Assembly: GCA_902770045.1 (NCBI GenBank) | Contig: CACXRO010000008.1 | Coordinates: 1,412 to 65,411, forward strand | Origin: an uncultured bacterium | GTDB taxonomy: Bacteria > Verrucomicrobiota > Kiritimatiellia > RFP12 > UBA1067 | Length of the DNA: 64,000 nucleotides | Direction: 5' to 3' | In this document: positions 1 to 64,000 of the stretch, piece after piece | Position numbering within the stretch: position 1 is the first letter of the stretch | How the letters are laid out: each line of letters begins with the position of its first letter | Program-made: the position numbers and the translations under genes | The notes under the pieces: generated by a model | Databases searched by the model: none | Told to the model about the DNA's origin: nothing | Seen by the model: only the letters and a program-made list of their open reading frames with translations

Positions 1-1087
1 TGCGGTGCAGCGGATTGAAGTCGCGGGGACCGCCGTCTCCCTGTCCGAAATCGGATTTTCCCGCATATTCGACATCGTAGGGCTCGCCGACTTTCCGGCA
101 TAAGCGCTCGCACGCCTTGCGGTGCACGGCAATGCAGCGATTCGGCTGGAGCGAATACTGGACATACCCAGGAAACGCGGTCAAGAACACAGTAAGGAAG
201 CGTCTCTCCAGTCCCTTCCACTTCAGCCACGAAAACGCTTTGACATCACCAATCCCCTCTTGGAGCAGAACGTTCGTCCTCGGCGCACGTCCGCAAGCCA
301 GCGCGAGCCCCAGCACCATTGCGCGATTCGTAGAACAGACTTCGCCAAAGAGCTGCCAATATTCGCCCGGACTCCTCTGCGCTTCAAGGCGAACATGGTC
401 AACGTCGTCTGCAAGCAGGTCTCGGTAATGCTGGCGCAGGCTGCCGCGCCATTCCTCGTCGCCGTTGACAAACAGCGGTTGTGACGCCGTATCGAGCGCA
501 CTCACCGCAATTTGATATCCGACCAACTGCGAAATTCCGGCCAGATGCGATTCATTATCCATCACCATGACGCCGATCTTGACCACGCCCATCAGAGTTT
601 GACGCCCTTTGTCGACGTCGCCTTGCGAAGCTTCGAAGACGGCCTTGACCCTGCTCATGTTTAAGATGCGAGTCAAGTGCCAGACCGGGGCCGTCTCGAA
701 ACGCGGAACATCAAGAGCCTCGCAGTCGAGCAGACGGGCAGCGCATGCGAACGTGTTGGATTCCGCCGCGATGAGTTCCTGCGCCGCGCCAGCAAGCGCC
801 AGACGGTTTGTCGTGCCATCCAGATATGCGCGCTTTAGTTGGTAGTTTGAGAATGTCAGAGTCGTATTGGTCGGCATGTTTTCTTCCAGCCACTTCAGGT
901 GCGTCAGGGCGTTCTTCTCCGGCGGCAAGGCGCGAACACGGTCGTGGTCGTCGCCGTCCGGCGAATATTCGCGGAAGCTGTCGTCCCGCAAATCGAGTCC
1001 GGCGACGGTGAAATACGCCGACAGCGCAGCCCACGCAATCACAAAAACCGAAAAAGCTCCAAGTATCACCTTCGCCGGCTTTTTCAT
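1..1087 (-). CDS. hypothetical membrane-anchored protein (partial; 3' end lies beyond window start)
   Basis: Not in the supplied ORF track because there is no in-window stop. Read by hand: ATG at 1087-1085, and no TTA/CTA/TCA triplet in that frame down to nt 2. The N-terminus MKKPAKVILGAFSVFVIAWAALSAYFTVAG is a single TM or signal anchor. Its ATG overlaps the stop of 1084..1497 (ATGA). Confidence 0.5.
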   Translation of the reverse strand, partial: MKKPAKVILGAFSVFVIAWAALSAYFTVAGLDLRDDSFREYSPDGDDHDRVRALPPEKNALTHLKWLEENMPTNTTLTFSNYQLKRAYLDGTTNRLALAGAAQELIAAESNTFACAARLLDCEALDVPRFETAPVWHLTRILNMSRVKAVFEASQGDVDKGRQTLMGVVKIGVMVMDNESHLAGISQLVGYQIAVSALDTASQPLFVNGDEEWRGSLRQHYRDLLADDVDHVRLEAQRSPGEYWQLFGEVCSTNRAMVLGLALACGRAPRTNVLLQEGIGDVKAFSWLKWKGLERRFLTVFLTAFPGYVQYSLQPNRCIAVHRKACERLCRKVGEPYDVEYAGKSDFGQGDGGPRDFNPLHR

Positions 1088-1497
1088 CGCGCGAACCCTC
1101 CGTCGGCCATCAGCACCGCTATGTATGAGGCGAGCACCGCATCCCACGCAACCAACAAGACGTATCCAAGCCAAACAAGGACGAACCGCCAGCTCCGCCA
1201 ACACGAGGCAAACAGCAACGCAAACGCGACTGGCGCCACTATCCCTGCGAAGGCAAACAAGGCGTTGGACCACGACATCAGCCCATGAGCGCTGGCGAAC
1301 AGTCCCAACAACGCGATATTGCCGAACGGCATCATCACAAACTCAAAGAAGCAACACCTCCCGAAGCTCAAAATGAACCCGTCAAGGCACTGCGCCGGCA
1401 ACGCCACTGCACAAAGCCACGGCACTATGATTACCGCGACCTTCACCATGTTCCCGCACCGGAAGGACATTATGGCTTTTCGCGTAGATGGTTTCAT
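1084..1497 (-). CDS. small integral membrane protein, unknown function
   Basis: ORF track, 137 aa, about 4 hydrophobic helices (VAVIIVPWLCAVALPA, FGNIALLGLFASA, ALFAFAGIVAPVAFALLFA, FVLVWLGYVLLVAW). The stop TGA overlaps the next ATG. Confidence 0.5.
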   Translation of the reverse strand: MKPSTRKAIMSFRCGNMVKVAVIIVPWLCAVALPAQCLDGFILSFGRCCFFEFVMMPFGNIALLGLFASAHGLMSWSNALFAFAGIVAPVAFALLFASCWRSWRFVLVWLGYVLLVAWDAVLASYIAVLMADGGFAR

Positions 1498-1602
1498 TGT
1501 TTTTATGAGCCTGCGTTCATGCCATGCCCAGCCTCCGCCGACGCGGCGGAAACGGCGAACGGCGCAGTAGCGCGCATGGTGTTGCTATGTCTCACGTCGC
1601 GT

Positions 1603-1611
1603 ATTATATCA
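1603..1611 (-). promoter_or_regulatory. extended -10 promoter candidate (TGATATAAT)
   Basis: The reverse complement of attatatca gives TGATATAAT, preceded by an A/T spacer. It lies about 100 nt upstream of the 1497 start. Confidence 0.3.
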
Positions 1612-1628
1612 TAAACCGCCGCGGCGCT

Positions 1629-3884
1629 CTACAGCAGGTTGCGCTGGATCTTGCCCGAGATGGTCTTGGGGAGCTCGTCCTTGAAGACCACGATGCGCGG
1701 ATACTTGTAGGGGGCGGTGTGCTCCTTGACGTACCGCTGCACCTCCTGCTTGAGGGTGTCGGTGCCCTGCACGCCCTTCACCAGCACGATCGACGCCTTC
1801 ACCACCTGTCCGCGCACCGGGTCGGGCGCGGCGGAAACGCCGCACTCGAGGACGAACGGCAGCTCCATGATGACGTTCTCGATCTCCGCCGGGCCGATGC
1901 GGTAGCCGGACGACTTGATGACGTCGTCGGCGCGGCCGACGTAGTGGTAATATCCGTTCTCATCCTTCCACGCCAGGTCGCCGGTGTGGTAGAAGCCGCC
2001 GCGCCAGACCTCGTCGGTCTTCTCCTCGTCCTTGTAGTAGCCGAGGAAGATGCCGGGATGCGGGTTCTTCCGGTCGGTGCGGACGACGATCTCGCCGTTC
2101 TCGCCAGGAGGCACCGGGTTGCCGTCTGCGTCGACGAGGTCGACTCCGTAGTCCGGCACCGGCTTGCCCATCGAGCCGGGCTCGAGCTCGTCGCCGAGCA
2201 AGTTGGCGAGCGAGAGCGTGGTCTCGGTCTGGCCGAAGCCCTCCGCGATCTCCAGCCCCGTCGCGCGCTCGAACTGGGTCCACACCTCCGGGTTCAGCGC
2301 CTCGCCGGCGGTGGTCGCGTGCCGGACGGAGGTGAAGTCGTACTTCGAGATGTCCTCCTTGATCAGCATGCGGTAGATGGTCGGCGGCGCGCAGAACGTC
2401 GTGATGTTGTACTTCTCGAACATCGGCAGCACCTTCTCGGCGTCGAAGCGCTCGAAGTCGTAGGTGAAGACCGCGCCCTCGCAGAGCCACTGCCCGTAAA
2501 ACTTGCCCCAGAGCGCCTTGCCCCAGCCGGTCTCGGAGATGGTGAAGTGGAGCCCGTCGCGCTCCACGAGATGCCAGTACTTCGCGGTCACGAAGTGCCC
2601 CAGCGCGTACTTGCAGCTGTGAAGCGCCATCTTCGGGTAGCCGGTGGTGCCACTGGTGAAGAACATGAGCATCGGGTCGCTGCCGCGCGGCGAGTCCGCC
2701 GTCCGCTCGAAGACGTCGGAGAAGCCCGGCACCTCGGCGTTGTAGTCATGCCAGCCCTCGCGCTTGCCGTAGACGAGCACCTTGACGAGCTTCGCGCCGA
2801 TCTCCTTCTCCGCGGCGTCCGCCTCGATCGCGACGTCGCCGTCGCCGGTGCAGAAAATCGCCTTCACGTCGCCCGCCTTGAACCGGTAGGTGAGGTCGTG
2901 CGCCTTGAGCTGGCTCGTCGCGGGAATCGCCACCGCGCCGAGCTTGTGGCAGGCGAGCATCGTCGGCCAGAACTGGAAGTGGCGCTTCAGGATCAGCATC
3001 ACCTTGTCGCCCTTGCCGATCCCGAGCGACTTCATGTAGTTGGCGACGCGGTTGGACTGCTCCATCATGTCCTTGAAGGTGAAGCGCCGCTCGCGCATGT
3101 GCGCCGAGACGTGCAGCATCGCCAGGCGGTTCGGGTCCTTCTTCGCGATCTCGTCCACGATGTCGAACGCGAAGTTGAACTCGTCGTCGTGCTCGTAGCG
3201 GATGTGGACGAGCTTGCCGTCGCCGTCCTCCTCGCACTTGACGAACTTCTCGGCCAGGAGCGGCTCGTTCGGCTTGCGGCGGCGCATCCTGACCATCGTC
3301 TGCGCCTGCTCCTCGGCGTCGCCGGCCATGATCATCGCGATGAAGGAGCAGCTCTTGCCGCCGACCGCCACCATGCCGTGGGGCGTCGAGGACTTGTAGA
3401 AGATCGAGTCGCCCTCCTTGAGCGTCTCCTCGTGGTCGCCCACCTTCACCCGCATCGAGCCGGAGACCACGAAGTCGAACTCCTGTCCGGCGTGGGTGGT
3501 GGTGTGGATCGGCGCGCGCTGCTGGCGCTCGTCGTAGTCGTAGGTCACGTAGTACGGCGTGGCGAGCCGGCCCTTGAACATCGCTGCCATGTTGCGGATG
3601 AGGATGCCGCGCTCGTTCACGGTCACCGGGCCCTGTCCGGCGCGGCAGACCTGGAAGTGCGAGAGCTTCGCGGTGTGGCCCTCGAGAAGCGCGTTGATGT
3701 CCACGCCGAACGCCAGCGAGCACTTGTGCAGGAAGGTGAACGGGGGGTCCATCGTCCCCGCCTCGATCGCGAGGTAGTCCCGCTCGTCCACGCCGGTCAG
3801 GCGGGCCATCTCCGACGGCGACTTGCCGCCGATCTCGCGCAGTTCCTTGATACGCGCGGCCATGCCCCTGAGTAGTTCGTTCAT
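1629..3884 (-). CDS. XRE-HTH + cupin domain fused to AMP-forming acyl-CoA synthetase
   Basis: 751 aa. HTH: SPSEMARLTGVDERDYLAIEAG. Cupin: GQEFDFVVSGSMRVKVGDHEETLKEGDSIFYKSSTPHG. Adenylate-forming motifs: FFTSGTTGYPKMALH, YHTGDLAWKDENGYYHYVGRADDVIKSSGYRIGPAEIE, SGKIQR. SD AAAGGAAAGG precedes the ATG at 3884. Confidence 0.85.
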   Translation of the reverse strand: MNELLRGMAARIKELREIGGKSPSEMARLTGVDERDYLAIEAGTMDPPFTFLHKCSLAFGVDINALLEGHTAKLSHFQVCRAGQGPVTVNERGILIRNMAAMFKGRLATPYYVTYDYDERQQRAPIHTTTHAGQEFDFVVSGSMRVKVGDHEETLKEGDSIFYKSSTPHGMVAVGGKSCSFIAMIMAGDAEEQAQTMVRMRRRKPNEPLLAEKFVKCEEDGDGKLVHIRYEHDDEFNFAFDIVDEIAKKDPNRLAMLHVSAHMRERRFTFKDMMEQSNRVANYMKSLGIGKGDKVMLILKRHFQFWPTMLACHKLGAVAIPATSQLKAHDLTYRFKAGDVKAIFCTGDGDVAIEADAAEKEIGAKLVKVLVYGKREGWHDYNAEVPGFSDVFERTADSPRGSDPMLMFFTSGTTGYPKMALHSCKYALGHFVTAKYWHLVERDGLHFTISETGWGKALWGKFYGQWLCEGAVFTYDFERFDAEKVLPMFEKYNITTFCAPPTIYRMLIKEDISKYDFTSVRHATTAGEALNPEVWTQFERATGLEIAEGFGQTETTLSLANLLGDELEPGSMGKPVPDYGVDLVDADGNPVPPGENGEIVVRTDRKNPHPGIFLGYYKDEEKTDEVWRGGFYHTGDLAWKDENGYYHYVGRADDVIKSSGYRIGPAEIENVIMELPFVLECGVSAAPDPVRGQVVKASIVLVKGVQGTDTLKQEVQRYVKEHTAPYKYPRIVVFKDELPKTISGKIQRNLL

Positions 3885-3926
3885 CTTCTCTTGCCTTTCC
3901 TTTTTGACTGAATTTCCGTTGTGTAG

Positions 3927-3962
3927 AAAAAACGCAGACCACCGGTCTTCCGGTGGTCTGCG
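3927..3962 (-). terminator. intrinsic terminator inside the 5' leader (attenuator candidate)
   Basis: Perfect 13-bp stem CGCAGACCACCGG/CCGGTGGTCTGCG with a 4-nt loop, followed on the minus strand by U6 (A6 at 3927-3932 on +). It sits between the promoter at 4083-4091 and the ATG at 3884. Confidence 0.6.
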
Positions 3963-3992
3963 TCCTGCCCTTCGGTTTCGCCCTGCCTGTCT

Positions 3993-4070
3993 TCAGGCGA
4001 CGGAACACGCGGCTGGCGTTAGACCACCAGGCCGTGTAATAATAATTCGAATGGCGAAACGGTTTCTCAT
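3993..4070 (-). CDS. candidate leader peptide MRNRFAIRIIITRPGGLTPAACSVA (25 aa)
   Basis: Hand translation. The ATG is 12 nt after the -10 hexamer. Four ATT Ile codons fall within five positions (I-R-I-I-I). The sORF covers the antiterminator segment at 4021-4031. No SD. Confidence 0.2.
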   Translation of the reverse strand: MRNRFAIRIIITRPGGLTPAACSVA

Positions 4071-4082
4071 CTGTTGGTGCGT

Positions 4083-4091
4083 ATTATATCA
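4083..4091 (-). promoter_or_regulatory. extended -10 promoter (TGATATAAT)
   Basis: The reverse complement of attatatca gives AATA-TGATATAAT. It is the only promoter-like element upstream of the acyl-CoA synthetase gene. Confidence 0.5.
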
Positions 4092-4132
4092 TATTCCGTT
4101 CACCCCGTGCGTAACAAAATGCTACATGACGC

Positions 4133-4190
4133 AATCTGCCGCGGAATCTGCCGCGGAGATTACTGTGCGAACGAAACCAAACTGCCGCGG
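4133..4190. repeat. CTGCCGCGG motif cluster (AATCTGCCGCGG x2 plus one more copy)
   Basis: AATCTGCCGCGG occurs twice in tandem at 4133-4156, and CTGCCGCGG again at 4182-4190. The same ATCTGCCGCGGAA(A/T)CTGCCGCGG block recurs at 59814-59838 and in degenerate form at 18565-18589. Confidence 0.6.
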
Positions 4191-4420
4191 GGCAGCAGGC
4201 ATGTGACGTAATCGCTCGGGGTGACGCATTGAAGTGCCGCCTCCGGGTATGCTCCCCGAAACGCCTTGCTGAACGCGCCGAAAGACGACAAATGCCTTTT
4301 CGTTCACCGACACCTCTTGCCCGATCTGGAGTGCCAGCGACCTCAGCAGCTTGTCCAGCAGCTCCGGCCGCTTTGTCACGTTCCTTGTCGGTGTTGTTTG
4401 TTGGTGCTGAAACTGTCCGC
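4160..4420 (-). pseudogene. degraded remnant of a DUF4143/AAA_14-type ATPase gene
   Basis: One minus-strand frame reads TRNVTKRPELLDKLLRSLALQIGQEVSVNE. Compare the intact paralogue at 18679..19827: RDVRRIVNIQDLDAFTVFMRLLAGRVGQLLNKDSLA. A second frame then reads FSKAFRGAYPEAALQCVTPSDY and stops at 4160 (compare LARFLKLSPNAVDPRVVYAGG). About 90 of 382 codons survive. Confidence 0.35.
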
Positions 4421-4454
4421 GACGACTCCCCAGGCCGCCGCGGAAAGCGCCGCG

Positions 4455-7400
4455 CTACTCGGCGAGCTTCAGGAAGTAGCTGCGGACGAGGTCGCGGTAC
4501 TCGGCGGGGATGTCCTTGAGGTCGCGCTCGCCCAGGCCGTCCTTCGCCGCACCCTTGATCTTGAACCAACCCAGGCGCTCCAGCAGCTGCCGCGCCGCCT
4601 CCGGGTCGTCATGGCGCTCCAGCTTGCGCGCAAGTTCCGAAATCTCCGCCGCCACCCCGCCGCCGCCGGACTGCGACTCCTCGCCAGACTGTCCTCTGGA
4701 CTCCATCTCGCCCTGCGACTGCCCCGACGACTGCTGCTCCTCGGGCATGCCCAGCGCCTTCGCCTGCCGCGCCGCCTCGCGCCGCATCGCCTCCGCCGCC
4801 TCCGCCGCCTTCGCGCCAACGGCACTGCCGCGGCAATCTGCCGGCGCGTCTGACTGCGACGGTTCAGAAGACTGCGACTGCTCAGAAGACTGTGACTGCT
4901 CAGAGGACTGCGACGACGCCGAAGATTGCGACTGTTCCGAAGACTGCGACTGATTGGCTGGCTGTGACGGCTCGGCGCGGGACTTTTCGCGCGCGGCGAG
5001 CTCCGCCTCGGCCGCCTTCCTCGCCTCGGACTGGCTGGCGACGGCGTCGTTCTTGGCGCTGTCGGCCGACATCGCGCCCTTCCTTTCCTCGGTCGCGGCG
5101 TGCTGGGCTTCCTTGGCCGCCTCTCCCGCCTCTGCCTGCTCCAGGAGGTCCTCGGCGCGGGCCTGCGCGGCGGCGGCCTGGCGCATAAGCTCTTCGCGCG
5201 CCTTGGCGTCGCCGTTCGCGCTGGCGTCGGCGATCTTCCTCTCCGCCTCCTTCTCGGCGGCGACGGCCTTGGCGAGCGCTTCGTCGCGGCGACGGGAGAG
5301 CTCGCTCTCCAGCCTTTCGAGCGCCTGGGCCTTCTTGTCTTCACTGAGGTTCCTGTTCGCGGCGGTCTGCAGCCGGCTCTTGAGCTCGTCCATCAATTCG
5401 GTGGCCCTGGACATCTTCCGGCGCGCGGAGTCGAGGTCGCCGTCCGGGACCTTCCGCGCGAGGTCGTTCGCCTGCATCGCCGCCGCCGTCTCCATGCGCT
5501 TCCACGCCTCGAGCTTGTTGGCGTCGGTGGGCTGTTCGCGGACGATGTCCTCGGCGGCGCGGGCAAGGGCTTCCTGGCGGGCCGCGAGGTCCCTGGTCTT
5601 CTCCAGGTTCTCGAGCTTCTGCACCCGCTCGCGGATCGGCGCGTCCATCTTCTGAAGAGCCTCCATCGCCTCGCGCATCTCTGCGGCGGCTGCCTCGAGC
5701 GCGTCGGCGCGGCGGGAAACCTCGTCGAACTGCGCGGACTCCAGCCGCTCCTGCGCCGGGGTAAGCTTCTCCTCGCGCACCGACTTGAGCATGTCGGCGA
5801 TCGGCTCGAAGCGCCGGTCCTCGCGAAGCCGCTCCTCGAGCTCGTCGACGCGGCGGCGCGCCTCGGACGCCTCGTGCACTGCGTTCTCAACGGCCCGGTC
5901 GGCGTTCTCCCTCACCTTCTGCTCGCGGCGGATCTGGTCCTTCGCCAGATTCGCCTGGCGGACCGCGTCGGAGAGCCGCCGACGCGCCTCCTCCAGCAGC
6001 CTGCGCGCGGCGGCGGCCTCCTCGGAAAGGCTCTGCATGTCGGGGCTCGCGGCGTTCATCTCGAGCTGCACCACGACCGGCGTCGACGTGGCGGCGTGGG
6101 GGCCGCCGCGCTCGACGGGGAAGCAGTCGCGCACCACGACGTCGAACGCGACTGTGCGCACGCCCGAGAGGTCGAGGGTGGAGAGGTCGATCTCGTCCGC
6201 CCCCTTCCAGAGCGAGGCGCCGGTCTTCGCGAACGAAGCCAGCGGCCGCAGCTCTTGCCAGCCGCCGCCGTCCGCCCGCCAGCGCAGCACCGCGTCGTCA
6301 ACTCCGATGTCGTCGCTTGCCGAGACCGCGAGCGGGAACTTGACGTACGGCGCGAGGCGCAGGGTCTTCGCCGCGGGTCGCTCCACGACCACGGTCGGCG
6401 GGGTGTCTAGGAAGCTCCTGAGCTGTCCGCCGCGGCGCGGCGCGGCGAAGCCCTCCTCGCCGACGAGGTCGAGCGTCCAGGACGACACGCGGTTGGAGAC
6501 CATCTCGTGGGCGTCGGCCGGGCGGCCGTCGACGCGCAGCGACGCCTTCACCGCGCGGCCGCCGAGGTCGAGCGCGAAGGAGACGCGCGAGCCCTCGACC
6601 GCCTCCATGGCGGACACGTCGTCGTTGGAGACCACGCTCGGCGAGCGGCCGGTGTAGGCGGGGTAGTCGATGCGCGCCGTGAACGACTCGTACCGCGGCA
6701 TTTCGCAGACGCGCACGGTGTAGTGGCGCGTGACCGCGGGCCCCGCGCTCACCCGGTAGCGCCACTCCGGCTCGGAGAGGTCCGCGATTGCCTCGTAGAC
6801 GCCGTCCTTCATCTCGTCGGCGAACTCCTCGCCCCAGCCGAGCGCGGTGCGGCGCGAGATGCGGATGCTCGGCGAATAGTGGAGGCCGTCGGCGACGGCA
6901 GCCTCGATGCGCACGACCGTGCCGGCGAGCGCGACGACGTCGCCCGGCTTCACGGCGATGTCGCCGGAGTAGAGGTTGCCGACGTCGACCCACGGCGCGA
7001 CCGCGCGCACGAAGAGCCGTCCCGCGAGATGCGGCGCAAGCACGAAGGAGAGGAGGAGCAGCAGCGCGATCGCGCCCAGCGCCTTCAGCCGCCGGATGAT
7101 TGTGCGGGAAGTGAACTCGCGCTCCGCGTCGACTGCCGCGGCCGCGACGGCGGCCTTGGCGGAGAGGATGCCGACCAAGGCCTCGGAGAAGCCGGGCCTC
7201 CCGTCGCCGCGCGCGGCGGAGTCCACGAGCTCGACCAGAGTCGTGAGGCACTCCTCGTGCTCGGGGTGGCGCGCGTCGAGGATCTTCGCCATCCGCCGCA
7301 CGTCGAGCCGGCGCGAGAGCGGACGCGCGAGGAAGAGCCACGCCGCCGCGAGGACGCAGGCGTATAGCGCGGCGGAAAGCAGCCAGCGCGCGGCGTCGGA

Positions 7401-7556
7401 GTAGAGCGTGAAGAAGGCGTCGACGGACATCGCCGCCAGCGTCGCCGCAATCGCCGCGGCCAGCGTCGCCGCGATTCCGCGCAGCAGGTAGATGCGCCTG
7501 ACGCGCCGGACCGACGCGTCGAGCAGCGCCTTGACTTTGTCGGGCATTGCGATCAT
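4455..7556 (-). CDS. membrane protein with long coiled-coil and SQ-rich low-complexity region (DUF4175-like, last gene of Bat-type operon)
   Basis: The true start MIAMPDKVKALL is at 7556 (ATGA overlap with the BatA stop). The track ORF 4455..8942 is an upstream read-through in the same frame. Two N-terminal TM helices, an E/A/R-rich coiled coil, and a C-terminal IPAEYRDLVRSYFLKLAE. Confidence 0.6.
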   Translation of the reverse strand: MIAMPDKVKALLDASVRRVRRIYLLRGIAATLAAAIAATLAAMSVDAFFTLYSDAARWLLSAALYACVLAAAWLFLARPLSRRLDVRRMAKILDARHPEHEECLTTLVELVDSAARGDGRPGFSEALVGILSAKAAVAAAAVDAEREFTSRTIIRRLKALGAIALLLLLSFVLAPHLAGRLFVRAVAPWVDVGNLYSGDIAVKPGDVVALAGTVVRIEAAVADGLHYSPSIRISRRTALGWGEEFADEMKDGVYEAIADLSEPEWRYRVSAGPAVTRHYTVRVCEMPRYESFTARIDYPAYTGRSPSVVSNDDVSAMEAVEGSRVSFALDLGGRAVKASLRVDGRPADAHEMVSNRVSSWTLDLVGEEGFAAPRRGGQLRSFLDTPPTVVVERPAAKTLRLAPYVKFPLAVSASDDIGVDDAVLRWRADGGGWQELRPLASFAKTGASLWKGADEIDLSTLDLSGVRTVAFDVVVRDCFPVERGGPHAATSTPVVVQLEMNAASPDMQSLSEEAAAARRLLEEARRRLSDAVRQANLAKDQIRREQKVRENADRAVENAVHEASEARRRVDELEERLREDRRFEPIADMLKSVREEKLTPAQERLESAQFDEVSRRADALEAAAAEMREAMEALQKMDAPIRERVQKLENLEKTRDLAARQEALARAAEDIVREQPTDANKLEAWKRMETAAAMQANDLARKVPDGDLDSARRKMSRATELMDELKSRLQTAANRNLSEDKKAQALERLESELSRRRDEALAKAVAAEKEAERKIADASANGDAKAREELMRQAAAAQARAEDLLEQAEAGEAAKEAQHAATEERKGAMSADSAKNDAVASQSEARKAAEAELAAREKSRAEPSQPANQSQSSEQSQSSASSQSSEQSQSSEQSQSSEPSQSDAPADCRGSAVGAKAAEAAEAMRREAARQAKALGMPEEQQSSGQSQGEMESRGQSGEESQSGGGGVAAEISELARKLERHDDPEAARQLLERLGWFKIKGAAKDGLGERDLKDIPAEYRDLVRSYFLKLAE
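4850..4953. repeat. 18-bp in-frame tandem repeat (about 5 units) encoding SEQSQS repeats
   Basis: Units of cagaagactgcgactgct repeat on the plus strand. The protein reads SQSSEQSQSSASSQSSEQSQSSEQSQSSEPSQS. Confidence 0.7.
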
Positions 7557-10500
7557 GCGAGACCCCTCCGTTTCCTCAGCGTCCAGACGGCGATCAGCGC
7601 CAGCGCCAGGAGGACGAGCCCGGCCGGGTGGTCCCACACCGCGTCGTCGACGCGCTCGACGATCTCGCTGCGGCCGGCGCCGAAGGCGTCGTCCAGCTCC
7701 GAGAGGTCGTCGCCCGCGGCGAACACCGAGCCGCCGGTAAGCCGCGCCATCGCCTTCGGCGCGGCATCGTCGGCCGCCGGGCGCGCGTACTCGACCGGCG
7801 CGGTGCCGCGGTCGACGGCGAAGCGGGTGGCGAGCGGCCGCGGCCATTCGTCGCCGAGCAGCTCCTCCACCTCCGGCGCCAAGACCGTCGCCTCGTACCC
7901 GCCCTCCTTCTCGGTGGCGTCGAACTCCGCCTCGTAGATTCCGTTCGCGCCGGGCCGCTCGACGAGGTCGACCGTGCGCAACGAGCCGTCGGGCAGCTTC
8001 ACCTCGGCCTTGGCCTTCGCCCCGGCGACCGGCATGAAGTCCTTGTCCGAGAACCTCGCCATCAGCTTCACCGTCTCGCCCGGCAGGCAGCGAAGTGAGT
8101 CGGTGCCGACGCGGGCGCGCTGGTTGCCGTCGCGCAGCTTCTCGCCCGCCCCCCAGCGCAGCACGTTGCCCCAGAAGCGGTGGTGGTAGGTGTCGCCGTG
8201 GCGGTAGCGCAGGAGCCACGTCTCGTCGGTCGAGAAGAACGCCACCTTGCCGCGGCCGGCCCCGCGCACGGTCAGAAGCGGCGCGGCGAGGGCGGTGGAG
8301 TCGCCAGCGAAGAGCAGCACCTCCGCGCCGGGCTTCGCGGCCACGCCCTCCACCCTTCCGTGCGCCGGCGGCAGCGAGCCCCAGACGCGCTCGTTCTCGG
8401 ACGGCGACGACGAGACCGCGGTCGCGGGGTGGCCGCGGCCGGACGGCGTCAGCGCGAACGGCGTCTTCGCGGCGACCCAGCGGGCGGACACGGCGCCCGA
8501 CTCGTTCGTCATGGCGAGCGGCAGGAGCCCGGACAGCGGGCCCGCGGCGTAGTCGTAAGGCATGTGCCGCTCGCCCGCGGTCAGCACGAGCAGCGCGCCG
8601 CGCTCTTCGACGCAGTAGCGGATGTCCTCGCAGACCTCGTCCGTCAGCACGTCGCGCCCGAGGTCGCCGAGCACGATCACGTCGAACTTGCGCCAGTCGT
8701 CGCGGGTCTTCGGCAGCGCGCCGGCCTCGGCCTCGCCGAACGGCCGCGTCGCGTCCGCCGGCGCCGTGTTCGCCGGAGCGCCGCCCGCCAGCTTGTCCGG
8801 TTCGGACAGCACGTACTGGAGGTGGACCGACTTGTCGCGGGCGAAAAAGAGGTTGCGCAGGTACCGGAACTCCCAGCGCGGACGGCGGTCGGCGACGAGC
8901 ACGTTGGTGCGGTCGTCGGAGACCGAGACCTCGAACGGCCATTCGTCGTTCCGCGGCTCGAGGTCGCCTTCCGGCGGCTCGATGGCGACGCGGTAGCCCC
9001 TGACGCCCTTCCCGCCAGGGTCGTGGACGAAGCGGACGTCCTTCGTCCAGGCGTCGGCGTCCACGTCGAGCTCGCGGCGGTCCAGGGTCTCCTCGCCCTC
9101 CATCAGCTTCACGACGACGCGCCGGCCCTTGAGCCCATCCGCGCGGATGCGTGCCACCGGGCGCACCTTGTCGCCGAGGAAGACGTTCTCGGCCACGGAG
9201 AGCGCCTCGACCGCGGCATCCGTGCGGTTGGTGGGATTGCCCACGACGACGCTCGAGACCTTGGCGCCGAGCCGGGCGAAGCGCCGCGCCGCCGCCGAGG
9301 GCCCGGCGTCCGACGTGTCGCGGCCGTCGGTCACGAACACCGCGCCGGCGAGCTCCTCGGACGGAATGCGCGCGAGGGCGAGCTCGAGCGCGGCGGAGAA
9401 GTCGGTGGTCCGGTCGCCGAACTCGAACGGCTCCACGTCGTACCTGCCCAGAAGCCGTTCCTCGAGCCCGGCGGCGATGTTCGTCGCCGCGGCGTAGCGC
9501 GTCGCCTGGACGCCGTCCTCGCCCGCTCCCGCGTCTGCGCGCTGCATCGAGAGCGAGCGGTCGGCGAACACCGCGACGCGGCGGTGCAGGCTGCGGGTGA
9601 CGTCGTGGGTCCAGGAGACGTGCGCGAGCATCCAGAGGAGCGAGAGGAGCGCGACGGCGCGGAGCGCGGCGCGGGGGAGCGAGGGGACGTGGCCGCCGCG
9701 CTCGGCGTCGATCCGCCGGCAGAGCAGCATCTCGGCGAGGAGCAGGACGAGCGCGAGGACGGCGAACGGACGCCAGATCTCAACACCGAAGCTGCGGCCG
9801 ACGACGGCGGCCATCAGGTCGTCGAGGCTGCGCGCGAAGCCGAGATCGACCGAGACGGCCAGGGTGTCGAGCTCGTCCTGCGTGAGCGGCTTGAGCTCGC
9901 CCTCGCGCGAGCGCCAGCGCGTGTCGACCGCCGCGGAGACGGAGTTCGTGGCCGCGACCGAGTAGACGAGCTCGTGCGCGAACGGCACGAAGAGCGGGCG
10001 GGCCGGGAAGGTCGTCCACTTCAGGTCGAACGGCAGCGCCGTGACCACGGTGCGCCCCTTGCCGAACGCGGCGGACAAGACCGCCGGCGCGCCGTCGGAG
10101 AAGCGCGCGGCAACGTCAACGACCTTCCTGAGAGCGGACTCGTCGAACTCGGCGCGGCCGGAGACCGGAGCGCCCTCGAAGGCGACGTCCGAGAGGCTGT
10201 GGTTCCAGTTCGTCCAGGCCGCGGCAAAGAGCTCGTTGGTGTAGAATGACGCCTGGGCGCGCTCGCCGGGGACGACCACGAGCCCGCCGCCGCCGCCGAC
10301 CCACTTCGAGAGGTTCTGCACTGCGCGCGGCGAGAGGAACGGCACGTCGCAGAGCGCCACCGCCTCGACGCCGGAGAAGACGGCGGGGTTCTCGAGCTCG
10401 ACCGCGCGGACCGTGCGCGGCTTGACGAGGAAGACGGCGTTGGTGCCCTTCAGCTCGGGGCGCAGCGCGGCCTCGAGGAAGGCGGTCGGGCGGTCGAACC

Positions 10501-11572
10501 CGCGCGCCGACGGCCGTCCGTTGACCAGCAGCGCGTCGAGCGCGTCGACGACGTCGATGGCGTTGGAGACGGTGGAGTCGGAGGCGATGTCGTCGTCGGC
10601 GTCGAGCGACGTCACCACTTCGTGGCGGCCGGGCTTCGCGAAGGCGTGGGAGAACTCGAACGTGCGGGCGAGGCCGGGGAGGATCTGTCCGACCGGCGCG
10701 CGCGCCGCCTCGGCGCCGTCAACGCGCATCACCACGTCGCCGGGCGAGAACGGCACCGAGCCGGCGTTGACGACGGTCACGGAGAACGCGGCGGGGCGGT
10801 CGGTCCCGATCACCCGGCGGCTCGGGCGGACGGCGGCGATGGCGGCGTTCCTGACGTCGCCGGGCCGCTCGAAGGTGCGCCACACGACCGGAGGCCGGCG
10901 CGGGAAGCGCGCGAAGATGCGCTCCACGCGCTTCCACTCCGCCTCGTCGCCGCAGCGCCAGCCGTAGGCCTGGCCGTCGCCGAGCACCACCACCTCCTTC
11001 GCGGGGTTCGCGCCGCCGACAAGCACCTCGCCGGCCGCGGCCAGCGAGCGCGGCGCGTCCATCGCGTCGTCACCGGGCTCGAGCGAGTCGAGCAACTCCA
11101 GCACCTCGCGCTTGGCGGAGATCGGCGACGGAGTGAGAATGACGGGCGTGCCCTCGCCGACGACAATGCCGAACGCCGTACCCTTCGGAGAGTCCTCCAC
11201 CAGCGAGCGCGCCTCCTCGATCGCACGGTCGAAGGCGGTGCGCCCGGACGGGTCGCTAAGCTTCATCGAGGCCGAGGCGTCGACCACCAGGACGACGTCC
11301 TTGTCCATCCCGGCGCCGCCGAAGAAGTGCAGCTCGGGGAGGAACGGACGCGCGAACGCGATTGCCGCAAGGACGAGGACTAGCGTGCGCAGGACGAGCA
11401 GCACCACGTCCTCAAGCACGAGCCGGCGGCGGCGGCGCCTGAGCGAGTCGGCGAGGAACATCCACGCGCCCCAGGGCACGCGGTCGGCGGTGCGCCGGCG
11501 CAGGATGTGCAGGATGACCGGTGCCGCGGCGGCGGCGAGGCCAAGGAGCATCCACGGGGCGAAGAACGACAT
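7553..11572 (-). CDS. BatA-N-domain / double VWA / GATase1-like giant membrane protein
   Basis: 1339 aa. The N-terminus FFAPWMLLGLAAAAAPVILHILRRR is the aerotolerance-regulator N-terminal motif. VWA MIDAS-like VVLVVDASASM and a second VAVFADRSLSM. Internal and C-terminal TM helices. The start (GTG 11575 or ATG 11572) overlaps the DUF58 stop. Confidence 0.75.
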   Translation of the reverse strand: MSFFAPWMLLGLAAAAAPVILHILRRRTADRVPWGAWMFLADSLRRRRRRLVLEDVVLLVLRTLVLVLAAIAFARPFLPELHFFGGAGMDKDVVLVVDASASMKLSDPSGRTAFDRAIEEARSLVEDSPKGTAFGIVVGEGTPVILTPSPISAKREVLELLDSLEPGDDAMDAPRSLAAAGEVLVGGANPAKEVVVLGDGQAYGWRCGDEAEWKRVERIFARFPRRPPVVWRTFERPGDVRNAAIAAVRPSRRVIGTDRPAAFSVTVVNAGSVPFSPGDVVMRVDGAEAARAPVGQILPGLARTFEFSHAFAKPGRHEVVTSLDADDDIASDSTVSNAIDVVDALDALLVNGRPSARGFDRPTAFLEAALRPELKGTNAVFLVKPRTVRAVELENPAVFSGVEAVALCDVPFLSPRAVQNLSKWVGGGGGLVVVPGERAQASFYTNELFAAAWTNWNHSLSDVAFEGAPVSGRAEFDESALRKVVDVAARFSDGAPAVLSAAFGKGRTVVTALPFDLKWTTFPARPLFVPFAHELVYSVAATNSVSAAVDTRWRSREGELKPLTQDELDTLAVSVDLGFARSLDDLMAAVVGRSFGVEIWRPFAVLALVLLLAEMLLCRRIDAERGGHVPSLPRAALRAVALLSLLWMLAHVSWTHDVTRSLHRRVAVFADRSLSMQRADAGAGEDGVQATRYAAATNIAAGLEERLLGRYDVEPFEFGDRTTDFSAALELALARIPSEELAGAVFVTDGRDTSDAGPSAAARRFARLGAKVSSVVVGNPTNRTDAAVEALSVAENVFLGDKVRPVARIRADGLKGRRVVVKLMEGEETLDRRELDVDADAWTKDVRFVHDPGGKGVRGYRVAIEPPEGDLEPRNDEWPFEVSVSDDRTNVLVADRRPRWEFRYLRNLFFARDKSVHLQYVLSEPDKLAGGAPANTAPADATRPFGEAEAGALPKTRDDWRKFDVIVLGDLGRDVLTDEVCEDIRYCVEERGALLVLTAGERHMPYDYAAGPLSGLLPLAMTNESGAVSARWVAAKTPFALTPSGRGHPATAVSSSPSENERVWGSLPPAHGRVEGVAAKPGAEVLLFAGDSTALAAPLLTVRGAGRGKVAFFSTDETWLLRYRHGDTYHHRFWGNVLRWGAGEKLRDGNQRARVGTDSLRCLPGETVKLMARFSDKDFMPVAGAKAKAEVKLPDGSLRTVDLVERPGANGIYEAEFDATEKEGGYEATVLAPEVEELLGDEWPRPLATRFAVDRGTAPVEYARPAADDAAPKAMARLTGGSVFAAGDDLSELDDAFGAGRSEIVERVDDAVWDHPAGLVLLALALIAVWTLRKRRGLA

Positions 11573-12495
11573 CACCTTCCCCCTCCTGCGGCGCGGCGGT
11601 AGCGCACCAGGATGTCGGCGAGCGCCTCGTGGAACGGACGCGAGGTGTCGACACGCTCGTGGGTGACGCGCATTTCGCCGCAGCCGCGCGAAAGCTCGGC
11701 GAAGTGGGCGCCGATGCGCGCGAGGTAGTCCTTGCGCAGGGCGCGGGCGTCGACGTCGATGAACTGGCGGGTCTCCAGGTCCTCGAAGCGGCAGGCGCGC
11801 TCGAACGGGAACGTCAGCTCGTCGTGGTCGCAGACCTGGATGGCGATTACTTCGTGGCGGCGGAAGCGCAGGTGGTGGAGCGCCCGGAGGAGTTCCTTGG
11901 CGTCAGCGAAGAAGTCACTGACCACGAAGACGACGCTGCGCCGCGGGATGCGCTCGGCAATCTCGTGGAGGACGCCGGCCATGTCGGTCTCGCCGCCGGG
12001 CTTCAGCGCGTCGAGCCGCTCCAGGATGCAGCGCACCTGCGAGGGCTCGGCCTTGGCGGGGACGAAGTCGCGGACAGCCGTGTCGTAGGAGGCGAAACCC
12101 ACGGCGTCCTGCTGGTTGACGAGCAGGTAGGCGAGCGACGCGGCGACGTACTGGCCGTACTCGAGCTTAGAGAGGCCGCCAGCCGCGGCGCGCCCGCGGT
12201 AGCCCATCGAGCCGGAGGCGTCGAGGACGATCGTCGCGCGCAGGTTGGTCTCGTCGACGTACTGCTTGACGTAGAGGCGCTGGCGGCGAGCGGCGAGGCG
12301 CCAGTCGAGGGTGCGCGGGTCGTCGCCCGCGACGTAAGCGCGGTGCTCGGCGAACTCGGCGCTGGCGCCCTTCCTGGCGCTCTTGTGGCGCCCGGCGATG
12401 AAGCCGTCGACGGCGCCGTGCGCGAGGAACTCGATCCTGGCGAGCTTCCTCAGCGCCGCGTCCGGCAGCCACTTCATGTATCCAGGCAACGCCAT
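11572..12495 (-). CDS. DUF58 family protein (MoxR-associated, VWA-like)
   Basis: Internal start MALPGYMKW with SD GGACGGAG. Hallmark sequence GASAEFAEHRAYVAGDDPRTLDWRLAARRQRLYVKQY...VLDASGSM. Confidence 0.8.
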   Translation of the reverse strand: MALPGYMKWLPDAALRKLARIEFLAHGAVDGFIAGRHKSARKGASAEFAEHRAYVAGDDPRTLDWRLAARRQRLYVKQYVDETNLRATIVLDASGSMGYRGRAAAGGLSKLEYGQYVAASLAYLLVNQQDAVGFASYDTAVRDFVPAKAEPSQVRCILERLDALKPGGETDMAGVLHEIAERIPRRSVVFVVSDFFADAKELLRALHHLRFRRHEVIAIQVCDHDELTFPFERACRFEDLETRQFIDVDARALRKDYLARIGAHFAELSRGCGEMRVTHERVDTSRPFHEALADILVRYRRAAGGGR

Positions 12496-12515
12496 CTCCG
12501 TCCGCCAGGCGAACT

Positions 12516-13531
<1,016 letters not shown>

Positions 13532-13535
<4 letters not shown>

Positions 13536-15310
13536 TTCCTGTTCTCCTCTCCTGTTTCGTCCGCGTCGACGGTCTCGTCGCGCTGGTAGATTGGCAACAT
13601 GCGGTATGGCACCGTAAAGGCCAGCACCGCCATCGAAGTGCAGTAGACCTGCCCGATCTCGCCGTTCCACGAGCCGTCGGGCTGCTGCTTCTTGAAGTAG
13701 GTCTCGTACATCCACGGCTCGAACTCCGCCCACGCCTCGCCGCCGAGCTGGAAGAGCCCCTGCGCCGTGTAGTAGAGTCCGTAGAAGGCGTTGTTGCCGC
13801 CGGCTAGCGCGCGGCGGAAAGTCCTGCGGACGAACTGGGCGCCCTTGAGCGCGTCGGGGTCGAGGTGGTGGCCGCAGAGCTCGATGCAGAGGATTGCCGC
13901 GCCGGAGAGAGTCTCGCCGAAGTTGCCGGAGTTGCCCTGGTAGCTGAACGCACCGTCGCTCTGGCGCTGCGAGCGCTTGATGTAGAGCACCGCCTTCTCG
14001 ATCGCGTCGTCCGGCAGCGCCGCGCCGTTGAGCCTTGCGCTGCGCAGCGCCATCAGCGCCCAGCCACTGCAGGAAAGGTCGCTGTCGTTCGCATCCGGCG
14101 TGTAGCGCCAGCCGCCGAGGTGCGCCGGGTTGGACTTGCGCTGACCCTGCGCGTCGATAATCACCTTCACTGCATGTGGCAGCACCGCATCGATGCGCGC
14201 CTGGCGGGTGGGGTCCACCATGCCGCTCGCCTCGGAGAGGAACAGCGTCGCGATCGAGTGGGCGTACATGCGCCCGTTTCCCTTCAGGCCCATATAGCCC
14301 CTGAACTTTGCCTGCGGCCCCATGTCCGCGCAGTCGAGCACGTAGTCGACGCAGTTCTCCACCACCGCGCCGTAGGGCTCGCTACCCGGCAGGTGCCCCT
14401 TCGAGAGGAACGCCATGCCGACGAGCGCGGGGATCGCGGCGGAATCGCCGTACTGCCCCGGAAACGCCCCGCTCGGCAGCTGCTTCGACGCAAGGAACTT
14501 AAGTCCGCGCTCAATCGACCGGTCGACGTCGTCCGCCTCCGGAGAGAACGTCGATCCGCCGCCGACCGTGCGCCGCAGTCCGCCGCCGTCAACGACCACC
14601 GCGGCGGCGGACTCCGCCGCCGGCGCCTCCCCCCCGGACCGGAGCGCGGCGACCGCGCCCGCGGCAAGCGTGGCGAGCGAGAGAAACGCGGCGAAGCAGG
14701 CGGTCCAGCTGTGGCGGAAGAGCCACGCGTTGCGCGGCCGCGTCGCCTTGATCAGCCGCTCGGTGAAGTCCGGCGAAAGCTCCGTGTCGCAGAGCATGTC
14801 GCGAAGCGCGTCCTTCGCGTAATGGAGGCGGCTGCGGACCGTGCCTTCTGGAATGCCGACGATCTTGGCGATCTCCGGCGTCGAAAGATCCTCGAAATAG
14901 CGCAGTACCACGACGTCGCGGTAGTTTTCGGGCAGCTTCCTCACCGCCGTGCGCACCGCCTCGGCGCTGCCGCGGAAGGCGAACTCCTCGAACGGATTCG
15001 GCGACTTGTCCTCAACCTCGGGCAGCTCGTCGTTCGGGACTACGGTCTCCTTCCTCGCAGCGCGCTTGCGCAGGTCCATGCGGTGGAAGTTGAGGAGGAT
15101 GGTGTAGACCCAGTAGTAGAACGAGCCGGTGGGCCGGAAGTCGTCGATCCGCTCGATGGCGCGCTCGAAGGCGCGGAACACGAGGTCCTCGGCCTCGTGG
15201 GCGTCGCGGCAGAGCAGCATGGCGGCCGCTTCAAGGCGCGGACGGTACTCCGCCACCAGGCGCCTGGCGCCCAGCTCGCGGTCTGCCCGTATCTGTTCGT
15301 AGATTTCCAT
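13532..15310 (-). CDS. ECF sigma-70 factor fused through a TM helix to a prenyltransferase/squalene-cyclase-repeat (alpha/alpha toroid) domain
   Basis: Sigma region 2 ([33 protein letters not shown]) and region 4 ([41 protein letters not shown]). TM helix [22 protein letters not shown]. About 330-aa C-terminal domain with repeats such as [14 protein letters not shown] and QQPDGSW. The start is ATG 15310 or GTG 15337. Confidence 0.75.
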
Positions 15311-15410
15311 CTCCCAAATGTACAATGCGCACCCCACTCAAAACGTTCAATGGCGGCAGAGCAGCCCCCTCCTCCGCCGTCGGAGCGGACGGCATTCGAC
15401 ATCCGGCCGC

Positions 15411-16994
15411 TCAGCCGCGGAATCCGTCGAGCACGGTCTGGCGGGGACGCTTCGCCTGGCGGGGGTAGTCGAGGGTGTAGTGGAGGCCGCGGCTTTCGCG
15501 GCGCTTCTGCGCGCTCCTCACGATCAGCTCCGCGCAGACGGCGAGGTTCCTCAGCTCGAGCGTGTCCGGCGTCACCAGGTAGCGGAAGTAGTAGTCGCGG
15601 ATCTCGCGGCGGAGCGTGCGCAGCCGGTGCGCCGCGCGCGCGAGGCGCTTGTTGGTGCGGACGATCCCCACATAGTCCCACATCAGGCGGCGGATCTCGT
15701 CCCACATGTGCGAGACGAGCACCGCCTCGTCGGGCGGGACCGCGTTCCCGATCTTCCACGCCGGGATGCGCGGCAGGCGCGTCCGCTCAGGGTGCGGACC
15801 GAGCCGCGCCGCGGTGAGCCGCGCGCAGACGAGCGCCTCCATGAGCGAATTGGACGCGAGGCGGTTTGCGCCGTGGAGGCCGGTCGAGGCGCACTCGCCC
15901 ACCGCCGAGAGCCCGGGGATCGAGGTGCGCCCGTCGGTCGTCGCCTGGATGCCGCCGCAGCTGTAGTGGGCGGCCGGCACGACTGGGATGAGGTCGCTCG
16001 CCATGTCGATGCCGAACTCCATGCACTTCTGGTAGATGTTGGGAAAGCGCTTCATCAGGTAGGCGCGCCCCTTGCTGCGGATGTCGAGGAACACGCAGTC
16101 GTCGCCGGTGCGCTTCATCTCCGAGTCGATCGACCGCGCCACGATGTCGCGCGGCGCCAGCGACCCGCGCGGGTCGTACTTGCGCATGAACTCGCGCCCG
16201 TGGCGGTCGACGAGCACCGCCCCCTCGCCGCGCACGGCCTCGGAGATGAGGAAGCGCTTCGCCTGCGGGTGGAAGAGGCAGGTCGGATGGAACTGCACGA
16301 ACTCCATGTTCTCGATCTTCGCGCCGGCGCGCCAGGCGAGCGCCACGCCGTCGCCGGTCGCCGAGTCCGGGTTGCAGGTGTAGAGGTACACCTTGCCGCA
16401 GCCGCCGGTGGCGAGGATGGTGTTCGCGGAGCGCACCGCGTAGATCTCGCCCGTGGGCTTGTCGAGCACGTACGCGCCGACGCAGCGGTTCTCGCCCTTC
16501 AGCCCCAGCCGCCGCGTCATGATGAGGTCGACGACGATCGTCTGCTCGCGGATGTCCGCGCCCGAGCGGCGCACGCGGCGGATCATCGCCGCCTCGCACT
16601 TCTCGCCGGTGATGTCGCCGGCGTGCAGGATGCGCCGGGCGCTGTGGCCGCCCTCGCGCGTCAGGTCCCAGGAGCCGTCCGGCCGCCGCGCGAACTTCAC
16701 CCCGCAGTCGATCAGGTCCTGGATGCCGGCCGGCGCGTTCTCGCAGATCTCGTGCACCACCTCGGTGCGCCCGAGCCAGGCGCCGGCGATCATCGTGTCG
16801 CGCGCGTGGCGGTCGAAGCTGTCGGCCGGGTCCATCACGCAGCAGATGCCGCCCTGCGCGAAGTTGGTGTTGCAATCGGCGAGGCGGCCCTTGGTGACGA
16901 GCGTCACCCTGCCGTAGGCCGAAAGGTGCAGGGCGCTCATCAGCCCCGCCATGCCGGAGCCGACGACGAAGTAGTCGCAGTCGACCGTCTTCAT
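15411..16994 (-). CDS. nadB: L-aspartate oxidase
   Basis: Internal start MKTVDCDYFVVGSGMAGL (FAD GxGxxG). Also NFAQGGI, GGHSARRILHAGDITG and HYSCGGI. The track ORF 15411..18176 over-extends into the glnA region. Confidence 0.85.
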   Translation of the reverse strand: MKTVDCDYFVVGSGMAGLMSALHLSAYGRVTLVTKGRLADCNTNFAQGGICCVMDPADSFDRHARDTMIAGAWLGRTEVVHEICENAPAGIQDLIDCGVKFARRPDGSWDLTREGGHSARRILHAGDITGEKCEAAMIRRVRRSGADIREQTIVVDLIMTRRLGLKGENRCVGAYVLDKPTGEIYAVRSANTILATGGCGKVYLYTCNPDSATGDGVALAWRAGAKIENMEFVQFHPTCLFHPQAKRFLISEAVRGEGAVLVDRHGREFMRKYDPRGSLAPRDIVARSIDSEMKRTGDDCVFLDIRSKGRAYLMKRFPNIYQKCMEFGIDMASDLIPVVPAAHYSCGGIQATTDGRTSIPGLSAVGECASTGLHGANRLASNSLMEALVCARLTAARLGPHPERTRLPRIPAWKIGNAVPPDEAVLVSHMWDEIRRLMWDYVGIVRTNKRLARAAHRLRTLRREIRDYYFRYLVTPDTLELRNLAVCAELIVRSAQKRRESRGLHYTLDYPRQAKRPRQTVLDGFRG

Positions 16995-17002
16995 CGCGCC
17001 CT

Positions 17003-18502
17003 TCAGCCGCAGTGGAAGTAGGTCTTGACGAGGTCCGCCATCGCCTTGGCGTCCTTCGTCACCTTCGCCCGCAGCGAGCGGTCGTCGAAGGCCTTGAGCT
17101 CGCGGACGATGCCGTCGATCATCGCCGGCGAGAAGACGCCGCCCTCCTCGTAGACCGCGCGCTGCTTGAGCAGCGTGTCGGCCGAGGCCCAGCAACTGTC
17201 GGGCAGCGTCGCGAGCGAGGAGAGAAGCTTGGAGTTCTCCTTCTTGTGGATGTTCACGTTCACGTAGGTCGCGTCCGCCACCTTGAGCGCGTCCTTGAGC
17301 GCGAAGCCGTGGCGGCAGGCGACGCACAGGGCCGCCATCAGCAGGTGCACGTTCGCCGAGGCGTCGGGCGAGCGCATCTCGACCGTCTGCTTCTGGCGCG
17401 TGTCGGCGCGCGAGGAGGCCTCGCCCGGGTTCGCCTGGCGCGCCATGTCGCCGCGCCCGGCCCAACCGAGCGGCACGCGCACGAGGACGGAGCGGTTGCG
17501 GTCGCCCCAGCACACGTTCGTCGGCGCCTCCTGGTGCGGCACGAGCCGCAGGTAGCTCGTCGGGTTCATGTTGCCGAAGGCGGTGATGGACGGCGCGAGC
17601 TTCATGAGCCCGGCGATTGCGCGGCGCGCCGTCTCGGAGATCCGGCCGCCCTTGAGCATCTGGTTGACCCCGCCCTTCATGAGCCGCATGTGGATGTGCA
17701 GGCCCGAGCCCGCCTTGCCGACCGTGATCTTCGGCGCGAAGGTGACGTCGTAGCCGTACTTCGCGCCCATGTTGCGGATGATCCACTTCGCCACCGTGAG
17801 CTGGTCCGCCGCGTCCGGCGCCGCGCAGGGCAGGAACTCGATCTCGTTCTGCTCGTAGACGAGTCCGCCGGAGGTGAAGTTGCCGACCTCGCTGTGGCCG
17901 TACTTGATGAGGCCGCCGGCCTGGGCGATCGCGAGCATGCACTTCTGGCGGAACTCGCCGAACTTCGCGAACGGCGCGGACTCGTGGTAGCCGCGCTGGT
18001 CCTTCGCCGGGAAGCTCTCGGGGTCCTGCGCGATCACGTAGTACTCGAGCTCGCCCATCGCCTGGAACTCGAGCCCGGTCTCCTTGCGGAACGCCGCGCA
18101 CGCCTTGCGGAGCGTGTACTCGGGGCTGGACTCGAGCGGCGCGCCGTCCTTGTTGAAGAACGAGCAGAGCAGGCACAGCGTGGGCAGCTCGGCGAACGGG
18201 TCGACAAACGCCGTCGAGTAGCGCGGGATCACGTAGAGGTCGGAGCTCGACGCCTCTATGTAGGAGAAGAGGGAGCTTCCGTCCACGCGCTCGCCGCAGG
18301 TGAGGATCTCGTCCAGGTAGCCGGGCGAGTGGAGGATGAAGTTGAGCGTCTTCAGCCGCCCGTCGCCGCCCGGGTACATGAAGTTCACGTGGCGGATGCC
18401 CTTGGCCTTGACGAAGCGCTTGATGTCGGCCTTGGTGAACGCCGCGCGCTCCTTGCCGAGGAACGCGACGATGTCGGTGGTGTTGATCTCTACTGTTGCC
18501 AT
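17003..18502 (-). CDS. glnA: glutamine synthetase family protein
   Basis: 499 aa. GS motifs: VTFAPKITVGKAGSGLHIHMRL, NPTSYLRLVPHQEAPTNVCWGDRNRSVLVRVP. SD AAAGGAGAAGG. Confidence 0.75.
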   Translation of the reverse strand: MATVEINTTDIVAFLGKERAAFTKADIKRFVKAKGIRHVNFMYPGGDGRLKTLNFILHSPGYLDEILTCGERVDGSSLFSYIEASSSDLYVIPRYSTAFVDPFAELPTLCLLCSFFNKDGAPLESSPEYTLRKACAAFRKETGLEFQAMGELEYYVIAQDPESFPAKDQRGYHESAPFAKFGEFRQKCMLAIAQAGGLIKYGHSEVGNFTSGGLVYEQNEIEFLPCAAPDAADQLTVAKWIIRNMGAKYGYDVTFAPKITVGKAGSGLHIHMRLMKGGVNQMLKGGRISETARRAIAGLMKLAPSITAFGNMNPTSYLRLVPHQEAPTNVCWGDRNRSVLVRVPLGWAGRGDMARQANPGEASSRADTRQKQTVEMRSPDASANVHLLMAALCVACRHGFALKDALKVADATYVNVNIHKKENSKLLSSLATLPDSCWASADTLLKQRAVYEEGGVFSPAMIDGIVRELKAFDDRSLRAKVTKDAKAMADLVKTYFHCG

Positions 18503-18542
18503 TTTGCCTTCTCCTTTCGGGCGAACTTGCGTAGACTTGCGT

Positions 18543-18551
18543 ATTATAGCA
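18543..18551 (-). promoter_or_regulatory. extended -10 promoter (TGCTATAAT) for glnA-like gene
   Basis: The reverse complement of attatagca gives AATA-TGCTATAAT, leaving a leader of about 35 nt that contains the SD. Confidence 0.5.
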
Positions 18552-18564
18552 TATTCGCCGCGCT

Positions 18565-18629
18565 ATCTGCCGCGCAAACCGCCGCGGCCTTTCAACCTTT
18601 CAACTTTTCAACCTTTCAACCTGTTTAAG
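18565..18629. repeat. intergenic repeat: ATCTGCCGCG..CCGCCGCGGCC + (TTTCAACY)x4 + TGTTTAAG
   Basis: Four exact 8-bp units lie at 18590-18621. A near-identical 65-bp copy is at 59814-59878. The element lies 50 nt downstream of the DUF4143 ATPase stop. Confidence 0.8.
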
Positions 18630-18678
18630 GGTCAGGCACTTTCGCTACTGTGGCAACCATGTCCGACCCTGTTGACCA

Positions 18679-19827
18679 TCAGCACCAGCGCGAGACATCC
18701 GCGAAATTGACCGCCACGCCGTCGAACGTCCCGCCGGCATACACCACCCGCGGATCAACGGCGTTGGGCGACAACTTGAGGAACCTGGCAAGGCCATCCC
18801 CCATGCGCTGCGAATAGGTAGAAGAGCTCTTGATCTCCCGCGGACGAAGCTCCGCCCCGTCCTCCATCAGCAAATCGACTTCCGTCGTTCCCGACGAATT
18901 GCGGTAGAACCACAAGTCCGGTTCGCATCCCCGGTTCAGCCGGAACTTGACGGCCTCCATCACGACCATGTTCTCAAACAGGTTTCCGACCAGCGGATGC
19001 GTGAACAGCTGGTCCTTGTCCCTGATGCCGAGCAGATACGTGGCCAGCCCCGTCTCGGTGAAATATATCTTCTGGGCCTTAGTCTGGCGCTTCCCGAAAT
19101 TGCCGTGGTATGGCCGCAGCCGGTAGATTATGAACGAGGCTTCGAGCACGCTCAGCCATTTCATGACTGTCGGGGTGGAAATGCCGACGTCGCGCGCCAG
19201 CGAATCCTTGTTGAGCAGCTGCCCGACGCGACCCGCCAGCAGGCGCATGAACACCGTAAACGCGTCAAGGTCCTGAATATTGACGATTCGGCGGACATCC
19301 CGCTGCACGTACGTCTGGAAATAGTCGCGATAGAGCATTCCCGGTTCGATGGCGTCGTCGTACATGCGCGGCATGAACCCATGCCACATGAGGCCGTCCC
19401 GGTCGTCGACGGCGATGCCGCCTTCCTTCAGTTCCTCGATGCTCAGCGGCATAAGCGTGCATATTCCTGTGCGTCCGGCAAGAGACTCGCTTACCGCCGC
19501 CCCCAATTCCGGTTGATGCGAACCGGTCAGGACGAACTGCCCCTTGATGCGATTCGCGTCCACCATTTCCTGAATGTACGTAAGGAGCGAAGGGAAGCGC
19601 TGGATTTCATCTATCACCATGTTCGCACTTCCATTCATCAGGAATCTGCGGGGATCGGCCTTCGCCGCCGACAAAACATCCTCCGCCTCCAGATTGCGGT
19701 ATTGATGCGCGGGGAATTGCGCTTGGGCAAGCGTCGTCTTTCCGCTCTGCCGCGGACCCATTATGGTAACAACAGGGTAGCATTTCGCCACCTTGTCCAC
19801 ATATTCAGCAATCTTTCGCTTAATCAT
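18679..19827 (-). CDS. AAA+ ATPase, AAA_14 + DUF4143 architecture
   Basis: 382 aa. Walker A GPRQSGKTT, Walker B MVIDEIQ. The DUF4143-type C-terminal half includes FTVFMRLLAGRVGQLLNKDSLARDVGISTPTV. Visibly more A/T-rich than its neighbours. Confidence 0.8.
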   Translation of the reverse strand: MIKRKIAEYVDKVAKCYPVVTIMGPRQSGKTTLAQAQFPAHQYRNLEAEDVLSAAKADPRRFLMNGSANMVIDEIQRFPSLLTYIQEMVDANRIKGQFVLTGSHQPELGAAVSESLAGRTGICTLMPLSIEELKEGGIAVDDRDGLMWHGFMPRMYDDAIEPGMLYRDYFQTYVQRDVRRIVNIQDLDAFTVFMRLLAGRVGQLLNKDSLARDVGISTPTVMKWLSVLEASFIIYRLRPYHGNFGKRQTKAQKIYFTETGLATYLLGIRDKDQLFTHPLVGNLFENMVVMEAVKFRLNRGCEPDLWFYRNSSGTTEVDLLMEDGAELRPREIKSSSTYSQRMGDGLARFLKLSPNAVDPRVVYAGGTFDGVAVNFADVSRWC

Positions 19828-19840
19828 ATTGCCTAATATT

Positions 19841-19849
19841 ACTATAGCA
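19841..19849 (-). promoter_or_regulatory. extended -10 promoter (TGCTATAGT)
   Basis: The reverse complement of actatagca, 13 nt before the ATG at 19827, preceded by CCGCGGCAG-TTCTTT. Confidence 0.45.
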
Positions 19850-19876
19850 AAAGAACTGCCGCGGGGACAGTCCCCA

Positions 19877-21115
19877 TCATCTTTTTATGAGTTCCGGCAG
19901 GTTGACGGGCGGCATCTGCTCCAGCACCGAATGCGGCGGCCGTTGCATCTCAGCGCCCTTCTTCATCCGATCCGTGTCGGCGATCTTGAACCGGACGCTG
20001 ACCACCGACTGCTGGCGGGCATCGTCCCAGTACTTGACGTATGTGGTCGCCACGATCGTTCCGTCGGGCAGCAGATGAATGCCGGGATAGCCGCAGTCGC
20101 ATCCGGCATAGTTGTGCAGAAGCTTGATGCGGTAGGTATCGGCCTCGGCCTTCGACTTGATGGCGGCGTAAGGTCCTACCCACGCCACGAAGTGTCCGCG
20201 CGTGGGCGAGGCCGGCGCCATGTCGCGGAACGCGATCACGAGCCGTCCGTCCGGCAGGGTCACGCCCTGATGCCGGTCGCCGGTGAGCGCCCACGGCGTA
20301 TCCACCGCCGTGGACCAGGTCTTGCCCTCGTCCCGGCTGAACATCATCAAGCTGCATCCCTTGTGCGTGTTCTCGCGCATCAGGCAGCAGAGCTCATCGC
20401 CCGCCGGCGAACGGAACACGTAGGGTTCGCACGGGTTCTTGCCCTCCACGCGGCAGACGACCTGCGGTTCGCTCCAGGTGAAGCCACCATCGCGCGTCAC
20501 GCTCTGCAGAACCTCCAGCGGCGAACGGTCCCGCCCGCCCGGTCCACGATGGAACATCCCGAGATAGGAACCATCCTTCAGGCGAACAATCGACGAAAAG
20601 GTCATCACGCACCGGAACGCCGGACCGAGCGGCGGCATTTCCCGCCAGCTCCTGCCGTCGTCCTCGCTCATCACGGACGGCATGGGCGCGCCAAGCTCGC
20701 GGCGGTCGCTGTGGCTCTTGGCGTCCGGCGGCATCTTCACCTGGCTCCACACCCAAAGCCGCGCCTTGCCGTCCGGCCCCACGAGCCGGTAGATGCTCGG
20801 GCAGTTCGCGTTCCGCCCAAAGCCCGCCGGGAATCGGCCGTCGATGCGCATCCACGACTTTCCGCCGTCGCAGGATTCTGCGGCGGGACCGCACCAGCCG
20901 CCATGCGGCACGCACCACACCGCGATCAGCCGCTGATCGGGCAGCAGCACCGTGGTCGGATGGCCTTGATAGAGGTCCGGCCGACCTGCGGCGAGAAGGA
21001 CATCTTTCGACTTGTCGCCGGAAAGGTCCACGAGCGGGAACCCCGCCGCCGACCGAACACCCAGAACGGCGATGGCGAGGGCGAGCGCAAGCGCGGACTT
21101 GTCACGGTTGTTCAT
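19877..21115 (-). CDS. BNR-repeat sialidase-like glycoside hydrolase (secreted)
   Basis: 412 aa with a signal peptide ([18 protein letters not shown]). Four Asp-box motifs: [32 protein letters not shown]. Confidence 0.7.
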
Positions 21116-21122
21116 CGCGTGA

Positions 21123-21131
21123 ATTATACCA
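21123..21131 (-). promoter_or_regulatory. extended -10 promoter (TGGTATAAT), leaderless configuration
   Basis: TATAAT ends 7 nt before the ATG at 21115 (TATAAT-TCACGCG-ATG). Confidence 0.55.
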
Positions 21132-21151
21132 TTTTTGCCGCGCTCTGTGTT

Positions 21152-21169
21152 GGAGAAGCGAACTTCTCC
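21152..21169 (-). terminator. hairpin downstream of tRNA-Val (GGAGAAG-UUCG-CUUCUCC)
   Basis: Perfect 7-bp stem with a UUCG tetraloop on the minus strand. There is no U-tract, so terminator function is uncertain. Confidence 0.3.
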
Positions 21170-21186
21170 CTTTCGGTATCTTGGAT

Positions 21187-21263
21187 TGGTGGACGATGAG
21201 GGACTCGAACCCCCGACCTTGACCGTGTAAAGGTCCTGCTCTAACCAACTGAGCTAATCGTCC
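21187..21263 (-). tRNA. tRNA-Val (anticodon TAC)
   Basis: The reverse complement reads GGACGAT-TA-GCTC-AGTTGGTTA-GAGC-A-GGACC-TTTACAC-GGTCA-AGGTC-GGGGG-TTCGAGT-CCCTC-ATCGTCC-A-CCA. It has a 7-bp acceptor stem, D and T arms, U33, anticodon TAC, A37 and an encoded CCA. Confidence 0.9.
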
Positions 21264-21277
21264 GTGAAGGTGTGCGT

Positions 21278-21286
21278 ATTATACCA
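21278..21286 (-). promoter_or_regulatory. extended -10 promoter (TGGTATAAT) for tRNA-Val
   Basis: TTTTTT-TGGTATAAT lies 14 nt upstream of the mature tRNA 5' end. Confidence 0.55.
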
Positions 21287-21310
21287 AAAAAATCTTGCCC
21301 ACCCCTCTTG

Positions 21311-21326
21311 ATTAGCCGAGGCTAAT
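21311..21326. promoter_or_regulatory. perfect palindrome ATTAGCC-GA-GGCTAAT (operator candidate, box 1)
   Basis: Seen directly. It abuts the feoA extended -10 on the upstream side. Confidence 0.4.
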
Positions 21327-21328
21327 TA

Positions 21329-21337
21329 TGGTATACT
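21329..21337 (+). promoter_or_regulatory. extended -10 promoter (TGGTATACT) for feoAB
   Basis: TTA-TGGTATACT lies 66 nt upstream of the feoA ATG. SD AAAAGGGAGAAAGG. Confidence 0.5.
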
Positions 21338-21345
21338 ACGCACAA

Positions 21346-21361
21346 GTTAGCCGGGACTAAC
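21346..21361. promoter_or_regulatory. imperfect palindrome GTTAGCC-GG-GACTAAC (operator candidate, box 2)
   Basis: Same half-site as box 1, placed over the predicted transcription start of feoAB. Confidence 0.35.
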
Positions 21362-21402
21362 GGGTTCTGCCCCGGCGAAAGAAAAGGGAGAAAGGCCGAA
21401 AA

Positions 21403-21621
21403 ATGACATTGGCAACACTAAAGGAAGGCGAGCGCGCGCGGCTGGTCCACGTGTCCGGCGATGACGCCCTGAAACACCACCTGGGTGCGCTCGGATTCGT
21501 GGCGGGGACGGTCGTGAGGGTCGTTGGCGCGTCCTACGGCAACATGATTCTCGCCGTCCACGAGAGCCGCATCGCCGTCAACGAGGCTACGGCGAGGAAA
21601 ATCGAAATCGAGGCCGTCTGA
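21403..21621 (+). CDS. feoA: ferrous iron transport protein A
   Basis: 72 aa, FeoA/SH3-like sequence LATLKEGERARLVHVSGDDALKHHLGALGFVAGTVVRVV, directly upstream of feoB. Confidence 0.85.
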   Translation: MTLATLKEGERARLVHVSGDDALKHHLGALGFVAGTVVRVVGASYGNMILAVHESRIAVNEATARKIEIEAV

Positions 21622-21653
21622 CCGGTCATATTTTTTTGCAAAGGAGATTAGAC

Positions 21654-24080
21654 ATGGCTAACAGCGTGAAAATCGCCCTCGCGGGCAATCCCAACAGCGG
21701 CAAGACGACGCTCTTCAACGCGCTTACCGGGGCGGAGCAGTATGTCGGCAACTGGCCCGGCGTGACCGTCGAAAAGAAGGACGGCATCCTCGCCGGACAC
21801 AAGGAAGTGGTAATCCAGGACCTGCCCGGCATCTACTCGCTCTCCCCCTACTCGGCCGAGGAGAAGGTGTCGCGGCAGTTCCTCGTGGAAGAGGGCCCGG
21901 ACGCGATCCTCAACATCGTGGACGGCACCAACATCGAACGCAACCTGTACCTCTCGACGCAGCTCGCCGAGCTGGGACTCCCGATGGTGATGGCCGTCAA
22001 CATGATGGACGTAGTGAGGAAGAACGGCGACAAGATCGACTTCGAGAAGATCGCCAAGGCGCTGCGTTGCGAAGTCGTCGGCATCTCGGCGCTGAAGAAC
22101 GAGGGCGGGCAGAAGGCCGCCGAACAGGCGGTGGCGATGGCGAAGAAGGCCGTGGTCGACAAGGGCCCCGGCAAGCTCCCCGACGTTCCGCACGTGTTCA
22201 CGGGCTCGGTCGAGCACGCCATCGCCCACATCGAGGAGTCGATCCAGGGAAAGGTGCCGATCCGCTCGATTCGCTGGTACGCGATCAAGGTCTTCGAGCG
22301 CGACCGCGAAATCATCAGCCGCCTGGGGCTCGGCGTCGGCGAGATGAAGCATATCGAGGAGCACATCCGCGACTGCGAGAAGGAGCTCGGCGACGACGCG
22401 GAGTCGATCATCACCAACCAGCGCTACGACTTCATCAAGCGCCTCATGGACAATTCGCTCGCGCTGAACGAGAAGCGCAAGGGCAAGGCGACGCTCTCCG
22501 ACCGGATCGACAAGGTCGTCACCCACCGCATCTGGGCGATTCCGATCTTCATTCTCTCGCTCTGCGCCATGTGGTGGCTCGCCGTGGCCGAGAACGGCCC
22601 GGGGACGCTGCTCACCGACTGGGCGAACGACGGCTTCCTCGCGGACGGATGGCATCTCCCCTTCACCACCCACGAGTGCCGGGAGGACGGCAGGTACAAG
22701 GGCATGGAGTTCGAGGACGCGCAGGAGGAATTCGCCAAGGCCGAGGCAACGGTCGCAGCCTGGGAAGCGGGCGAGAAGAAGGCGTCCATCGAGGACGAGG
22801 AGACCGGCGAGGCATCCGATGAATGGGACGTCGACGAGGCGGCCTACAACGCCGCGAAAGACGCCGAGGAGCCGGATCCGTCGCAGTTCGGCGTGTGGGT
22901 GCCCGGCATCGGAGCGCTCATCACCGGCGCGCTGGAACGCTCCGGCGTCGGCGACACGGTGAAGAGCCTCGTCGTGGACGGCGCATGGGGCGGCGTCGCG
23001 ACGGTACTCGGGTTCGTGCCGGTCATCTTCATCGTGTTCCTCTTCCTCGCGTTCCTCGAGGACTGCGGCTACATGGCGCGGGTTGCGTTCATCATGGACC
23101 GCATCTTCCGCAGGTTCGGGCTCTCCGGCAAGTCGTTCATCCCGATCCTCATCGGCAAGGGCTGCGGCGTCCCCGCGGTCATGGCCACGCGCACGATCGA
23201 GAACGAGCGCGCGCGCAGGATGACGACCATCCTCGCCACGTTCATCCCCTGCGGCGCGAAGACGGTGATCATCGCCATGTTCGCGGCGTTGTTCTTCCGC
23301 GAGCAGTGGTATGTTGCCGCGCTCATGGACGTAGTCGGCATCGCGATCATCATCCTCGGCGGCGTCGCGCTGAAGAAGACGCGGCTGTTCAAGGACGAGG
23401 CCGCGTCGTTCGTGCTGGAGCTCCCGGCCTACCATCCGCCGACGGTCTCGGGCGTCTGGCACCACACCTGGAACCGGCTCAAGGGCTACATCCTCAAGGC
23501 AGGGCTCATCATCTTCCCCGCGTGCGTTTTCCTGTGGTTCGTGATGCACTTCGACTGGTCGCTCAACCTGCTGGCGGACGAGGAGATCGAAAAATCCATC
23601 CTCCACGACCTCGGCAGCTGGATAGCGTGGTTCTTCGAGCCGCTCGGCTTCGGCTCGTGGCAGGGCGCCGCGGCATCCGTCTCCGCGGAGATTGCCAAGG
23701 AGCAGGCGACCGCGACCCTGGGGCTCGTCGCGGCGAACATGGACGGCGCGACCACCGGCTCGCACATCCAGGCGCTGTTCGGCACGATGAGCGACTTCCC
23801 GAAGCTCGCGGCGCTCTCCTTCATGGTGTTCAACCTCTTCGTGCCGCCGTGCATGGTGGCGATCGCGGTGACGTTCCGCGAGATGGGCTCCCAGAAGTGG
23901 GGCTGGTTCGCGGTCGGTTTCCAGCTCTTCGTCGGGTATGCCCTGGCGCTCAGCGTCTACCGCATAGGCGTGCTCATCGCCGGCGGCGGCTTCGGAATCT
24001 GGACCGCACTCGCGATCGCCGTCGACCTCTTCTGCCTCTGGATGATCGTCCGCCCGGCGCGGAAGGAGGCGGCGAAATGA
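21654..24080 (+). CDS. feoB: ferrous iron transporter B
   Basis: G-domain GNPNSGKTTLFNALTG and DLPGIYSL followed by a polytopic membrane domain. SD AAGGAG lies 7 nt before the ATG at 21654; the track start at 21636 is an upstream TTG. Confidence 0.9.
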   Translation: MANSVKIALAGNPNSGKTTLFNALTGAEQYVGNWPGVTVEKKDGILAGHKEVVIQDLPGIYSLSPYSAEEKVSRQFLVEEGPDAILNIVDGTNIERNLYLSTQLAELGLPMVMAVNMMDVVRKNGDKIDFEKIAKALRCEVVGISALKNEGGQKAAEQAVAMAKKAVVDKGPGKLPDVPHVFTGSVEHAIAHIEESIQGKVPIRSIRWYAIKVFERDREIISRLGLGVGEMKHIEEHIRDCEKELGDDAESIITNQRYDFIKRLMDNSLALNEKRKGKATLSDRIDKVVTHRIWAIPIFILSLCAMWWLAVAENGPGTLLTDWANDGFLADGWHLPFTTHECREDGRYKGMEFEDAQEEFAKAEATVAAWEAGEKKASIEDEETGEASDEWDVDEAAYNAAKDAEEPDPSQFGVWVPGIGALITGALERSGVGDTVKSLVVDGAWGGVATVLGFVPVIFIVFLFLAFLEDCGYMARVAFIMDRIFRRFGLSGKSFIPILIGKGCGVPAVMATRTIENERARRMTTILATFIPCGAKTVIIAMFAALFFREQWYVAALMDVVGIAIIILGGVALKKTRLFKDEAASFVLELPAYHPPTVSGVWHHTWNRLKGYILKAGLIIFPACVFLWFVMHFDWSLNLLADEEIEKSILHDLGSWIAWFFEPLGFGSWQGAAASVSAEIAKEQATATLGLVAANMDGATTGSHIQALFGTMSDFPKLAALSFMVFNLFVPPCMVAIAVTFREMGSQKWGWFAVGFQLFVGYALALSVYRIGVLIAGGGFGIWTALAIAVDLFCLWMIVRPARKEAAK

Positions 24081-24265
24081 ACACCGCGTCCGCCATTGTC
24101 CTCGTCGCGGTCGTCGCGCTTGCCGCGCTCGCCGTCTGGCGCGTCATGAAGAAAGGTGCGCCGTGCGAGTGCGGCGGCACGCACAAGTCGTGCGGATGCG
24201 GCTGCGGCTGCTGCGGCGGCGCGGAGGGACGCGACCATGCCGCGCCCAAGGCGGTGCAGGACTGA
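24077..24265 (+). CDS. FeoB-associated Cys-rich membrane peptide
   Basis: MNTASAIVLVAVVALAALAVWRVMKKGAPCECGGTHKSCGCGCGCCGG..., i.e. one TM helix plus a Cys cluster. ATGA overlap with the feoB stop. It is hidden at the end of the spurious ORF 22823..24265. Confidence 0.65.
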   Translation: MNTASAIVLVAVVALAALAVWRVMKKGAPCECGGTHKSCGCGCGCCGGAEGRDHAAPKAVQD

Positions 24266-24315
24266 TTTACAGGCTCTTTGAAGTTTTTAGTGGAAAATGC
24301 TATCAGATCGTATTA

Positions 24316-24635
24316 GTTTAAAACTCCGATGGTTGGGACTCCCGCTACCGCTCCGTAGCTCCGCATCTCGCAACCCCGATTCAGGTCTACGGTGGTTTTT
24401 GTCAGCCGCAAAGAACGCAAAGGACGCAAAGGTTTTTTATCTGGGGGCAAGCCCCCAGACCCCCGAACAAGCCCCCACCCTGCGGCGAAGCCGCAGATAT
24501 AAAACATGGCAAGCACGGCCGTGGAGGACGAATGGCATGCGCGAAGCAAAGCACATTCTGCGGAGCGGGACAGCCGAGCGAAGCGAGACAGCCGAAGGCC
24601 GCGAGAGCCCCACGGATCGGAGTTTCATACACTAT
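24316..24635 (-). repeat. structured inverted-repeat element, copy 1 (MITE-like / candidate ncRNA)
   Basis: Termini: GTTTAAAACTCCGATGGTTGGGACTCCCGCTACCGCTCC ... GAGAGCCCCACGGATCGGAGTTTCATACACTA. Internal hairpins CTGGGGGC-AA-GCCCCCAG and CTGCGGC-GAA-GCCGCAG. Homologous in inverse orientation to 53483-53733. Confidence 0.75.
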
Positions 24636-24678
24636 GCTGTCGGCACTTCCACTAACATTCTTTGAAGAACCAATTTCC

Positions 24679-24687
24679 AACATACCA
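24679..24687 (-). promoter_or_regulatory. extended -10-like element (TGGTATGTT) reading into repeat copy 1
   Basis: The reverse complement of aacatacca, 43 nt from the TAGTGTATGAAACTCC end of the element. The geometry matches copy 2. Confidence 0.35.
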
Positions 24688-24716
24688 CAACAAACAAGGA
24701 AAGGCAAAACCAAACA

Positions 24717-25670
24717 ATGAAAACCAAGACCATCATGCTGGCGCTTGCGGCGGCCGTCTGCGGCGCCGCGTTCGCAGACGAGGAAACGACCGAGGAAAAG
24801 GCCGAAGGCTGGTCGTACACGCCCGGCGATGGCGTTTCGTTCAACGAGACTCCGATCGTCTCGGCCGAAGCATCGCTCTCGTTCGACTCGAAGTACCTCA
24901 GCTACGGCTTCGTTGACAACAAGGCGCCGATCCTGACGCCCGCCGGCGAGATCACCTTCTTCGACTGGCTGACGTTCGGAGTGAGCGCAATCTTCGACCT
25001 CACGAAGTACGGCAACCACGCCGGCTATACCAGCCGCCAGTTCAAGTACACCGAGCTGCACCCCACGGTCACCCTCGGCCACTCCTTCTCGCCGGAGGAC
25101 TTCGAGTGGCTTCCCACCACCGTCGAATTCGCCCTCGGCTACGACTACGAGTTCCACCCGAACTCCAAGAACAAGGGCGGCCTCAACGAATACGAAAACG
25201 GCTGGGACACCTCCATCGCCGAGGACACGCAGTTCATCACGCTGGAGCTGGGCCTGCCCGACCTCTGGCTGGAGCCCACGTTCCTCTACGAGCGCGACAT
25301 CATGCGCGACGACGGCACCTACCTCAACCTCGAGATCGGCCACACCTTCAACCTGCTGGGCGAGGAGGACGACACCCTGACGCTGCGTCCGTCGATCGCC
25401 CAGGGCTTCGGCAACGGGCAGCGCGTGAAGGCATACGCCACGAAGAAGGACGGCGAACCGCTAAACCACGCCGGCCTCATGGACACCATGATCAAGCTCG
25501 AGCTCGGCTGGAAGGTCTGCGACAACGTCTCGCTCAGCGGCTATGTGGGATACTCCGACTTCCTGTTCGACCGCAAGATCCGCGACGCCTCCCGCGACTA
25601 CGAGGCGACCGGCTCGTGGGACGACAGCTGGAACGTCGTCGCCGGACTGGCCCTGACGATCTCGCTCTGA
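24717..25670 (+). CDS. putative outer-membrane beta-barrel protein
   Basis: 317 aa. Signal peptide MKTKTIMLALAAAVCGAAFA, alternating amphipathic strands rich in Y/G/D. SD AAGGAAAGG. Confidence 0.45.
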   Translation: MKTKTIMLALAAAVCGAAFADEETTEEKAEGWSYTPGDGVSFNETPIVSAEASLSFDSKYLSYGFVDNKAPILTPAGEITFFDWLTFGVSAIFDLTKYGNHAGYTSRQFKYTELHPTVTLGHSFSPEDFEWLPTTVEFALGYDYEFHPNSKNKGGLNEYENGWDTSIAEDTQFITLELGLPDLWLEPTFLYERDIMRDDGTYLNLEIGHTFNLLGEEDDTLTLRPSIAQGFGNGQRVKAYATKKDGEPLNHAGLMDTMIKLELGWKVCDNVSLSGYVGYSDFLFDRKIRDASRDYEATGSWDDSWNVVAGLALTISL

Positions 25671-25696
25671 CACTTGCATAAACCCGACGTCTGCAG

Positions 25697-25722
25697 AAAG
25701 GGACCGCTTCCGCGGTCCCTTT
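25697..25722. terminator. bidirectional terminator hairpin between convergent genes
   Basis: AAAGGGACCGC-TTCC-GCGGTCCCTTT, a perfect 11-bp stem with A/T runs on both flanks. Confidence 0.7.
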
Positions 25723-25726
25723 CCTT

Positions 25727-26656
25727 TCATGACGCAGGCTGCGTCGGCTCAACATGGACGACCACGTCCTCAACGTCAAGACCGGCGCCAACGACCGCCC
25801 TCTTCACCGCATGGCCGATGTCATGCCCCTCGGCAACCGACAGCGAGCCGTCCACCTGGATGTGGATGTCGGCCTGGAACATCGACCCGTACCGGCGCGC
25901 CCGCGCCTTGTGGACGCTCCTGACGCCCGGCACCGCCGCGGCCGCCGCGGCGACGGCGGCGGCCTTGTCCTCGATCTGGGCGTCGGTCATCACCTGCAGC
26001 GCCGGACGGGCGAGCTTCCACGCGACATGGGCCACGAACGCGCTCACCACCAGCGCACCGGCGGCGTCGGCCCACCACAGCGACGGAAAGAACCACGCCA
26101 CCGCGATCGCCGCCACCACGGGCACGGAGCTCAGCGCATCCGACCGGTGGTGCCACGCGTTCGCCTCCAGCGCGGTTGACTTCGCCCGCCGCGCGGCCGC
26201 GCGGGTAACGACGAACAGCCCCTCCTTGAGAACAATGCTCGCCACCGCGACCGAGAGCGCGAACGCGCCAGGCGAGGAGTCCCCGCCGCCGCGCATCAGC
26301 GACACTACCGAGTTGCGCGCAAGTTCCCATGCGGCGAAGGCGAGCGCGACCGAGATGAAGAGGGTGACGAGCGCCTCGATCTTGCCGTGGCCGTAGGGGT
26401 GGTCCTCGTCCGCCGGCGCCACCCAGTACCGGACGCTGAAGACGAGCGCAAGGTCCGTGACCAGGTCCGACGCAGAATGGACCGCGTCGGCGACAAGTGC
26501 CTGCGAAGAGAACATGAAGCCGGCCACCGCCTTCGCCGCCGCGATCGCAACGTTCACCGCGATGCCGAGGAAGGTTACCCTCCTGACCAGCCGGACCCGC
26601 TCCTCCGCCGCAGGCACGCCGGAGGCCGCCCCAGGCATCTGTGCACTCGTCTTCAT
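25727..26656 (-). CDS. cation diffusion facilitator (CDF) family metal efflux transporter
   Basis: 309 aa. Motifs ALVADAVHSASDLVTD, DEDHPYGHGKIEAL and HHRSDALSS, plus a C-terminal cytoplasmic domain. Confidence 0.85.
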   Translation of the reverse strand: MKTSAQMPGAASGVPAAEERVRLVRRVTFLGIAVNVAIAAAKAVAGFMFSSQALVADAVHSASDLVTDLALVFSVRYWVAPADEDHPYGHGKIEALVTLFISVALAFAAWELARNSVVSLMRGGGDSSPGAFALSVAVASIVLKEGLFVVTRAAARRAKSTALEANAWHHRSDALSSVPVVAAIAVAWFFPSLWWADAAGALVVSAFVAHVAWKLARPALQVMTDAQIEDKAAAVAAAAAAVPGVRSVHKARARRYGSMFQADIHIQVDGSLSVAEGHDIGHAVKRAVVGAGLDVEDVVVHVEPTQPAS

Positions 26657-26663
26657 GGCGAGT

Positions 26664-26672
26664 ATTATACCA
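26664..26672 (-). promoter_or_regulatory. extended -10 promoter (TGGTATAAT), leaderless configuration
   Basis: TATAAT-ACTCGCC-ATG, a 7-nt spacer to the ATG at 26656. The palindrome CCTAA-N9-TTAGG at 26677-26695 lies just upstream. Confidence 0.55.
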
Positions 26673-26750
26673 TAAACCTAAACCGCGCGCTTAGGTCAAG
26701 TCACCCGCCCGCGCGGACGCCAGCACAGCCCCCGTTGTGTTAAACCCGTG

Positions 26751-28475
26751 CTACCGGATGAAGTACACAGACCCGGCCAGTCTCTGGGTCTCCACCGGGC
26801 CGTAGGCGAGGAACGCGGCGTCCGTCTGCGTCTTGTAGTCCGCCTGGGCATGGGCTTCCGAGGTCGCGCCGTTGCGGATGCGGAGTTCGTCGCTGCTGCC
26901 GACGAGGCCGCCGGCGAAGGTGAATTCAATTCCAGGGCTTTCTGACGCATAGACTGGTGAAGAACTTTTCTTGTTCGTCCCGTCAACCCACACAGTCACG
27001 TTGCCTCCCCAAGTGTAAACGCAGGTGAAATACCGCCACGTGGTTATGGAGGGGCAATCAAAATACCTCATGTTATTTCTGCCGCGGAAGGTGACCTGCG
27101 TGGCCTTGTTCTGCATATTGATTCCCCAGCCGTCCGTGTCAACACCACCTTTTATTGCCAGAATCGCATAGCCGCAGGAGGATGAATCGGCCTTCATCCA
27201 GCCGGAAATGGTGAAGTTCTGGACATTCGCGATGCCACCGAGAAGCGGCACCGTGATACCGGTCTTGTAGGCATTCGCGGTTGGGTGGTGGTATGTCTTG
27301 CCGACAGGCCCGTCGATCTGGGTCGTGTCGCTGGCGGTGGAGACGGCGTCGTAGTGGTTCGCTGACGAGTCCGAGGCATTGGTGGGATAGGCGTCACTGA
27401 AGTGCCAGACGCCGGCATGCCCCGGCCAAGTCAGCGCCGGCTCTACCACCGGAAGCTCCACCCCCTGCCGCGGCTTCCAGTACATGCGGAACTTTGTCGC
27501 GGCAGTCAGGTTCGTGATGTTCACCCAGACGAGCGACTCGCCGGAAGTGTTCCAGGTGTCGACCTCATGGGCGAGGAGCGAGCCATCCGGCAGGGTGAAG
27601 CGGACGTCCGAGCCGTTCTCGCCGCAGTCGGCGTAGCGGAAGCCGCTCTGCCGCGTCTCGCTCAGACGCACCAGCACCTGGAAGTTTGTATAGACATTCG
27701 CAGCCGGCAGCCTCCCCTCGCCTAACGAAATCTCCATCGTCTTCTCAAAGCCGTTGGTACTCGGCTTGTCGCCCGGCCAGGTCGGGGGTTCCAATATCGC
27801 GGGACCGGGATTGAACTTGCCGGTACCGGCGTTGGTCAGAAAGACATCTGTTTTGGTGTCGTAGAGGCCGAAAGCCGAATCGGAAACGCGGCGCGCCGGA
27901 ACATAGTCGTGTACGACGACGCCACCGTCGTAGATCTTACACGAATAGAACCGTATCTTCGAGCAGTTACTTGATACGCAGTTGTTCGCGAAGATGAAGA
28001 GAGAGCCATTCGTGCTCTTGGTCGGGGCCGTGCTGTGGGTGGTCATGGCCGTGCCGTCGATGTAGTACTTCCTATCGGTGCAGTCGAGCTTGTGGGTGTG
28101 CCTGTTCTTGTCGGCCGTGGTATTGGTCCTCACCCAGTCGCCTTTGTCTTCCGCCAGCGCCGACGCTAAATAGCCCTGACCCTGGATATAGATGTCGAAG
28201 TTCAGATGTCCGGTCCCGAGATCTCCGTCCGGGTCGGACGTGCCGTTGTGCGAGTTGCCGAAGATTCGCTGCTGCTTGGTGTCCTTGTCCGTGAACTGCA
28301 CGTCCGCCTCGACCGCCATTGTCGGCGTGATGACAACGCCAGTATCGATATACTGCGTGCCAGTCGACTCAAGGTATTCGTGTTCGGCGTAGCCAGCCGG
28401 AAGCGTGCCAGCCTCCGCTCCCAGCGCGACCGCAGCGCAAACGATACCACTCGCGAGTTTCTTCGCCATCTTCAT
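26751..28475 (-). CDS. secreted LamG/concanavalin-like protein P1, ends ...AGSVYFIR
   Basis: Signal peptide MKMAKKLASGIVCAAVALGAEA, N-terminal EYLESTGTQYIDTG module, LamG-like jelly-roll (WRYFTCVYTWGGNVTVWVDG). SD AAGGGGGA favours the ATG at 28475. Confidence 0.75.
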   Translation of the reverse strand: MKMAKKLASGIVCAAVALGAEAGTLPAGYAEHEYLESTGTQYIDTGVVITPTMAVEADVQFTDKDTKQQRIFGNSHNGTSDPDGDLGTGHLNFDIYIQGQGYLASALAEDKGDWVRTNTTADKNRHTHKLDCTDRKYYIDGTAMTTHSTAPTKSTNGSLFIFANNCVSSNCSKIRFYSCKIYDGGVVVHDYVPARRVSDSAFGLYDTKTDVFLTNAGTGKFNPGPAILEPPTWPGDKPSTNGFEKTMEISLGEGRLPAANVYTNFQVLVRLSETRQSGFRYADCGENGSDVRFTLPDGSLLAHEVDTWNTSGESLVWVNITNLTAATKFRMYWKPRQGVELPVVEPALTWPGHAGVWHFSDAYPTNASDSSANHYDAVSTASDTTQIDGPVGKTYHHPTANAYKTGITVPLLGGIANVQNFTISGWMKADSSSCGYAILAIKGGVDTDGWGINMQNKATQVTFRGRNNMRYFDCPSITTWRYFTCVYTWGGNVTVWVDGTNKKSSSPVYASESPGIEFTFAGGLVGSSDELRIRNGATSEAHAQADYKTQTDAAFLAYGPVETQRLAGSVYFIR

Positions 28476-28500
28476 ACGCATTCCCCCTTTATTGACGCAA

Positions 28501-28509
28501 ATTATACCA
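28501..28509 (-). promoter_or_regulatory. extended -10 promoter (TGGTATAAT) for P1
   Basis: ATT-TGGTATAAT, leaving a leader of about 19 nt that contains the SD. Confidence 0.5.
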
Positions 28510-28556
28510 AATTGTCGCGCGCGCGCAAGGGCGGCGCGCGGCAGATTAGAGGCCCT

Positions 28557-31465
28557 TCACCGAAGGTACCACACGGAGCCGGGCGGGGTGCCCCAGGTCC
28601 AGGTAAGGCGGACTTGACTGTCGCCGATGGCAGACTTGTCAATCGTGAAGGCATTGCCCCACCTCTGCCCGCTGACAACCCAAACGCCGTTGGTCAAGGT
28701 CTCGACGGTCATCCTCGGCGAATAGCAGCGGCCGCCGACGTAAACATAGCCGGCCTTAAGCGTCCAGATGCCGGAGACGAAATCGTAGTCGCCGTCCGGG
28801 ACTGCGCTGGTGCCGTTTACTCCGGTGTCAGCAATCTCTCCGTTCACAACCGTCACGTTGGGGCAGAAGCGCGCGTGGTCCACGGCGTTGTTGTGCTCAA
28901 GCTGCCAGCCCTCGAGCGCGCCAGCGGTCATGCGGACCGCGCAGATCTCCGCTCCGCTCCGGAGTATGGCGGCGTTCGAGTTGTTGTCGTTGCGTCCGCC
29001 AACACCAAAATTCGTCAAGGTCGCGTCGATTCCCGATACGGTTATCGAATGGAACCTGTTCGTGCCGTCGCAATAGCCGGTGGCCGTGTCGCCATCGCAC
29101 ACAACCGCAATGTACTGGCGGGTGTTCCACCTGGTCGGAGACTCGTCCGAGGCAGGGATCAAAGCGTCGTCGTTCCAGGCGGCAGAGAGATATTGAAGCC
29201 CCTGGACAAGCGGATGGGTAGAATAGTTTTTACGGATGTCAACTCCAAGCTGGCGATGGGTGAGGTCGCCTGCATAGAACCAGGTCTCGTAATCGGACGT
29301 GGGAGGATACGAATAGGAAATCATCATCTCCAGCGTGAACTTCTTCGCATACAGCGCGTTCATCACATCGACAGAATCGCCGCGGAAAATGGTTGAGCCG
29401 TTCGCCACCCAAGCGTCGTTCGTGAACCCGGCGACGCCACCGTATTTGCTCAGGTCGAAGCCGCCGGCGAGGTTCTTCCATGTCGTCAGGGAGGACGCGT
29501 GCGCGGCGTTGGTCCCGGCGTTGTAGATGCCATCGAAGTGGCCGATGAGTTCCGTCGTCTGGATGTAGTCGCCGACGCCATATTGCCTGACGTTGCCCGT
29601 CTGCGACCACAGCCAGGTAAGGCGCATCCGCCCGTTCTCTACGTTGTTCACGTAGGTAAACGAATTGCCCTGCTCGGTCTTGAAGTAGTCCCACTTGCCG
29701 GTGGCCGCATTCCACTTCTCCACCTTGTGGCCGACGGCAGACCACACGAAAAAGCCGTCCGTCACGTTCGTGGCGGCGAAGGTACGGCTCGCATTCACCG
29801 TGTAGGAGCCAGGAATCTCGACGCCCTCGAGCCCGCGCGCATTCGCCGCGATGACAAGGTCACCCCCGTGCTCGCCGGGAGCGTATGCGCCGTCGATCGG
29901 ACTTGCCGCCCATTGCCACTCGAGGCGGCGGAAGGATGCGGGCGTCGGATGCGTGTAGGTGAAGGCTGTCTCCACGCCGTTCGATAGCTCATTGCCGTCA
30001 TTGTCGTACAGCTTCCATCCCGTGTAGGAATAGGCGACTGACCCATACGCGTTCGTCCACGGCGTAGTACCGCAGGAGACGGCCACATGGTCGCCGGCGG
30101 CGAGACCGGAGACGTTGCCGTATCCCGGCGACGGCGTGGACACTTCCTCCGCGGCGGAAGTGGTGATGGCAAGCATGCCGAAGGTCGGGTCGGTCTCGAA
30201 CCAGGTCCAGGTGAGGCGGATTCGCCCGTCGCCAAGGACGTCCTTGTCCACGGTATAGGAGTTGACGAATTCCAGTATGTCTGTGACCACCCATGCTCCG
30301 TCGGTCAGCTTTTCCACGGTGAGCTTCGGCGCGTAGTAGGCGCCGGGCCGGTCAATGTCGTCCGCCGTGATCGTCCATGTGCCGGAAAGGAGATCGTAGT
30401 CGCCATTCGGAGCCGAACTCGCCCCGTTCTCGCCGGTTTCGCCGATGGCACCGTTCACCACCGTAACGTTGTTGCAGAAGCGCGCGTGGTCCACGGCGCT
30501 GTTGTGCTCGAGCTGCCAGCCCTCGAGTGCCTGGGAGGTCATGCGGAGCGCGCAGATTTCCGCGCCATTGATGAGTTTGTTTCCGCTGTCGGAGGCGCGC
30601 ACGCCGACGCCGACTTGCGTAAGCGACGGCGTCACGCCCGGGACCGTAATCGAATGGAACCGGTTGGTGCCGTCGCAATAGCCAGTGGCCGTGTTGCCGT
30701 CGCACACGATCGCAATGTACTGGCGGGTGTTCCATTTGGTCTTGGTGCCGCCCCAGTTCTGGACGACGGCGCCATCGTTCCAGCTGCCTCCGCCAAGATA
30801 CTGGATGCCCTGGATGAGCGGATTTTGGCTGTTGGCGCTGCGCATGTCCACGCAAAGCTGGCGGTCGTTGTTGTTCCCGAGGAACACCCAGGTGCCATAC
30901 GAATTACTGCCGATCTGCGGCGAGGAGATCATCATCTCCAGCGTGAACTTCCCCGCGATCAGCGCGTCCCGCGGACCGGCGGATGAACCGGTGTAAAACG
31001 TCGATCCGTTCGCGACCCAGGAGTCGGCCGAGAACCCGGAGGTGCCGCTTCTGGTCAGGTTGAACTTGCCGGCCAGGTCGACCCAGGTGCCGAGAGAAGC
31101 CGCGTGCGCGGCGCTGCGGCCGGCGTTGTAGATGCCGTCGAAGTGGCCGACGAGGCCGGCTGTCTGGATGTAGTCGCCGAGGCCGTACCGCCTGACGTTG
31201 CCCGTCTGCGTCCAGAGCCAGGTGAGGCGCATCCGACCGTTCTCGGCGTTGTTGGTGTAGGCGAAGGAGTTGCCCTGCTCGGTCTTGAAGTAGTTCCACA
31301 CACCGTTGCCGGCATCCCACTTCTCCAGGCTGTAGCCGACGGGCACCCACGAGATCGGGCCAATGGTCAGGTTGGTGGCGGAGAAGGTGCGGTTGTCGTC
31401 CACTATATATGGACCGGGCGGCTCGACGCCCTCCAACCCGTGCGCGTTCTGTTCTACGACAATGT
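28557..31465. repeat. intragenic tandem duplication: homologous 1.3-kb modules at about 28557-29866 and 30195-31465
   Basis: The protein halves align from (D[IL]V[VI]..NA.GLEGVE.PG.Y.V) through to (RLTWTW). DNA blocks are clearly alignable, e.g. 28875-28960 versus 30485-30570. Confidence 0.75.
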
Positions 31466-32088
31466 CGCTCGCCTGCTCGGGGGCGGTGAAATCGGCCCCT
31501 CCCGACAAGTCGCCGTAGAAGACGTCGTTCACCGTGTCCCAGAGCCCGTATTTCGACACGGACGTCCCTTCGTTCGCGTCGGCGATTGTCGCCCGGCAGG
31601 GACGGAAGTTGCGGATGAGCACGCCGTCGTCATGGATCGTCATGCCATAGAGACGCGCGGTAAGCGGACGGTTGGAACCCATGTCGAGTCCCGTCGCGGT
31701 GTTGAGGAAGAAGACTGTCATGGACAGCGACGAAGTGAATGTCTGGTTCCCCCCGTTGTGGATCTTCGTGGGGATGCCGCCTTCCGCAGCTACCCAGAGC
31801 CGGCCGTTCTCGTTGCTGACGACGCAGCGTGTGTTTTGGTAGGCAGACCCCACCTGCATAGAGTCAATGCTCCCGCAGTTCAAGGCGAACTTGTATTGGC
31901 CGCCGACCCAAAGGCCCAGTCTTTGGGACTTGTCGCTGGAACTCGCTCTCTCGCCGACGATGCAGCTTGAGCCTGCCGGACGACTGGATGTACTCGACAA
32001 AAAAATCGAAGTTGGTCGTAGTCGTCGCGCTTGCGATCATAGCCGCAAAACACATAACACCACATGCGAGTTTTCTCACCATGTTCAT
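28557..32088 (-). pseudogene. secreted LamG protein P2 (two 1.3-kb LamG modules), reading frame broken after the signal peptide; ends ...PPGSVWYLR
   Basis: The promoter, SD (AGGAGAGG) and signal peptide (MNMVRKLACGVMCFAAMIASA...FVEYIQSSG) belong to ORF 31864..32088. The remaining 1147 aa are in the +1 frame (28557..32000). Removing one nt near 31974 restores VEYIQSSG-GSSCIVGE... Confidence 0.6.
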
Positions 32089-32158
32089 CTTGCCTCTCCT
32101 GTTTGGTTAAATCCCATTTCCAGTTCAGGCATACACCCTCCCCCGAGATTTTGTCAGT

Positions 32159-32167
32159 ATTTTACCA
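32159..32167 (-). promoter_or_regulatory. extended -10 promoter (TGGTAAAAT) for P2
   Basis: The reverse complement of attttacca, about 70 nt upstream of the ATG at 32088. Confidence 0.45.
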
Positions 32168-32187
32168 AACCCCCGCCGCCCTGCCAA

Positions 32188-32205
32188 CCCCTACCAAAGT
32201 AGGGG
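32188..32205. promoter_or_regulatory. palindrome CCCCTAC-CAAA-GTAGGGG between divergent promoters
   Basis: Perfect 7-bp arms lying between the P2 and histidine-kinase -10 elements. Candidate site for the adjacent LuxR-type regulator. Confidence 0.3.
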
Positions 32206-32227
32206 GTGGGAATGCCGCGCGGTTTTT

Positions 32228-32236
32228 TGGTATAAT
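32228..32236 (+). promoter_or_regulatory. extended -10 promoter (TGGTATAAT), leaderless configuration
   Basis: TATAAT-ACGGGCAA-ATG, an 8-nt spacer to the ATG at 32245. Confidence 0.55.
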
Positions 32237-32244
32237 ACGGGCAA

Positions 32245-34029
32245 ATGGTACCAAGAATGCGATTGCTGCGCCGGTTGGCGGCCATGGCGGCCGGATGTGC
32301 GCTGGCCTTGACGGTGAGCGCCGAGATGATGATTCCGCGCGGTCAGGCGACGACGCTGTCGGGCACGATCGTCGACGCCTTTCAGGACGAGTTTGACGCC
32401 AACTTCCGCTTCCTGGTGATCCAGAACGAATCCGGGACGCACTACGCGACCTCGCCCAGCGACGACATCAGCAAGGAATTCGTAGACGGACTGGTCGGCG
32501 CCGAAGTCACGATCGACGGAATCCGCGACCCGGCGTCGCCGCCCAATCGGAGGTTCCTCGGGCCGACGGTCTTCATCAAGGGGTCCAAGGACATCCACGT
32601 CGTCAAGCCCGCGCCGACCGACCCCTTCGCCGTTCCCGAAGTCAATCAGGACTTCACCACGAACCCCGCCGGCATCGCCTACCGCGGGCGTCACCGCATG
32701 CGCGGACGCGTTCTCGCCGTCTGGCAGGGTCGCTCGGCGCTGCTCGGAAGGGATGGCCAGGCCCCCTTCTCCCGCATCGAATTCGCCGACGGGGAAGCGC
32801 CGCGGTGCGGCTCGTTCATCGAGGCCGTCGGCTACCTCGAGACCGACCTGAGCAGCCTCAACCTCACCCGCGCCAGGTGGCGGCCGACAGAAGCGGTGGA
32901 GCAGCCGGAGCCAGCCTTGACGAACATCACAGCCAAGGACCTTTTCAGTTTCGATGGACGACCGGCCCTCAACGCCACCTTCTACGGCAAGGCTGTCCGC
33001 ATCGTCGGCACCGTCCTCAACCGGACTGAGGGAGGGCGCTTCCAGATCGACTCCGGCGACATGCCGGTCACCGTGGACGTGAGCGCGCTGCCCGCCGAGG
33101 CGCAGACGTCGGAGATCGGCGCCAAAGTCGAGGTCGTCGGCATCTGCATCCTCGACCTGTCGAACTGGCGGCCGAACGACATGTTCCCGCGCGCGCGCGG
33201 GCTCTTCGTCGCCGCCCGCACGCCGGACGACATCCACGTCCTCGCGCGCCCGTCCTGGTGGACGATGAAGCGCCTCCTCTCGGTCATCGTTGTCCTCGTC
33301 GGCGGGCTGGTCGCAATCATCATCTGGAACCTGTCGCTGCAGGCGCTCGTCGTCCGCCGCGCCCGACAGCTCTATAAGGCCGACCTCAAGCGCGCGACTT
33401 CCGAGCTGCGCGTCAAGGACCGCACACGCCTCGCGGTTGAGCTGCACGACGCGCTTTCGCAGAGCCTGACCGGCGTCTCGATGGAGGTCGAGGCGGCGAT
33501 TCGCCACGGCGTAGGCAATCCCGGCGAGATGACGCGCCATCTCGCCGTGGCGGACAAGGTGCTCAAGTCGTGCCGGAACGAGCTGAGGAACAGCCTCTGG
33601 GACCTGCGCAGCGACGCGCTGGAGGCGCGCGACCTCGGCGAGGCCATCCGCCGCACGCTGCTGCCGCACGTCCGCGACGTCGAGCTCAGGATCCGCTTCA
33701 ACGTGCCGCGCTCGCTGCTGACCGACAACGCGACGCACGAGATCCTGCGGATAATCCGCGAGCTCGCCGTCAACGGCATTTCGCACGGCGGGGCTAAGGC
33801 GATCCAGGTCGCCGGCGGCGTCGACGGCGGCAGGCTGCTCTTTTCAGTGCGCGACGACGGCGCCGGCTTCGACCCCGACACCGCGCCCGGCGTCCTGCAG
33901 GGCCACTTCGGGCTCGAGGGCGTGCGCGAGCGCCTGCGCCAGCTCAAGGGGTCGCTGGTCTTCGAGCGCATGCCCGGCGGAGGCATGAGGGCGACGGTCG
34001 CGATTCCGCTTCCGGGGAGGAAACCATGA
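32245..34029 (+). CDS. sensor histidine kinase (HisKA_3/NarX-type) with large periplasmic domain
   Basis: Signal/TM segment, about 330-aa periplasmic region, TM LLSVIVVLVGGLVAIIIW, H-box ELHDALSQSL, ATPase boxes IIRELAVNGISHG, DDGAGF and GLEGVRERL. Confidence 0.85.
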   Translation: MVPRMRLLRRLAAMAAGCALALTVSAEMMIPRGQATTLSGTIVDAFQDEFDANFRFLVIQNESGTHYATSPSDDISKEFVDGLVGAEVTIDGIRDPASPPNRRFLGPTVFIKGSKDIHVVKPAPTDPFAVPEVNQDFTTNPAGIAYRGRHRMRGRVLAVWQGRSALLGRDGQAPFSRIEFADGEAPRCGSFIEAVGYLETDLSSLNLTRARWRPTEAVEQPEPALTNITAKDLFSFDGRPALNATFYGKAVRIVGTVLNRTEGGRFQIDSGDMPVTVDVSALPAEAQTSEIGAKVEVVGICILDLSNWRPNDMFPRARGLFVAARTPDDIHVLARPSWWTMKRLLSVIVVLVGGLVAIIIWNLSLQALVVRRARQLYKADLKRATSELRVKDRTRLAVELHDALSQSLTGVSMEVEAAIRHGVGNPGEMTRHLAVADKVLKSCRNELRNSLWDLRSDALEARDLGEAIRRTLLPHVRDVELRIRFNVPRSLLTDNATHEILRIIRELAVNGISHGGAKAIQVAGGVDGGRLLFSVRDDGAGFDPDTAPGVLQGHFGLEGVRERLRQLKGSLVFERMPGGGMRATVAIPLPGRKP

Positions 34030-34646
34030 AGCCGATCACCCTGCTGCTCGTGGATGACCACGCCGTGATGCGCATGGGGCTCGCCTCGCTGCTGGAGACG
34101 TGCCGGGACGTCAAGGTCGTCGGCGACACCGGCGACGGCGAGAGCGCGGTCCGCATGGCGCTCCGGCTGCGGCCGGACGTCGTCGTCATGGACCTGGTGA
34201 TGCCGGAGATGGACGGCGTCGAGACGACGCGGCGGATTGTTGCGGAATGGCCGGAGGCGAACGTGCTCGTCCTCACCACCTTCGCGTCGTCGGACGAAAT
34301 CAGCCACGCGTTTGACGCCGGCGCCAAGGGCGCGATCCTCAAGAGTGCCGACCTCGACGGGCTGCTCGCGGCAATCAGGGACATCGCCGCGGGCAATCGA
34401 CACTGCTCCGCGGAGATCGAGCAGATCATGGCCGATGATCCGCCGGTCCCGAAGCTCTCGGCCCGACAGCAGGAGATCCTCAACTCGATCGTCCGCGGGC
34501 TCTCGAACCCCGACATCGCCCGTCAGCTCGGCATCAGTCTGCCGATGGTGAAGGAGCACCTCACCTCGCTTTTCGCGAAGCTCGGCGTCTCCAACCGCAC
34601 GGAAGCCGTCGCCGTCGCCCTCCGCAAGCAGCTCCTGAAGATCTGA
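34026..34646 (+). CDS. LuxR/NarL-family response regulator
   Basis: REC domain (LLVDDH, VVVMDLVMPEMDG, KGAILK) plus LuxR HTH (LSARQQEILNSIVRGLSNPDIARQLGISLPMVKEHL). ATGA overlap with the kinase stop. Confidence 0.9.
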   Translation: MKPITLLLVDDHAVMRMGLASLLETCRDVKVVGDTGDGESAVRMALRLRPDVVVMDLVMPEMDGVETTRRIVAEWPEANVLVLTTFASSDEISHAFDAGAKGAILKSADLDGLLAAIRDIAAGNRHCSAEIEQIMADDPPVPKLSARQQEILNSIVRGLSNPDIARQLGISLPMVKEHLTSLFAKLGVSNRTEAVAVALRKQLLKI

Positions 34647-34667
34647 CCCCCTTCTCCCCCGTCCGCG

Positions 34668-36650
34668 TCACTTCGCCCCGGCGGACGCGGGCAGAATCTC
34701 GCAAAGATGCACGTCGCACGGCGCTCCCGAGGAAAACGACGGCATCTTGAGCGTCTTCACCAGCCGGAGCTGCACCTCGTCCGCGTGCTCGCGGTAGTGC
34801 TGGAGGTTGTACGCGTGCTGGGTGTCGACGAGCGCGAAGAGCTTCGCGCCCGGATCCGCCTTGCGAACCGCCCTTACCACCGGCATCGGATCGCTGTTCG
34901 CCGGGAAGGTGGTCGCCGTGCGGATCGGCAGCGACATCAGCATCTGGTTGGAACGCTCGCCGACGACCACCGCGTTCTCCGGCACCAGCGCGGCAATTTC
35001 CTTCGCCGCCTGGGCGTGGAGGCGCGTCCCCGGACGCAGCAGCTCCGCCGCCGCCGCGCGCCAGCCCGGCACCGCGAGATACGCCGCCGCGAACATGAGA
35101 CCGGCACCGACCGCCACCGCGCCGCGCCGCACGACAGCGCGCCGCGGACCGAAGACTGCCAGCAGCGCCAGCGCCGAGACCACGGTCGAGACGGCAAGCG
35201 GCGCGAAATAGTTCCCCGCCGCCTTCTTCATGTACGGCGCGAGCTGCGCCGCCGGCCAGGCCGCGAACGCCACCGACCCCGCAACCGCCGCGGCGAACGC
35301 CCACGCCGCCGCCTTGACGGGCGTCGTGCCGCGTCCGTTCGCGAACGCCAGCACCGCCGTCAGCGCCAACGAAAACACGGCGACCACCGGCCAGGTCATC
35401 CCCCAGACGTTCTTCGCCGGCAGGTTGTACACCCGCGAATAGAACTGCTGCACGACCACAGGCGCGACGGACTGCATGGCGACGACCACCAGTCCCGCGG
35501 CGCAGAGCACCGCCACCGCGAACGGCATGAAGGCCCGGTCCTTCCAGCCAGGCTCCCGCCAGCCGCCGTCTGGCGCGGCGTCCGCCTCGAACTCCGCCAC
35601 CGCGGCGGACACGACCAGCGGCAGCGCCGCCACCGCCGGCAGGAAGTAGTGGGTGTAGATGGTGTTCATCACCGAAACCGCCGCGACGTAGGCGGGAACG
35701 GCAAGGAACAGGAGGAGATGCCCGTTCCAGCGCCGCAATAGCGCCGTCCTCAGCGCCAGCGCGAGCGGGACCGACAGAATCAGCGGCGCGAGCGGACCCA
35801 GCATCTGGATCGACGGGTCGCGCGGGAAGGACGAGACTCCCTTGAAGTGCGAGGCGAAGTCGAAGATCGGCGGCAGCGGATAGTGGGTGGTGGTGCGCCT
35901 GACGATCTCCCAGACCGAAAACCCGGAGCTTGCGGCCTCGGGCAGCAGCGACGCGGCCACGGCAAGTTTGCACACGAACACGGACGCGAGCGCCGCGGCC
36001 GCGAATACGACAAGCCGCCGCCAGCCTTCGCGAAATGTGCGGTCCTCCAGCGCCCCGGCCGCCGCGATCGGCAGCAGCACCCAGACCGAAGGCTTCACCA
36101 GCGAAATTGCCCCCGCGAGCGCGCCGGCGGCCGCCACCCGCCACCAAGCGCGTCCGGCCGCCAGCACGTACGCCGCCACGGTCAGCGCCGCGATGACAGC
36201 GTCGTTGCTGGCCGTCCGCTCGTATGCGAGCGTCATCGGCGTGAGCGACACCGCCGCGCAGAGCGCGAAGGCGAGTATGGCGCCCGCGCGCCGCGCGACA
36301 TGGCTGAACACGGCGAGCCACCCGCAGAGGAAGATCGCCAGGAACGGCAGCCGCCACGTCCAGGTCGAAAGCCCGAACGCGAGATGCGCCAGGTAGCTCA
36401 GCCAGTGCGTCAGCGCCGAGAAGCCGTAGGTGTACGCCTCGCTGCGCACCGGGTCCCAGAACTGCCCCCATAGAAACCTCTCCTTGCCGCCGTCGAGATA
36501 ATATCCCTCGTCCGTCGCGTTGTAGCCGTATTCCCACATCGACGGGACCCCGGGGTCGCACGCGATCCACGGCAGCCTCGCCGCGAGATAGATCGCCGCA
36601 AAGGCGAAGAAGAGCATCCAGAACCACCTGCGCCTATCGTCGGCTCCCAT
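34668..36650 (-). CDS. polytopic membrane glycosyltransferase, ArnT/PMT (GT39/GT83)-like
   Basis: 660 aa with 12 or more TM helices. N-terminal DEGYY loop motif and a soluble C-terminal domain. Overlaps the flippase stop by 17 nt. Confidence 0.55.
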   Translation of the reverse strand: MGADDRRRWFWMLFFAFAAIYLAARLPWIACDPGVPSMWEYGYNATDEGYYLDGGKERFLWGQFWDPVRSEAYTYGFSALTHWLSYLAHLAFGLSTWTWRLPFLAIFLCGWLAVFSHVARRAGAILAFALCAAVSLTPMTLAYERTASNDAVIAALTVAAYVLAAGRAWWRVAAAGALAGAISLVKPSVWVLLPIAAAGALEDRTFREGWRRLVVFAAAALASVFVCKLAVAASLLPEAASSGFSVWEIVRRTTTHYPLPPIFDFASHFKGVSSFPRDPSIQMLGPLAPLILSVPLALALRTALLRRWNGHLLLFLAVPAYVAAVSVMNTIYTHYFLPAVAALPLVVSAAVAEFEADAAPDGGWREPGWKDRAFMPFAVAVLCAAGLVVVAMQSVAPVVVQQFYSRVYNLPAKNVWGMTWPVVAVFSLALTAVLAFANGRGTTPVKAAAWAFAAAVAGSVAFAAWPAAQLAPYMKKAAGNYFAPLAVSTVVSALALLAVFGPRRAVVRRGAVAVGAGLMFAAAYLAVPGWRAAAAELLRPGTRLHAQAAKEIAALVPENAVVVGERSNQMLMSLPIRTATTFPANSDPMPVVRAVRKADPGAKLFALVDTQHAYNLQHYREHADEVQLRLVKTLKMPSFSSGAPCDVHLCEILPASAGAK

Positions 36651-37851
36651 TTCCCCCTCCTCCGTTGATTCTGCATTCGCACCGCGCGGCCACGTAGTTG
36701 ACCGCCGCCATGAAGATGGTCGAGACCGACTTCGCCGCGCAGAGCCAGCCGAGCCCGAACGGAACCGCCGCGAACACGAGCGCCAGCACGACCGGCTTCT
36801 CCACCGCCTCGAGCTTCAGCACCGTGTCGGTGCGGCCGCGCACGTAGAGGAGGTTCTGGAACAGGCACTGCGCCGGCTCGAACGCCGCGCCAGCGGCGAG
36901 GATGCGCAGGTACGGAACGCAGACGAGCCACTGCTCGCCAAGGACGACCCGGACGACCGGTTCGGCAAAGACCGCAAGCAGCGCAAGCGCCGGCACGAGC
37001 AGCAGAAGCGAAAGCGCAGAAAGCCGCTCGTACGCGCGCAGCAGCTCGCGCGGCGAGTTCTGTCTCTCCGCGAGCAGCGGATAGTTCACGTTGATCATCG
37101 TCTCCTGCACGAACTGCGGACCGATCGCCGTCCAGGACGCCGCGCGCGCAAACGCGCCAGTCGCAGCCGCGCCGAAGAACCTGCCGGTGGCGAAGGTGTA
37201 GACATGGTAGCAGACGGCGTTGACCGCCGACGAGCAGAGATGCCGCCAGCCGAACGAGAAGAACGAGCGGAACGACGAGCGGGAGAACGCGAGGCGCGGA
37301 AGCCAGCGCGTAACGGCGACGAGCAGCGCGAGATTGACGACATGCCAGGCGAGCCCCTGCCACACCAGCGCCCACGCGCCGAAGCCGCGCCACGCGAGCG
37401 CCACGCCGACGGCCGCCGAGACCGCGACGGACGCGAACAGCACCGCCGACTGCGCCGCAAACCTGAGGTTCACCCGCAAGAGCGCCTGCGGCACCGACGC
37501 CATCGCGCCGAAGACGAGCCCGGCCGAGACCACGCGCGTGATCGCCGTAAGTTCCGGCATCCCGAAAAACGCGGCAATCGCCGGCGCCGCGGCGAAGAGG
37601 ACGAGGTAGCACGCGGCCGCCGCCGCGAGCGAAAACCAGAAGACGGTCGAGGCGTCCTCGTCGGTTCGGTCGAGCTTGCGCATGAACGCGAGCGAGAAGC
37701 CGCAGTCGACGAACATCTCGGAGACGGCGATGAACACCGCGAGCACGCCCACGAGTCCGAAGTCGGCCGGCGTGAGGAGCCGCGCGAGGACGATGCCGAT
37801 GGCGAACTGCAGCCCCCTGACCGCGATCTTGCCGGCTGCCGTCCAGGCCAT
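36634..37851 (-). CDS. polysaccharide flippase (Wzx/MOP family)
   Basis: Internal start MAWTAAGKIAVRGLQFAIGIVLARLLTPADFGLVG, a typical Wzx N-terminus, followed by about 12 TM helices. Confidence 0.7.
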   Translation of the reverse strand: MAWTAAGKIAVRGLQFAIGIVLARLLTPADFGLVGVLAVFIAVSEMFVDCGFSLAFMRKLDRTDEDASTVFWFSLAAAAACYLVLFAAAPAIAAFFGMPELTAITRVVSAGLVFGAMASVPQALLRVNLRFAAQSAVLFASVAVSAAVGVALAWRGFGAWALVWQGLAWHVVNLALLVAVTRWLPRLAFSRSSFRSFFSFGWRHLCSSAVNAVCYHVYTFATGRFFGAAATGAFARAASWTAIGPQFVQETMINVNYPLLAERQNSPRELLRAYERLSALSLLLLVPALALLAVFAEPVVRVVLGEQWLVCVPYLRILAAGAAFEPAQCLFQNLLYVRGRTDTVLKLEAVEKPVVLALVFAAVPFGLGWLCAAKSVSTIFMAAVNYVAARCECRINGGGGNGSRR

Positions 37852-37871
37852 GCCGCGGGCGCTCTCGTCCC

Positions 37872-38777
37872 TCAACCCCACCGCGCCCCCTTCGCAAGCA
37901 TGCTGCGGCGGAGCCGAGCGAAGAACGCCGCCCTGAGAATCGAATCGGGGAGCGGCAGGAGGGAGAGGACCGGCTGGAGCAGCGCCGCCGCGGACCACAT
38001 CAGCCTAAGCCGCGCCGTCGGCCAGCGCGGGTCGGCGGCCACGATGCTAGCCGCGGCGGCGAAGCGGTACCAGATGTCGAACTGCGGCAGCCGCCCGCGG
38101 TCGCGTCCGTCGAAGCGCTGGCCGATGCCGATGATGTGCATGACGCAGTCGGGACGGCCCGATCTGAACGCCAGACGGGGACAGTCCCGGATGACGTTCC
38201 ACTTCGCCGGCAGCATTCCGCAGGTGTCGTGGCAAAGGGAGTTGAGGATGTCCTGGTCGACGTACTTGAGCACGCCCTCGCGGGCGGTGAACTCCACCGC
38301 GCGCCCGAGGAAGCGGCTCTCGCGCAGGCGCCTGAGGTTCATAAGCATCACGCCGCTGCAGCCGTACATGAGCGGGTCGAAGCCCGGGTTGATCCGCCGC
38401 TGCCACGCCGCCGCCTCGCGCCGGGTGGAGGGAATGTCCCGCACCCACATCACCTCGCGCGATTCGTCCCGGAGCTCCCAGAGCTCGCAGACGTCGGCGA
38501 ACCAGAGCGCGTCGACGTCGGAGTAGACCACCCAGTCGCAGTCCGGCAGCAGCTCCGGGAGGTAGAGGCGGAGGAACGCCATCGGCGAGCCCTTGTAGGT
38601 GCCGAAGTCGCGGCGGATGCGCTCGGCGAGCGCGGCGTCGGAGCCGAACTCGTGGAACTCGAGGCGCGATGGGTCAGAGCACGCGGCGGCGATGGAGGCG
38701 CGCGCTGCGGCAAGTCCGGGCAGATATCTGCCGTCCGCGACGAGCGCAACGTGTATCCTCTCCGCCGCCATCTTCAT
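37872..38777 (-). CDS. glycosyltransferase family 8
   Basis: IHVALVADGRYLPG, YLRLYLPELLP..VVYSDVDALW (DxD), GVMLMNLRRLR and DQDILN. Confidence 0.75.
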   Translation of the reverse strand: MKMAAERIHVALVADGRYLPGLAAARASIAAACSDPSRLEFHEFGSDAALAERIRRDFGTYKGSPMAFLRLYLPELLPDCDWVVYSDVDALWFADVCELWELRDESREVMWVRDIPSTRREAAAWQRRINPGFDPLMYGCSGVMLMNLRRLRESRFLGRAVEFTAREGVLKYVDQDILNSLCHDTCGMLPAKWNVIRDCPRLAFRSGRPDCVMHIIGIGQRFDGRDRGRLPQFDIWYRFAAAASIVAADPRWPTARLRLMWSAAALLQPVLSLLPLPDSILRAAFFARLRRSMLAKGARWG

Positions 38778-38929
38778 TCAATCACCCCACCTACCATTCC
38801 CATGGCAGGACCATCCGCACGCGCGACGCTTTTCCATAATGGCCACGACAAATTCACACTCCGTGTCGCCGCATACGCGACGACTGTAATCGGCTGCGAT
38901 GGCACGAAGATCCGTTTCATACACCGCAT

Positions 38930-38938
38930 AGTATACCA
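38930..38938 (-). promoter_or_regulatory. extended -10 promoter (TGGTATACT) for GT8-Wzx-ArnT-like operon
   Basis: The reverse complement of agtatacca gives ATTA-TGGTATACT, about 150 nt upstream of the ATG at 38777. Confidence 0.4.
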
Positions 38939-38989
38939 TAATCCGCAGGGCTTGAGGCATTGTAGGCGCCGCGGAGAGTCTGACGATGA

Positions 38990-39121
38990 TTAGATCAGGT
39001 GGATGGCCGTGCCCGGGGCGCGCTGCGTCTCCACCTTTCCGTAGGAGAGGAAGCCCGCATCGGTCTGCGTCTTATAGTCCGCCTGGGCATGGGCTTCCGA
39101 AGTCGCGCCGTTGCGGATGCG
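38990..39121 (-). pseudogene. orphan 3'-terminal fragment of a P1-like LamG gene
   Basis: Aligns to 26751-26882. The fragment reads IRNGATSEAHAQADYKTQTDAGFLSYGKVETQRAPGTAIHLI-stop; P1 reads IRNGATSEAHAQADYKTQTDAAFLAYGPVETQRLAGSVYFIR-stop. There is no upstream coding continuation. Confidence 0.8.
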
Positions 39122-39190
39122 AAGCTCGGCGTCTCCAACCGCACCGAAGCCGTCGCCGTCGCTCTCCGCAAGCAGCTCCTGAAGATCTGA
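39119..39190 (+). pseudogene. orphan 3'-terminal fragment of the LuxR response-regulator gene
   Basis: These 72 nt match 34575-34646 with 2 mismatches and encode AKLGVSNRTEAVAVALRKQLLKI-stop. They join directly to the LamG fragment at a shared GCG. Confidence 0.85.
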
Positions 39191-39212
39191 CTTCTCGCCC
39201 TGGCGCCGGGCA

Positions 39213-40319
39213 TCAGACCTTGATGAAGGCGTTCTTGCGGTAGAGGAAGTAGAGGATGAGCCAGCCGACGAGGAAGGTGGTGGCTCCCCACGCCAGCATC
39301 GACCAGGCGCCGGACCATTCGCAGAGCCCGCTGAAGCAGTACTTCCGGAGGGCGCCGACGACGCCGGTCATGCCCAGCATGTAGATTGCGATCGAGTTCA
39401 TGCCGACCACGCGGAGCGGGAAAGTCCACTTCCGCCAGCCCTTCACGTCGACGATCCAGTAGAAGGCCGCCAGCATCGCCAGCGAATACGCCGCCGTCGC
39501 CAGCACGAAGGAACTCGTCCACAGGCGCTTGACGACGGGCATCCCGAGGACATAGACGAAGAACAGCGCCGCGGCGAGCGCTGCCAGCGCCGCGCCAAAC
39601 AGCACCGCCGCCTTCCGCGCGCCCGGGAGCGACTGCGAGCGGAGCAGGTCGCCGGACATCACGCCTGCGAGCGCCAGCGCCGTCGCCGCCGGCACCGAGA
39701 AGACCGACTCGGGGTCGTAGAGCTTCTCCAGGATGTGGTTCGGCATCAGCGTGCGGTCAAGCCACGAGACGAGGTTGAACTCCATCGAGTAGGTGTCGGC
39801 GCCGGCCTGCGCGCCGGGCGCGGCGAAGAAGTTCAGCACCGCCCAGTAGCCGATCAGGATCGCCGCGGCGACGGCGCCGCGGACCAGGTTCCTCTTCACG
39901 TGCATCGAGATCAGCGCCGCCGCGCCCCAGGCAAGGCCGATCTGGCCGAGGACGCTCGGGATGCGGAAAGTCGGCTTGAACGCGAGGATGCCGCCGCTGG
40001 ACAGCCCCAGGAGAAACAGCACCAGCACCCGCACCAGCACCTTGCGGTGGATCTGCCACGGCGTCCGCCCGCGCGCCTCCTGCGAGGCGAGGGAGAACGG
40101 CCACGACACCCCCGCCAGAAAGAGAAACAGCGGAAAGATCGTGTCGTGGTGGGCGAGCCCCGCCCACGGCACATGGCGCATCTGCTGGACGAGCCAGCAC
40201 GAGTCGTCGCAGCCGAGCCCCAGGCACAGCCCGGAGACGATTGCCGCGCCTCCGGTGATGAAAAACATGTCGAAGCCCCGCAAGGCGTCGAGCGACATCA
40301 ACCGATCCTTTTTCTCCAT
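39213..40319 (-). CDS. membrane acyltransferase-like protein (DUF5009 / HGSNAT-like)
   Basis: Internal start MEKKDRLMSLDALRGFDMFFITG, about 10 TM helices. SD GGGAAGGCAAGGA. Confidence 0.55.
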   Translation of the reverse strand: MEKKDRLMSLDALRGFDMFFITGGAAIVSGLCLGLGCDDSCWLVQQMRHVPWAGLAHHDTIFPLFLFLAGVSWPFSLASQEARGRTPWQIHRKVLVRVLVLFLLGLSSGGILAFKPTFRIPSVLGQIGLAWGAAALISMHVKRNLVRGAVAAAILIGYWAVLNFFAAPGAQAGADTYSMEFNLVSWLDRTLMPNHILEKLYDPESVFSVPAATALALAGVMSGDLLRSQSLPGARKAAVLFGAALAALAAALFFVYVLGMPVVKRLWTSSFVLATAAYSLAMLAAFYWIVDVKGWRKWTFPLRVVGMNSIAIYMLGMTGVVGALRKYCFSGLCEWSGAWSMLAWGATTFLVGWLILYFLYRKNAFIKV

Positions 40320-40354
40320 GTCCTTGCCTTCCCTTTCAGTTCCCGCCAGCCGCG

Positions 40355-41257
40355 TCACTTCGCCTTGCCCTGGCGCGCGCAGAGCCGCAGGAACGCGACT
40401 GCCGCGGCGACAAGCGGGTGGCGCACGGAGAGCGGAAACGCCGCGAGCGCCTCTTTGACGCTCGCATCCGCGATGTACTCGCGCCAGCGGTGCCGCGCCT
40501 TCAGGAGCTCCAGCGCGGAAAAGACGCAGCTCGCCTCGCAGTAACGCCAGAGCGAGCCGCCGCAGCGCTCGTCGAGCCGGCGTCGGAAGTCGAGCGCGAG
40601 GAACTTGTAGTCCCAGTTGCGTTCGCCGCGCCAGCCGGTGGCGAGATTGCCGTCCGGCCGCGGACGGTAGACGTAGAGCCGGTCGGGAATCGACACCGCC
40701 TTCTCCGCGAACGCCGCGCACGCGGAAAGAAACGCGGCATCCTCGAAGAAGGTCATCCGCTCGTCGAACCTGAGCGCGTGGCGCTCGAGGAACGACCGCC
40801 TGAAGGCGCAGCGCCAGACCTGTCCCGGCTGCTTGCGCGCGGCAAGCTCGCCGCCGCGGTTCCAGCGCCGCACGTCGTCCATCGAATAGCCGAAGAAGGC
40901 GGGCAGGTAGCGCGCGCGCACCGCGTCGGCGCCGTCGTCGAGCGCGGCGGGGAAGTCCGGCCCGCCCTCGTAGCCGAAGAAGCAGAGGTCGGCGCCGCTT
41001 TCCGCGAGCGCGGCAACTGGGCGCGAGAGGAAGTCAGGCCGCGCCAGGTCGTCGGCGTCGCAGAAGAACACGTATTCGCCGCGCGCGCGGTCGAGGCCGC
41101 GGTTGCGCGCCCAGGAAGGCCCGTGGCCGTCCGGGTCGTCGACGACGACAATCTCCGACTCGCCGGAAAAGGCGGCACGGGCCGCCTCCACCGAGCGAAG
41201 CGTCTCCGGCAGCGTCGCTTCGGCGCGGTGCGCGGGGATGATTACGCTCGCATCCAT
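40355..41257 (-). CDS. glycosyltransferase family 2
   Basis: Internal start MDASVIIPAH. Motifs EIVVVDDPDGHG and YVFFCDADD (DxD). The track ORF 40355..44167 is a spurious extension. Confidence 0.75.
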   Translation of the reverse strand: MDASVIIPAHRAEATLPETLRSVEAARAAFSGESEIVVVDDPDGHGPSWARNRGLDRARGEYVFFCDADDLARPDFLSRPVAALAESGADLCFFGYEGGPDFPAALDDGADAVRARYLPAFFGYSMDDVRRWNRGGELAARKQPGQVWRCAFRRSFLERHALRFDERMTFFEDAAFLSACAAFAEKAVSIPDRLYVYRPRPDGNLATGWRGERNWDYKFLALDFRRRLDERCGGSLWRYCEASCVFSALELLKARHRWREYIADASVKEALAAFPLSVRHPLVAAAVAFLRLCARQGKAK

Positions 41258-41283
41258 GCTCGCCCTTCCGCCCTGCCGCGCGC

Positions 41284-43059
41284 TCACGCGCGCTTGCGCA
41301 CCTTGGCGATGATCTTCGACGCCCCGAGGTTCTTCATGCCCAGGAGGAGCATTATCCTGCCGAGCGGATGCCTGGACTCCGCCCGCGTCTCCACGATCTC
41401 GATCCCCTCCTTGTCGCAGAGCGCCTGGAAGTCCTTGAGCGTGATGAGGTGGATGTTGGGGGTGTCGTACCACTCGAACGGCAGCTGCTTGGAGACGGGA
41501 AGCCGCCCCTTGAACATCAGCGTCAGCCGGATCCGGTAGGCCGCGAAGTTGGGGAAGGTGACAATCGCCTCGTCGGCGATGCGCAGCGCCTCGTGCAGCA
41601 GCCCGCGCGGATTGCGCACCTCCTGGAGCGTGTCGGAGACGATGGCGGTAGAGTAGTGGCGGTCCGGGATCATGTCGATGCCGTCGTCGTCCACGTCGTC
41701 GTACAGCACGTTGTGGCCGTCGGCGAGCGCCTCCTCGAACTTCTCCACCTCGATCTCCACGCCATCGCCCTTTACGTTGCGGGTCTTGCGCAGCACGTTG
41801 AGGAGCGAGCCGTCGCCGCAGCCGATGTCCAGGACGCGCGCGCCGCGCGGAACCATCCGGACGATGTTCGCGTAGAGCCGCTCCTGCCACTTCATCACCT
41901 TCACCTCGCGGGAAGAGAGGAAGCCGCCCACGAGCTTGGAGAGCTCGTCGATGTGGGTGAGGAAGGCGTCGTGGCCGATGCCGTAGTCGAGATGGCAGTA
42001 GGAGACGTCCTTGCCCGCCTTCATCAGCGAGGCCACCATCTCGCGGCTCTGCCACTCGGTGAAGAGCACGTCGCCGCCGTAGGAGACCACGAGGCACTTC
42101 GCCTTCACGCGGGCGAAGGCGGCGTCGAGCGAGCCGTAGGCCTTGGCCGGGTCGGCCTCGTCCATGGAGCCGACGATGTGCAGGTAGCTGTTGGCGTCGA
42201 AGCGGTCGACGAACTTCTTCGCCTGGTAGTCGAGGTAGCTCTCGATCTGGAAATACGTCTTGAACAGGCGGTCGCGCTCGGCGCGGTCCGCCGCGGGCGC
42301 GTTGACGAAGTTCTCCTGCAGGCGGCGGTCGAACTTGCCCTGCAGGTGCTCGCGCGAGAGGTAGGAGATGTGGGCGAGCTGGCGCGCGGAGGCAAGGCCG
42401 TTCTTCGGCCCCTTGCCGTCGCCGTCGAGGTAGTAGTCGCCGTTCTTCCAGAGCGGGTTCTCGGTGATGGCGTTCTTGCCCATCACGTCGAAGGCGAGCG
42501 CCTGGGTGTTGAGCGAGGGCGAGGTGGCGACGAGGATCAGCCGGTCCATGTCGTCCGGGAAGCGCGTCGCCCAGTTGACGGCCTGCATGCCGCCGTAGCT
42601 GCCGCCGATGAGCGCGGCGAGGCGCTTCACGCCGATCTGGGCGAGGAGCATGCGGAAGACGTCCACCGCGTCGTCGAAGCTGTAGCGCGGGAAGGAGGAG
42701 CCGTAGGGGCGGCCGGTGTCGGGATTGATGGACATCGGACCGGTGGTGCCGCTGCAGCCGCCGAGCACGTTGGCGCAGACGACGTGGTAGCGGTTGGTGT
42801 CGATTGCGCGGCCGGGGCCGACCATCCCCTCCCACCAGCCGCTGGGCTTGGTCTCGCCGGGTCGGATGCCGGCGACGTGCGCGTCGCCGGTGAGCGCGTG
42901 GCAGATGTAGACGACGTTGTCGTCCTTCATCGGCGCACCGCACTCCTCGTAGGCGACCTCGACCTCCTTCAGCACGCCGCCATAGGCGAGCCTGAGCTCC
43001 CCCTCGGGCAGCTCCAGCTTCAGCCTCTTCGGCTCGACTATGCCTACGCCTGTGTCCAT
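41284..43059 (-). CDS. metX: homoserine O-acetyltransferase fused to MetW
   Basis: MetX: ICHALTGDAHVAG and GGSYGGMQA (nucleophile elbow). C-terminal MetW-like methyltransferase fold: RVLDIGCGDGSLL and NIHLITLKDF. Confidence 0.8.
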   Translation of the reverse strand: MDTGVGIVEPKRLKLELPEGELRLAYGGVLKEVEVAYEECGAPMKDDNVVYICHALTGDAHVAGIRPGETKPSGWWEGMVGPGRAIDTNRYHVVCANVLGGCSGTTGPMSINPDTGRPYGSSFPRYSFDDAVDVFRMLLAQIGVKRLAALIGGSYGGMQAVNWATRFPDDMDRLILVATSPSLNTQALAFDVMGKNAITENPLWKNGDYYLDGDGKGPKNGLASARQLAHISYLSREHLQGKFDRRLQENFVNAPAADRAERDRLFKTYFQIESYLDYQAKKFVDRFDANSYLHIVGSMDEADPAKAYGSLDAAFARVKAKCLVVSYGGDVLFTEWQSREMVASLMKAGKDVSYCHLDYGIGHDAFLTHIDELSKLVGGFLSSREVKVMKWQERLYANIVRMVPRGARVLDIGCGDGSLLNVLRKTRNVKGDGVEIEVEKFEEALADGHNVLYDDVDDDGIDMIPDRHYSTAIVSDTLQEVRNPRGLLHEALRIADEAIVTFPNFAAYRIRLTLMFKGRLPVSKQLPFEWYDTPNIHLITLKDFQALCDKEGIEIVETRAESRHPLGRIMLLLGMKNLGASKIIAKVRKRA

Positions 43060-43067
43060 TGGCGCGT

Positions 43068-43076
43068 ATTATAGCA
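43068..43076 (-). promoter_or_regulatory. extended -10 promoter (TGCTATAAT), leaderless configuration
   Basis: TATAAT-ACGCGCCA-ATG, an 8-nt spacer to the ATG at 43059. Confidence 0.55.
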
Positions 43077-43094
43077 TAAACCGGCGCCGAATTA

Positions 43095-43103
43095 TGGTAT
43101 AAT
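43095..43103 (+). promoter_or_regulatory. extended -10 promoter (TGGTATAAT) for hydE-mnmA
   Basis: Back-to-back with the metX promoter, 18 nt apart across CCGGCGCCG, and 29 nt before the ATG at 43133. Confidence 0.5.
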
Positions 43104-43132
43104 TCACGCCCAAGACGCAGAAGACGCAAAAG

Positions 43133-44188
43133 ATGACGACGAAGAAGACGGCCGCCGCCGACCACGCATCGCTGGTCCGGATGCTCCGCGACGAGGATTT
43201 CGCCTCGCTCGCGGCGCGCGCCTACGCGCTCAAGACCGAGGTTTGGGGGAAGCGCGTCGCCCTGCGCGGACTCGTCGAAGTCTCCAACGTCTGCGCCCGG
43301 AACTGCCTCTACTGCGGCATCCGCCGCGGCAACGCCAAGACGGCGCGCTACCGGATGGACGAGGACGAAATCCTCGCCGCCGTCGCCTGGGCCGCCGAGA
43401 ACCGCTACGGCAGCGTCGTGCTGCAGTCCGGCGAGACGGACGACGAGCCCAGCGCGCTCTTCTTCGAGCGCGTCCTCCGGCACATCCGCGCCGAACTCGG
43501 CGACGGCCTCGGCATCACCCTCTCGCTCGGCGAACGGCACCGCGACGTCTACCGCCGCTGGCTCGACGCCGGCGCCAACCGATACCTGCTCAGGATCGAG
43601 ACTTCCGACCCGGAGCTGTTCGCGCGCATCCACCCGGCGGAGCAGTCCTGGCGCACGCGCCTCGAATGCCTGCGCACGCTCCGGGACCTCGGCTACGTCG
43701 TCGGCTCCGGGGTGATGATCGGCCTGCCGGGGCAGGACGTCGACTCGCTCGCGCGCGACATCGAGTTCCTCCGCGACGAAGGCGTAGACATGGTGGGGAT
43801 GGGGCCGTACATCGCCCATCCCGACACCCCGCTCGCCGCCTATGCGCCGCGCCTCGAGCGCGAGCAGCTCCTCGACCTCTCGCTGCGCATGATCGCCGCG
43901 GTCCGCCTCGCCATCCCCGACGCCAACATCGCCGCCACCACCGCGCTGCAGGCAATCGACCCCGAGGGGCGCGAAAAGGGACTCCTCGCCGGCGCGAACG
44001 TCGTCATGCCGAACATCACCCCGCGGAAATACCGCGGCGACTACCTGCTCTACCCCGGCAAGCCCTGCACCGAAGAGGACTCCGAGCTCTGCCGCGGCTG
44101 CCTCGAGCGGCGCGTAAAGTCGATCGGCGAGGAGATCGCCTGGGGCGAGCGGTGCGACCCCGTCCACTTCGAGAGGAGGACGCGGTGA
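43133..44188 (+). CDS. hydE: [FeFe]-hydrogenase maturase HydE (radical SAM)
   Basis: Close match to the remembered T. maritima HydE along its length: VSNVCARNCLYCGIRRGN..RYRM, LQSGE, TLSLGE, AGANRYLLRIET, GSGVMIGLPGQ, MVGMGPYIAHPDTPLA, ATTALQ and GANVVMPNITP..YR..Y.LYPGK. Confidence 0.8.
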   Translation: MTTKKTAAADHASLVRMLRDEDFASLAARAYALKTEVWGKRVALRGLVEVSNVCARNCLYCGIRRGNAKTARYRMDEDEILAAVAWAAENRYGSVVLQSGETDDEPSALFFERVLRHIRAELGDGLGITLSLGERHRDVYRRWLDAGANRYLLRIETSDPELFARIHPAEQSWRTRLECLRTLRDLGYVVGSGVMIGLPGQDVDSLARDIEFLRDEGVDMVGMGPYIAHPDTPLAAYAPRLEREQLLDLSLRMIAAVRLAIPDANIAATTALQAIDPEGREKGLLAGANVVMPNITPRKYRGDYLLYPGKPCTEEDSELCRGCLERRVKSIGEEIAWGERCDPVHFERRTR

Positions 44189-45255
44189 AGGTCGCGGTCG
44201 GGCTTTCCGGCGGCGTCGACTCGAGCGTCGCCGCGCTCATCCTGAAGGAACAGGGGCACGAGGTGGTCGGCGTCACCATGAAGCTCTGGAGCGGCGCCTA
44301 CCGCGGCGGCGAGCGGGACGCGTGCTTCGGTCCCGGCGAGGCGGAGGACATCGCCCGCGCCGAAGCGCTCACCCGTGCGCTCGGCATCGGCTATCAGGTG
44401 GTCGACTGCTCGCGCGAATACGAACGCGTCATCGTGGGGATGTTCCGCGAGACCTCGCTGCGCGGCGAAACCCCGAATCCCTGCGTCTTCTGCAACGCCG
44501 CGTTCAAGTTCGGGCTGCTGCCGCGGCTGGTGCGCGAATCCGGCGTCGCGTTCGACCGCTTCGCCACCGGACACTACGCGCGGATCGTCCAGTCCGGCGG
44601 CAGGCTCGCCGTCGCCCGCGCGGCCGACGAGAAGAAGGACCAGAGCTACTTCCTCTACCGGCTTTCGCAGCGCCAGCTCGCGGAGGCAATGTTTCCGCTC
44701 GGCGAACTGGCCAAGCCCGAGGTGCGCCGCATCGCCGCGGAACATTCCCTTTCCTCGGCGGACAAGGCGGACTCGCAGGACTTCTACTCCGGCGACCGCG
44801 CCGAGCTCGTCGGCGCCGAGCCGCGCGAGGGCGAGATCGTCGATCTTTCAGGCAGGGTCCTCGGCCACCACCGCGGCTACTGGAACTTCACCGTCGGCCA
44901 GCGCAAGGGACTCGGCGCGTTCGGTCCCGAGCCGATGTACGTGGTGCGCATCGACGCGTGCCGCAACCAGGTGGTGCTCGGCCGGCGCAACGAGGCGATG
45001 ACGCGGGAGTTCCGGGTCGCGAACCTCGTGTGGCAGGCGCGCGAGCCTGGCGGAAGACCGTTCGCCGCGCGGGTGAAGATCCGCTCCACCGGCGCGCCGC
45101 TCGGTCCGGTGGAGTTCGACGGCGAGACCTGCCGCGCGCCCGGAGAGGGGCTCTTCGGCGTCGCCCCGGGCCAGTCCGCCGTGTTCTACGACGAGAGCGG
45201 CGCCATCCTCTGCGGCGGCGTGATTGAACCGCCAACCACAAACCACGAAATATGA
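44185..45255 (+). CDS. mnmA: tRNA 2-thiouridine(34) synthase
   Basis: GTG start overlapping the hydE stop (GTGA), with SD GAGAGGAGGA. PP-loop VGLSGGVDSSVAA, NPCVFCN, ATGHYAR and KDQSYFL. Confidence 0.9.
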   Translation: MKVAVGLSGGVDSSVAALILKEQGHEVVGVTMKLWSGAYRGGERDACFGPGEAEDIARAEALTRALGIGYQVVDCSREYERVIVGMFRETSLRGETPNPCVFCNAAFKFGLLPRLVRESGVAFDRFATGHYARIVQSGGRLAVARAADEKKDQSYFLYRLSQRQLAEAMFPLGELAKPEVRRIAAEHSLSSADKADSQDFYSGDRAELVGAEPREGEIVDLSGRVLGHHRGYWNFTVGQRKGLGAFGPEPMYVVRIDACRNQVVLGRRNEAMTREFRVANLVWQAREPGGRPFAARVKIRSTGAPLGPVEFDGETCRAPGEGLFGVAPGQSAVFYDESGAILCGGVIEPPTTNHEI

Positions 45256-45261
45256 TATAAT
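45253..45261 (+). promoter_or_regulatory. extended -10 promoter (TGATATAAT), leaderless configuration
   Basis: The TGA of the mnmA stop doubles as the TG motif. TATAAT-CCACCAGT-ATG gives an 8-nt spacer to the lgt ATG at 45270. Confidence 0.55.
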
Positions 45262-45269
45262 CCACCAGT

Positions 45270-46061
45270 ATGTTCCCTGACCTCATAGACCTCGGCTTCC
45301 TCCACATCCGCACCTACGGCGCGTGCATGGCGACCGGCTTCATCGTCTGCTGGTGGCTGGTGGAGCGCCTGAGCGGACGCAAGGACCTTTCCAACCTGAT
45401 GATGTACCTGATGGTCGCCGGCGTCGTCGGCTCCCGCGCCGCCTATGTAATCGAGCACTGGCAGGCCGAGTTCGCCGCGGATCCTCTCCGCGTCATCCGC
45501 GTCGACCAGGGCGGGCTTATGTTCTACGGCGGCCTCATCCTCGCGCTCGTCGTGTTCTTCGCCTGGTGCATCGTCAAGCGCGAGCGCACGCTCGCCCTCG
45601 CCGACCTGCTCGCCGTGGTGGTGCCGCTCGGCCACGCCTTCGGCCGCATCGGCTGCTTCTTCTACGGCTGCTGCTACGGGCGCGACTCCGACGCCTGGTG
45701 CGCAGTCGTCTTTCCGCCCGGCAGCCCAAGCTGGTTCGAGCACGGCCGCCGCGCAGTCGGGGTGCTGCCGACCCAGCTATTCGAGGCGGCGGCGCTCCTC
45801 GCGCTCTTCGGACTGCTCATGCTGGCGCGCTCGCGCGCCAAGCGCGGCGGCTGGGGCGCCGGCCTCGTGACCGGACTCTACCTCGTCGGCTACGCGGCGA
45901 TCCGCTTCGGCATCGAGTACCTGCGCGGCGATCCGCGCGCGGCGGTGGGCCCGCTCTCCATCTCGCAGGCGATCTCGGTCGGCATGGCCCTGCTCGGCGC
46001 CGTGATCATCGCCGTTGCCTGGATGCGCGGCCGCGCCGCCGCGGAGGGCGCCGCGCGATGA
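45270..46061 (+). CDS. lgt: prolipoprotein diacylglyceryl transferase
   Basis: IRTYGACMATGF, GGLMFYGGLI and GHAFGRIGCFFYGCCYG. Confidence 0.9.
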   Translation: MFPDLIDLGFLHIRTYGACMATGFIVCWWLVERLSGRKDLSNLMMYLMVAGVVGSRAAYVIEHWQAEFAADPLRVIRVDQGGLMFYGGLILALVVFFAWCIVKRERTLALADLLAVVVPLGHAFGRIGCFFYGCCYGRDSDAWCAVVFPPGSPSWFEHGRRAVGVLPTQLFEAAALLALFGLLMLARSRAKRGGWGAGLVTGLYLVGYAAIRFGIEYLRGDPRAAVGPLSISQAISVGMALLGAVIIAVAWMRGRAAAEGAAR

Positions 46062-47047
46062 GCGTCCGCATCATCATCGGCGACGACGACTACCTGGTCG
46101 ACGAGGCCGCGCGCAAGACGGTCGGCGACGGCGTCGGGCTCGAGCTCATCGACTCGATGACCGCCACCAACGAGGACCTCCAGCTCGCCGACCTGCGGCG
46201 CGCGGACGAGTCGTTCTCCACGCCGCCGTTCCTCGACCCGAAGAAGGTCACGTGGTGGCGCAACGTCCACTTCCTCCCCGGCGGCAAGTCGTCCGCCGCG
46301 GTCAAGGAGGCGCTCGAAAAGTTCGCGAAGAAGGTCGCCGCGCTCGCGCCAACGATGCCGCCGAACCAGCACTTCATCCTCTCCGGCCCCCACCTCCTGA
46401 AGAACTCGGCCTTCGCCAAGGCCCTCGCCGGCGTCGCCGAGCTGGTCTCCTTCGGCGGCGGCAAGCCGTGGGAGCGCCGCAGGGCCGCGGTCGCGCGCGC
46501 AGTGGAGCTTGCGGAGGAGGAGGGGCTCGCCTTCGCCGACGGCGTGGCGGAGAAGTTCGTCGCCGTCGTCGGCACCGACTCGCGCTCCATCGCCGGCGAA
46601 GTCGCGAAGATGCGCACCTACCTCGGGCCCGGCGCGAAGAAGATCGAGGCGAGGGACGTCGATGCGGTGACGAGCCCGGGAGTGAAGGACGAGCCGGAGA
46701 TCTGGGCGGTGACCGACGCAATCGGCAAGCGCGACGCCGCGGCGGCGATCGCCGCCCTCGAGCCGTTCGCGCTCATGAACGGGTTCGCCGTGTTCATGAC
46801 CGGCGTGATCGAGAAGTTCTTCCGCCAGCTGGTGGACCTGAAGCGCGGCGGGATCCCGGAGGACATGAACCCGTTCGTCGCGAAGAAGAGCGCCGCGTTC
46901 CTCGCCAACTGGTCCCTCCTCGAGCTGCGCTCCGCTCGCGCACGCTTCATCGCGCTGCGCGAGAAGGTGGTCTCCGGCACCACGGCCGGCGATGTGCTGG
47001 TCGTCACCGAACTGCTGCGCGCAGTTCGCCGGGCGCCGAGACGGTGA
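46058..47047 (+). CDS. holA: DNA polymerase III delta subunit-like
   Basis: Internal start MSVRIIIGDDDYLV (ATGA overlap with the lgt stop). 329 aa with delta-like features (PFLDPKKVTWW, the D..IW.V.DA...RD...A motif). Confidence 0.55.
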   Translation: MSVRIIIGDDDYLVDEAARKTVGDGVGLELIDSMTATNEDLQLADLRRADESFSTPPFLDPKKVTWWRNVHFLPGGKSSAAVKEALEKFAKKVAALAPTMPPNQHFILSGPHLLKNSAFAKALAGVAELVSFGGGKPWERRRAAVARAVELAEEEGLAFADGVAEKFVAVVGTDSRSIAGEVAKMRTYLGPGAKKIEARDVDAVTSPGVKDEPEIWAVTDAIGKRDAAAAIAALEPFALMNGFAVFMTGVIEKFFRQLVDLKRGGIPEDMNPFVAKKSAAFLANWSLLELRSARARFIALREKVVSGTTAGDVLVVTELLRAVRRAPRR

Positions 47048-47648
47048 CGTCGGCCGCCGCAAGCTCGTCCGGCCGCCCGTAGCCCCACTCCACCCCGACC
47101 GAAAACACCCCGTTCGCGGCCGCGGCCTCGAAGTCGCTCGCCGTGTCGCCCACCATCACCGATTCGCCCGGCGCGGCGCCAAGGCGCTGCATGACCACGG
47201 CGAGAAGCTCCGTCTTCGCGAGCTTGCGCCCCGGGAACATGTCGCCGGACCACACGCCGCCGGCGAAGACGCCGTTCCACCCGAACCTCCGCGCCATCGC
47301 GGTGGCGCCGGCGTGGCGCTTGTTAGTGACGATCGCGGCGGTGGCGCCGGCGGCGGCGACCGCGCGCACCTCGGCGAGCACGCCCGGGTACTCGAAGGTG
47401 TTGGGGAATCCGTCGTTGTCGTAGTGAAGCGCGAAGAGCCGGCGCACGTCGTCGGCGAGCGTGGGCGTGAAGCGGTCCGGGAAGAGCCGCCGCGTCATTT
47501 CGTCGATCGGCGGCCCGGCCACGAACACCTCGTCGAAGCGCGGGCAGTCGAGCCCGAGGTCGCGGAGCGCCGCCTTCCACGCCTCGCGGATGTCGCGGTC
47601 GGTGTCGGCCAGGGTGCCGTCGAGGTCGAAGAACCAGAACTTGCGCAT
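47004..47648 (-). CDS. HAD-IA family phosphatase (phosphoglycolate phosphatase-like)
   Basis: FFDLDGTLADT, TNK and MVGDTASD. Converges on holA with a 44-nt overlap. Confidence 0.75.
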   Translation of the reverse strand: MRKFWFFDLDGTLADTDRDIREAWKAALRDLGLDCPRFDEVFVAGPPIDEMTRRLFPDRFTPTLADDVRRLFALHYDNDGFPNTFEYPGVLAEVRAVAAAGATAAIVTNKRHAGATAMARRFGWNGVFAGGVWSGDMFPGRKLAKTELLAVVMQRLGAAPGESVMVGDTASDFEAAAANGVFSVGVEWGYGRPDELAAADVTVSAPGELRAAVR

Positions 47649-47658
47649 GTCCGTACTC

Positions 47659-48372
47659 CTAATGGCTGAACTCCGCCTCGCACTCCCCTATGGCCGCAAG
47701 CACCGCGTCGGCGTCAGCCGCCTCCTCGAGCCGCTTCACAAGGTCGGTGCCGTGCGCGAGCATCGCGAGCCGCGCGAGGATGTGCAGGTGGGCGGCGTGG
47801 TCGGTGGAGCCGATGAGGAAGAAGTGCCGCGTGCCGTCGCCGTCGGGCGCGCCGAAGAAGACGGGACGCTCGGCGCGGCCGTAGGCGATGAACGACTCGG
47901 AGAAAAGGTACGGGTCGTGGAAGCGCGGATGGAGGAGCGCCACGCCCTCGCCGATCGCGGTCGATGCGGCCTCTTCGCGCGCGACAAGCTCCTTGAAGAG
48001 CGCGTCGGCGTCGTTCACCTGTCCGCCGCGGTCGGCGAGGTCGGTCATGTCGCGCAGGATGCCGGCCTTCGCCTTGGCGGCTACGGCGAGGTCGATGGTC
48101 GCGGCGCTGAAGAGCCGGGCGACGCCCCAGTCGGAGATGTCGGCGCGGCGGTGCTCGTCCATCATCACGCGGTGGCGCTCGGCGAGCGTACGCTGTCCGG
48201 CGGCGAGCAGGCTGCGCTGCGCCCACTCGTCGAGGGCGCGGTGCTCGAAGTACCATTCGCCGCCGCGCTCGACCGCCTCAAGCTCGCCGCGCTGCGCGCA
48301 GTGCTTGAGTTCGTTCGCCGTCATGTGCACATGCTCGGCGGCCTGGTTTAGGTTTAGCGTTTCCCGTGACAT
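47659..48372 (-). CDS. excisionase/MerR-type HTH fused to PTS EIIA(Ntr/Fru type-2) domain
   Basis: Start MSRETLNLNQAAEHVHMTANELKHCAQRGEL (HTH). EIIA-2 domain with ASTAIGEGVALLHPRF (phospho-His context). Confidence 0.6.
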   Translation of the reverse strand: MSRETLNLNQAAEHVHMTANELKHCAQRGELEAVERGGEWYFEHRALDEWAQRSLLAAGQRTLAERHRVMMDEHRRADISDWGVARLFSAATIDLAVAAKAKAGILRDMTDLADRGGQVNDADALFKELVAREEAASTAIGEGVALLHPRFHDPYLFSESFIAYGRAERPVFFGAPDGDGTRHFFLIGSTDHAAHLHILARLAMLAHGTDLVKRLEEAADADAVLAAIGECEAEFSH

Positions 48373-48385
48373 CCTGGATGCGCGG

Positions 48386-48394
48386 ATTATACCA
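48386..48394 (-). promoter_or_regulatory. extended -10 promoter (TGGTATAAT)
   Basis: AAATTA-TGGTATAAT, 13 nt before the ATG at 48372. It overlaps the last codons of the DUF2851 gene. Confidence 0.5.
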
Positions 48395-49607
48395 TAATTT
48401 CGCCCCCAGCGGCAAAGACGGGCGGCGGATCTCCCAGCGAGCAGTCGGCGCACAAGGGATGGTGCGCAACGCAGAGCTCCCTGAAGAGGTGCAGCAGCCC
48501 CTGCACCAGCAGACCGTTGCCGGCGTAGAACGCGGCCGGGTTGTGGTCCCGGCCGAAGAGCCTGAAGGCCATTAGCCTCACCGGCTCCGAGATGTCCTCG
48601 GCCGGCAGCCAGTCCGGCGCGGCGTCGAGCCGCCCTTCCGCGACCGCGAACGGCACCACCACGTTGGCCAGCACCGCCGCCGCCCGTCCCGGGCCGATGA
48701 AGCCTCCGCCGCCACGGGACGCCGCCTCGCCGCGGCCACGCATCTCCGCCACCATCCCGCGGCAGCCACGACGCGAGAAGTCCGCCGCGTCGGCGAGCGA
48801 CATGGTGCCGGTCGAGGTGAAGACGTCCGCCGCCGCCGCCAGCCTGCGCTCGGGAGAGTTGTTCGGCCTCAGACAGCGGCGGTCCAGGTCCTCGAACGAC
48901 CCCGCGGCCAGAAGCGCGGCGCGGGCCGACGGCGGCTCGCGCGGCATCTCCGCGATCGGCACGCGCCCGGCGACGCGGCGGAACGCCTCCGCGTTGCGCG
49001 AGTACCCGAGCGCCGTCATCACCTCCTCGTAGAACACCTGCTCGCGTCCTCCGGCGCGGCTGGCGACCGCCTCGCCGAGCCGCCGCCGCACCCGCTCTGC
49101 CTTCGCCGCGAGCCGGCGGCGCCCGGCCTCGGCGAGAAGCGCCTGCGCCCGGTCCGGGTCGCCGCCAAGCGCGCGCGAGCAGGGACGCTCCTCGCCTGGA
49201 AGCCGGTCGTAGGGATATGCCGCGAGGTCGATCGCGTCAGCCGAGAACGCCGGGTTGGCGAGCGCGAAGCGCCCGAGCCAGATCGACACCGCGCCCGGCG
49301 GCAGCGAACGCGCCTCGGGACCGCACCCCCAGGTCACGTGGGCGACTACGCTGCGGTAGTTCGGGTCGGCGCCGTGCCCGTGGCGGTCCCAGTCCGCAGG
49401 GCGGATGTGCACCTCGACGTCGCCGACCACGCGGCGGCGCTCGGGTCCGAGCTCGAGCACCGCGCCGGTGAAGTCTGGCCCCGGGCCGAGGTTCCACTCG
49501 CCGGGACTCACCACCTCCACCGGAGTGCCGCGGCGGGTGGCGAGGCGCTTCGGACGCAGCGCCGCGTCGTACCACACCGCCTGGACGTGCCTCTCGGTGA
49601 TGTCCAT
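48387..49607 (-). CDS. DUF2851 family protein
   Basis: 406 aa. The N-terminus ERHVQAVWYD...G.W.LGPGPDF..A....G.....GDVEVH...DW..HGH is typical of DUF2851. Confidence 0.65.
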   Translation of the reverse strand: MDITERHVQAVWYDAALRPKRLATRRGTPVEVVSPGEWNLGPGPDFTGAVLELGPERRRVVGDVEVHIRPADWDRHGHGADPNYRSVVAHVTWGCGPEARSLPPGAVSIWLGRFALANPAFSADAIDLAAYPYDRLPGEERPCSRALGGDPDRAQALLAEAGRRRLAAKAERVRRRLGEAVASRAGGREQVFYEEVMTALGYSRNAEAFRRVAGRVPIAEMPREPPSARAALLAAGSFEDLDRRCLRPNNSPERRLAAAADVFTSTGTMSLADAADFSRRGCRGMVAEMRGRGEAASRGGGGFIGPGRAAAVLANVVVPFAVAEGRLDAAPDWLPAEDISEPVRLMAFRLFGRDHNPAAFYAGNGLLVQGLLHLFRELCVAHHPLCADCSLGDPPPVFAAGGEIMV

Positions 49608-49617
49608 CGCCGCCTCC

Positions 49618-50631
<1,014 letters not shown>

Positions 50632-50649
50632 TCTTGTTCTCCTTTCCTT

Positions 50650-51084
50650 TTACTCCCAGCGCACGAAGCGGCCGCGGCGGGCGAAAAGATCCACCTTGCG
50701 GATGTGGTCGATCACCGGCCTGCCGCCCTCCGGCACGCCGTAGATCTCGATGACGTCGAAGCGGTAGCCGCCGCGCCAGCGGTTCGCCCGCCGCCAGGCG
50801 TTGCAGGCCCGGCGCAGGTTGACGCGCTTGCGGCGGTCGACGCTGCGGAGCCGGCGCGCGTAGGGCGAGAGCGTCGCGTGCTGCTTCACCTCGACGAACA
50901 CCATGGTGTCGGTCGAGCGCTCCCAGGCGACGATGTCGATCTCGAGCCGCCGGTCGCGCGCCGACGGGCGCGAGTTGCGGTCGACGATCACGAATCCGCC
51001 GCGGCGGAGGAATTCCGCCGCGACGTCCTCGCCCCAGCAGCCGTGTGCCGCCGAGACGCTCGCCTCCTCACGCGGCCGCGGCAT
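50650..51084 (-). CDS. yraN: YraN family (UPF0102) endonuclease-like protein
   Basis: GEDVAAEFLRRGGFVIVDRN....EIDIVAWE..TMVFVEVK...RFDVIEI. Overlaps the upstream gene by 17 nt. Confidence 0.75.
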   Translation of the reverse strand: MPRPREEASVSAAHGCWGEDVAAEFLRRGGFVIVDRNSRPSARDRRLEIDIVAWERSTDTMVFVEVKQHATLSPYARRLRSVDRRKRVNLRRACNAWRRANRWRGGYRFDVIEIYGVPEGGRPVIDHIRKVDLFARRGRFVRWE

Positions 51085-51664
51085 CGACGGCCTCCTTTCC
51101 GCGCCTTGCCGCGGCGGACTCGGCCCGCTCCGCCGACGCCGTCTGCGCCATCGGGATGCCGAAGCAGATTACCGTCATCGAACCGCACACCGCCTCGGTC
51201 AGCCCGAGCGCCTCGGCCGGCGAGAAGAAGAACCGCGAGGACGTCTCCTGTCCGCCCGGCAGGGTGCGGTAGAGGTCGAGCGAATAGCCGACGATGGGCT
51301 CGACGAGGTGGCGGAGCGTGATGCGCGTCTGGCCGCAGCCGGCGCGGTGGAAGAGCCCCTGTCCGTCGCCGATCGACTCGCATTCGCCGCGGAAGACCTG
51401 CAGCATCTGGCAAAGGTCGGTGAAGCCGAGCTTGACGACGATCTTGTTCTCCCAGTCGAAGCGGGCGTACGTCGGCGTCGGCGCGCGGCGGTCGCCGACC
51501 GCGCTCTGTCCGGCGATGGTGAGCATGATGCACCCCTCCGAGTCGTCCGTCGCCGGCAGCAGCTCGAGCCTGACGGCGCTGCCGGTGCCGCGGGCGTTGG
51601 GGTGGTAGAGCGCGAGCTTCGGACGGTACGCGCGGCTCTCGGTCTGGTTTCCTGTTGTGTTCAT
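51068..51664 (-). CDS. hypothetical protein with Whirly-like (ssDNA-binding) sequence pattern
   Basis: 198 aa. By eye it aligns with plant Whirly: YRPKLAL (YKGKAAL), ARFDWENKIVVKLGFTDLCQML (RQYDWSRKQVFSLSVTEIGSII), GLFH (EFFHDP) and FFFSPAEALGL (IYIPVTKAEFAVL). Confidence 0.4.
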   Translation of the reverse strand: MNTTGNQTESRAYRPKLALYHPNARGTGSAVRLELLPATDDSEGCIMLTIAGQSAVGDRRAPTPTYARFDWENKIVVKLGFTDLCQMLQVFRGECESIGDGQGLFHRAGCGQTRITLRHLVEPIVGYSLDLYRTLPGGQETSSRFFFSPAEALGLTEAVCGSMTVICFGIPMAQTASAERAESAAARRGKEAVDAAAA

Positions 51665-51730
51665 CCTGTATTTCCTTTCCTTTGGTGTTGTTGTCCTTTC
51701 GTTCCGGCGCGGCGGACCTCGCCGCCCCGG

Positions 51731-53278
51731 TCAGATCCAGTAGGAGTTCTCCGCGCCGTCGAGGTGGCGCATCCTGAGCGCGGCGTTGATGTGCTCCTCG
51801 CCGACCGCCTCCTCGCCGTCGAGGTCGGCGCAGGTGCGCGCGACCCTGAGCACCTTGTCGTAGGCGCGGGCGGAGAGCCCAAGCCGTTCGATCGCCCTGA
51901 CGAGCCGGTCGCGGTCGGCGGAGGAGAGCCGGCAGACGTCGGCGAGGTCGCGGCTCTTCGCCTCCGCGTTCGTGTACACGCCGGCGACGCCGCGGTACCG
52001 GGCCGCCTGCACCGCGCGCGCCGCCACCACCCGCGCGCGCACCGCCGCGCTCGATTCGCCGCGGCCCAGGGTCGGCAGTCGCGCGGCGTCCACCGGCGGC
52101 ACCTCGATCTGGATGTCGATGCGGTCCAGGAGCGGACCCGACACGCGGCTCTGATACTTGATGATGGCCGACTGGCTGCAGCGGCAATGGCGGCGCGGGT
52201 CGTTGAAGTAGCCGCAGGGACACGGGTTCATCGCCGCGACGAGCATGAACTTGGACGGGAAGTCGTGCGCGGCGGCGGCGCGGGAGACGCCGACGTGGCC
52301 GTCCTCGAGCGGCTGGCGGAGCACCTCGAGCGCCGAGCGCGGAAACTCGGCGAACTCGTCGAGGAAAAGGACGCCGCGGTGCGCGAGCGACACCTCGCCC
52401 GGCACCGGCTTCGCGCCGCCGCCCAGGAGGCCAATCGAGCTCACGGTGTGGTGCGGCGCGCGGAACGGGCGCGAAGTGACGAAGGTGCCGGCGCACTTCT
52501 CGCGCCCGGCCACGGAGTGGACGCGCGACACCTCCAGCGCCTCCTCCACCGTGAGCGGCGGCAGGATGGACGGAATCCGCCGCGCGAGCATGGTCTTGCC
52601 CGAGCCCGGCGAGCCGATCATCAGGATGTTGTGTCCGCCGGCGACGGCCACCTCGATCGCGCTCTTCGCGTCCTGCTGGCCCTTCACGTCCGCGAAGTCG
52701 TCGCCCGCGTCGCTGTTCTCGCGGATGAGACGGGAGAGGTCGTTGCGGCGCGGCTCGATGGCGCGCTCGCCGTTCAGGTACTGCACCGTTTCCTGGAGCG
52801 TCCGCACCGGGATGATGTCGATCCCCTCCACCACGCTCGCCTCGTCGGCGTTCTCCTCGGGCACCAGCATCGCGCGTCGGCCGATGCGCTTCATCTCGAG
52901 CGCCATCGGCAGCACCCCCTTCACCCGACGGATCTCGCCCGAGAGCGCGAGCTCGCCGGCGAAGGCATAGTCGTCGAGGCTCTCGCTGAACACCTTGCCC
53001 GTCGCCTTCAGGAGCCCGACCGCGATCGGCAGGTCGTAGACCGGCCCCTCCTTCTTAACGTCCGCAGGCGCGAGGTTGACCGTAACGTCCAGCTCTTTGC
53101 GGGACGAGAGGCCCTGGCTCTTGAGCGCGGTGGGGATGCGGTCCTTCGCCTCCTTCACCGCCTGGTCCGGGAGGCCCACGATCGCGAACTGCGAGTTCCC
53201 CAGGGTGGAGAACACCTCGATCTCCACCGTCCGCGCCTCCACGCCGCTCACCGCGGCCGAATAGCATTTTGCCAGCAT
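51731..53278 (-). CDS. comM: Mg-chelatase-like AAA+ protein ComM/YifB
   Basis: N-terminal Lon-protease-like domain (DLPIAVGLL), Walker A GSPGSGKT, Walker B VLFLDEF and a C-terminal ChlI-type domain. Confidence 0.9.
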   Translation of the reverse strand: MLAKCYSAAVSGVEARTVEIEVFSTLGNSQFAIVGLPDQAVKEAKDRIPTALKSQGLSSRKELDVTVNLAPADVKKEGPVYDLPIAVGLLKATGKVFSESLDDYAFAGELALSGEIRRVKGVLPMALEMKRIGRRAMLVPEENADEASVVEGIDIIPVRTLQETVQYLNGERAIEPRRNDLSRLIRENSDAGDDFADVKGQQDAKSAIEVAVAGGHNILMIGSPGSGKTMLARRIPSILPPLTVEEALEVSRVHSVAGREKCAGTFVTSRPFRAPHHTVSSIGLLGGGAKPVPGEVSLAHRGVLFLDEFAEFPRSALEVLRQPLEDGHVGVSRAAAAHDFPSKFMLVAAMNPCPCGYFNDPRRHCRCSQSAIIKYQSRVSGPLLDRIDIQIEVPPVDAARLPTLGRGESSAAVRARVVAARAVQAARYRGVAGVYTNAEAKSRDLADVCRLSSADRDRLVRAIERLGLSARAYDKVLRVARTCADLDGEEAVGEEHINAALRMRHLDGAENSYWI

Positions 53279-53323
53279 CTTTCTACGTTCCTTTCCGCCC
53301 TCCAGTCCGGGAGGACGGTGCGT

Positions 53324-53332
53324 AGAATAGCA
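53324..53332 (-). promoter_or_regulatory. extended -10-like promoter (TGCTATTCT) for comM
   Basis: GGCG-TTT-TGCTATTCT, leaving a leader of about 40 nt with SD GGAAAGGAACG. Confidence 0.35.
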
Positions 53333-53346
53333 AAACGCCGGAAATC

Positions 53347-53414
53347 GAACCTTAATGGAACCTTAATTGAATCTAAAGACGAATTTAGATTCGCTTAAGG
53401 TTCCATTAAGGTTC
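53347..53414. promoter_or_regulatory. 68-nt nested palindrome: (GAACCTTAA)x2 ... GAATCTAAA-GACGAA-TTTAGATTC ... (TTAAGGTTC)x2
   Basis: The 20-bp outer arms are exact reverse complements, and so are the 9-bp inner arms. The palindrome lies exactly 14 nt from each of two divergent extended -10 elements. Confidence 0.7.
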
Positions 53415-53428
53415 AGCGTCGGGAAATC

Positions 53429-53437
53429 TGGTATACT
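53429..53437 (+). promoter_or_regulatory. extended -10 promoter (TGGTATACT) reading into repeat copy 2
   Basis: AAATC-TGGTATACT. No plus-strand ORF lies downstream; the element starts 45 nt later. Confidence 0.45.
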
Positions 53438-53482
53438 AATTGAATTTTGGCTTTTTTAAGTTTCGTGTGTGCTCTAGCAACG

Positions 53483-53733
53483 TAGTGTATGAAACTCCGA
53501 TCCGTGGGGCTCTCGCTACCGCTCCGCTGTATGGACTATGCATAGCATTTGACATACATCTTACACGGCCAATCTTGTTTTATATCTGATATCTGCGGCT
53601 TCGCCGCAGGGGTCTTGGGGGTCTGGGGGCGAGCCCCCAGATATAAAACCAGATAATGCTGTCTTCTGAATTGAGGTTGTTGAGTGCGAAGCAGTGGAGC
53701 GGTAGCGAGAACCCCAACCATCGGAGTTTCAAC
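53483..53733 (+). repeat. structured inverted-repeat element, copy 2 (MITE-like / candidate ncRNA)
   Basis: 35-nt terminal inverted repeats: GAAACTCCGATCCGTGGGGCTCTCGCTACCGCTCC at 53491-53525 and GGAGCGGTAGCGAGAACCCCAACCATCGGAGTTTC at 53696-53730. A 12-bp helix GTTTTATATCTG/CAGATATAAAAC encloses hairpins at 53593-53609 and 53623-53640. Confidence 0.75.
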
Positions 53734-53915
53734 TATCCCGAAACACACTCTCCACAATAACTTCGAAGAGCCTTGTTTTCTACGACAAGGCGCCAGCGCC
53801 TCAATCGACGGCGGGGATGGGCGAGCGACTGCGATGTCGTCCGCCTCGTGCGCCAGGGTCCCGAAGCGCTGGACGAGTACACCACGGGGACTGTCCCAAT
53901 TATTGTATTGCCGCG

Positions 53916-56900
53916 TTACCGGAGGTAGTAGACCGAGCCGATGCCGGTCGCGGCCTCCCAGCAGCCGATGTCGATGATCTTGCCCTGAATGCGAGGGGCG
54001 CCATCAAGGTCAGTCGTCGAAGTCGCGTAGGACGAGTAGAGCGTATTGTCGCCGGCGTTGTAGAGCGCGCCATCGCGCTTCGGGCGGTAGTTACCGTTCG
54101 CGGCATCCCTAAAGGCCGCGTCCGTGAGGTCCTTCACCGTGGAGTTGGCTCCCGTGAAGGCAGCGTCAGCCGAGAATGCGCAGCTGTAGAACCTCGCCGG
54201 GTTCTTGTTGGCCCATTCGGCCAAGGCCGTGCCGCCGTTGTTGTAGACAACACAGTTCACGACGAGCGCCGATGCGTTGTTCACATAGACGCCTCCAGTG
54301 CCGCCGCCGGTGCCACCATCTGGATTGTTGCCGACGATGGTGCAGTTTACGGCCCTGGCGGAGGCGGCATCCAGATAGATCGCGCCCTTTCCGGCGTGGT
54401 TGTCGCGAACGAGGCAGTTCTCGATTACACCGCCAGCCAGATACGCGCCGGAACCAATCGGCAGCCAGGTGCCGGTCTTAGCTGGCGCCTTTTCGATGAT
54501 GCAGCGCGAAACGACGCCGCCCGCGATGTACGCGCCCGGGCCAAGCGGTCCGCTCCCTACCAACGGACTCGTCAGCAGGCTGTCAACGGCCACGCCGTTG
54601 CGGATGTAGAGGTTTAGCCCCTTGCCGTCCTGCACCGTGGAGGAGCCTCGGGCAAGAACGCAGTTCGTCACGGTTCCGTTTTCCAGTCGGACGTTGCCGC
54701 CGGCGTAGGATATGTCTGCGGCCGTCACCGTCCCGTTCGTGACGGTGAGGTTCCTGAGCACCGCGTCCTCGTCAGTGAGGCAGAAGATCCGCGCCCCCGA
54801 CTTGCCGATCTTGACGGCGTTGCGGTCAGAGGCAATGCCCTCGACCGTCACCCGAGACCCGATGGCAGGAAGTCCGTTTTCCTCGTATGTCCCAGCGGCG
54901 ATGTGAACCGTGACCCCGTCAACGTCGGTTGCGCACGAAGAGTTCACATTCGTAAGCGTGGCAAGGGCATGGAAAATCGTAAGGAATGGCGCGGCGGCGG
55001 TGCCGGCGTTCGCGTCGTTGCCTTCTGGCGACACGTAGATGTCGGTTTCCGCCACGCAGATGGGCACGCTCACGGTAATCCAGTTGCCATATTCTCCGCT
55101 TCCATCCCGACCCCTTACCCTCGCTTGGAACAAGCCAGCAATATCGAATCGGCGGGAAATCTGGGGATTGGTCGTCACGAGGTGGGCGGAACCGTCCCCG
55201 AAGTCCAGTTCGTACGTCACCGCACCCGCAGCGCCGGCCGCATGGCAGACAAAGTCAACCATACTGCCCTTCAATACCGACGGATAGGACGCCACCGTGG
55301 CAACGACGTTGAAGCTGCTCTGGTCGAGCTCGCTGCATCCAATGTCGATGTGGCGGCCTGAAATGCGCGCATTCCCGGCAATGTCAGTCTGGGAACTGGT
55401 GGACGGATAGCGCGAGTCGTCGCCTGCGTCAACCATCGGCGACCCGAGCAGCGGCGTCCAGTATTCGTCGTCATCGAAGTAGGACGACCTGTTGGTGAAC
55501 GGCAGCGTGGTCCAGTTGACGCCATTGGCGTTTTCGACGGTCGAGACGCAGTTGAAGAAGCGCGCGCCGTACTGGTTCGCCCACTCGGCGGTCGCCGTGC
55601 CGCCATTGTTGAAGATGACGCAGTTCACGACGGACGCAGAGTTGTTGTTCACATAGACGCCGCCAATGCCGCCGCCAGTGCCGCTATCAGGATAGTTGCC
55701 GACGATGGTGCAGTTTACGACCTTGGCGGCGCCGTTCAAATAGATCGCGCCCTTTCCGGCATGGTTGTTGCGAACGAGGCAGTTCTCGATGACGCCGCCA
55801 GTCAAGTACGCACCAGTGCCAATCGCCAGCCAGGTGCCTTTCTTCGCCGGCGCGTTTTCGATGACACAACGCGAAACAACGCCGCCAGCAATGTAGGCAC
55901 CCGAACCAAGCGATCCGCTCCCGACTAGCGGACTGGTCAGAAGGCTGTCAACAACCATGCCGCCGCTGATGTAGAGGTTCCCGCCCTTGTCGTCTGTAAG
56001 CGAGTTTATTCCGCCTCCCGTCAAGACGCAGTTCGCCACGGTTCCATTTTCCAGGCGGACGTTGCCGCCAGCGTAGGCTATGTTTACAGCCGTCACCGTT
56101 CCGTTCTGGACGGTGAGGTTCTTGAGCGCCGCGTCGGCGTGGGCGACGCGGAAGACCCGCGCGCCGGACTTGCCGATCTTGACGGCAGTGCGGTCTGCCG
56201 CGTTGCCGGCGATGACAATCGCGTTCGTGACCACGAGGCCGTTTTCGGGATAGGATCCGTCCGCGGCATTGATTATCACGTGCTGCGCGCCGCCCGCGAT
56301 GGCCGCATCCGCCTTCTCGATCGCGTTGGAGATGGTGGCGAAGGGATGCTCCGCCGAGCCGTCGTCGTCGTCACTACCGGTCGTCGCCACGTAGAATCCC
56401 GCGCCGAAGTTCGCCGTCATCTCGAACGGCGCAGTCGGCGTGAAGGTGGCGGACGCCGAGGTGTCGGTGATGCCCGAAGGCAGCGTTCCAGTCCAATTGA
56501 TGAACGCCTTGCCGGAATCCGGCGTCGCCGCCACGGTGATCGGCGTGTCGGTGGCGTACCAGGCGGTGCCGGACGGCGAAACCGAGCCGTCAGCGCCGGC
56601 GACGACATTCCCCTTCACCGCCGACGGCTGCCACACCCACTCGAGCCGGCGAAACGCCGCTGGCGTCGGATGGGTATAGACGAAAGACAGGGTGTTGCCG
56701 CTGTCGACGATGCTGTCGTTCGCGTCGTAGAGCCTCCAGCCCGCGCAGGAATATTCGATGGTCTCCGCGGCGTTCGTCCAGGTAATCGCGCCGCCGCAGG
56801 TGACGATGTGGGTGTCGCCGGCCACGAGGCCGGTGACGTAGCCGTCGGCGGGACTCGGCCTGCCGGCGCCCTCGGGCGTGCTGGAGATCGCGAGCCGCGA

Positions 56901-58577
56901 ATTGTCGACGGCCTGGGTGAAGCGCTGCTGGTCGAGAGTCTGGTTTTCGATGATTTCCAGGTCTGTCAGCCGGCGGCTGTAGAGGCGGATCGCGTAGATT
57001 GAACCGACGAATCCGTTGCCCTTGTTTTGCCTGTTGCCAAGGAAGGTCTCCTGTCCAGGGACCGACCAGCTACTGCCGCCAGATGCAGTCAGCGCCGTCC
57101 CGTTGGCGAGCGCGGAGATGGGCGCGCCGGACGAGTAACGCACCGCGACAAAGTTGTTCGAAGTCCCCGACGCGAACGGGAACATCATCTGCGATCCTTG
57201 CGAAGCATCGGTGTAAGGAATGATACTGGAAGTATTATATATTCCGAATGCCAATCCAGAAGCTGCCGTGGACTGCAACATAACCTGGCTGCCGGAGCCG
57301 GTGTTAGAGCGATAGACAATCTCCAGCGTGCCGTTCTTCGCGGCAACGAAAGTGGAAGCCGTGTCGGCGGAGGAGAGGGTGCCGTATGACGATGACGTTC
57401 CGTCGAAGATCATGCTGTCGTCGCCCACGGTGGTATTGTTGAGGCTGAACTCGTAGCCGCCCACAAGATCCTTCCAGACATTCGTGCCGTCGACGTGGAC
57501 GCCGGAACCGGCGTTCTGGATACCGTCCCAAAATGCAATCAGCCCGTCACTGACGTAGCCGGTAGGCGGGGAAGTCATCTCCCACTGCCATTGAAGTTCG
57601 CAGTATTCAGCCGGCGACGAATGCGTGTAGGTGAAGGAGGTGTCGGATCCGCTTGAAACCTGGGTGCCGTCCTCGTCGTACGTCTTCCAGCCGGTGCAGG
57701 AATAGACGGAGCCGTTGGCGTTCGTCACGACCGCATTGCCGCAAGAGACGGAGACGGTCTCTCCGGCCTCAAGGCCCTGGACATATCCGTAAGCGGGCGA
57801 CGGCGAGCCTATGCCTTCCGCCGAGGACGTCACATTGAGCGTGTCGGCACCGATGTGGAGAATGAAGCGCTTTTGGTCTACCGCCTGGTTCGCGGCAATT
57901 TCCTCGTCCGTCAGCTGGCGGCTGTAGAGTCGGATGCAGTAGATGGAGCCGTCGAAATGGGTGTTGGCCGCTTGGCTGGCCCTGTTGCCGATGAATGTCA
58001 CCGTTCCCGGACTGCCCCAGGTGTCGTTTGCGGAGGATATCAGCGACAATCCGTTGGCGATTGCGGCGGCTGGCGCTCCGGCGGTGTAGCGCACGGCAAC
58101 GGTGTTCGTAGCTGCCCCGGATGTGAACGAATACTTCGGTTTTGTAGCTCCTGAACTGGTGTATGGAAGGATTAGATTGCCGCTAAGCAGACCGAATGCC
58201 AGCCCAGCGCTCGCTGTGGACTGGAGGAGAATCTGGGTTCCACTGCCTGTGCGCGAAGCATAGACGATCTCCATCGTGCCGTTCTTCGCGGCGACGAAGG
58301 TCGAGGTGGTGTCGGCGGCGGAGAGGGTGCCGTAGGAAGAGGACGTTCCGGCGAAGGTCATGCGGTCGTCGTCCACGGTGACGCCGGTGAGGCTGAACTC
58401 GTAGCCACCGACGACGTCCTTCCAGACCGTCGCGTTGTCGTCGTGCGTCCCGGTGCCCGCGTTCTCGATGCCGTCCCAGCAGGCGATCAGCCCGTCCTGG
58501 ACATAACTAGAGGTGGAGGCAGCCGACGCATTCAGCGCGGCGCAAAGGCATACGGCGACGATGGATGGACTTTTCAT
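53916..58577 (-). CDS. giant secreted protein P3: 2x LamG + InlB-B-repeat-like + 2x parallel beta-helix + PKD; ends ...GIGSVYYLR
   Basis: Start MKSPSIVAVCLCAALNASA (leaderless geometry). YVQDGLIACWDGIENAG LamG modules occur twice. Beta-helix repeats (NCTIVGN, NCVIFNN, NCLVRNN) occur twice. PKD-like YELDFGDGS. Confidence 0.8.
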   Translation of the reverse strand: MKSPSIVAVCLCAALNASAASTSSYVQDGLIACWDGIENAGTGTHDDNATVWKDVVGGYEFSLTGVTVDDDRMTFAGTSSSYGTLSAADTTSTFVAAKNGTMEIVYASRTGSGTQILLQSTASAGLAFGLLSGNLILPYTSSGATKPKYSFTSGAATNTVAVRYTAGAPAAAIANGLSLISSANDTWGSPGTVTFIGNRASQAANTHFDGSIYCIRLYSRQLTDEEIAANQAVDQKRFILHIGADTLNVTSSAEGIGSPSPAYGYVQGLEAGETVSVSCGNAVVTNANGSVYSCTGWKTYDEDGTQVSSGSDTSFTYTHSSPAEYCELQWQWEMTSPPTGYVSDGLIAFWDGIQNAGSGVHVDGTNVWKDLVGGYEFSLNNTTVGDDSMIFDGTSSSYGTLSSADTASTFVAAKNGTLEIVYRSNTGSGSQVMLQSTAASGLAFGIYNTSSIIPYTDASQGSQMMFPFASGTSNNFVAVRYSSGAPISALANGTALTASGGSSWSVPGQETFLGNRQNKGNGFVGSIYAIRLYSRRLTDLEIIENQTLDQQRFTQAVDNSRLAISSTPEGAGRPSPADGYVTGLVAGDTHIVTCGGAITWTNAAETIEYSCAGWRLYDANDSIVDSGNTLSFVYTHPTPAAFRRLEWVWQPSAVKGNVVAGADGSVSPSGTAWYATDTPITVAATPDSGKAFINWTGTLPSGITDTSASATFTPTAPFEMTANFGAGFYVATTGSDDDDGSAEHPFATISNAIEKADAAIAGGAQHVIINAADGSYPENGLVVTNAIVIAGNAADRTAVKIGKSGARVFRVAHADAALKNLTVQNGTVTAVNIAYAGGNVRLENGTVANCVLTGGGINSLTDDKGGNLYISGGMVVDSLLTSPLVGSGSLGSGAYIAGGVVSRCVIENAPAKKGTWLAIGTGAYLTGGVIENCLVRNNHAGKGAIYLNGAAKVVNCTIVGNYPDSGTGGGIGGVYVNNNSASVVNCVIFNNGGTATAEWANQYGARFFNCVSTVENANGVNWTTLPFTNRSSYFDDDEYWTPLLGSPMVDAGDDSRYPSTSSQTDIAGNARISGRHIDIGCSELDQSSFNVVATVASYPSVLKGSMVDFVCHAAGAAGAVTYELDFGDGSAHLVTTNPQISRRFDIAGLFQARVRGRDGSGEYGNWITVSVPICVAETDIYVSPEGNDANAGTAAAPFLTIFHALATLTNVNSSCATDVDGVTVHIAAGTYEENGLPAIGSRVTVEGIASDRNAVKIGKSGARIFCLTDEDAVLRNLTVTNGTVTAADISYAGGNVRLENGTVTNCVLARGSSTVQDGKGLNLYIRNGVAVDSLLTSPLVGSGPLGPGAYIAGGVVSRCIIEKAPAKTGTWLPIGSGAYLAGGVIENCLVRDNHAGKGAIYLDAASARAVNCTIVGNNPDGGTGGGTGGVYVNNASALVVNCVVYNNGGTALAEWANKNPARFYSCAFSADAAFTGANSTVKDLTDAAFRDAANGNYRPKRDGALYNAGDNTLYSSYATSTTDLDGAPRIQGKIIDIGCWEAATGIGSVYYLR

Positions 58578-58584
58578 ATCGTAT

Positions 58585-58593
58585 ATCATACCA
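58585..58593 (-). promoter_or_regulatory. extended -10 promoter (TGGTATGAT), leaderless configuration
   Basis: TATGAT-ATACGAT-ATG, a 7-nt spacer to the ATG at 58577. The track start at 58589 lies inside the -10. Confidence 0.5.
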
Positions 58594-58675
58594 TATCTAC
58601 CGCATTCTGCCGTCCGTTATGCGAAATTGCCTTGTTGCAGATTGCGAAACACACTTGCACCCGAACCCTCTGCTG

Positions 58676-58684
58676 TGATATACT
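58676..58684 (+). promoter_or_regulatory. extended -10 promoter (TGATATACT), leaderless configuration
   Basis: TATACT-GCCCTCC-ATG, a 7-nt spacer to the ATG at 58692. TTGCAC lies 18 nt upstream as a possible -35. Confidence 0.5.
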
Positions 58685-58691
58685 GCCCTCC

Positions 58692-59807
58692 ATGTACAGC
58701 GTTCTGAGATTTCCGCGCGGCGAAAAATCGATCACCCCAAACTTCCATGACGCGACGAACCTCTACGAGAGATACGGCCTCTCGGTAAAGTTCGCCGATG
58801 CAAATGTCAGCAGCGCGAAGGAGGTGGCGGAGCTGATTGAGTTCTGGCAGCCCGACGGCTGCATCGTGAACAACGACAAGCTGCCGGAGAAGTTGTTCGC
58901 CGGACTGCCAACCGTGTTTCTCCACCGCGACATCAAACCCGGCAATCCCCGCCACGCCACCGTCAGGCTCGACGAAAAGGCCATCGCCGCCGCTGCCGCG
59001 CACCACCTGCTGTCGCTGGAGCTGGCCTCGTACGCATACGTGCCGCCGGATATCGAGGAGAACTGGAGTCGTCTGCGCGGGCGGCACTTCGTCAGCATCC
59101 TCGGACTCAACGGGCGCGGCGTTGCGTGCTATGCCCATCCGAAGCGACGCGTCTCCGCCACGGGCCGTCTGGCGCATCTTGCCTCATGGATAGAGAGCCT
59201 TCCGCGTCCGGTCGGCATATTTGCCGCGAACGACGCCGTGGCCGCCGCGGTAAACGCCGCTTGCGACCACAGTAAGCTGGCGATTCCCGACGACGTCGCG
59301 CTGCTCGGGGTCGACAACGACGAATCGATCTGCGAAGTCCTGCGGCCGACGCTGTCAAGCATCGCCGTCGACGTCCCTTCCGCGATATGCGAAACCGCGC
59401 ATCTGCTCTGGATGCTCATCTCCAGAAAGCGGATCAAAGAACGCAATTCCACCATCGCGCCGATTGGAGTCGTGCGCAGGGCCTCGACTTTCCGCCTGAA
59501 AAGAAGCGACCCTGCGGTTGTCGCCGCCTGCGAACTCATCCGGAAGAAGGCATGCTGCGGACTCAAGGCCCGCGATGTCGCGGCGACTTTCCCGTGCGGA
59601 CGGCGCATGGCGGAGATCCGCTTCCGCGCCATGCTTGGCCATTCGATTCTCGACGAGATTCGCGCCGTGCGGCGAAAACGAGCCATGATGGCCGTCACGC
59701 CCTTCCGCACTATGCTGTACGATGAAGTCGCCGCGCTGTGCGGCTATCATTCACGCAGTTCCGTCCACCGCCTGCTGCGCAAACCACCCAACCACCCAAC
59801 CACCTGA
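58692..59807 (+). CDS. XylR-like regulator: periplasmic-binding-protein-type sensor domain + AraC HTH
   Basis: Internal start MYSVLRF. LacI/PBP1-like core (VGIFAANDAVAAAVNAACDHSKLAIPDDVALLGVDND) and a C-terminal AraC-type HTH (ILDEIRAVRRKRAMM...VAALCGYHSRSSVHRLL). Confidence 0.65.
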   Translation: MYSVLRFPRGEKSITPNFHDATNLYERYGLSVKFADANVSSAKEVAELIEFWQPDGCIVNNDKLPEKLFAGLPTVFLHRDIKPGNPRHATVRLDEKAIAAAAAHHLLSLELASYAYVPPDIEENWSRLRGRHFVSILGLNGRGVACYAHPKRRVSATGRLAHLASWIESLPRPVGIFAANDAVAAAVNAACDHSKLAIPDDVALLGVDNDESICEVLRPTLSSIAVDVPSAICETAHLLWMLISRKRIKERNSTIAPIGVVRRASTFRLKRSDPAVVAACELIRKKACCGLKARDVAATFPCGRRMAEIRFRAMLGHSILDEIRAVRRKRAMMAVTPFRTMLYDEVAALCGYHSRSSVHRLLRKPPNHPTT

Positions 59808-59813
59808 CCATCA

Positions 59814-59878
59814 ATCTGCCGCGGAAACTGCCGCGGCCTTTCAACCTTTCAACCTTTCAACTTTTCAACCTGTTTAAC
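59814..59878. repeat. intergenic repeat: ATCTGCCGCGGAAACTGCCGCGGCC + (TTTCAACY)x4 + TGTTTAAC
   Basis: Second copy of the 18565-18629 element. It fills the gap between the convergent stops at 59807 and 59886. GCCGCGG-N6-CCGCGGC can form a 7-bp GC hairpin. Confidence 0.8.
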
Positions 59879-59885
59879 CGCCGCG

Positions 59886-62800
59886 CTACCTTATGTAGTA
59901 CACCGAGCCGGTGCGTTTGGTGAACGCCGCCTCGGGCGAGTTGCCGGAGAAGCCCAGGTTCACCCTGCCGCCGTTGCCGCCGATGCCGACCACGGACGGC
60001 TCCTTCGAGTAGTCGCTCGTCGGATCGCCCTTGTCGATCGTCGGCGACTCCACCCGCTCCGGATCACGGATCAGCACCCCGTCCTGGTTGAGATACCCCG
60101 TCCGCGTGCGCGGATGTACGTCGATCTTGGCGCAGTCGCCGCGCTTGGCCTGGGCAATGTAGACGGTCTCATTGTATTTCGTGAAGAGCTTCCAGAAATC
60201 GTTCGTAGTCGTCGCGAGGAGCGGGTCGATGTCATAGATGACGCCGGGGCCGATGGTCAGGTTCTCGGCATTGACGGAGTGGATGTAGTTCGACGTGAGG
60301 CCGGTGACGAGGGTGTACGACATGTTCAGGCTGCCGTCCGCCTTCACCTCGATGTCGGCGCCGGCGATCTCGGCGATGTTGGTGCGGCCGCGGACGTTGC
60401 CGTAGATGACCGAGTTCTTCAGGTTGACCGTGCCCTTGCCCACGTTGATGCCGGCACCCGCCCACTTGCCCTGCGTCAGGTTGTACGCAATGGTGCAGTT
60501 CTCGATGTCGAGCGTCGCGGCCGCCGAGGACATGAGGCAGTAGACCGCGCCGCCGCCGTAGGCTTCCGTGGACGACTGCGAGCCTTCGAGATCGGCGTTG
60601 CCGACCAAAGTGCAGTTGATCATCTTCGACCCGCCGCAGGCGCCGTTGAAGAAGACGGCGCCGCCGCAGCCGGTCTGCTCCATTACCGCCGAGCCGTTCG
60701 ATGCAAAGCGGCAGTTGCGGAAAATCGTCGGCGTCGCGTTGACGTAGACGGCGGAGCCGGGGTGACGCGCCTGGGAGCCCTTGTTCCGGTAGAACTGGAC
60801 GCCGTTCGTGGCGAAGAGGCAGTCGTCGATGTACGCCTGGGTGCAGGAGCTGAGGTAGATGCCGTCGCCGCCGTTGGATGCATACGACAGCGCGTTGACG
60901 CTGTAGTCGATGAGATGGACGAACTGGCAGTTGGCGACCGAGACCGTGCCGCCCGAGGCGTAGATGCCGCCGCCAAGGAGGTTCCAGTCGCTTTGCTTGC
61001 GGTCCGTGAAGTAGCAGTCGCGGACAGTGAGGTCGCCGGAGCCGGTCTTCCTGAGCCCGGGGCCGGAGGAGTGCGAGAAGCGGATGCGCTCGACCGTCAG
61101 GAGCGCGCCGGACGGAACGCTGAAGTCCATCGTCTTGTAGTTGCTGCTAACGCCATCGAGGGTCGAGAGCAGCCCTTCTGGACGCTCCGCCGCCGAGTTC
61201 TCGACGCCGGTAAAACCGCCGCGGACCGTGATCGAGCCGACAAGCGTGACCGCCGTCTTCATGTAGTCGTTCGTCACCGAGAGCCATATTTCGGTCTTGG
61301 AGGCGTCAGGCGCGGACGCGAGCGCCGTCCTGAGGTCGGGGTATGCGTCCATCCAGTTGCTGCCATCCATCTTGCAGTCCGCACCGGTGCGCACGTGGAT
61401 GACGTTCGGCCCGCCGCCCTTGCCGTAGAACGGCGGCACGTTGCCCGTGACCGTCTCGGAGACTCGGTATTCCACCGGTCCCGAGCCGGGAGAGGAGATG
61501 AACACCGCCACGTCAAGTGCGTCGCCGGGAACCAGGTAGGTAGGCAGCGTGCTGTACTCCAGGATGTCGCCGGAGGAGACGAACCTGTAGCTCTGCGAGG
61601 CGATGACAAGGCCGTTGGTGGAGCAGACGACCAGAACCGTCGCGTTGTAGCCTGTCCCCGACGCAAGTCCCATCGTGACCGTGACCTTAGGGCGCGTCAG
61701 GCCGTCGGGGAACGTCACCCCAACGCTCGCGTTCGGCTGGCCAGTCGCGGTGCAGGACGCCTCCGCGGTGTTGCCGTAGGCGCCGAGGTTGAGCCTCGAG
61801 CCGTTCGGCGCCGGCTCGTTCGAGTAGTCGGCCTCCGGGTCGCCGAGGTCGATCGCCGTGGAGTAGTCGCTCGTCGCCGGGCCAACCGCGCCGCCGTTGA
61901 CGAAGTAGCCGGCCGGAGAGAGGAGATGCGCGTCCATCCCCGCCAGGTCTTCGTAGACGGTGGGGTTGGCGGTAGTGGGCTTGAAGTACGGCCCGGTGGC
62001 GTTTTGCGTCAGTAGGGACTCGAAGACTGCCGTCGAGGTGACGAGCTTTGGATCAAGCGCGAACACCGATTCCTCGTCCACGGTCGCGCCGACGACGCAC
62101 TCGTCGCTTGGGTCGAGCGACGTCACGGTCGAATTGCGGATGGTCGCCGAGGCGGAGGAGGATGCGACATGCAGGTCCTTGCCGTAGCCGGCCGAGGTGG
62201 TGTGGTACCTGAGGTTCTTCCAGAGAACCGTGTTCGAGATGTCGGCGGAGCCCTTGTAGACGGTGATGCCGCCCGACGAATAGGGGCTTTGCGTGAGGTT
62301 GTAGGCGATGGTGCAGTTACGGATGTCAACCTTTGCCGAGCCGGTGTTCAGCCGGATCGCGATCGCTCCGCCGCTGTTGGAACCTTCGTCTCCAGCACTC
62401 ACAATCTCTGTGTTGCCGATGAGCGCGCAGTGGTCGATCACCGAACCGCCGCACGCGCCGTTGAGCGCGATCGTGCCGCCGCACCAGTAGGTGTCGTCCT
62501 TCTTGCGCACCGGGCAGCAGTTGCCGGCGAAGCGGCTGTTCCTGATCGTTATTGGGGTGCTGTCGACGAGGAGCGCGGATCCGCGCGCATTGAGGTAGCC
62601 GACGTAGGCGCTGGACGGCGTCTTCGTCAGGTCGTAGCCGTTGGTCAAGAAGAGCGAGTCGTCGACAAGTGCATCGTTGAAATTCTTGACATAGAGGCCG
62701 AAGCCGCCCCACTGCTTGTCGCTGTTGACGCTACGGTTGCCGGCGAAGACGCAGTTGGAGACGACGAGAGAGCCGTAGCCGTCGGACTGCGCGTTCATGC

Positions 62801-64000
62801 CGCGCCCGTATACTTCCGACACGTTCCTGCCGTTCGTCTCGAAGGCGCAGTCGTATGCCTTCAGCCCGCCCTTGCCGGTCTTGACGAGGCCGTTCGACCT
62901 GGCGCGGCAGAACTTGATCCGGTCGATGAAAATGTCGTCGTCGGTCGCGTTGTTGATGGTCAGGAGGATGCTCGAGGTGCTTTCGCCGTCAAAGACAGTG
63001 AGCGCGCCAGGCTGGCGGTCGGCCAACGTCGATTCCGTCCCCGCGAATCCGCCGCGGATCGTGAGCGCACCGCTGTTGGCGATAGAGATCGCAGGCTGCG
63101 AGACCGTCCCCGACTTGATCCAGACCTCGCAGAGACCAGTCTCCGCCGCCGCCGCCGTCAGGGCGTCGGCCACGGACATCGCGGTCGCCCAGCTGCTGCC
63201 GTCGCCGCTGACGGCGACCGACGGATCCGCGAAGAGACGCGACACGATCCTGAAGCTCACCACGACGGACTTGCCGGCATAGTCGTTGATGCCGGTGATC
63301 GTAATCAGGGCGATTCCCGGCGCGTCGTTGTCCGTGTAGGCAACCGTGTAGTCAGAGTCCTTCACGAGCAGCGTCTCGCCGTCGTGCACGACGGGCAGCG
63401 GCTCGCATACGCCAGCCGTCAGGAACTGGTCGGGAACCGGATCGACCTCAAAGTCGGCACCAACGACGGCGAAAATCACCGTGCCCGAGCCGCCCGAACC
63501 GCCGCAGCCGGCGATCGCGGAGCTGTAGCCGCCGCCGCCACCGCCACCACCGAGGCCGTCGGTGCCGGGATACCCATCCTCCGTCCGGCTGCCGTCGCCG
63601 CCGCCGCCAAGGCCGCCGAGGCCAGCGGTGTAGTTATTGTAGCCGTTGTTTGATCCGCCGCCACCACCGCCGCCGCCGTAGACGACCCACGCTCCGGTGA
63701 TGTTGTTGGAGACGCCTTCGCCGCCGTAGCCCGCGTGCTTGGCGGTCGTGTCCGCCGCGTAGCCGGCGTGTCCCGCGCCGCCGCCGCCGCCGGAGGCGGA
63801 GCTGTTCTGACCGCCACCCGCCGCGCCGGCAAAGCCGTATCCAGCAATGCCAGCGCCGCCGGAGCCGTTCTGGGCGGCGCCGCCGCCACTCGCCCCTGCC
63901 GAGCCATTCTTGACTTCCCAGCTGCCGCCGGCACCGCCGCCAGGAGCGGAGACGGAGAGCGCACCGAACTGAAGCGACGATATGCCGCCCTTGCCGCCAT
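59886..64000 (-). CDS. giant secreted protein P4 (partial, 5' end beyond window): Gly-rich region + MBG/Ig-like + 2x parallel beta-helix; ends ...RTGSVYYIR
   Basis: The track starts it at GTG 63479, but I read the frame codon by codon and it stays open to nt 64000 (...GGKGGISSLQFGALSVSAPGGGAGGSWEVKNGSAG...GGGGGGGGYSSAIAGCGGSGGSGTVIFAVVG). Beta-helix repeats NCTIAYNLTQ occur twice. Confidence 0.8.
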   Translation of the reverse strand, partial: GGKGGISSLQFGALSVSAPGGGAGGSWEVKNGSAGASGGGAAQNGSGGAGIAGYGFAGAAGGGQNSSASGGGGGAGHAGYAADTTAKHAGYGGEGVSNNITGAWVVYGGGGGGGGSNNGYNNYTAGLGGLGGGGDGSRTEDGYPGTDGLGGGGGGGGYSSAIAGCGGSGGSGTVIFAVVGADFEVDPVPDQFLTAGVCEPLPVVHDGETLLVKDSDYTVAYTDNDAPGIALITITGINDYAGKSVVVSFRIVSRLFADPSVAVSGDGSSWATAMSVADALTAAAAETGLCEVWIKSGTVSQPAISIANSGALTIRGGFAGTESTLADRQPGALTVFDGESTSSILLTINNATDDDIFIDRIKFCRARSNGLVKTGKGGLKAYDCAFETNGRNVSEVYGRGMNAQSDGYGSLVVSNCVFAGNRSVNSDKQWGGFGLYVKNFNDALVDDSLFLTNGYDLTKTPSSAYVGYLNARGSALLVDSTPITIRNSRFAGNCCPVRKKDDTYWCGGTIALNGACGGSVIDHCALIGNTEIVSAGDEGSNSGGAIAIRLNTGSAKVDIRNCTIAYNLTQSPYSSGGITVYKGSADISNTVLWKNLRYHTTSAGYGKDLHVASSSASATIRNSTVTSLDPSDECVVGATVDEESVFALDPKLVTSTAVFESLLTQNATGPYFKPTTANPTVYEDLAGMDAHLLSPAGYFVNGGAVGPATSDYSTAIDLGDPEADYSNEPAPNGSRLNLGAYGNTAEASCTATGQPNASVGVTFPDGLTRPKVTVTMGLASGTGYNATVLVVCSTNGLVIASQSYRFVSSGDILEYSTLPTYLVPGDALDVAVFISSPGSGPVEYRVSETVTGNVPPFYGKGGGPNVIHVRTGADCKMDGSNWMDAYPDLRTALASAPDASKTEIWLSVTNDYMKTAVTLVGSITVRGGFTGVENSAAERPEGLLSTLDGVSSNYKTMDFSVPSGALLTVERIRFSHSSGPGLRKTGSGDLTVRDCYFTDRKQSDWNLLGGGIYASGGTVSVANCQFVHLIDYSVNALSYASNGGDGIYLSSCTQAYIDDCLFATNGVQFYRNKGSQARHPGSAVYVNATPTIFRNCRFASNGSAVMEQTGCGGAVFFNGACGGSKMINCTLVGNADLEGSQSSTEAYGGGAVYCLMSSAAATLDIENCTIAYNLTQGKWAGAGINVGKGTVNLKNSVIYGNVRGRTNIAEIAGADIEVKADGSLNMSYTLVTGLTSNYIHSVNAENLTIGPGVIYDIDPLLATTTNDFWKLFTKYNETVYIAQAKRGDCAKIDVHPRTRTGYLNQDGVLIRDPERVESPTIDKGDPTSDYSKEPSVVGIGGNGGRVNLGFSGNSPEAAFTKRTGSVYYIR

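What the first reader, a model, noticed from the sequence alone, without database searches (positions are those of the whole stretch)
3885..4092. Attenuator-like 5' leader upstream of the acyl-CoA synthetase gene
Reading the minus strand in order gives the following.
1. An extended -10 element, TGATATAAT (4083-4091).
2. Twelve nt later, a 25-codon sORF, MRNRFAIRIIITRPGGLTPAACSVA, with four ATT Ile codons within five positions.
3. Inside that sORF, CCUGGUGGUCU (4031-4021), which can pair with AGACCACC, the 5' arm of the downstream hairpin.
4. A perfect 13-bp GC-rich hairpin followed by U6 (3962-3927).
5. SD and ATG at 3884.

A terminator placed after a promoter and before the start codon, with a competing upstream pairing partner, is the classical attenuator or riboswitch layout. 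The Ile run suggests ribosome-mediated attenuation by Ile-tRNA supply. That would fit an enzyme activating a branched-chain acid such as 2-methylbutyrate for reductive Ile synthesis in anaerobes, but this last link is speculation. The leader matches no riboswitch class I recognise.
Basis: partly seen in the sequence, partly recalled or inferred. Interest (0 to 1): 0.6.

Follow-up and report, generated by a model that had tools for sequence, protein, structure and literature searches.

The report
Isoleucine-sensing leader before acyl-CoA synthetase gene
A short isoleucine-rich leader reading frame, followed by a competing hairpin pair, almost certainly switches on a 2-methylbutyrate-activating enzyme when this gut bacterium runs short of isoleucine, which points to the gene that lets such bacteria make isoleucine from a fermentation acid.

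Summary
The attenuator reading holds up against related genomes.

- **Leader conservation.** At least 14 diverged orthologous leaders keep the same layout: promoter, a 23-27-codon sORF that is 21% Ile, a hairpin terminator 20-36 nt after the stop, and a stretch inside the sORF that pairs with the terminator's 5' arm. The pairing sequences differ between lineages, so they covary.
- **Uniqueness.** It is the only Ile-run sORF plus terminator plus long ORF in the 2.27-Mb genome.
- **Translation start.** The sORF's ATG sits where this organism's many leaderless genes start.
- **Function.** The gene is an HTH-cupin-acyl-CoA synthetase fusion. Its closest solved relative, MacsMa (PDB 3ETC), prefers 2-methylbutyrate.
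- **Independent regulation evidence.** Clostridia orthologs carry T-box riboswitches directly upstream, with an Ile (AUC) specifier in 13 loci. Paralogs carry Val (GUA) T-boxes.
- **Gene content.** Within the genus, genomes with the synthetase lack IlvA and IlvC, and genomes without it have them (Fisher p about 1e-6 to 1e-8).

The mechanism is classical leader-peptide attenuation. What is new is the phylum (Kiritimatiellia/PVC) and the target gene. No experiment or transcript-end data were available, so Ile-dependent read-through is inferred.

The parts
4083..4091 (-). Extended -10 promoter element TGATATAAT; no clear -35.
   Evidence: Read. The same TGNTATAAT(AC) consensus occurs 387 times in the genome. 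It is conserved in type-1 orthologous leaders.
3993..4070 (-). Leader sORF of 25 codons plus TGA (MRNRFAIRIIITRPGGLTPAACSVA). The ATG lies 12 nt after the -10, so it is probably translated from a leaderless or near-leaderless transcript.
   Evidence: In orthologs the spacing is 8-10 nt, which falls in the genome-wide peak for leaderless genes: 164 of 387 promoters have an ATG 6-10 nt after the -10, and about 90% of those open ORFs of at least 60 codons.
4038..4052 (-). Regulatory codons ATT CGA ATT ATT ATT (Ile at codons 7, 9, 10, 11). The stretch contains the palindrome ATTCGAAT.
   Evidence: Ile runs are conserved in 14 diverged leaders. ATT is the rare Ile codon here: the synthetase gene uses 33 ATC and 2 ATT, whereas the leaders use 55 ATT, 15 ATC and 3 ATA.
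4007..4037 (-). Local hairpin P_a (4037-4025 pairs with 4018-4007). It acts as a 'protector' that sequesters the antiterminator strand when no ribosome is stalled.
   Evidence: MFE fold. It is mutually exclusive with the antiterminator.
4021..4031 (-). Antiterminator 5' strand CCUGGUGGUCU. It pairs with AGACCACCGG (3959-3950), the 5' arm of the terminator.
   Evidence: Duplex -20.6 kcal/mol against -11.3 +/- 2.5 for shuffles. The equivalent pairing is present in 12 of 14 leaders with different sequences. Cognate pairs average -17.9 and non-cognate pairs -12.3 kcal/mol, p = 2e-6.
3975..4006 (-). Hairpin P_b with the sORF stop codon (3995-3993) at its apex. It forms the tip of the long antiterminator hairpin.
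3927..3964 (-). Intrinsic terminator: 13-15-bp GC-rich stem, loop AAGA, then U6.
   Evidence: dG -29.7 kcal/mol. An equivalent hairpin lies 20-36 nt after the sORF stop in 14 of 14 leaders; L094 lacks the U-rich tail.
3885..3900 (-). Purine-rich ribosome-binding region (GGAAAGGCAAGAGAAG) before the structural gene's ATG at 3884.
1629..3884 (-). Regulated gene: a 751-aa fusion of HTH_19 (XRE), Cupin_2, AMP-binding and AMP-binding_C. It is a probable 2-methylbutyrate-CoA ligase.
   Evidence: Pfam. NCBIfam best hit is MbcS at 440 bits, below the 850 cut-off. PDB 3ETC MacsMa matches at E = 3e-180 over residues 234-748, and its preferred substrate is 2-methylbutyrate (PMC10455477).
1603..1611 (-). 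Next promoter (TGATATAAT), 17 nt after the synthetase stop codon. The synthetase is therefore most likely a single-gene unit.

Best explanation
This is a ribosome-mediated (leader-peptide) transcription attenuator that senses charged tRNA-Ile and controls a single-gene unit. That unit encodes an HTH-cupin-acyl-CoA synthetase that most likely activates 2-methylbutyrate.

**Start of the transcript.** Transcription starts a few nt downstream of the TGATATAAT -10. The 25-codon sORF is translated from the almost leaderless 5' end.

**When Ile-tRNA is plentiful.** The ribosome runs through codons 12-25, which form the whole 5' strand of a long antiterminator hairpin, and stops at the TGA at that hairpin's tip. 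The antiterminator cannot form or is split. The local hairpin P_a re-forms behind the ribosome, the 13-15-bp terminator plus U6 forms, and transcription ends at about 3927-3932.

**When Ile-tRNA is scarce.** The ribosome stalls on ATT codons 7-11. Its leading edge reaches about 4031-4034, which masks the 5' side of P_a but leaves CCUGGUGGUCU free. That strand captures the terminator's 5' arm as it emerges, and RNA polymerase reads through into the synthetase gene.

**Downstream pathway.** The enzyme makes 2-methylbutyryl-CoA. A 2-oxoacid:ferredoxin oxidoreductase reductively carboxylates it, and a class-IV aminotransferase converts the product to isoleucine. This organism lacks the IlvA/IlvC route.

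**Shown:** the sequence elements, their conservation and covariation, the gene-content pattern and the T-box parallel. **Inferred:** the transcription start, translation of the sORF, the stalling geometry, Ile-dependent read-through, and the enzyme's substrate and pathway role.
For: **1. Anatomy.** It is exactly as described.

**2. Conservation.** Fourteen distinct orthologous leaders were compared, from 99% down to 55% protein identity and including another family of the order. All carry a 23-27-codon sORF at -170 to -220 with Ile runs. The remainder of the peptide diverges. Ile is 21% of codons against 4.7% in the enzyme, P about 4e-21. The other two reading frames give 1.7% and 3.4% Ile.

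**3. Terminator.** All 14 have a strong hairpin 20-36 nt after the stop.

**4. Antiterminator.** It lies inside the sORF, 2-6 codons after the last Ile codon, and is significant in 12 of 14 leaders. Cognate pairs beat non-cognate pairs, p = 2e-6.

**5. Ribosome masking.** Before the 3' arm is made, the antiterminator is the MFE structure; once the 3' arm is present, the terminator wins. This is the signature of a kinetic switch. With ribosome masks, the energy advantage of the antiterminator in the window's leader is 7.9 kcal/mol free, 12.0-15.6 when stalled at the Ile codons, and 6.3 at the stop. In type-2 leaders it is 3-9 free, up to 17-25 stalled, and 3-4 at the stop.

**6. Uniqueness.** It is the only such element in the genome.

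**7. Translation plausibility.** 164 of 387 promoters have an ATG 6-10 nt after the -10.

**8. Paralog contrast.** The ~68%-identical group-B copies have no such leader.

**9. T-box parallel.** Clostridia orthologs (61-63% identity) have T-box leaders above Rfam's gathering score directly upstream. The specifier is AUC (Ile) in 13 loci. Tandem paralogs and more distant copies carry GUA (Val). The divergent leuA-like gene carries CUC (Leu).

**10. Gene content.** In the genus: ACS+/IlvC- 22, ACS-/IlvC+ 21, both 5, neither 1, p = 4e-8. For IlvA: 16, 12, 3, 0, p = 3e-6. None of the 9 leader-bearing genomes among the 31 genus genomes searched for IlvA has it, and only one of the 14 leader-bearing genomes has IlvC.

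**11. Rest of the pathway.** The own genome has an operon of a sodium:solute symporter family transporter with OFOR delta, alpha, beta and gamma subunits, and one class-IV aminotransferase. In several relatives the synthetase sits next to the OFOR alpha subunit.

**12. Closest structure.** 3ETC MacsMa prefers 2-methylbutyrate.
Against: - There is no experimental or transcript-end evidence. The available metatranscriptomes are held only as assembled contigs of related strains. One lone 200-nt contig over the leader (3915-4115) reaches about 40 nt upstream of the predicted start, so it does not support that start.
- In the window's leader the antiterminator strand lies 8 codons before the stop, so a ribosome parked at the stop does not cover it directly. 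The discrimination rests on a wedge/kinetic argument.
- In four close relatives (L092, L094, L011, L123) the simple masking model does not separate 'stalled' from 'at stop'.
- The window's ATG is 12 nt from the -10, at the tail of the leaderless distribution, and has no Shine-Dalgarno sequence.
- ATT CGA ATT is invariant at nucleotide level in type-1 leaders and is palindromic. This hints at an additional DNA- or RNA-level function, such as an operator for the enzyme's own HTH domain.
- The gene-content anti-correlation may partly reflect two subclades rather than many independent events. The MAGs are 56-93% complete.
- The substrate is inferred from homology. The MbcS model is hit below its cut-off.
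Confidence: 0.78

Rival explanations
1. The conserved core is a DNA operator. The synthetase's own N-terminal HTH-cupin domain binds the palindrome ATTCGAAT just downstream of the promoter and represses transcription in response to a ligand. The Ile codons are a by-product of the AT-rich operator, and the hairpin is a constitutive partial terminator.
For: The protein carries HTH_19 and Cupin_2 domains. ATT CGA ATT (ATTCGAAT, 4052-4045) is invariant at nucleotide level in all seven type-1 leaders, while neighbouring codons change. Its position, about +25 from the start, suits a roadblock repressor.
Against: Type-2 leaders and L124 lack the palindrome yet keep the Ile runs, sORF, antiterminator and terminator. 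Ile codons vary synonymously among ATT, ATC and ATA, which conserves the amino acid and not the DNA word. Only 7 ATTCGAAT sites exist in the genome, and none lies at another promoter. Clostridia orthologs carry the same HTH-cupin domains and are still controlled by Ile T-boxes. This could still be a second layer of control on top of the attenuator.
Confidence: 0.08
2. The leader is a ligand- or protein-binding riboswitch that is not translated. A metabolite or an RNA-binding protein chooses between terminator and antiterminator.
For: Terminator and antiterminator alternatives exist, and the leader folds well (z = -5.6). No transcript or translation data exist.
Against: There is no Rfam match. 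No conserved sequence or structure core exists outside the Ile codons, and two quite different leader types serve the same gene. What is conserved is an open frame of fixed length, its stop position and its Ile codons, which makes sense only if the frame is read by ribosomes.
Confidence: 0.04
3. The sORF is an independent small gene for a hydrophobic peptide, with its own promoter and terminator. The synthetase is transcribed by read-through or from another promoter.
For: Promoter, sORF and terminator together form a complete small transcription unit. One metatranscriptome contig covers only the leader.
Against: The peptide sequence is not conserved apart from Ile content. The unit is always directly upstream of group-A synthetase genes and is never found elsewhere in the genome. 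The in-sORF complement to the terminator arm covaries. No separate promoter is seen between 3927 and 3884.
Confidence: 0.03

Closest known systems
Leader-peptide attenuators of branched-chain amino-acid operons in Proteobacteria (E. coli/Salmonella ilvGMEDA, ilvBN, leu leaders; from established knowledge)
   Same: A short leader ORF holds a run of codons for the end-product amino acid. About a dozen more codons follow, whose RNA forms the protector/antiterminator strands, then an intrinsic terminator precedes the structural gene. The window peptide's tail (IIITRPGGLTPAACSVA) even resembles the layout of the ilvGMEDA leader (…IIIPPCGAALGRGKA).
   Different: The phylum differs (Kiritimatiellia, PVC group). 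The sORF is leaderless or near-leaderless, with no Shine-Dalgarno sequence. The leader is rich in Ile (some type-2 leaders also carry a Leu run) rather than mixed Ile/Val/Leu. The regulated gene is a carboxylic-acid-activating enzyme of a salvage or reductive route, not an ilv/leu biosynthetic operon. No sequence homology and no Rfam match.
Leader-peptide attenuators outside Proteobacteria: Actinobacteria amino-acid operons (PMC1262725), the S. aureus ilv Leu-rich attenuator peptide (PMC5794164), the Listeria ilv leader (PMC5864092)
   Same: They use the same mechanism class and show that it occurs in several phyla. Some actinobacterial leader ORFs are also leaderless (own knowledge).
   Different: Those control canonical BCAA, Trp, Cys or other biosynthetic operons. 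No literature search here returned a leader peptide for an acyl-CoA synthetase or for any PVC bacterium.
T-box riboswitch (RF00230) with Ile specifier upstream of the orthologous gene in Clostridia
   Same: It has the same regulated gene family, the same sensed signal (charging of tRNA-Ile) and the same output (terminator versus antiterminator).
   Different: The sensor is entirely different: direct tRNA binding rather than ribosome stalling. The window has no T-box. This is functional convergence, not homology.
MacsMa (M. acetivorans, PDB 3ETC) and S. aureus MbcS, which are 2-methylbutyrate-preferring acyl-CoA synthetases
   Same: The catalytic domains match. 3ETC aligns at E = 3e-180 over residues 234-748. 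MbcS is the best NCBIfam model. Both enzymes prefer 2-methylbutyrate (PMC10455477, PMC10026030).
   Different: The window's protein carries an extra ~200-aa N-terminal HTH plus cupin module. The MbcS score of 440 is far below the equivalog cut-off of 850. MbcS feeds branched-chain fatty-acid synthesis, whereas the role proposed here is Ile synthesis.

Membership tests
Ribosome-mediated (leader-peptide) transcription attenuator | A short ORF in the 5' leader, positioned so that it can be translated | tested here: met
   A 25-codon sORF lies 12 nt after the -10. Orthologs have 8-10 nt, which is the spacing of this genome's leaderless genes. ORF length and stop position are conserved in 14 leaders. 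Translation itself has not been observed.
Ribosome-mediated (leader-peptide) transcription attenuator | Clustered codons for the regulating amino acid | tested here: met
   The window has 4 Ile in 5 codons. Across 14 leaders Ile is 73 of 344 codons (21%) against 4.7% in the enzyme, with synonymous variation among ATT, ATC and ATA.
Ribosome-mediated (leader-peptide) transcription attenuator | An intrinsic terminator between the leader ORF and the structural gene | tested here: met
   The stem is -29.7 kcal/mol and is followed by U6 at 3964-3927. An equivalent hairpin is present in 14 of 14 leaders; L094 lacks the U-rich tail.
Ribosome-mediated (leader-peptide) transcription attenuator | A mutually exclusive antiterminator whose 5' strand lies in or just after the leader ORF | tested here: met
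   4031-4021 pairs with 3959-3950. The pairing is significant in 12 of 14 leaders and covaries. Cognate beats non-cognate at p = 2e-6.
Ribosome-mediated (leader-peptide) transcription attenuator | The ribosome's position (stalled versus at the stop) selects the structure | tested here: inconclusive
   In-silico masking favours the antiterminator on stalling in the window (12.0-15.6 against 6.3-7.9 kcal/mol) and in type-2 leaders, but not in four close relatives. This is an equilibrium model only.
Ribosome-mediated (leader-peptide) transcription attenuator | Read-through responds to supply of the charged tRNA | not testable with these tools
   This needs reporter, Term-seq or in-vitro coupled assays. 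The public RNA runs are held only as contigs.
Known Rfam leaders and riboswitches (including T-box RF00230 and the Leu/Thr/Trp/His leader families) | A match to the family covariance model at its gathering score | tested here: not met
   The best hits in 3700-4500 have E = 6.7-9 and score far below gathering.
MbcS (NF047394, 2-methylbutyryl-CoA synthetase equivalog) | A score above the curated equivalog cut-off (850 bits) | tested here: not met
   The score is 440.5 bits. MbcS is the best-scoring model but falls below the cut-off. The protein is a relative, not an equivalog.
MacsMa-type medium/branched-chain acyl-CoA synthetase | Close full-length similarity of the adenylate-forming domains to the characterised enzyme | tested here: met
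   3ETC matches at E = 3.1e-180, 604 bits, residues 234-748 against 53-570. The next hit scores 357 bits. Substrate preference itself was not tested.

The most novel reading that the evidence does not exclude
The HTH-cupin-acyl-CoA synthetase family, widespread in rumen and gut Clostridia and Kiritimatiellia and so far uncharacterised, may be the missing entry enzyme of reductive branched-chain amino-acid synthesis from fermentation 'isoacids'. Paralogs would be specialised for 2-methylbutyrate (Ile) and isobutyrate (Val). Each paralog is wired to the charging level of the matching tRNA, through T-boxes in Firmicutes and through an independently evolved leaderless Ile leader peptide in Kiritimatiellia. 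The Kiritimatiellia that carry it have lost the ilv pathway and depend on cross-fed isoacids for isoleucine.
Probability: 0.55. Interest if true: 0.75.

Novelty: new member of a known kind. Interest (0 to 1): 0.62.

Why it matters
Rumen microbiologists have known since the 1960s that many fibre-degrading and gut anaerobes need isobutyrate, 2-methylbutyrate and isovalerate, and that they carboxylate them to Val, Ile and Leu. The genes for the activation step are poorly assigned.

An amino-acid-specific attenuator works as a built-in functional label. Here the label says 'isoleucine', and the T-boxes on orthologs (Ile) and paralogs (Val) in another phylum carry matching amino-acid labels. This gives a testable annotation for a large family of fusion enzymes. 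It explains how gut Kiritimatiellia that lack IlvA and IlvC can obtain Ile, and it predicts a dependency on isoacid cross-feeding, which is relevant to isoacid feed supplements.

It also extends leader-peptide attenuation to the PVC group. It gives a clean example of two unrelated RNA mechanisms converging on the same gene and signal. Finally, it shows that this organism starts most of its transcripts at the start codon.

Tried and rejected
- **Rfam scan.** An E-value-mode scan of 3700-4500 found only chance hits.
- **Repeat or mobile element.** A search of the own genome showed that only the 20-nt promoter word recurs. It turned out to be the general promoter consensus.
- **Metatranscriptomes.** Runs that hold the region exist only as Logan contigs of related strains. 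No transcript ends could be read. The lone leader-only contig extends upstream of the predicted start.
- **Equilibrium folding of the complete leader.** It always favours the terminator whatever the ribosome mask, so it cannot test the switch. Truncated-transcript and energy-difference calculations were used instead.
- **Other leader peptides in this genome.** A scan for Leu, Val, Thr, His, Trp, Phe and other runs followed by a terminator and a long ORF gave only noise.
- **An ATTCGAAT operator regulon.** None was found.
- **Citramalate synthase as an alternative Ile route.** It is absent from the genus above cut-off. The weaker hits look like LeuA and occur mostly in IlvA-positive genomes.
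- **Literature.** Four searches returned no description of a leader peptide or T-box in front of an acyl-CoA synthetase, and no attenuation reported in Verrucomicrobia/PVC.
- **OFOR operon and group-B paralog.** Neither has an attenuator. The OFOR operon has a plain promoter, and group B follows a homoserine-dehydrogenase-like gene by 10 nt.
Full report
**1. Observation**

Reading the minus strand of 3700-4500 confirms every element at the coordinates given:

- TGATATAAT lies at 4091-4083.
- A 12-nt spacer follows, then ATG at 4070.
- The 25-codon sORF is MRNRFAIRIIITRPGGLTPAACSVA, ending in TGA at 3995-3993.
- ATT codons are at 4052-4050 and 4046-4038.
- CCTGGTGGTCT lies at 4031-4021.
- A perfect 13-bp stem (3962-3950 / 3945-3933, loop AAGA) is followed by T6 (3932-3927).
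- A purine-rich stretch precedes the gene's ATG at 3884.

The 197-nt leader folds to -74.4 kcal/mol, 5.6 sd below dinucleotide shuffles. An E-value-mode Rfam scan returns only chance hits.

**2. The regulated gene and its surroundings**

ORF 1629-3884 (-) is a 751-aa fusion of HTH_19/XRE, Cupin_2, AMP-binding and AMP-binding_C. Its best NCBIfam model is MbcS, the S. aureus 2-methylbutyryl-CoA synthetase, but at 440 bits against a cut-off of 850.

The closest solved structure by a wide margin is 3ETC (E = 3e-180, 604 bits; the next hit scores 357). 3ETC is MacsMa of Methanosarcina acetivorans, whose preferred substrate is 2-methylbutyrate (PMC10455477). MbcS likewise prefers 2-methylbutyrate and isobutyrate (PMC10026030).

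Seventeen nt after the synthetase stop lies another TGATATAAT promoter (1611-1603) for the next gene. The synthetase is therefore most likely a single-gene unit.

**3. The promoter and the start of the sORF**

The genome has 64.7% G+C. It contains 387 TGNTATAAT sites among 540 TATAAT, with a consensus of roughly wwT-TGGTATAAT-ACGC and no obvious -35.

In 164 of the 387 sites an ATG follows 6-10 nt after the -10, with a peak at 7-8. About 90% of those ATGs open ORFs of at least 60 codons. Leaderless mRNAs are therefore the commonest arrangement in this organism.

The sORF ATG is 12 nt from the -10 in the window. In the type-1 orthologous leaders it is 8 nt (L092, L094, L011, L123) or 10 nt (L095, L096). 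That is the position where genuine genes start. This makes translation of the sORF plausible without a Shine-Dalgarno sequence.

**4. Comparative evidence for the attenuator**

The organism is a gut/rumen Kiritimatiellia (record titles). The synthetase has two paralog groups in the genus. I fetched 350 nt upstream of 40 copies in addition to the loci. Fourteen distinct group-A leaders carry an Ile-rich sORF of 23-27 codons at -170 to -220. No group-B copy (~68% identity) does.

Examples:

| Locus | Leader peptide |
|---|---|
| L011 | MTRNIIIRIIIGLDGCRSAGYSVA |
| L123 | MNAIAIIRISIIICGCGSAGMAVG |
| L095 | MKFMPDIRIITPPGGLRPSGRLAA |
| L097 | MNTSIIISAEIIIAIANRGVVRRI |
| L099 | MNTNLLLNLGLNIAAIIISRGVVGCR |
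| L015 | MNRSINSINITIAAIVHRGVACRC |
| L124 (55% protein identity, another family) | MAPARSGRQVSIIAIADIIIATRAAA |

Ile makes up 73 of 344 codons (21%) against 4.7% in the enzyme. The other two frames of the same DNA give 1.7% and 3.4%. The Ile codons vary among ATT (55), ATC (15) and ATA (3), whereas the synthetase gene itself uses 33 ATC and 2 ATT. Selection therefore acts on the amino acid read in this frame, with a preference for the rare wobble-read codon.

All 14 leaders have a strong hairpin (-16 to -30 kcal/mol) 20-36 nt after the sORF stop; L094 lacks the U-rich tail. In 12 of 14, a segment of the sORF lying 2-6 codons after the last Ile codon pairs with the terminator's 5' arm significantly better than shuffled sORFs do. 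The sequences that achieve this differ:

- GGUGGUCU:AGACCACC in the window.
- UGGUGGU(C)UCAGA:UCUGAACCACC in L095.
- GAUCCGCC:GGCGGAUC in L011, L092 and L123.
- CGCGGGGUUGU:ACGGCCCCGC in type 2.

Cognate sORF/arm pairs average -17.9 kcal/mol, against -12.3 for pairs taken from different sequence groups (p = 2e-6).

A scan of the whole genome looked for ATG-sORFs with amino-acid runs followed by a terminator and a long ORF. This element was the only Ile case, and it had the strongest terminator of all candidates.

**5. Two leader designs**

Type 2 (L097-L102, L015) has a TTGACA-17-TGGTATCAT promoter and a 20-30-nt 5' UTR. Its 1:2 / 2:3 / 3:4 layout is textbook:

- The Ile codons sit in a small hairpin.
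- Region 2 (CGCGGGGUUGU) follows.
- The stop codon is 5 codons later, so a terminating ribosome covers region 2.

Type 1 includes the window and is leaderless. In the window, codons 14-25 form the entire 5' strand of a long antiterminator hairpin. Its outer helix is 4030-4021 with 3959-3950. Its apex is hairpin P_b, which contains the stop codon. The competing state is local hairpin P_a (4037-4025 with 4018-4007), plus P_b, plus the terminator.

**6. Mechanism and how far it was tested**

With the whole terminator present, equilibrium folding always gives the terminator. With the transcript cut before the 3' arm, the antiterminator is the MFE structure. This is the pattern expected of a kinetically decided switch.

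I measured how much free energy the 5' arm gains by pairing upstream, under different ribosome footprints (A-site -15 to +12):

| Leader | Free | Stalled at Ile codons | Ribosome at stop |
|---|---|---|---|
| Window | 7.9 | 12.0-15.6 | 6.3 |
| Type 2 | 3-9 | up to 17-25 | 3-4 |

All values are in kcal/mol.

A ribosome stalled at Ile codon 10 reaches about 4031, exactly the base of the antiterminator, while masking the 5' side of P_a. This supports the model given under best explanation.

In four close relatives (L092, L094, L011, L123) the calculation does not separate 'stalled' from 'at stop'. The geometry of the window (region 2 lies 8 codons before the stop) needs the argument that a ribosome at the hairpin's apex prevents the helix from closing. 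I mark this step as inferred.

**7. Independent evidence that the gene answers to isoleucine**

Rfam scans of the loci holding Clostridia orthologs (61-63% identity) found T-box leaders above the gathering score directly upstream of the synthetase in about 20 loci. I read the specifier by its fixed position: codon, one nt, the 4-nt 3' strand of the basal helix, N, GAG. I checked this reading on the cmscan alignments.

- The specifier is AUC (Ile) in 13 loci: L029, L031, L034, L037, L039, L040, L045, L046, L050, L054, L056, L057, L061.
- It is GUA (Val) in L065, L066 and L069, and in front of a tandem second paralog in L021, L022 and L035.
- The divergently transcribed leuA-like gene has a CUC (Leu) T-box.

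The same enzyme family is therefore controlled by tRNA-Ile charging in a second phylum, through an unrelated RNA mechanism.

**8. Why an Ile signal on an acid-activating enzyme**

Within the genus, presence of the synthetase is almost the mirror image of the ilv pathway:

| Marker | ACS+ / marker- | ACS- / marker+ | Both | Neither | Fisher p |
|---|---|---|---|---|---|
| IlvC (TIGR00465), 49 genomes | 22 | 21 | 5 | 1 | 4e-8 |
| IlvA (TIGR01124), 31 genomes | 16 | 12 | 3 | 0 | 3e-6 |

- Two of the three 'both' genomes for IlvA (G015, G023) have synthetase copies without an Ile sORF.
- Of the 14 leader-bearing genomes, only G025 has IlvC. The IlvA search covered 9 of them, and none has it.
- Citramalate synthase is absent above cut-off in the genus. 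LeuA-like hits occur mainly in IlvA-positive genomes.
- The own genome encodes an operon of a sodium:solute symporter with 2-oxoacid:ferredoxin oxidoreductase delta, alpha, beta and gamma subunits, and one class-IV aminotransferase.
- In G015, G023 and some family-level relatives the synthetase lies next to the oxidoreductase alpha subunit.

This fits the known reductive carboxylation route from 2-methylbutyrate to Ile, which has been proposed for example for a rumen methanogen (PMC2812497).

Caveats: the MAGs are incomplete, and the pattern may reflect few evolutionary events.

**9. Rivals**

An operator for the enzyme's own HTH domain is suggested by the invariant palindromic ATT CGA ATT of type-1 leaders. 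It cannot explain type-2 leaders, the synonymous Ile-codon variation or the T-box parallel. No other ATTCGAAT site lies at a promoter. It may be an added layer of control.

A non-translated riboswitch, or an independent peptide gene, fits the pattern of conservation poorly.

**10. Novelty**

The mechanism class is classical. It is known in Proteobacteria, Actinobacteria (PMC1262725) and Firmicutes (PMC5794164, PMC5864092).

Four literature searches returned no leader peptide or T-box described for an acyl-CoA synthetase, and no attenuation reported in Verrucomicrobia/PVC. These negatives are limited to the open-access library.

I classify the element as a new member of a known kind. Its main value is as a functional label for an uncharacterised, widespread enzyme family, and as evidence for isoacid-dependent Ile synthesis in gut Kiritimatiellia.

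Noticed in passing
whole genome; e.g. window 1603-1611(-), 4083-4091(-): Promoters in this 65% G+C genome follow a strong extended -10 consensus (wwT-TGGTATAAT-ACGC, 387 sites) with no evident -35. In 164 of them an ATG lies 6-10 nt after the -10, and about 90% of those open long ORFs. Leaderless mRNAs therefore appear to be the dominant gene-start mode in this Kiritimatiellia.
   Followed up: partly
own genome contig C12:14337-18510 (outside the window): There is an operon made of a plain promoter, a 517-aa sodium:solute symporter, and 2-oxoacid:ferredoxin oxidoreductase delta, alpha, beta and gamma subunits. It is a candidate uptake and reductive-carboxylation partner of the synthetase. It has no attenuator.
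   Followed up: partly
own genome contig C16:20719-22983 (outside the window): A second HTH-cupin-synthetase paralog (group B, 68% identity) starts 10 nt after the stop of a gene ending in an ACT domain, probably homoserine dehydrogenase. It has no leader. Its substrate and regulation are unknown.
   Followed up: partly
L021:3815-4062, L022:3826-4066, L035:3785-4021; L024:808-1033(-) and similar loci: In Oscillospiraceae and other Clostridia, two HTH-cupin-synthetase paralogs sit in tandem. The second one is behind a Val (GUA) T-box. A divergent leuA/cimA-like gene is behind a Leu (CUC) T-box. Together they form a small cluster wired to branched-chain amino acids.
   Followed up: partly
window 4045-4052(-): ATT CGA ATT, containing the palindrome ATTCGAAT, is invariant at nucleotide level in all seven type-1 leaders although the neighbouring codons diverge. 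Possible explanations are an operator for the enzyme's own HTH domain or a rare-codon pause. It remains unexplained.
   Followed up: partly
window 3915-4115: One sheep-gut metatranscriptome (run X8) yields a lone 200-nt contig that covers only the leader and none of the gene. However, it extends about 40 nt upstream of the predicted transcription start. It could be a short leader transcript from a relative, read-through, or DNA carry-over.
   Followed up: no
L010:1-1500 and L093 (G006:C36): In two relatives with 91-93% identical synthetases, the gene has no Ile leader and is directly preceded by the 3' end of another AMP-binding-type gene in tandem.
   Followed up: no
L099/L101 and L098 leaders: Some type-2 leader peptides carry a run of CTT Leu codons upstream of the Ile run (MNTNLLLNLGLNIAAIIIS). 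This may mean dual Leu/Ile sensing, or the Leu run may be irrelevant because it lies far from the switch helices.
   Followed up: no
L046:1004-1076; L030:30-95: There is a Gut-1 RNA (RF01706) hit just upstream of the Ile T-box in one Clostridia locus, and a group II intron fragment in another.
   Followed up: no

Follow-up and report, generated by a model that had tools for sequence, protein, structure and literature searches.

What is the structured repeat that separates the feo operon from an outer-membrane-protein-like (OMP-like) gene in the genome of an uncultured Kiritimatiellae bacterium: the gene of a non-coding RNA or a mobile element? The initial annotation of the window analysed here, a stretch of 64,000 nucleotides, described the repeat as MITE-like, with its own inward-facing promoter, and as a candidate non-coding RNA gene. 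That interpretation is partly supported. The segment at 24272-24671 (copy 1) is probably a composite, non-autonomous transposable element (MITE) built in two layers, which is most likely transcribed only passively and is not an RNA gene. The host genome (G000) is a 2.27-Mb Kiritimatiellae MAG that is 85% complete, and G019 is the genome of a sister species.

The arms, the two hairpins, the AT-rich clamp and the minus-strand box described previously were all found in their places (Table 1). The terminal repeats are likewise present, but they do not end the element. Rather than ∼320 bp ending at the ACTCCGAT repeats, copy 1 comprises 400 bp, starting with GGCTCTTTGAAG... at 24272 and finishing with ...CTTTGAAGAACC at 24671, 51 and 48 nt beyond those repeats. 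Its outer tips (GGCTCTTTGAAG / GGTTCTTCAAAG) form with the inner arms an imperfect inverted repeat of ∼95 nt. The inner part of 301 bp consists of the ACTCCGAT arms, which are not palindromes in themselves, and two GC hairpins; the left arm begins with AAACTCCGATGGTTGGGACTCCCGCTACCGCTCC at 24321 and the right arm finishes with ...GAGAGCCCCACGGATCGGAGTTT at 24625. The coding capacity of copy 1 is limited to chance frames in sequence of 65% GC. The 8-mer on its left overlaps the TGA stop codon (24263-24265) of a small Cys-rich ORF downstream of feoB.

Table 1. Coordinates of the parts of copy 1, its flanks and copy 2 in the window.
Feature	Position	Strand	Remark
Left target duplication, 8-mer	24264..24271	.	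6/8 identical to 24672-24679
Outer TIR, A side, ISL3 type (GGCTCTTTGAAGTTTTTAGTGGAAAATGCTATCAGATCGTATTAGTTTAAA)	24272..24322	+	Homologous to end of truncated ISL3 IS L181
Inner A arm (ACTCCGATGGTTGGGACTCCCGCTACCGCTCCGTAGCTCCGCATC)	24323..24368	+	Common to 5' arm of GxxExxY cassettes
Optional heptad-type module (..TTTTTGTCAGCCGCAAAGAACGCAAAGGACGCAAAGG)	24386..24431	+	Missing in copy 2 and about half of copies
AT-rich clamp GTTTTTTATCTG / CAGATATAAAAC	24432-24443 and 24494-24505		
Hairpin 1, CTGGGGGC-AA-GCCCCCAG	24441..24458	+	Stem conserved, loop variable
Hairpin 2, CTGCGGC-GAA-GCCGCAG	24480..24496	+	
B-subterminal region and inner B arm (...TGCGAAGC...CTGCGGAGCGG[module]GCGAGAGCCCCACGGATCGGAGT)	24497..24623	+	Homologous to 3' 115 nt of cassettes
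32-nt GC-rich module (GACAGCCGAGCGAAGCGAGACAGCCGAAGGCC)	24569..24600	+	Inserted in B arm at fixed site
Outer TIR, B side, ISL3 type; inward = GGTTCTTCAAAGAATGTTAGTGGAAGTGCCGACAGCATAGTGTATGAA	24624..24671	-	Homologous to other end of L181
Right target duplication, 8-mer	24672..24679	.	Pairs with 24264..24271
Extended -10 of the initial annotation (TGGTATGTT)	24679..24687	-	Outside element, not family-wide
Copy 2, long form, opposite orientation to copy 1	53449..53772	-	Inner part 53494-53727

Copy 2, previously described as having the same arrangement, is indeed the same element in reverse, also of the long form and with an inward-facing box outside its B end; the 8-mers flanking it (TGAATTTT / TTGTTTTC) match at only 4/8 positions. 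The ∼70 nt of extra sequence that had been noted in copy 1, partly in the right terminal repeat, amounts to 67 nt between the ACTCC ends (301 nt in copy 1 versus 234 nt in copy 2) and comprises a ∼31-45-nt heptad-type module (∼24386-24431), 8 nt between the hairpins and the 32-nt module of the right arm (24569-24600). This last module is present in one and missing from the other member of orthologous G000/G019 pairs (C13/L046, C23/L079, C49/L095 and C68/L054), and the heptad-type repeat also flanks, as inverted pairs, a GxxExxY nuclease gene elsewhere in the host genome (G000:C42:10770-11075).

Where two copies had been implied, G000 contains at least 23 complete copies and ∼6 that are truncated or lie at contig ends (∼25 to 30 in all). 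Every complete copy combines one A-type end (GATGGT) with one B-type end (GATCYG), with 218 to 347 bp between the inner ends, and the closest paralogues are 79-88% identical. Of 24 further genomes of the genus, 12 contain the element, and it was not found in 16 genomes that represent other families of the order; its identifiable hosts are all gut or rumen Kiritimatiellae-type MAGs. About half of the family consists of short-form copies without ISL3 tips or a clear target duplication, whose flanks are ill-defined, one side being rich in GT and the other in AC. Of 22 copies, 16 have their B end towards the 5' end of a gene, and in tandem gene contexts the A-to-B direction is the same as that of the genes in 11 cases versus 3 (p∼0.06, with crude ORF calling). 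Assembled contigs break at the copies, with contigs in Logan (four DNA runs) stopping inside the arms and several copies lying at contig ends, and the repeat family accounts for many contig breaks in these rumen MAGs. No paper describing MITEs of Kiritimatiellae was found.

The outer layer of copy 1, 48-51 nt on each side, has the character of ISL3-type TIRs (GGCTCTTYGAAGTTTTTAGTGG). The best counterpart is L181, a truncated ISL3 IS in the related genome G021 with zf-ISL3/DDE_Tnp_ISL3 fragments, which shares ∼80-96 nt with the ends of copy 1 (68/95 identities on the A side, outer and inner arm together, and 62/80 on the B side). Other ISL3 elements of the genus (L189 and L190) have only the first 25-30 nt in common with these ends, and ISL3 elements with similar tips are present in G175, G060 and G027. 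An intact ISL3 element whose ends are exactly those of copy 1 was not found anywhere, and the search of G000 and G019 for an ISL3 transposase gave none. Within G000, the outer arms are always joined to the inner element.

Target duplications of 8 bp adjoin the GGYTCTTC tips. Among the five long-form loci examined, the two 8-mers are identical at C39 (ATTACTTC), C68 (TAAACCGC) and C17 (GATTTTTA) and match at 6/8 positions at L045 and at copy 1 (GATTTACA/AATTTCCA), relative to a null mean of 2.1/8, with six or more matches in 2.5% of null pairs. The orthologous locus of RUG14537 (L082) has the same duplication pair as copy 1. The ISL3-type ends together with the 8-bp duplications mark one MITE subfamily and are useful for the annotation of Kiritimatiellae genomes.

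Other classes of duplication were considered and rejected. A TA duplication of the IS630/Correia type is not tenable, as the dinucleotides beside ACTCC are inconsistent. Variable duplications of 9-14 bp were rejected as a class, with only the 8-bp class at long-form tips being consistent across loci: genuine repeats exist at C44 (14 bp) and L077 (10 bp), the 13 bp repeated at C1 belong to two terminator-like sequences that the empty site has as well, and at copy 1 the repeated 9 bp are those of the near-palindromic TIR tip.

Comparison with the sister species accords with mobility. The feo-OMP spacer of G019, orthologous to that of G000, does not contain copy 1, nine G000 copies including copy 1 are missing at their orthologous G019 sites, and at least three copies of relatives are missing in G000; the presence of short-form copies also differs between the two genomes. 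Since the closest paralogues are just 79-88% identical, the difference between G000 and G019 could represent precise loss in G019 instead of recent insertion. Copy 1 is found in strains from four independent metagenome studies, and a search of four DNA metagenomes for a strain-level empty site gave none, all flanking contigs entering the arms. No movement between near-identical strains was seen. The copy number, the duplications and the empty G019 site bear out the MITE-like description, and the genome-wide count and duplication search yielded numerous copies, the long-form ones with target duplications, the outcome that the initial annotation had itself set against an RNA gene.

A genuine RNA gene, in which TGGTATGTT outside the B end drives a structured RNA of ∼300-400 nt from B to A and copy 2 is its paralogue, is highly improbable. 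In its favour, an inward-facing extended -10 of TGGTAT type is situated 64-65 nt from the B end of both window copies, no protein gene follows it, and TGGTATAAT is the house -10 of the organism. However, both boxes lie beyond the limits of the element that are set by the target duplications, that of copy 1 (24679-24687, minus strand) overlapping the right duplication and that of copy 2 (TGGTATACT, 53429-53437) lying 12 nt outside the element. In a scan of the 23 complete copies, an inward TGnTAnnnT near the B end occurred at the two window copies only (64 and 65 nt out). The scan gave three further inward motifs, one 179 nt out and two weak ones within outer A arms; such motifs in the other copies mostly point outward (B side, 15; A side, 9). 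In addition, TATGTT is a weak hexamer, and a scan of 24150-24800 for sigma-70-type promoters found none. These results do not support the proposal that the element has its own inward promoter.

TGGTATAAT is found at 298 of the 540 TATAAT occurrences in this organism, and its recognition as the house extended -10 is useful for Kiritimatiellae annotation.

The flagged stretch folds well (−124.9 kcal/mol, z=−3.9 versus shuffles), in favour of an RNA gene, but none of 51 consensus pairs has a compensatory change in an alignment of 20 copies with 80% mean column identity (covariation term −0.02), so that the covariation analysis suggested previously gives the candidate RNA no support. The failure to recognize a known RNA family was confirmed with Rfam, which gave no match at gathering score and a best sub-threshold E value of 3.7. 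No intrinsic terminator was found at 24150-24800, where the T runs come before the hairpins instead of after them. Assembled metatranscriptome contigs, which are direction-less and carry no strand information, do cover the element, and one of 160 nt matches 24292-24451 with zero mismatches. Their depth is nevertheless low and equal to that of the neighbouring genes, and one contig joins feo coding sequence to the A arm, which read-through or DNA carry-over would produce. Contigs of this kind could also include an antisense transcript from the TGGTATGTT box. The empty locus of the sister species also speaks against an RNA gene. We propose that the locus be annotated as a repeat (MITE), whose insertion sets the feo-OMP spacer apart from that of the sister species.

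The inner 301 bp have a different affinity from the tips, both ends being homologous to cassettes with a gene for a GxxExxY (PD-(D/E)XK) nuclease. MITE copies align with such cassettes (L131, L132, L140, L128 and L099) over 42-57 nt at the 5' end and 115 nt at the 3' end, from hairpin 2 to the B end. Positions 118-232 of copy C20a match L140 542-653 with 77% identity (E=3e-20), and positions 150-246 of copy 1 match L132 with 73%. The ORFs of L043/L128 and L099 match PF13366 (E=1e-32) and TIGR04256 (E=1e-34). Hairpin 2 of the cassettes is located immediately 3' of the GxxExxY stop codon, and in the ORF-carrying relatives a hairpin at the position of hairpin 1 sits upstream of the cassette promoter. 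On the basis of homology at both ends, the inner module derives from GxxExxY cassettes. This fold-back, which has two GC hairpins and asymmetric arms (A: ACTCCGATGGT...; B: ACTCCGATCYG...), is an ORF-less derivative of cassettes of related Kiritimatiellae in which a promoter and the nuclease gene lie between the same arms.

This ancestry raises the possibility, which we consider doubtful, that the inner fold-back is the true functional unit, a dispersed target or processing site of GxxExxY that spreads or persists via the nuclease, with the ISL3 ends a secondary hitch-hike in one subfamily. Close GxxExxY homologues are found directly between inward-facing arms in 8 of 18 cases, with the A arm invariably before the ORF and the B arm after it, and the protein clade and the arm family go together, because distant GxxExxY genes (<55% identity) are without arms of this family. 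In G019, a single close homologue (76%) is situated between two MITE copies. The variation of short-form copies between G000 and G019 would also fit, and there is a precedent in the Ssn/NTS system, where a small nuclease gene is flanked by dispersed repeats that it cuts (PMC11893778). Within the genus, four of the 12 genomes with arms and none of the 12 without them have close-clade genes, although this association is weak (Fisher, p∼0.05-0.09), leaving eight arm-positive genomes of the genus without such a gene. The cognate clade was not found in G000 itself, an 85% complete MAG that has only two distant genes (32-33% identity) with a different flanking repeat. Furthermore, neither a target duplication nor another defined junction was found for the short-form copies, the lack of observed movement between near-identical strains and the age of the paralogues (79-88% identity) are unfavourable, and neither a functional paper nor biochemical data on any GxxExxY/PDDEXK_3 protein were found in the literature.

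Nor are the arms specific to the nuclease, since they also bracket vapBC toxin-antitoxin genes and, in three IS families that are unrelated to one another, transposase genes, where they invariably lie just within the ends of the IS itself. An IS4-like DDE_Tnp_1 transposase between the same arms (L073 and L106) was first taken as the autonomous parent. The true ends of this IS are CTGGAGTTTACCCATTTTTTG, 62 and 108 nt farther out than the arms, and it was rejected as the parent because these ends are shared with arm-free homologues that are ∼170 bp shorter. It is conceivable, if unlikely, that the inner ACTCCGAT...CGCTACCGCTCC...GCTTCGC arms are a portable hairpin module in their own right, forming inverted pairs that enclose selfish ORFs and serving as an RNA-processing or insulating stem or as a recognition site of the GxxExxY nuclease. 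Were this portable-module reading true, the short-form copies would represent an undescribed way for DNA to spread independently of DDE transposases. If the arms are a functional module tied to the uncharacterised GxxExxY nucleases, they offer a well-populated test case, with cassettes that have or lack the gene and three IS families into which the arms were taken up.

An inverton, in which a recombinase flips the segment between the arms and thereby switches the downstream OMP-like gene, is close to refuted. The arrangement itself, with inverted repeats of ∼45 nt around a ∼200-bp segment directly upstream of a surface-protein-like gene in a gut bacterium that has many copies with the same repeats, is what such a switch would look like. 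Yet the internal orientation relative to the A and B ends, with hairpin 1 before hairpin 2, is constant in the 43 distinct copies, drawn from several species, whose two hairpins could both be located, and orthologous G000/G019 copies are co-linear. No locus-specific strand-switch joints were found in four DNA metagenomes, and an internal -10-like motif is present in only 1 of 23 copies.

We favour a composite MITE with the following history. The element would have been inserted between the operon of feoAB and the Cys-rich ORF and the downstream signal-peptide (OMP-like) gene. An ISL3 transposase acting in trans, for which the MAG has no gene, would have recognised the outer ∼50-nt TIRs and inserted the element by an 8-bp staggered cut, a step that we infer from the ends and the duplication. 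ISL3 mobilisation cannot explain the short-form copies, because they have no ISL3 tips and no clear target duplication, and in these copies the inner module must have spread on its own. Transcription most likely occurs only by passive read-through that enters from the feo operon and runs from A to B; the resulting RNA is predicted to fold into a long imperfect hairpin. By analogy, this hairpin could serve as an RNase III substrate or an exonuclease-blocking structure that affects the flanking mRNAs.

MITEs derived from ISL3 are non-autonomous elements mobilised in trans by a DDE transposase. Copy 1 is like them in having no ORF, a length of 400 bp, many dispersed intergenic copies and a related, truncated IS with homologous ends. 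Unlike the usual ISL3 inverted repeat, which is 15-39 nt in ISfinder's description, the shared ends are ∼95 nt here. The interior also differs in coming from the nuclease-cassette fold-back and not from an IS, no intact partner transposase was found in the present genome, and half of the family is without the tips. The TIRs, starting GGCTCTTC, and the 8-bp duplications, mostly AT-rich, resemble the inverted repeat GGGTCTTCGGA and the 8-bp AT-rich duplication of a published ISL3-family transposon (PMC9782665).

Correia elements (CREE/NEMIS) of Neisseria are also small, TIR-bounded intergenic repeats near promoters and gene ends that form long hairpins when co-transcribed. These hairpins are cut by RNase III in Neisseria and alter mRNA stability. 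However, Correia elements measure 100-155 bp, their TIRs have 26 bp and the duplication is TA, whereas the elements described here are 220-400 bp with, in the long form, an 8-bp duplication. We know of no link between Correia elements and ISL3 or a nuclease cassette.

The inner layer recalls two other systems, NTS/SRM with the Ssn GIY-YIG nuclease (PMC11893778) and REP/REPIN with RAYT transposases. The nuclease in the present case is of the PD-(D/E)XK type rather than GIY-YIG or HUH, asymmetric arms of 45-60 nt take the place of palindromes of 20-40 nt, and the GxxExxY gene is missing from this genome, with no activity of a GxxExxY protein found in the literature. The common ground is a small nuclease or transposase gene between hairpin-forming repeats that are also dispersed in many copies without an ORF, which parallels the inner arms and GxxExxY.

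Copy 1 appears from its sequence to be a composite MITE in which ISL3-type ends, with an 8-bp duplication, surround a fold-back derived from GxxExxY cassettes, small units of related genomes that carry a PD-(D/E)XK nuclease gene between the same inner arms. The features listed by the initial annotation were all located, namely the two imperfect inverted termini, both stable hairpins, the AT-rich clamp that encloses them and the minus-strand TGGTATGTT. The gene context also holds, with FeoA, FeoB and a 62-aa Cys-rich ORF upstream and a 317-aa protein without a Pfam match downstream. The element recurs in opposite orientation as copy 2, and the roughly 70 nt described as extra in copy 1 amount to 67 nt, with three insertions, one of them in the right arm.

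The two copies first described belong to a much larger set. BLAST and motif scans over the whole source MAG (G000; 2.27 Mb, 87 contigs, 64.7% GC, 85% complete) recovered 23 complete copies of 218-347 bp between ACTCC ends, together with ∼6 that are truncated or at a contig end. In each complete copy an A end (ACTCCGATGGTTGGGG...) is paired with a B end (ACTCCGATC[CT]GTGGGG...); the arms measure 45-60 nt, and the core is constant, running from a T-rich stretch through hairpin 1, ACCCCC and hairpin 2 to an A-rich stretch. Nearest paralogues are 79-88% identical. Elsewhere in the genus 12 of 24 genomes carry the family, and all 16 genomes taken from the order's other families lack it; related records come from gut and rumen Kiritimatiellae. 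Full-length copies are about as numerous in the sister species RUG10963 (G019) as in G000. An invertible switch was excluded, since in every one of the 43 copies with both hairpins located the internal orientation is the same. Copy 1 carries the heptamer GCGAAGC, an unusually stable DNA mini-hairpin, at three places on its A-to-B strand, and the heptamer is kept family-wide in hairpin 2 and the B arm.

Approximately half of the copies, both window copies included, have an extra inverted repeat outside the ACTCCGAT ends, and these outer arms were never seen in the G000 genome without the inner element. The GGYTCTTC tips of such long-form copies are abutted by 8-bp direct repeats; mismatched flank pairs, used as the null, match at a mean of 2.1 of 8 positions and reach at least 6 in 2.5% of cases. 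Tips and duplications together place copy 1 at 24272-24671. The annotated inverted termini are genuine, the true ends lie further out, and the −10 box, which overlaps the right duplication, is outside the element. At the flanks of short-form copies, which do not have the ISL3 tips, no duplication was recognisable. The GG(C/G)TCTTCG tips and 8-bp AT-rich duplications are as in a published ISL3-family transposon with tip GGGTCTTCGGA and duplication AAAATAAG (PMC9782665). Searches with the DDE_Tnp_ISL3 model found zero transposase copies in G000 and G019, and copies in their relatives. The one at locus L181 in genome G021 is a truncated IS of the ISL3 family in which zinc-finger and N-terminal DDE fragments remain; its ends match those of copy 1 at 68/95 and 62/80 positions spanning outer and inner arms; other ISL3 elements of the genus have only the outer tip in common with copy 1.

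When public genomes were scanned for the arm sequence as a pattern, the same arm pair was found around a ∼125-aa ORF (loci L043/L128, L099, L131, L132, L140 and others) that matches PF13366 PDDEXK_3 (E=1e-32) and TIGR04256 GxxExxY (E=1e-34). Eight of 18 close GxxExxY homologues (68-100% identity) lie directly between inward-facing arms, which are absent from more distant homologues. Cassette order is constant: A arm, hairpin, TGGTAYAAT promoter, ORF, hairpin 2, B-subterminal region and B arm. Since G000 copies align with cassettes over their first 42-57 nt and, in one unbroken stretch between hairpin 2 and the B end, over their last 115 nt (for example, 77%, E=3e-20), the inner module is an ORF-less derivative of these cassettes, as are the 160-bp mini versions seen in other species. 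The close GxxExxY clade was found in 4 of the 12 genomes of the genus that have the arms and in 0 of the 12 that do not, an association that is suggestive only, and G000 has only two GxxExxY genes, both distant. One of them, outside the window (C42:10671-11155; 33% identical to the L043 clade), has inverted CGCAAAG heptad repeats on either side that correspond to the optional module at window 24386-24431. A GC-rich module of 30-32 nt occupies one fixed arm site (CTCGC^...^CGCTCC), its presence varying between orthologous copies of G000 and G019; the site holds other modules in other genomes. In G106, of the same genus, locus L132 (1350-3028) has a cassette and, after it, an array-like tandem series of four ORF-less copies of 208-222 bp, spaced ∼45-50 nt.

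Features of copy 1, long-form copies and arm-bearing elements
Feature	Location	Sequence	Remark
Hairpin 1	24441-24458	CTGGGGGC-AA-GCCCCCAG	seen in sequence
Hairpin 2	24480-24496	CTGCGGC-GAA-GCCGCAG	seen in sequence
Heptamer	24480-24496; 24540-24546; 24578-24584	GCGAAGC	A-to-B strand
Proposed extended −10	24679-24687	TGGTATGTT	minus strand; seen in sequence
Outer arm, A side		GGCTCTTCGAAGTTTTTAGTGGAAAACGCTATCAGATCGTGTTAGTTTGA	
Outer arm, B side		GGTTCTTCAAAGAATTTAGTGGAAGTGCCGACAGCGTAGTGTATGA	inward reading
8-mers, copy 1	24264-24271; 24672-24679	GATTTACA / AATTTCCA	6/8
8-mers, relative	L045	ATTTCTTT / ATTTCAGT	6/8
8-mer	C39	ATTACTTC	8/8
8-mer	C68	TAAACCGC	8/8
8-mer	C17	GATTTTTA	8/8
GC-rich module	24569-24600; G000 C15:27525, C20:26036, C28:243; several G019 copies	GACAGCCGAGCGAAGCGAGACAGCCGAAGGCC	
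Metatranscriptome contigs	23900-24351; 24323-24507; 24292-24451		first coming in from feo
Arm-bearing IS4-like	L073:5089-6811, L106		
Arm-bearing IS66	L057:199-2375, L093		
Arm-bearing ISL3	L181:1275-2418		

The initial annotation had also proposed an ncRNA gene with its own inward promoter. Folded as RNA, copy 1 reaches −124.9 kcal/mol (z=−3.9), and two metatranscriptome libraries contain assembled, direction-less contigs over parts of it at depths of 2-5, as in neighbouring genes. Rfam gave no match at gathering thresholds, and a sole permissive-threshold match had E=3.7. An RNAalifold consensus was built from 20 distinct copies (mean column identity 80%); compensatory double changes occurred at 0 of 51 pairs and the covariation term was −0.02 kcal/mol; the helices are kept as sequence, the pattern expected of inverted-repeat DNA. 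The promoter motif TGGTATAAT is the standard extended −10 of the organism, accounting for 298 of 540 TATAAT occurrences in the whole 65% GC genome. Scanning TGnTAnnnT over 200 nt either side of all 23 copies gave outward-pointing matches on the B side (15) and A side (9), and inward matches near the B end only at the two window copies (64 and 65 nt). A sigma-70 promoter and terminator scan of 24150-24800 found nothing. The MITE half of the original reading stands, and its promoter and ncRNA-gene half is unsupported. TGGTATAAT is found, for instance, at window 53429-53437 and beside most repeat copies; CGAACCACGAA-type repeats often come before it, and promoters arranged as divergent pairs give near-palindromes. 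Copy 2 is adjoined by a ∼70-nt palindrome (AACCTTAATGGAACCTTAATTGAATCTAAAGACGAATTTAGATTCGCTTAAGGTTCCATTAAGGTT; about 53339-53415), which has at least five related copies in G019 and so represents another dispersed repeat family.

When the flanks of 15 G000 copies were joined and searched in G019, nine loci were continuous without the element, among them the feo-OMP spacer of copy 1; ∼9 other loci are common to both genomes. At least three copies in relatives are empty sites in G000, among them a long-form copy at L045 whose comparison with C13 shows a clean indel. As the paralogues are old, the differences between G000 and G019 fit recent insertion and precise loss alike. Four DNA metagenomes, each from a separate study, contain contigs that lead from unique flanking sequence into the copy 1 arms, and the insertion is therefore fixed in this species. 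The 62-aa ORF after feoB (24077-24265) has no Pfam match, is membrane-anchored with a Cys-rich tail (..CECGGTHKSCGCGCGCCGG..), differs at its C-terminus between G000 and G019, and ends in a stop codon that overlaps the target duplication.

Copy 1 has its A end toward the 3′ end of the feo operon and its B end toward the downstream gene start, which is the prevailing arrangement of the family: by our own ORF calls, 16 of 22 copies present the B end to a gene start, and in 11 of 14 tandem contexts A-to-B follows the direction of the genes. With no terminator found by the scan between feo and copy 1, A-to-B read-through is the simplest expectation. Such read-through would fold copy 1 into a long imperfect hairpin, which may affect mRNA processing or stability by analogy with Correia elements.

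The element itself is of modest interest, and the behaviour of its inner arms is the question worth following. The ACTCCGAT arms bracket transposase ORFs of three unrelated IS families (IS4-like, IS66 and ISL3), forming in each an inverted pair immediately inward of the IS's own terminal repeats; relatives without arms exist for the IS4-like and ISL3 elements. At L075, they bracket a vapBC pair. A literature search found no functional work on GxxExxY proteins, and the nearest published parallel to a GxxExxY gene with its arms is the Ssn nuclease with NTS repeats.

Follow-up and report, generated by a model that had tools for sequence, protein, structure and literature searches.

A seven-residue C-terminal tag on large exported proteins of Kiritimatiellia and Lentisphaeria: a candidate sorting signal

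Four large genes in the window (the whole 64,000-nt stretch of DNA analyzed here) encode proteins that end in almost the same heptapeptide, and this raises the question of whether the shared ending is a tag and, if so, what it does. ORFs were translated and the tails were read from the C-termini of the minus-strand ORFs; the endings GSVYFIR, GSVWYLR, GSVYYLR and GSVYYIR, each followed by a stop codon, agree with those given in the first-pass annotation of this DNA. We find that the tag is real and confined to C-termini, that it is modular and under selection as a protein sequence, and that it is limited to certain taxa and associated with export signals.

P1 (26751-28481, minus strand) encodes 576 aa ending in ...QRLAGSVYFIR*, with the tail at 26754..26774 and a TAG stop at 26751-26753. 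The protein consists of a Sec signal peptide, an N-terminal jelly-roll (LPAGYAEHEYLESTGTQYIDTG), a DUF2341-like domain, LamG, a linker and the tail; a fold search returned ConA-like, LamG and lectin domain matches, and orthologues at 56-96% identity end in GSVYFIR, GLVIYVR or GTAIYLI. P2 (ORF 28557-32000, whole feature 28557..32150, minus strand) ends in ...GTPPGSVWYLR*, with the tail at 28560..28580 and a TGA stop at 28557-28559, and contains two internal repeats with RLTWTW at the end of each. This gene is frameshifted, with a 74-nt deletion relative to an orthologue of 98.9% identity, and the 5' part coding for the signal peptide (MNMVRKLACGV...) lies in another frame at about 32040-32150. 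The same tail, GSVWYLR, is found on the P2 orthologue at 3111-6719 of locus L081. P3 (53916-58589, minus strand; 1557 aa, ...ATGIGSVYYLR*; tail 53919..53939, TAA stop 53916-53918) begins with a signal peptide, two LamG plus Ig-like repeat units and a divergent InlB B-repeat domain (Flg_new_2), and continues with a beta-helix containing choice_anch_Q, a PKD domain, a second beta-helix and the tail, which directly follows ...IDIGCWEAATGI, the end of a choice-of-anchor-Q-like beta-helix cap. P4 (ORF 59886-63479, feature 59886..64000, minus strand; ...TKRTGSVYYIR*; tail 59889..59909, TAG stop 59886-59888) is incomplete: the window contains the C-terminal ~1370 codons of a giant protein of ~2400-3000 aa with two beta-helices, and the start of this protein lies beyond the end of the window. 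It is 56-60% identical to residues 1127-2398 of its L002 homologue and 1818-3013 of its L004 homologue; in the alignment of this family, the Gly and the terminal Arg of the tail are invariant and the five residues between them vary. It had been stated that all four proteins have, or once had, Sec signal peptides. This holds for P1 and P3, in which the peptide is intact; no intact signal peptide remains on the frameshifted P2, and for P4 a signal peptide is present on the L004 orthologue. A truncated gene, the 3' fragment of a P1 paralogue (38990..39135, minus strand, ~48 codons), ends in GTAIHLI and TAA. Although this had been taken for a relic with a decayed tail, GTAIYLI and GTAIHLI endings are common in its full-length orthologues and, judged by these sequences, GTAIHLI is a live alternative variant of the tail.

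The position of the motif within proteins is strict. In a six-frame scan of the window, G[ST][VAIL][YWF][YFHW][ILVM][RK] has exactly four matches, which are the four tails, each directly before a stop codon, and GS[VI][YWF][YF][ILFV]R, searched in six frames of the window and ~1.0 Mb of related loci, occurs 14 times, 14/14 before a stop. Because the codons of the tails (for example, GGG TCT GTG TAC TTC ATC CGG vs GGC TCG GTC TAC TAC CTC CGG) and their stops (TAG, TGA, TAA and TAG) differ, the conservation is at the level of protein and is not that of a DNA repeat. Of the two computational outcomes that, according to the first-pass annotation, would have refuted the tag, neither was obtained. 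The looser pattern is over-represented at C-termini: of 1366 ORFs with 200 aa or more, 44 finish with G-x-(4 hydrophobic)-[RK], where its internal frequency would predict 0.94, in loci that were fetched via tail-bearing families and thus do not constitute an unbiased proteome. Metagenomes were also scanned at the DNA level, without reference to any protein family, for GSVYY[ILM]R plus a stop; of the 29 matches, ~25 lie at the end of ORFs that are either long or unclosed at the contig edge, and the single match to GSVYY[ILM]R in viral contigs has no stop after it.

The proposal that the tail is an appended module, and not the last strand of a common domain, is supported by several observations. 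The sequences that precede the tail, both in the window and in metagenomes, are unrelated; at least eight unrelated upstream contexts, including polysaccharide deacetylase, BspA-type LRR, PATR, LamG/DUF2341 and beta-helix, were seen among the metagenome matches. In the AlphaFold2 model of P1 (pLDDT 82.7), the last LamG strand is residues 558-565, and residues 566-576 form a coil of low confidence (block pLDDT 57), placing the tail outside the LamG domain. The model of the P4 C-terminus, with pLDDT 30-40 over the last 100 residues, is too poor to exclude docking onto the beta-helix. P1 orthologues have near-identical DNA up to ...PVE, beyond which they differ completely, both in the final ~12 codons and in the sequence downstream of the gene. 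In other phyla, homologous modules end before the tail or have a different ending: the beta-helix module lacks the tail in Treponematales, Trueperaceae, Parcubacteria, Kofleriaceae and Pirellulales, and is joined to a Por_Secre_tail, FlgD_ig or dockerin in Bacteroidota, Fibrobacterota, Armatimonadota and Puniceicoccaceae.

The tag is not the one fixed heptapeptide originally described. The tails, found in Kiritimatiellae, Lentisphaerae, Victivallales and 'Verrucomicrobiota' MAGs, are very degenerate, in that near-identical orthologues differ in their tails and single genomes other than that of the window mix very different versions. Among 95 unique tails, Gly is present at -7 in 77 and hydrophobic residues lie between Gly and Arg; the terminal residue is Arg in 88 and Lys in 7. 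In the consensus, position -8 is often basic and -7 is Gly; five hydrophobic residues follow, most of them beta-branched or aromatic, and the chain closes with Arg, which bears the free carboxylate. In rare cases, Lys, Trp, Tyr or Ile is the last residue. From these comparisons, GSV[YW][YF][IL]R appears as the local form of a looser, lineage-restricted tag, [K/R]-G-x-(four hydrophobic)-R-COOH. The carriers are large glycan-binding or glycan-degrading proteins, dozens per genome, of Kiritimatiellia and Lentisphaeria, which are abundant polysaccharide degraders of rumen, gut and sediments.

The tag is linked to export. Signal-peptide-like N-termini are present in 77/82 tail-bearing homologues, whereas only 10/37 tail-less homologues have one (p = 1e-13); within the fetched loci, the odds ratio for tail and signal peptide is about 6 (p = 0.0025), and in locus L080 six consecutive signal-peptide genes all have tails. 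A recurrent family of fusion proteins (for example, 7372-10629 in L002, and in L082, L090 and P0161) consists of an ECF sigma-70 domain, one transmembrane helix, a linker, an internal signal-peptide-like segment and tail-bearing passenger domains; since there is one transmembrane helix, the tail would be outside the cytoplasm.

We propose, with a probability of roughly 0.5, that the tag is a new post-Sec sorting or surface-retention signal, a free C-terminal beta-strand read by a receptor whose gene lies elsewhere in the genome. The carriers would cross the inner membrane by Sec, or be tethered with the N-terminus in and the C-terminus out, and a short flexible linker would join the tag to whichever domain comes last. 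In the periplasm, the exposed C-terminal strand may be captured in trans by beta-strand pairing with an outer-membrane or periplasmic protein, the capture site of which would have a pocket for the terminal Arg and its carboxylate; because the tail is degenerate and some tails end in Ile, Trp or Tyr, a strict Arg pocket cannot be universal. The protein could thereby be moved across the outer membrane, kept at the cell surface, or both, and the tag would stand in for the T9SS C-terminal domain or dockerin of the homologous modules in other phyla. No gene was found as a conserved neighbor of the tagged genes among 610 ORFs of the window and 78 loci (L001-L078), and the proposed receptor is therefore hypothetical.

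Other explanations of the same ending have to be weighed against a receptor-read sorting signal. The tail could mimic the beta-signal of outer-membrane proteins and pair with the first strand of an Omp85-family protein (BamA-, TamA- or TpsB-like) that exports or tethers the passenger. The published beta-signal, which is recognized by strand pairing with BamA strand 1, has the spacing G-x-x-hydrophobic-x-hydrophobic, and the tail consensus fits this once the terminal Arg is set aside; since all positions of the tail are hydrophobic, however, the fit does not discriminate. Tails ending in Tyr or Trp in some lineages (GSIFSIY, GSMYILY, GTVITMW and GMLIIFW) are consistent with this idea, but 88 of the 95 tails end in Arg and not in an aromatic residue, their hydrophobic residues are continuous and not alternating, and no beta-barrel precedes them. 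In addition, the strand that ends a probable outer-membrane barrel of the window (24717-25670), ...VVAGLALTISL, is of the ordinary alternating kind and has no Arg. We thus regard the beta-signal explanation as unlikely, and we hold a similarly low opinion of the possibility that the tail is recognized by a periplasmic protease, PDZ-type or tail-specific (Prc-, CtpA- or DegS-like), and serves quality control or signaling instead of sorting. PDZ domains do bind free C-terminal strands, as in the case of DegS and the tails of outer-membrane proteins, and the layout of the ECF sigma-70 fusions would suit regulated proteolysis triggered at a free C-terminus. However, known tail-specific proteases and DegS favor non-polar or aromatic last residues, with which a terminal Arg disagrees, the 610 ORFs compared include no protease gene with a link to tagged genes, and it is hard to explain why a degradation tag would be kept on so many very large exported proteins, dozens in each genome.

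Two explanations remain. In one, the five hydrophobic residues with flanking interface residues (Arg, Lys, Trp or Tyr) would enter the outer leaflet directly as a lipid or LPS anchor that needs no protein receptor. Terminal R, K, W or Y is of the membrane-interface type and -8 is often basic, as such an anchor might have; nevertheless, five Val/Ile-rich residues would be expected to partition only weakly at the interface and to favor a beta-strand, and the conserved Gly at a fixed distance, together with the constant length, points to a shaped binding site, so that we consider direct anchoring quite improbable. In the other, the tail would be a structural strand completing a domain of its own protein, or of a neighboring subunit in a donor-strand polymer. 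The resemblance of the tail to internal LamG strands of P3 (GSIYCIR and GSIYAIR), and the N-terminal jelly-roll common to many carriers, would agree with such a role. But many carriers have no N-terminal jelly-roll, the tail follows many unrelated domains and is swapped among near-identical orthologues, and AlphaFold2 left the tail of P1 undocked; a structural strand is accordingly very unlikely.

A wider and more tentative possibility is that the tail is the address label of an undescribed export or display system specific to Kiritimatiellia and Lentisphaeria, with the tail-bearing, membrane-tethered ECF sigma factors reporting its load. Such a system would recognize the seven residues (Gly, five hydrophobic residues and Arg-COOH) as a free strand, without a transmembrane helix or folded sorting domain, and its clients would be very large glycan-active proteins, dozens of them in each genome. 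As a sorting signal, the tag would be shorter than any C-terminal sorting label known from bacteria, and the first known to have neither a transmembrane helix nor a folded domain. With a linear tag of seven residues that occurs only at C-termini, the glycan-active secretome of these lineages can be defined in a simple, searchable way, and phylogenetic profiling toward the partner machine has a handle; the tag would improve annotation for giant proteins in metagenomes, thousands of which are now 'hypothetical', and could become a portable display or secretion tag for engineering.

Comparison with known signals agrees with the initial impression that the tail resembles none of them: no sorting-signal model of Pfam or NCBIfam matched the full proteins, or eight isolated tails at E up to 10. 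Signals of the sortase and exosortase type are three-part, a transmembrane helix and a basic cluster being among the parts (bioRxiv 10.1101/2023.06.07.544157; PMC11980579). The 95 tails have only five hydrophobic residues between Gly and the terminal Arg, not the about 15-20 of a transmembrane helix after a signature motif, and thus a three-part signal of this type was rejected; sortase, exosortase and rhombosortase genes are neither encoded in the window nor recurrent beside tagged genes in the 78 loci. The C-terminal signal of type I secretion, which works without a Sec signal peptide, does not suit the carriers, 77/82 of the homologues having signal-peptide-like N-termini and those of P1 and P3 being clear. 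Nor does the tail match an outer-membrane beta-signal, since it ends in Arg (88/95) or Lys (7/95), has a non-alternating hydrophobic run and follows LamG or beta-helix instead of a barrel; with the strand read by BamA it would share the free C-terminal beta-strand and, in a few lineages, a final Tyr or Trp, and a fit to the G-x-x-hydrophobic-x-hydrophobic spacing that is not discriminating. The T9SS Por_Secre_tail (PF18962/TIGR04183) was rejected as well, since PF18962, which matched the Mariniphaga and Fibrobacterota homologues as a positive control, did not match P1-P4, and the tail of P1 is 11 coil residues after LamG. T9SS is not known from Kiritimatiellia or Lentisphaeria. Its sorting domain folds into a beta-sandwich of 70-100 aa, whereas the tail is seven residues after a linker; even so, both mark large Sec-exported multidomain proteins (LamG, beta-helix and PKD), in the tail's case putatively, for an outer-membrane step, the T9SS domain also follows the homologous beta-helix module in the Mariniphaga and Fibrobacterota loci, and its final strand likewise ends in hydrophobic residues and Lys or Arg (e.g., ...RRITLLR). 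The first-pass mention of 'choice-of-anchor' domains proved correct, as choice_anch_Q (NF041518) matches residues 1047-1088 of P3 with 37.1 bits against a cut-off of 25, and a second copy directly before the tail scores 18.9 bits, below that cut-off; this domain is the passenger end that precedes the tail in P3 and not the tag itself. Unlike the signals of sortases, exosortases and rhombosortases, the tail is only five hydrophobic residues and one Arg, but like them it is lineage-restricted and carried by many paralogous surface proteins, and like LPXTG, PEP-CTERM, GlyGly-CTERM and MYXO-CTERM it is a short C-terminal tag that follows 'choice-of-anchor' domains and would pair many proteins with one machine.

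The window is bacterial chromosome with 66% GC and contains housekeeping genes, among them glnA, recA, lgt and feoB and a BatA/VWA/MoxR cluster. Translation confirmed the four long minus-strand ORFs of the first-pass annotation and their C-termini: P1 (26751-28481) ends in QRLAGSVYFIR before TAG, P2 (28557-32000) in GTPPGSVWYLR before TGA, P3 (53916-58589) in ATGIGSVYYLR before TAA, and P4 (59886-63479) in TKRTGSVYYIR before TAG. When all 64 kb were scanned in six frames with the motif as a regular expression, only these four matches were obtained, each immediately before a stop codon. The synonymous codons and the stop codons (TAG, TGA, TAA and TAG) differ among the four tails; therefore, the conservation lies in the peptide and not in the DNA. 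A DNA repeat or terminator as the source of the conservation was rejected, since neither the codons and stops nor the DNA beyond them are alike. In the window and about 1 Mb of related loci, there are 14 occurrences of the strict motif, with a stop directly after it in 14/14. The looser pattern G-x-(4 hydrophobic)-[RK] forms the end of 44 of the 1366 ORFs with a length of 200 aa or more, where 0.94 would be expected from its internal frequency. We are confident that the tag is genuine and under selection and that it is confined to C-termini.

In P1, tandem ConA-like/LamG jelly-rolls come after the signal peptide (AlphaFold2 model, pLDDT 82.7), and a fold search matched lectin and LamG domains. 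LamG_3, a divergent InlB B-repeat domain (Flg_new_2), PKD and two right-handed beta-helices were identified in P3, together with a choice-of-anchor Q domain (NF041518; 37.1 bits, cut-off 25), and P4 contains beta-helices. All four proteins had been described as having, or having once had, Sec signal peptides. These are clear in P1 and P3, whereas the start of P4 lies beyond the window, which holds the C-terminal ~1370 codons of a ~2400-3000-aa protein. A metagenomic orthologue of P2 with 98.9% identity (locus L081, 3111-6719) has a signal peptide; relative to it, a 74-nt deletion in P2 (window 31900-32150, minus strand) puts the signal-peptide-coding start MNMVRKLACGV... out of the frame of the main ORF, so that P2 is a pseudogene or else contains an error of assembly. 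The fragment at 38990-39135 (minus strand) represents the final ~48 codons of a P1 paralogue, with the C-terminus GTAIHLI. This ending had been regarded as decayed; however, many full-length orthologues end in GTAIYLI or GTAIHLI, and the fragment is a truncated gene with an alternative tail.

The N-terminal jelly-roll of P1 (LPxGYTxxEYIxSxGTQYIDTG; 27777-28406, minus strand) is shared with the retrieved proteins P0060-P0067, P0074-P0076 and others, which have neither signal peptide nor tail and end in FYTNAGTGxF... A phage origin of this domain was not supported, as PHROGs gave no match for it. Extended -10-like elements (TGGTATAAT or TGGTATACT) are found on the minus strand a short distance past the stop codons of P1 (26670-26700), P2 (28490-28530) and the truncated paralogue (38930-38945); behind the P2 element come GGGGGA and the start codon of P1. 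Two short 8-nt tandem arrays, CCTTTCAA x4.4 (59837-59871) and AACCACCC x2.9 (59782-59804), lie immediately beyond the 3' end of P4. A gene for a LacI-type regulator (Peripla_BP_3, E = 1.4e-24; 58443-59807, plus strand) lies between P4 and P3 and is divergent from P3, which suggests sugar-responsive control of P3.

The view that the tail is an appended module was borne out. A DNA scan of the metagenome collection for GSVYY[ILM]R plus stop gave 29 matches, of which about 25 are ends of long ORFs or of ORFs open to the contig edge. The sequences upstream of the tail in these ORFs are of at least eight unrelated kinds, and the carriers include polysaccharide deacetylase, BspA-type LRR, PATR-repeat, LamG/DUF2341 and beta-helix proteins. 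In viral contigs no GSVYY[ILM]R plus stop was found; the one match to the pattern is in a 42-codon ORF and is followed by Trp (TGG). In the AlphaFold2 model of P1, the last strand comprises residues 558-565, and residues 566-576 are coil (block pLDDT 57); confidence for the C-terminus of P4 was too low to be informative. Because of the P1 model, the many unrelated contexts and the homologues in other phyla, which end short of the tail, the possibility that the tail is the final strand of a shared domain was rejected. The DNA of P1 orthologues is near-identical up to ...PVE, after which the final ~12 codons and the flank beyond them are wholly divergent (window 26740-26790; L079 11690-11750; L081 8460-8520). 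Orthologues that are otherwise 88-96% identical carry GSVYFIR, GLVIYVR or GTAIYLI; judging from the sequences, the end of P1 resembles an exchanged cassette or a breakpoint of recombination.

The nearest genomes are RUG MAGs from the rumen and Kiritimatiellae MAGs, and the tag is also present in MAGs of Lentisphaerae, Victivallales and 'Verrucomicrobiota'. Some tail-bearing contigs are labelled Erysipelotrichaceae, Muribaculaceae or Anaerovoracaceae; their third-codon-position GC, where measured, is 0.83-0.94, and they are probably mis-binned. The beta-helix end that precedes the tail (RVNLGAYGNT..AS..) is the end of the protein, with no tail, in Treponematales, Trueperaceae, Parcubacteria, Kofleriaceae and Pirellulales. 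In other lineages, a known anchor comes after this module: Por_Secre_tail in Mariniphaga (Bacteroidota), an FlgD_ig/T9SS-like domain in Fibrobacterota, and Dockerin in Armatimonadota and Puniceicoccaceae. Thus, the tail fills the slot of known anchors, and together with NF041518 in P3 this agrees with the earlier proposal that it sits where choice-of-anchor-type beta-helix ends elsewhere carry a sorting domain.

The first-pass interpretation was partly supported, and the single heptapeptide had to be broadened to a degenerate tag. In all homologues of the P4 C-terminus, the tail runs from Gly through five hydrophobic residues, which vary, to a final Arg (for example, GTMLIMR, GFHIIVR, GFYLLLR, GFYIYLR, GLILHVR and GTLIFVR), Gly and Arg being its sole invariant positions. 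A DUF2341-LamG family, retrieved with P1, unrelated to the P4 homologues and with members named at NCBI as Kiritimatiellae proteins, has the same kind of ending (GMIIFIR, TFVIVVR, GLMLILK and GTVVFFR). Among 95 unique tails, K or R is common at position -8, followed by G in 77/95 at -7, F, T, L or M at -6, V, I or L at -5, I or L at -4, I, F or Y at -3, V, L, I or F at -2, and R in 88/95 or K in 7/95 at -1; terminal Y, W or I occurs in a few lineages. Tagged genes also stand in dense arrays, and tails differ within one genome: locus L080 (757-21576) has six consecutive signal-peptide genes for beta-helix, LamG/DUF2341 and Gly_rich_2 proteins, all of them tagged, with W, K or R as the last residue (STVILIW, GLVIIVK, PTCLIFR, GLVIFLR, ALMLLIK and GSVFIVR). 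L081 has both GSV..R and GTAIYLI tails. These mixed tails led us to reject a genome-specific heptapeptide co-evolving with one receptor.

The tail is associated with export. Signal-peptide-like N-termini are present in 77 of 82 tail-bearing homologues versus 10 of 37 tail-less ones (p = 1e-13), and within loci the odds ratio is ~6 (p = 0.0025). Exported window proteins without the tail are a BNR-repeat protein and a 317-aa protein (24717-25670, plus strand) with a signal peptide, an alternating-strand sequence and the C-terminus VVAGLALTISL; the latter had no match in Pfam or PDB and probably forms an outer-membrane beta-barrel, the last strand of which is of the ordinary hydrophobic kind. In a recurrent fusion family (L002 7372-10629; L082 1523-4729; L090 3250-5748, minus strand; proteins P0149-P0161), an N-terminal ECF sigma-70 (regions 2 and 4) is followed by one transmembrane helix (~aa 182-200), a Pro/Thr-rich linker with a conserved signal-peptide-like segment (NNEE.AMNT.LVKSAAV), and passengers of varied domains that all end in the tail. 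This order places the tail outside the cytoplasm. The window itself encodes an ECF sigma factor (regions 2 and 4; 13532-15337, minus strand) with a transmembrane helix and a tail-less ~370-aa extracytoplasmic part weakly similar to prenyltransferase or squalene-cyclase repeats.

When 610 ORFs of the window and of 78 loci (L001-L078) were clustered all against all, no neighbour family recurred, and co-located machinery was rejected on this ground. We propose, with a probability of roughly 0.5, that the tag acts after Sec export as a signal for sorting or for retention at the surface. A receptor encoded elsewhere would read it in trans, as a free beta-strand at the C-terminus, and would recognise the terminal Arg and carboxylate. 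The sigma fusions hint at a sensing role, and the tail might instead be a C-terminal peptide for a PDZ or tail-specific protease in quality control or sigma-factor signalling; we consider this unlikely, to about the same degree as mimicry of a beta-signal read by an Omp85 paralogue. Direct anchoring of the hydrophobic, Arg-ended peptide in lipid or LPS appears less likely still, and a role as structural or donor strand, set beside the coil predicted for the end of P1, is the most doubtful.

The literature on sorting signals in Kiritimatiellia and Lentisphaeria yielded no description of the tail, and no Pfam or NCBIfam model matches it. In agreement with the first-pass annotation, it is unlike known C-terminal sorting signals. 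The LPXTG, PEP-CTERM, GlyGly-CTERM and MYXO-CTERM signals have a three-part architecture including a transmembrane helix (10.1101/2023.06.07.544157; PMC11980579), whereas the tail has no such defining helix. Nor does it have the folded domain of T9SS substrates, and in contrast to the beta-signal of outer-membrane proteins, the last residue of which is aromatic, it ends in Arg. Apparently, the tail is an undescribed type of C-terminal tag.
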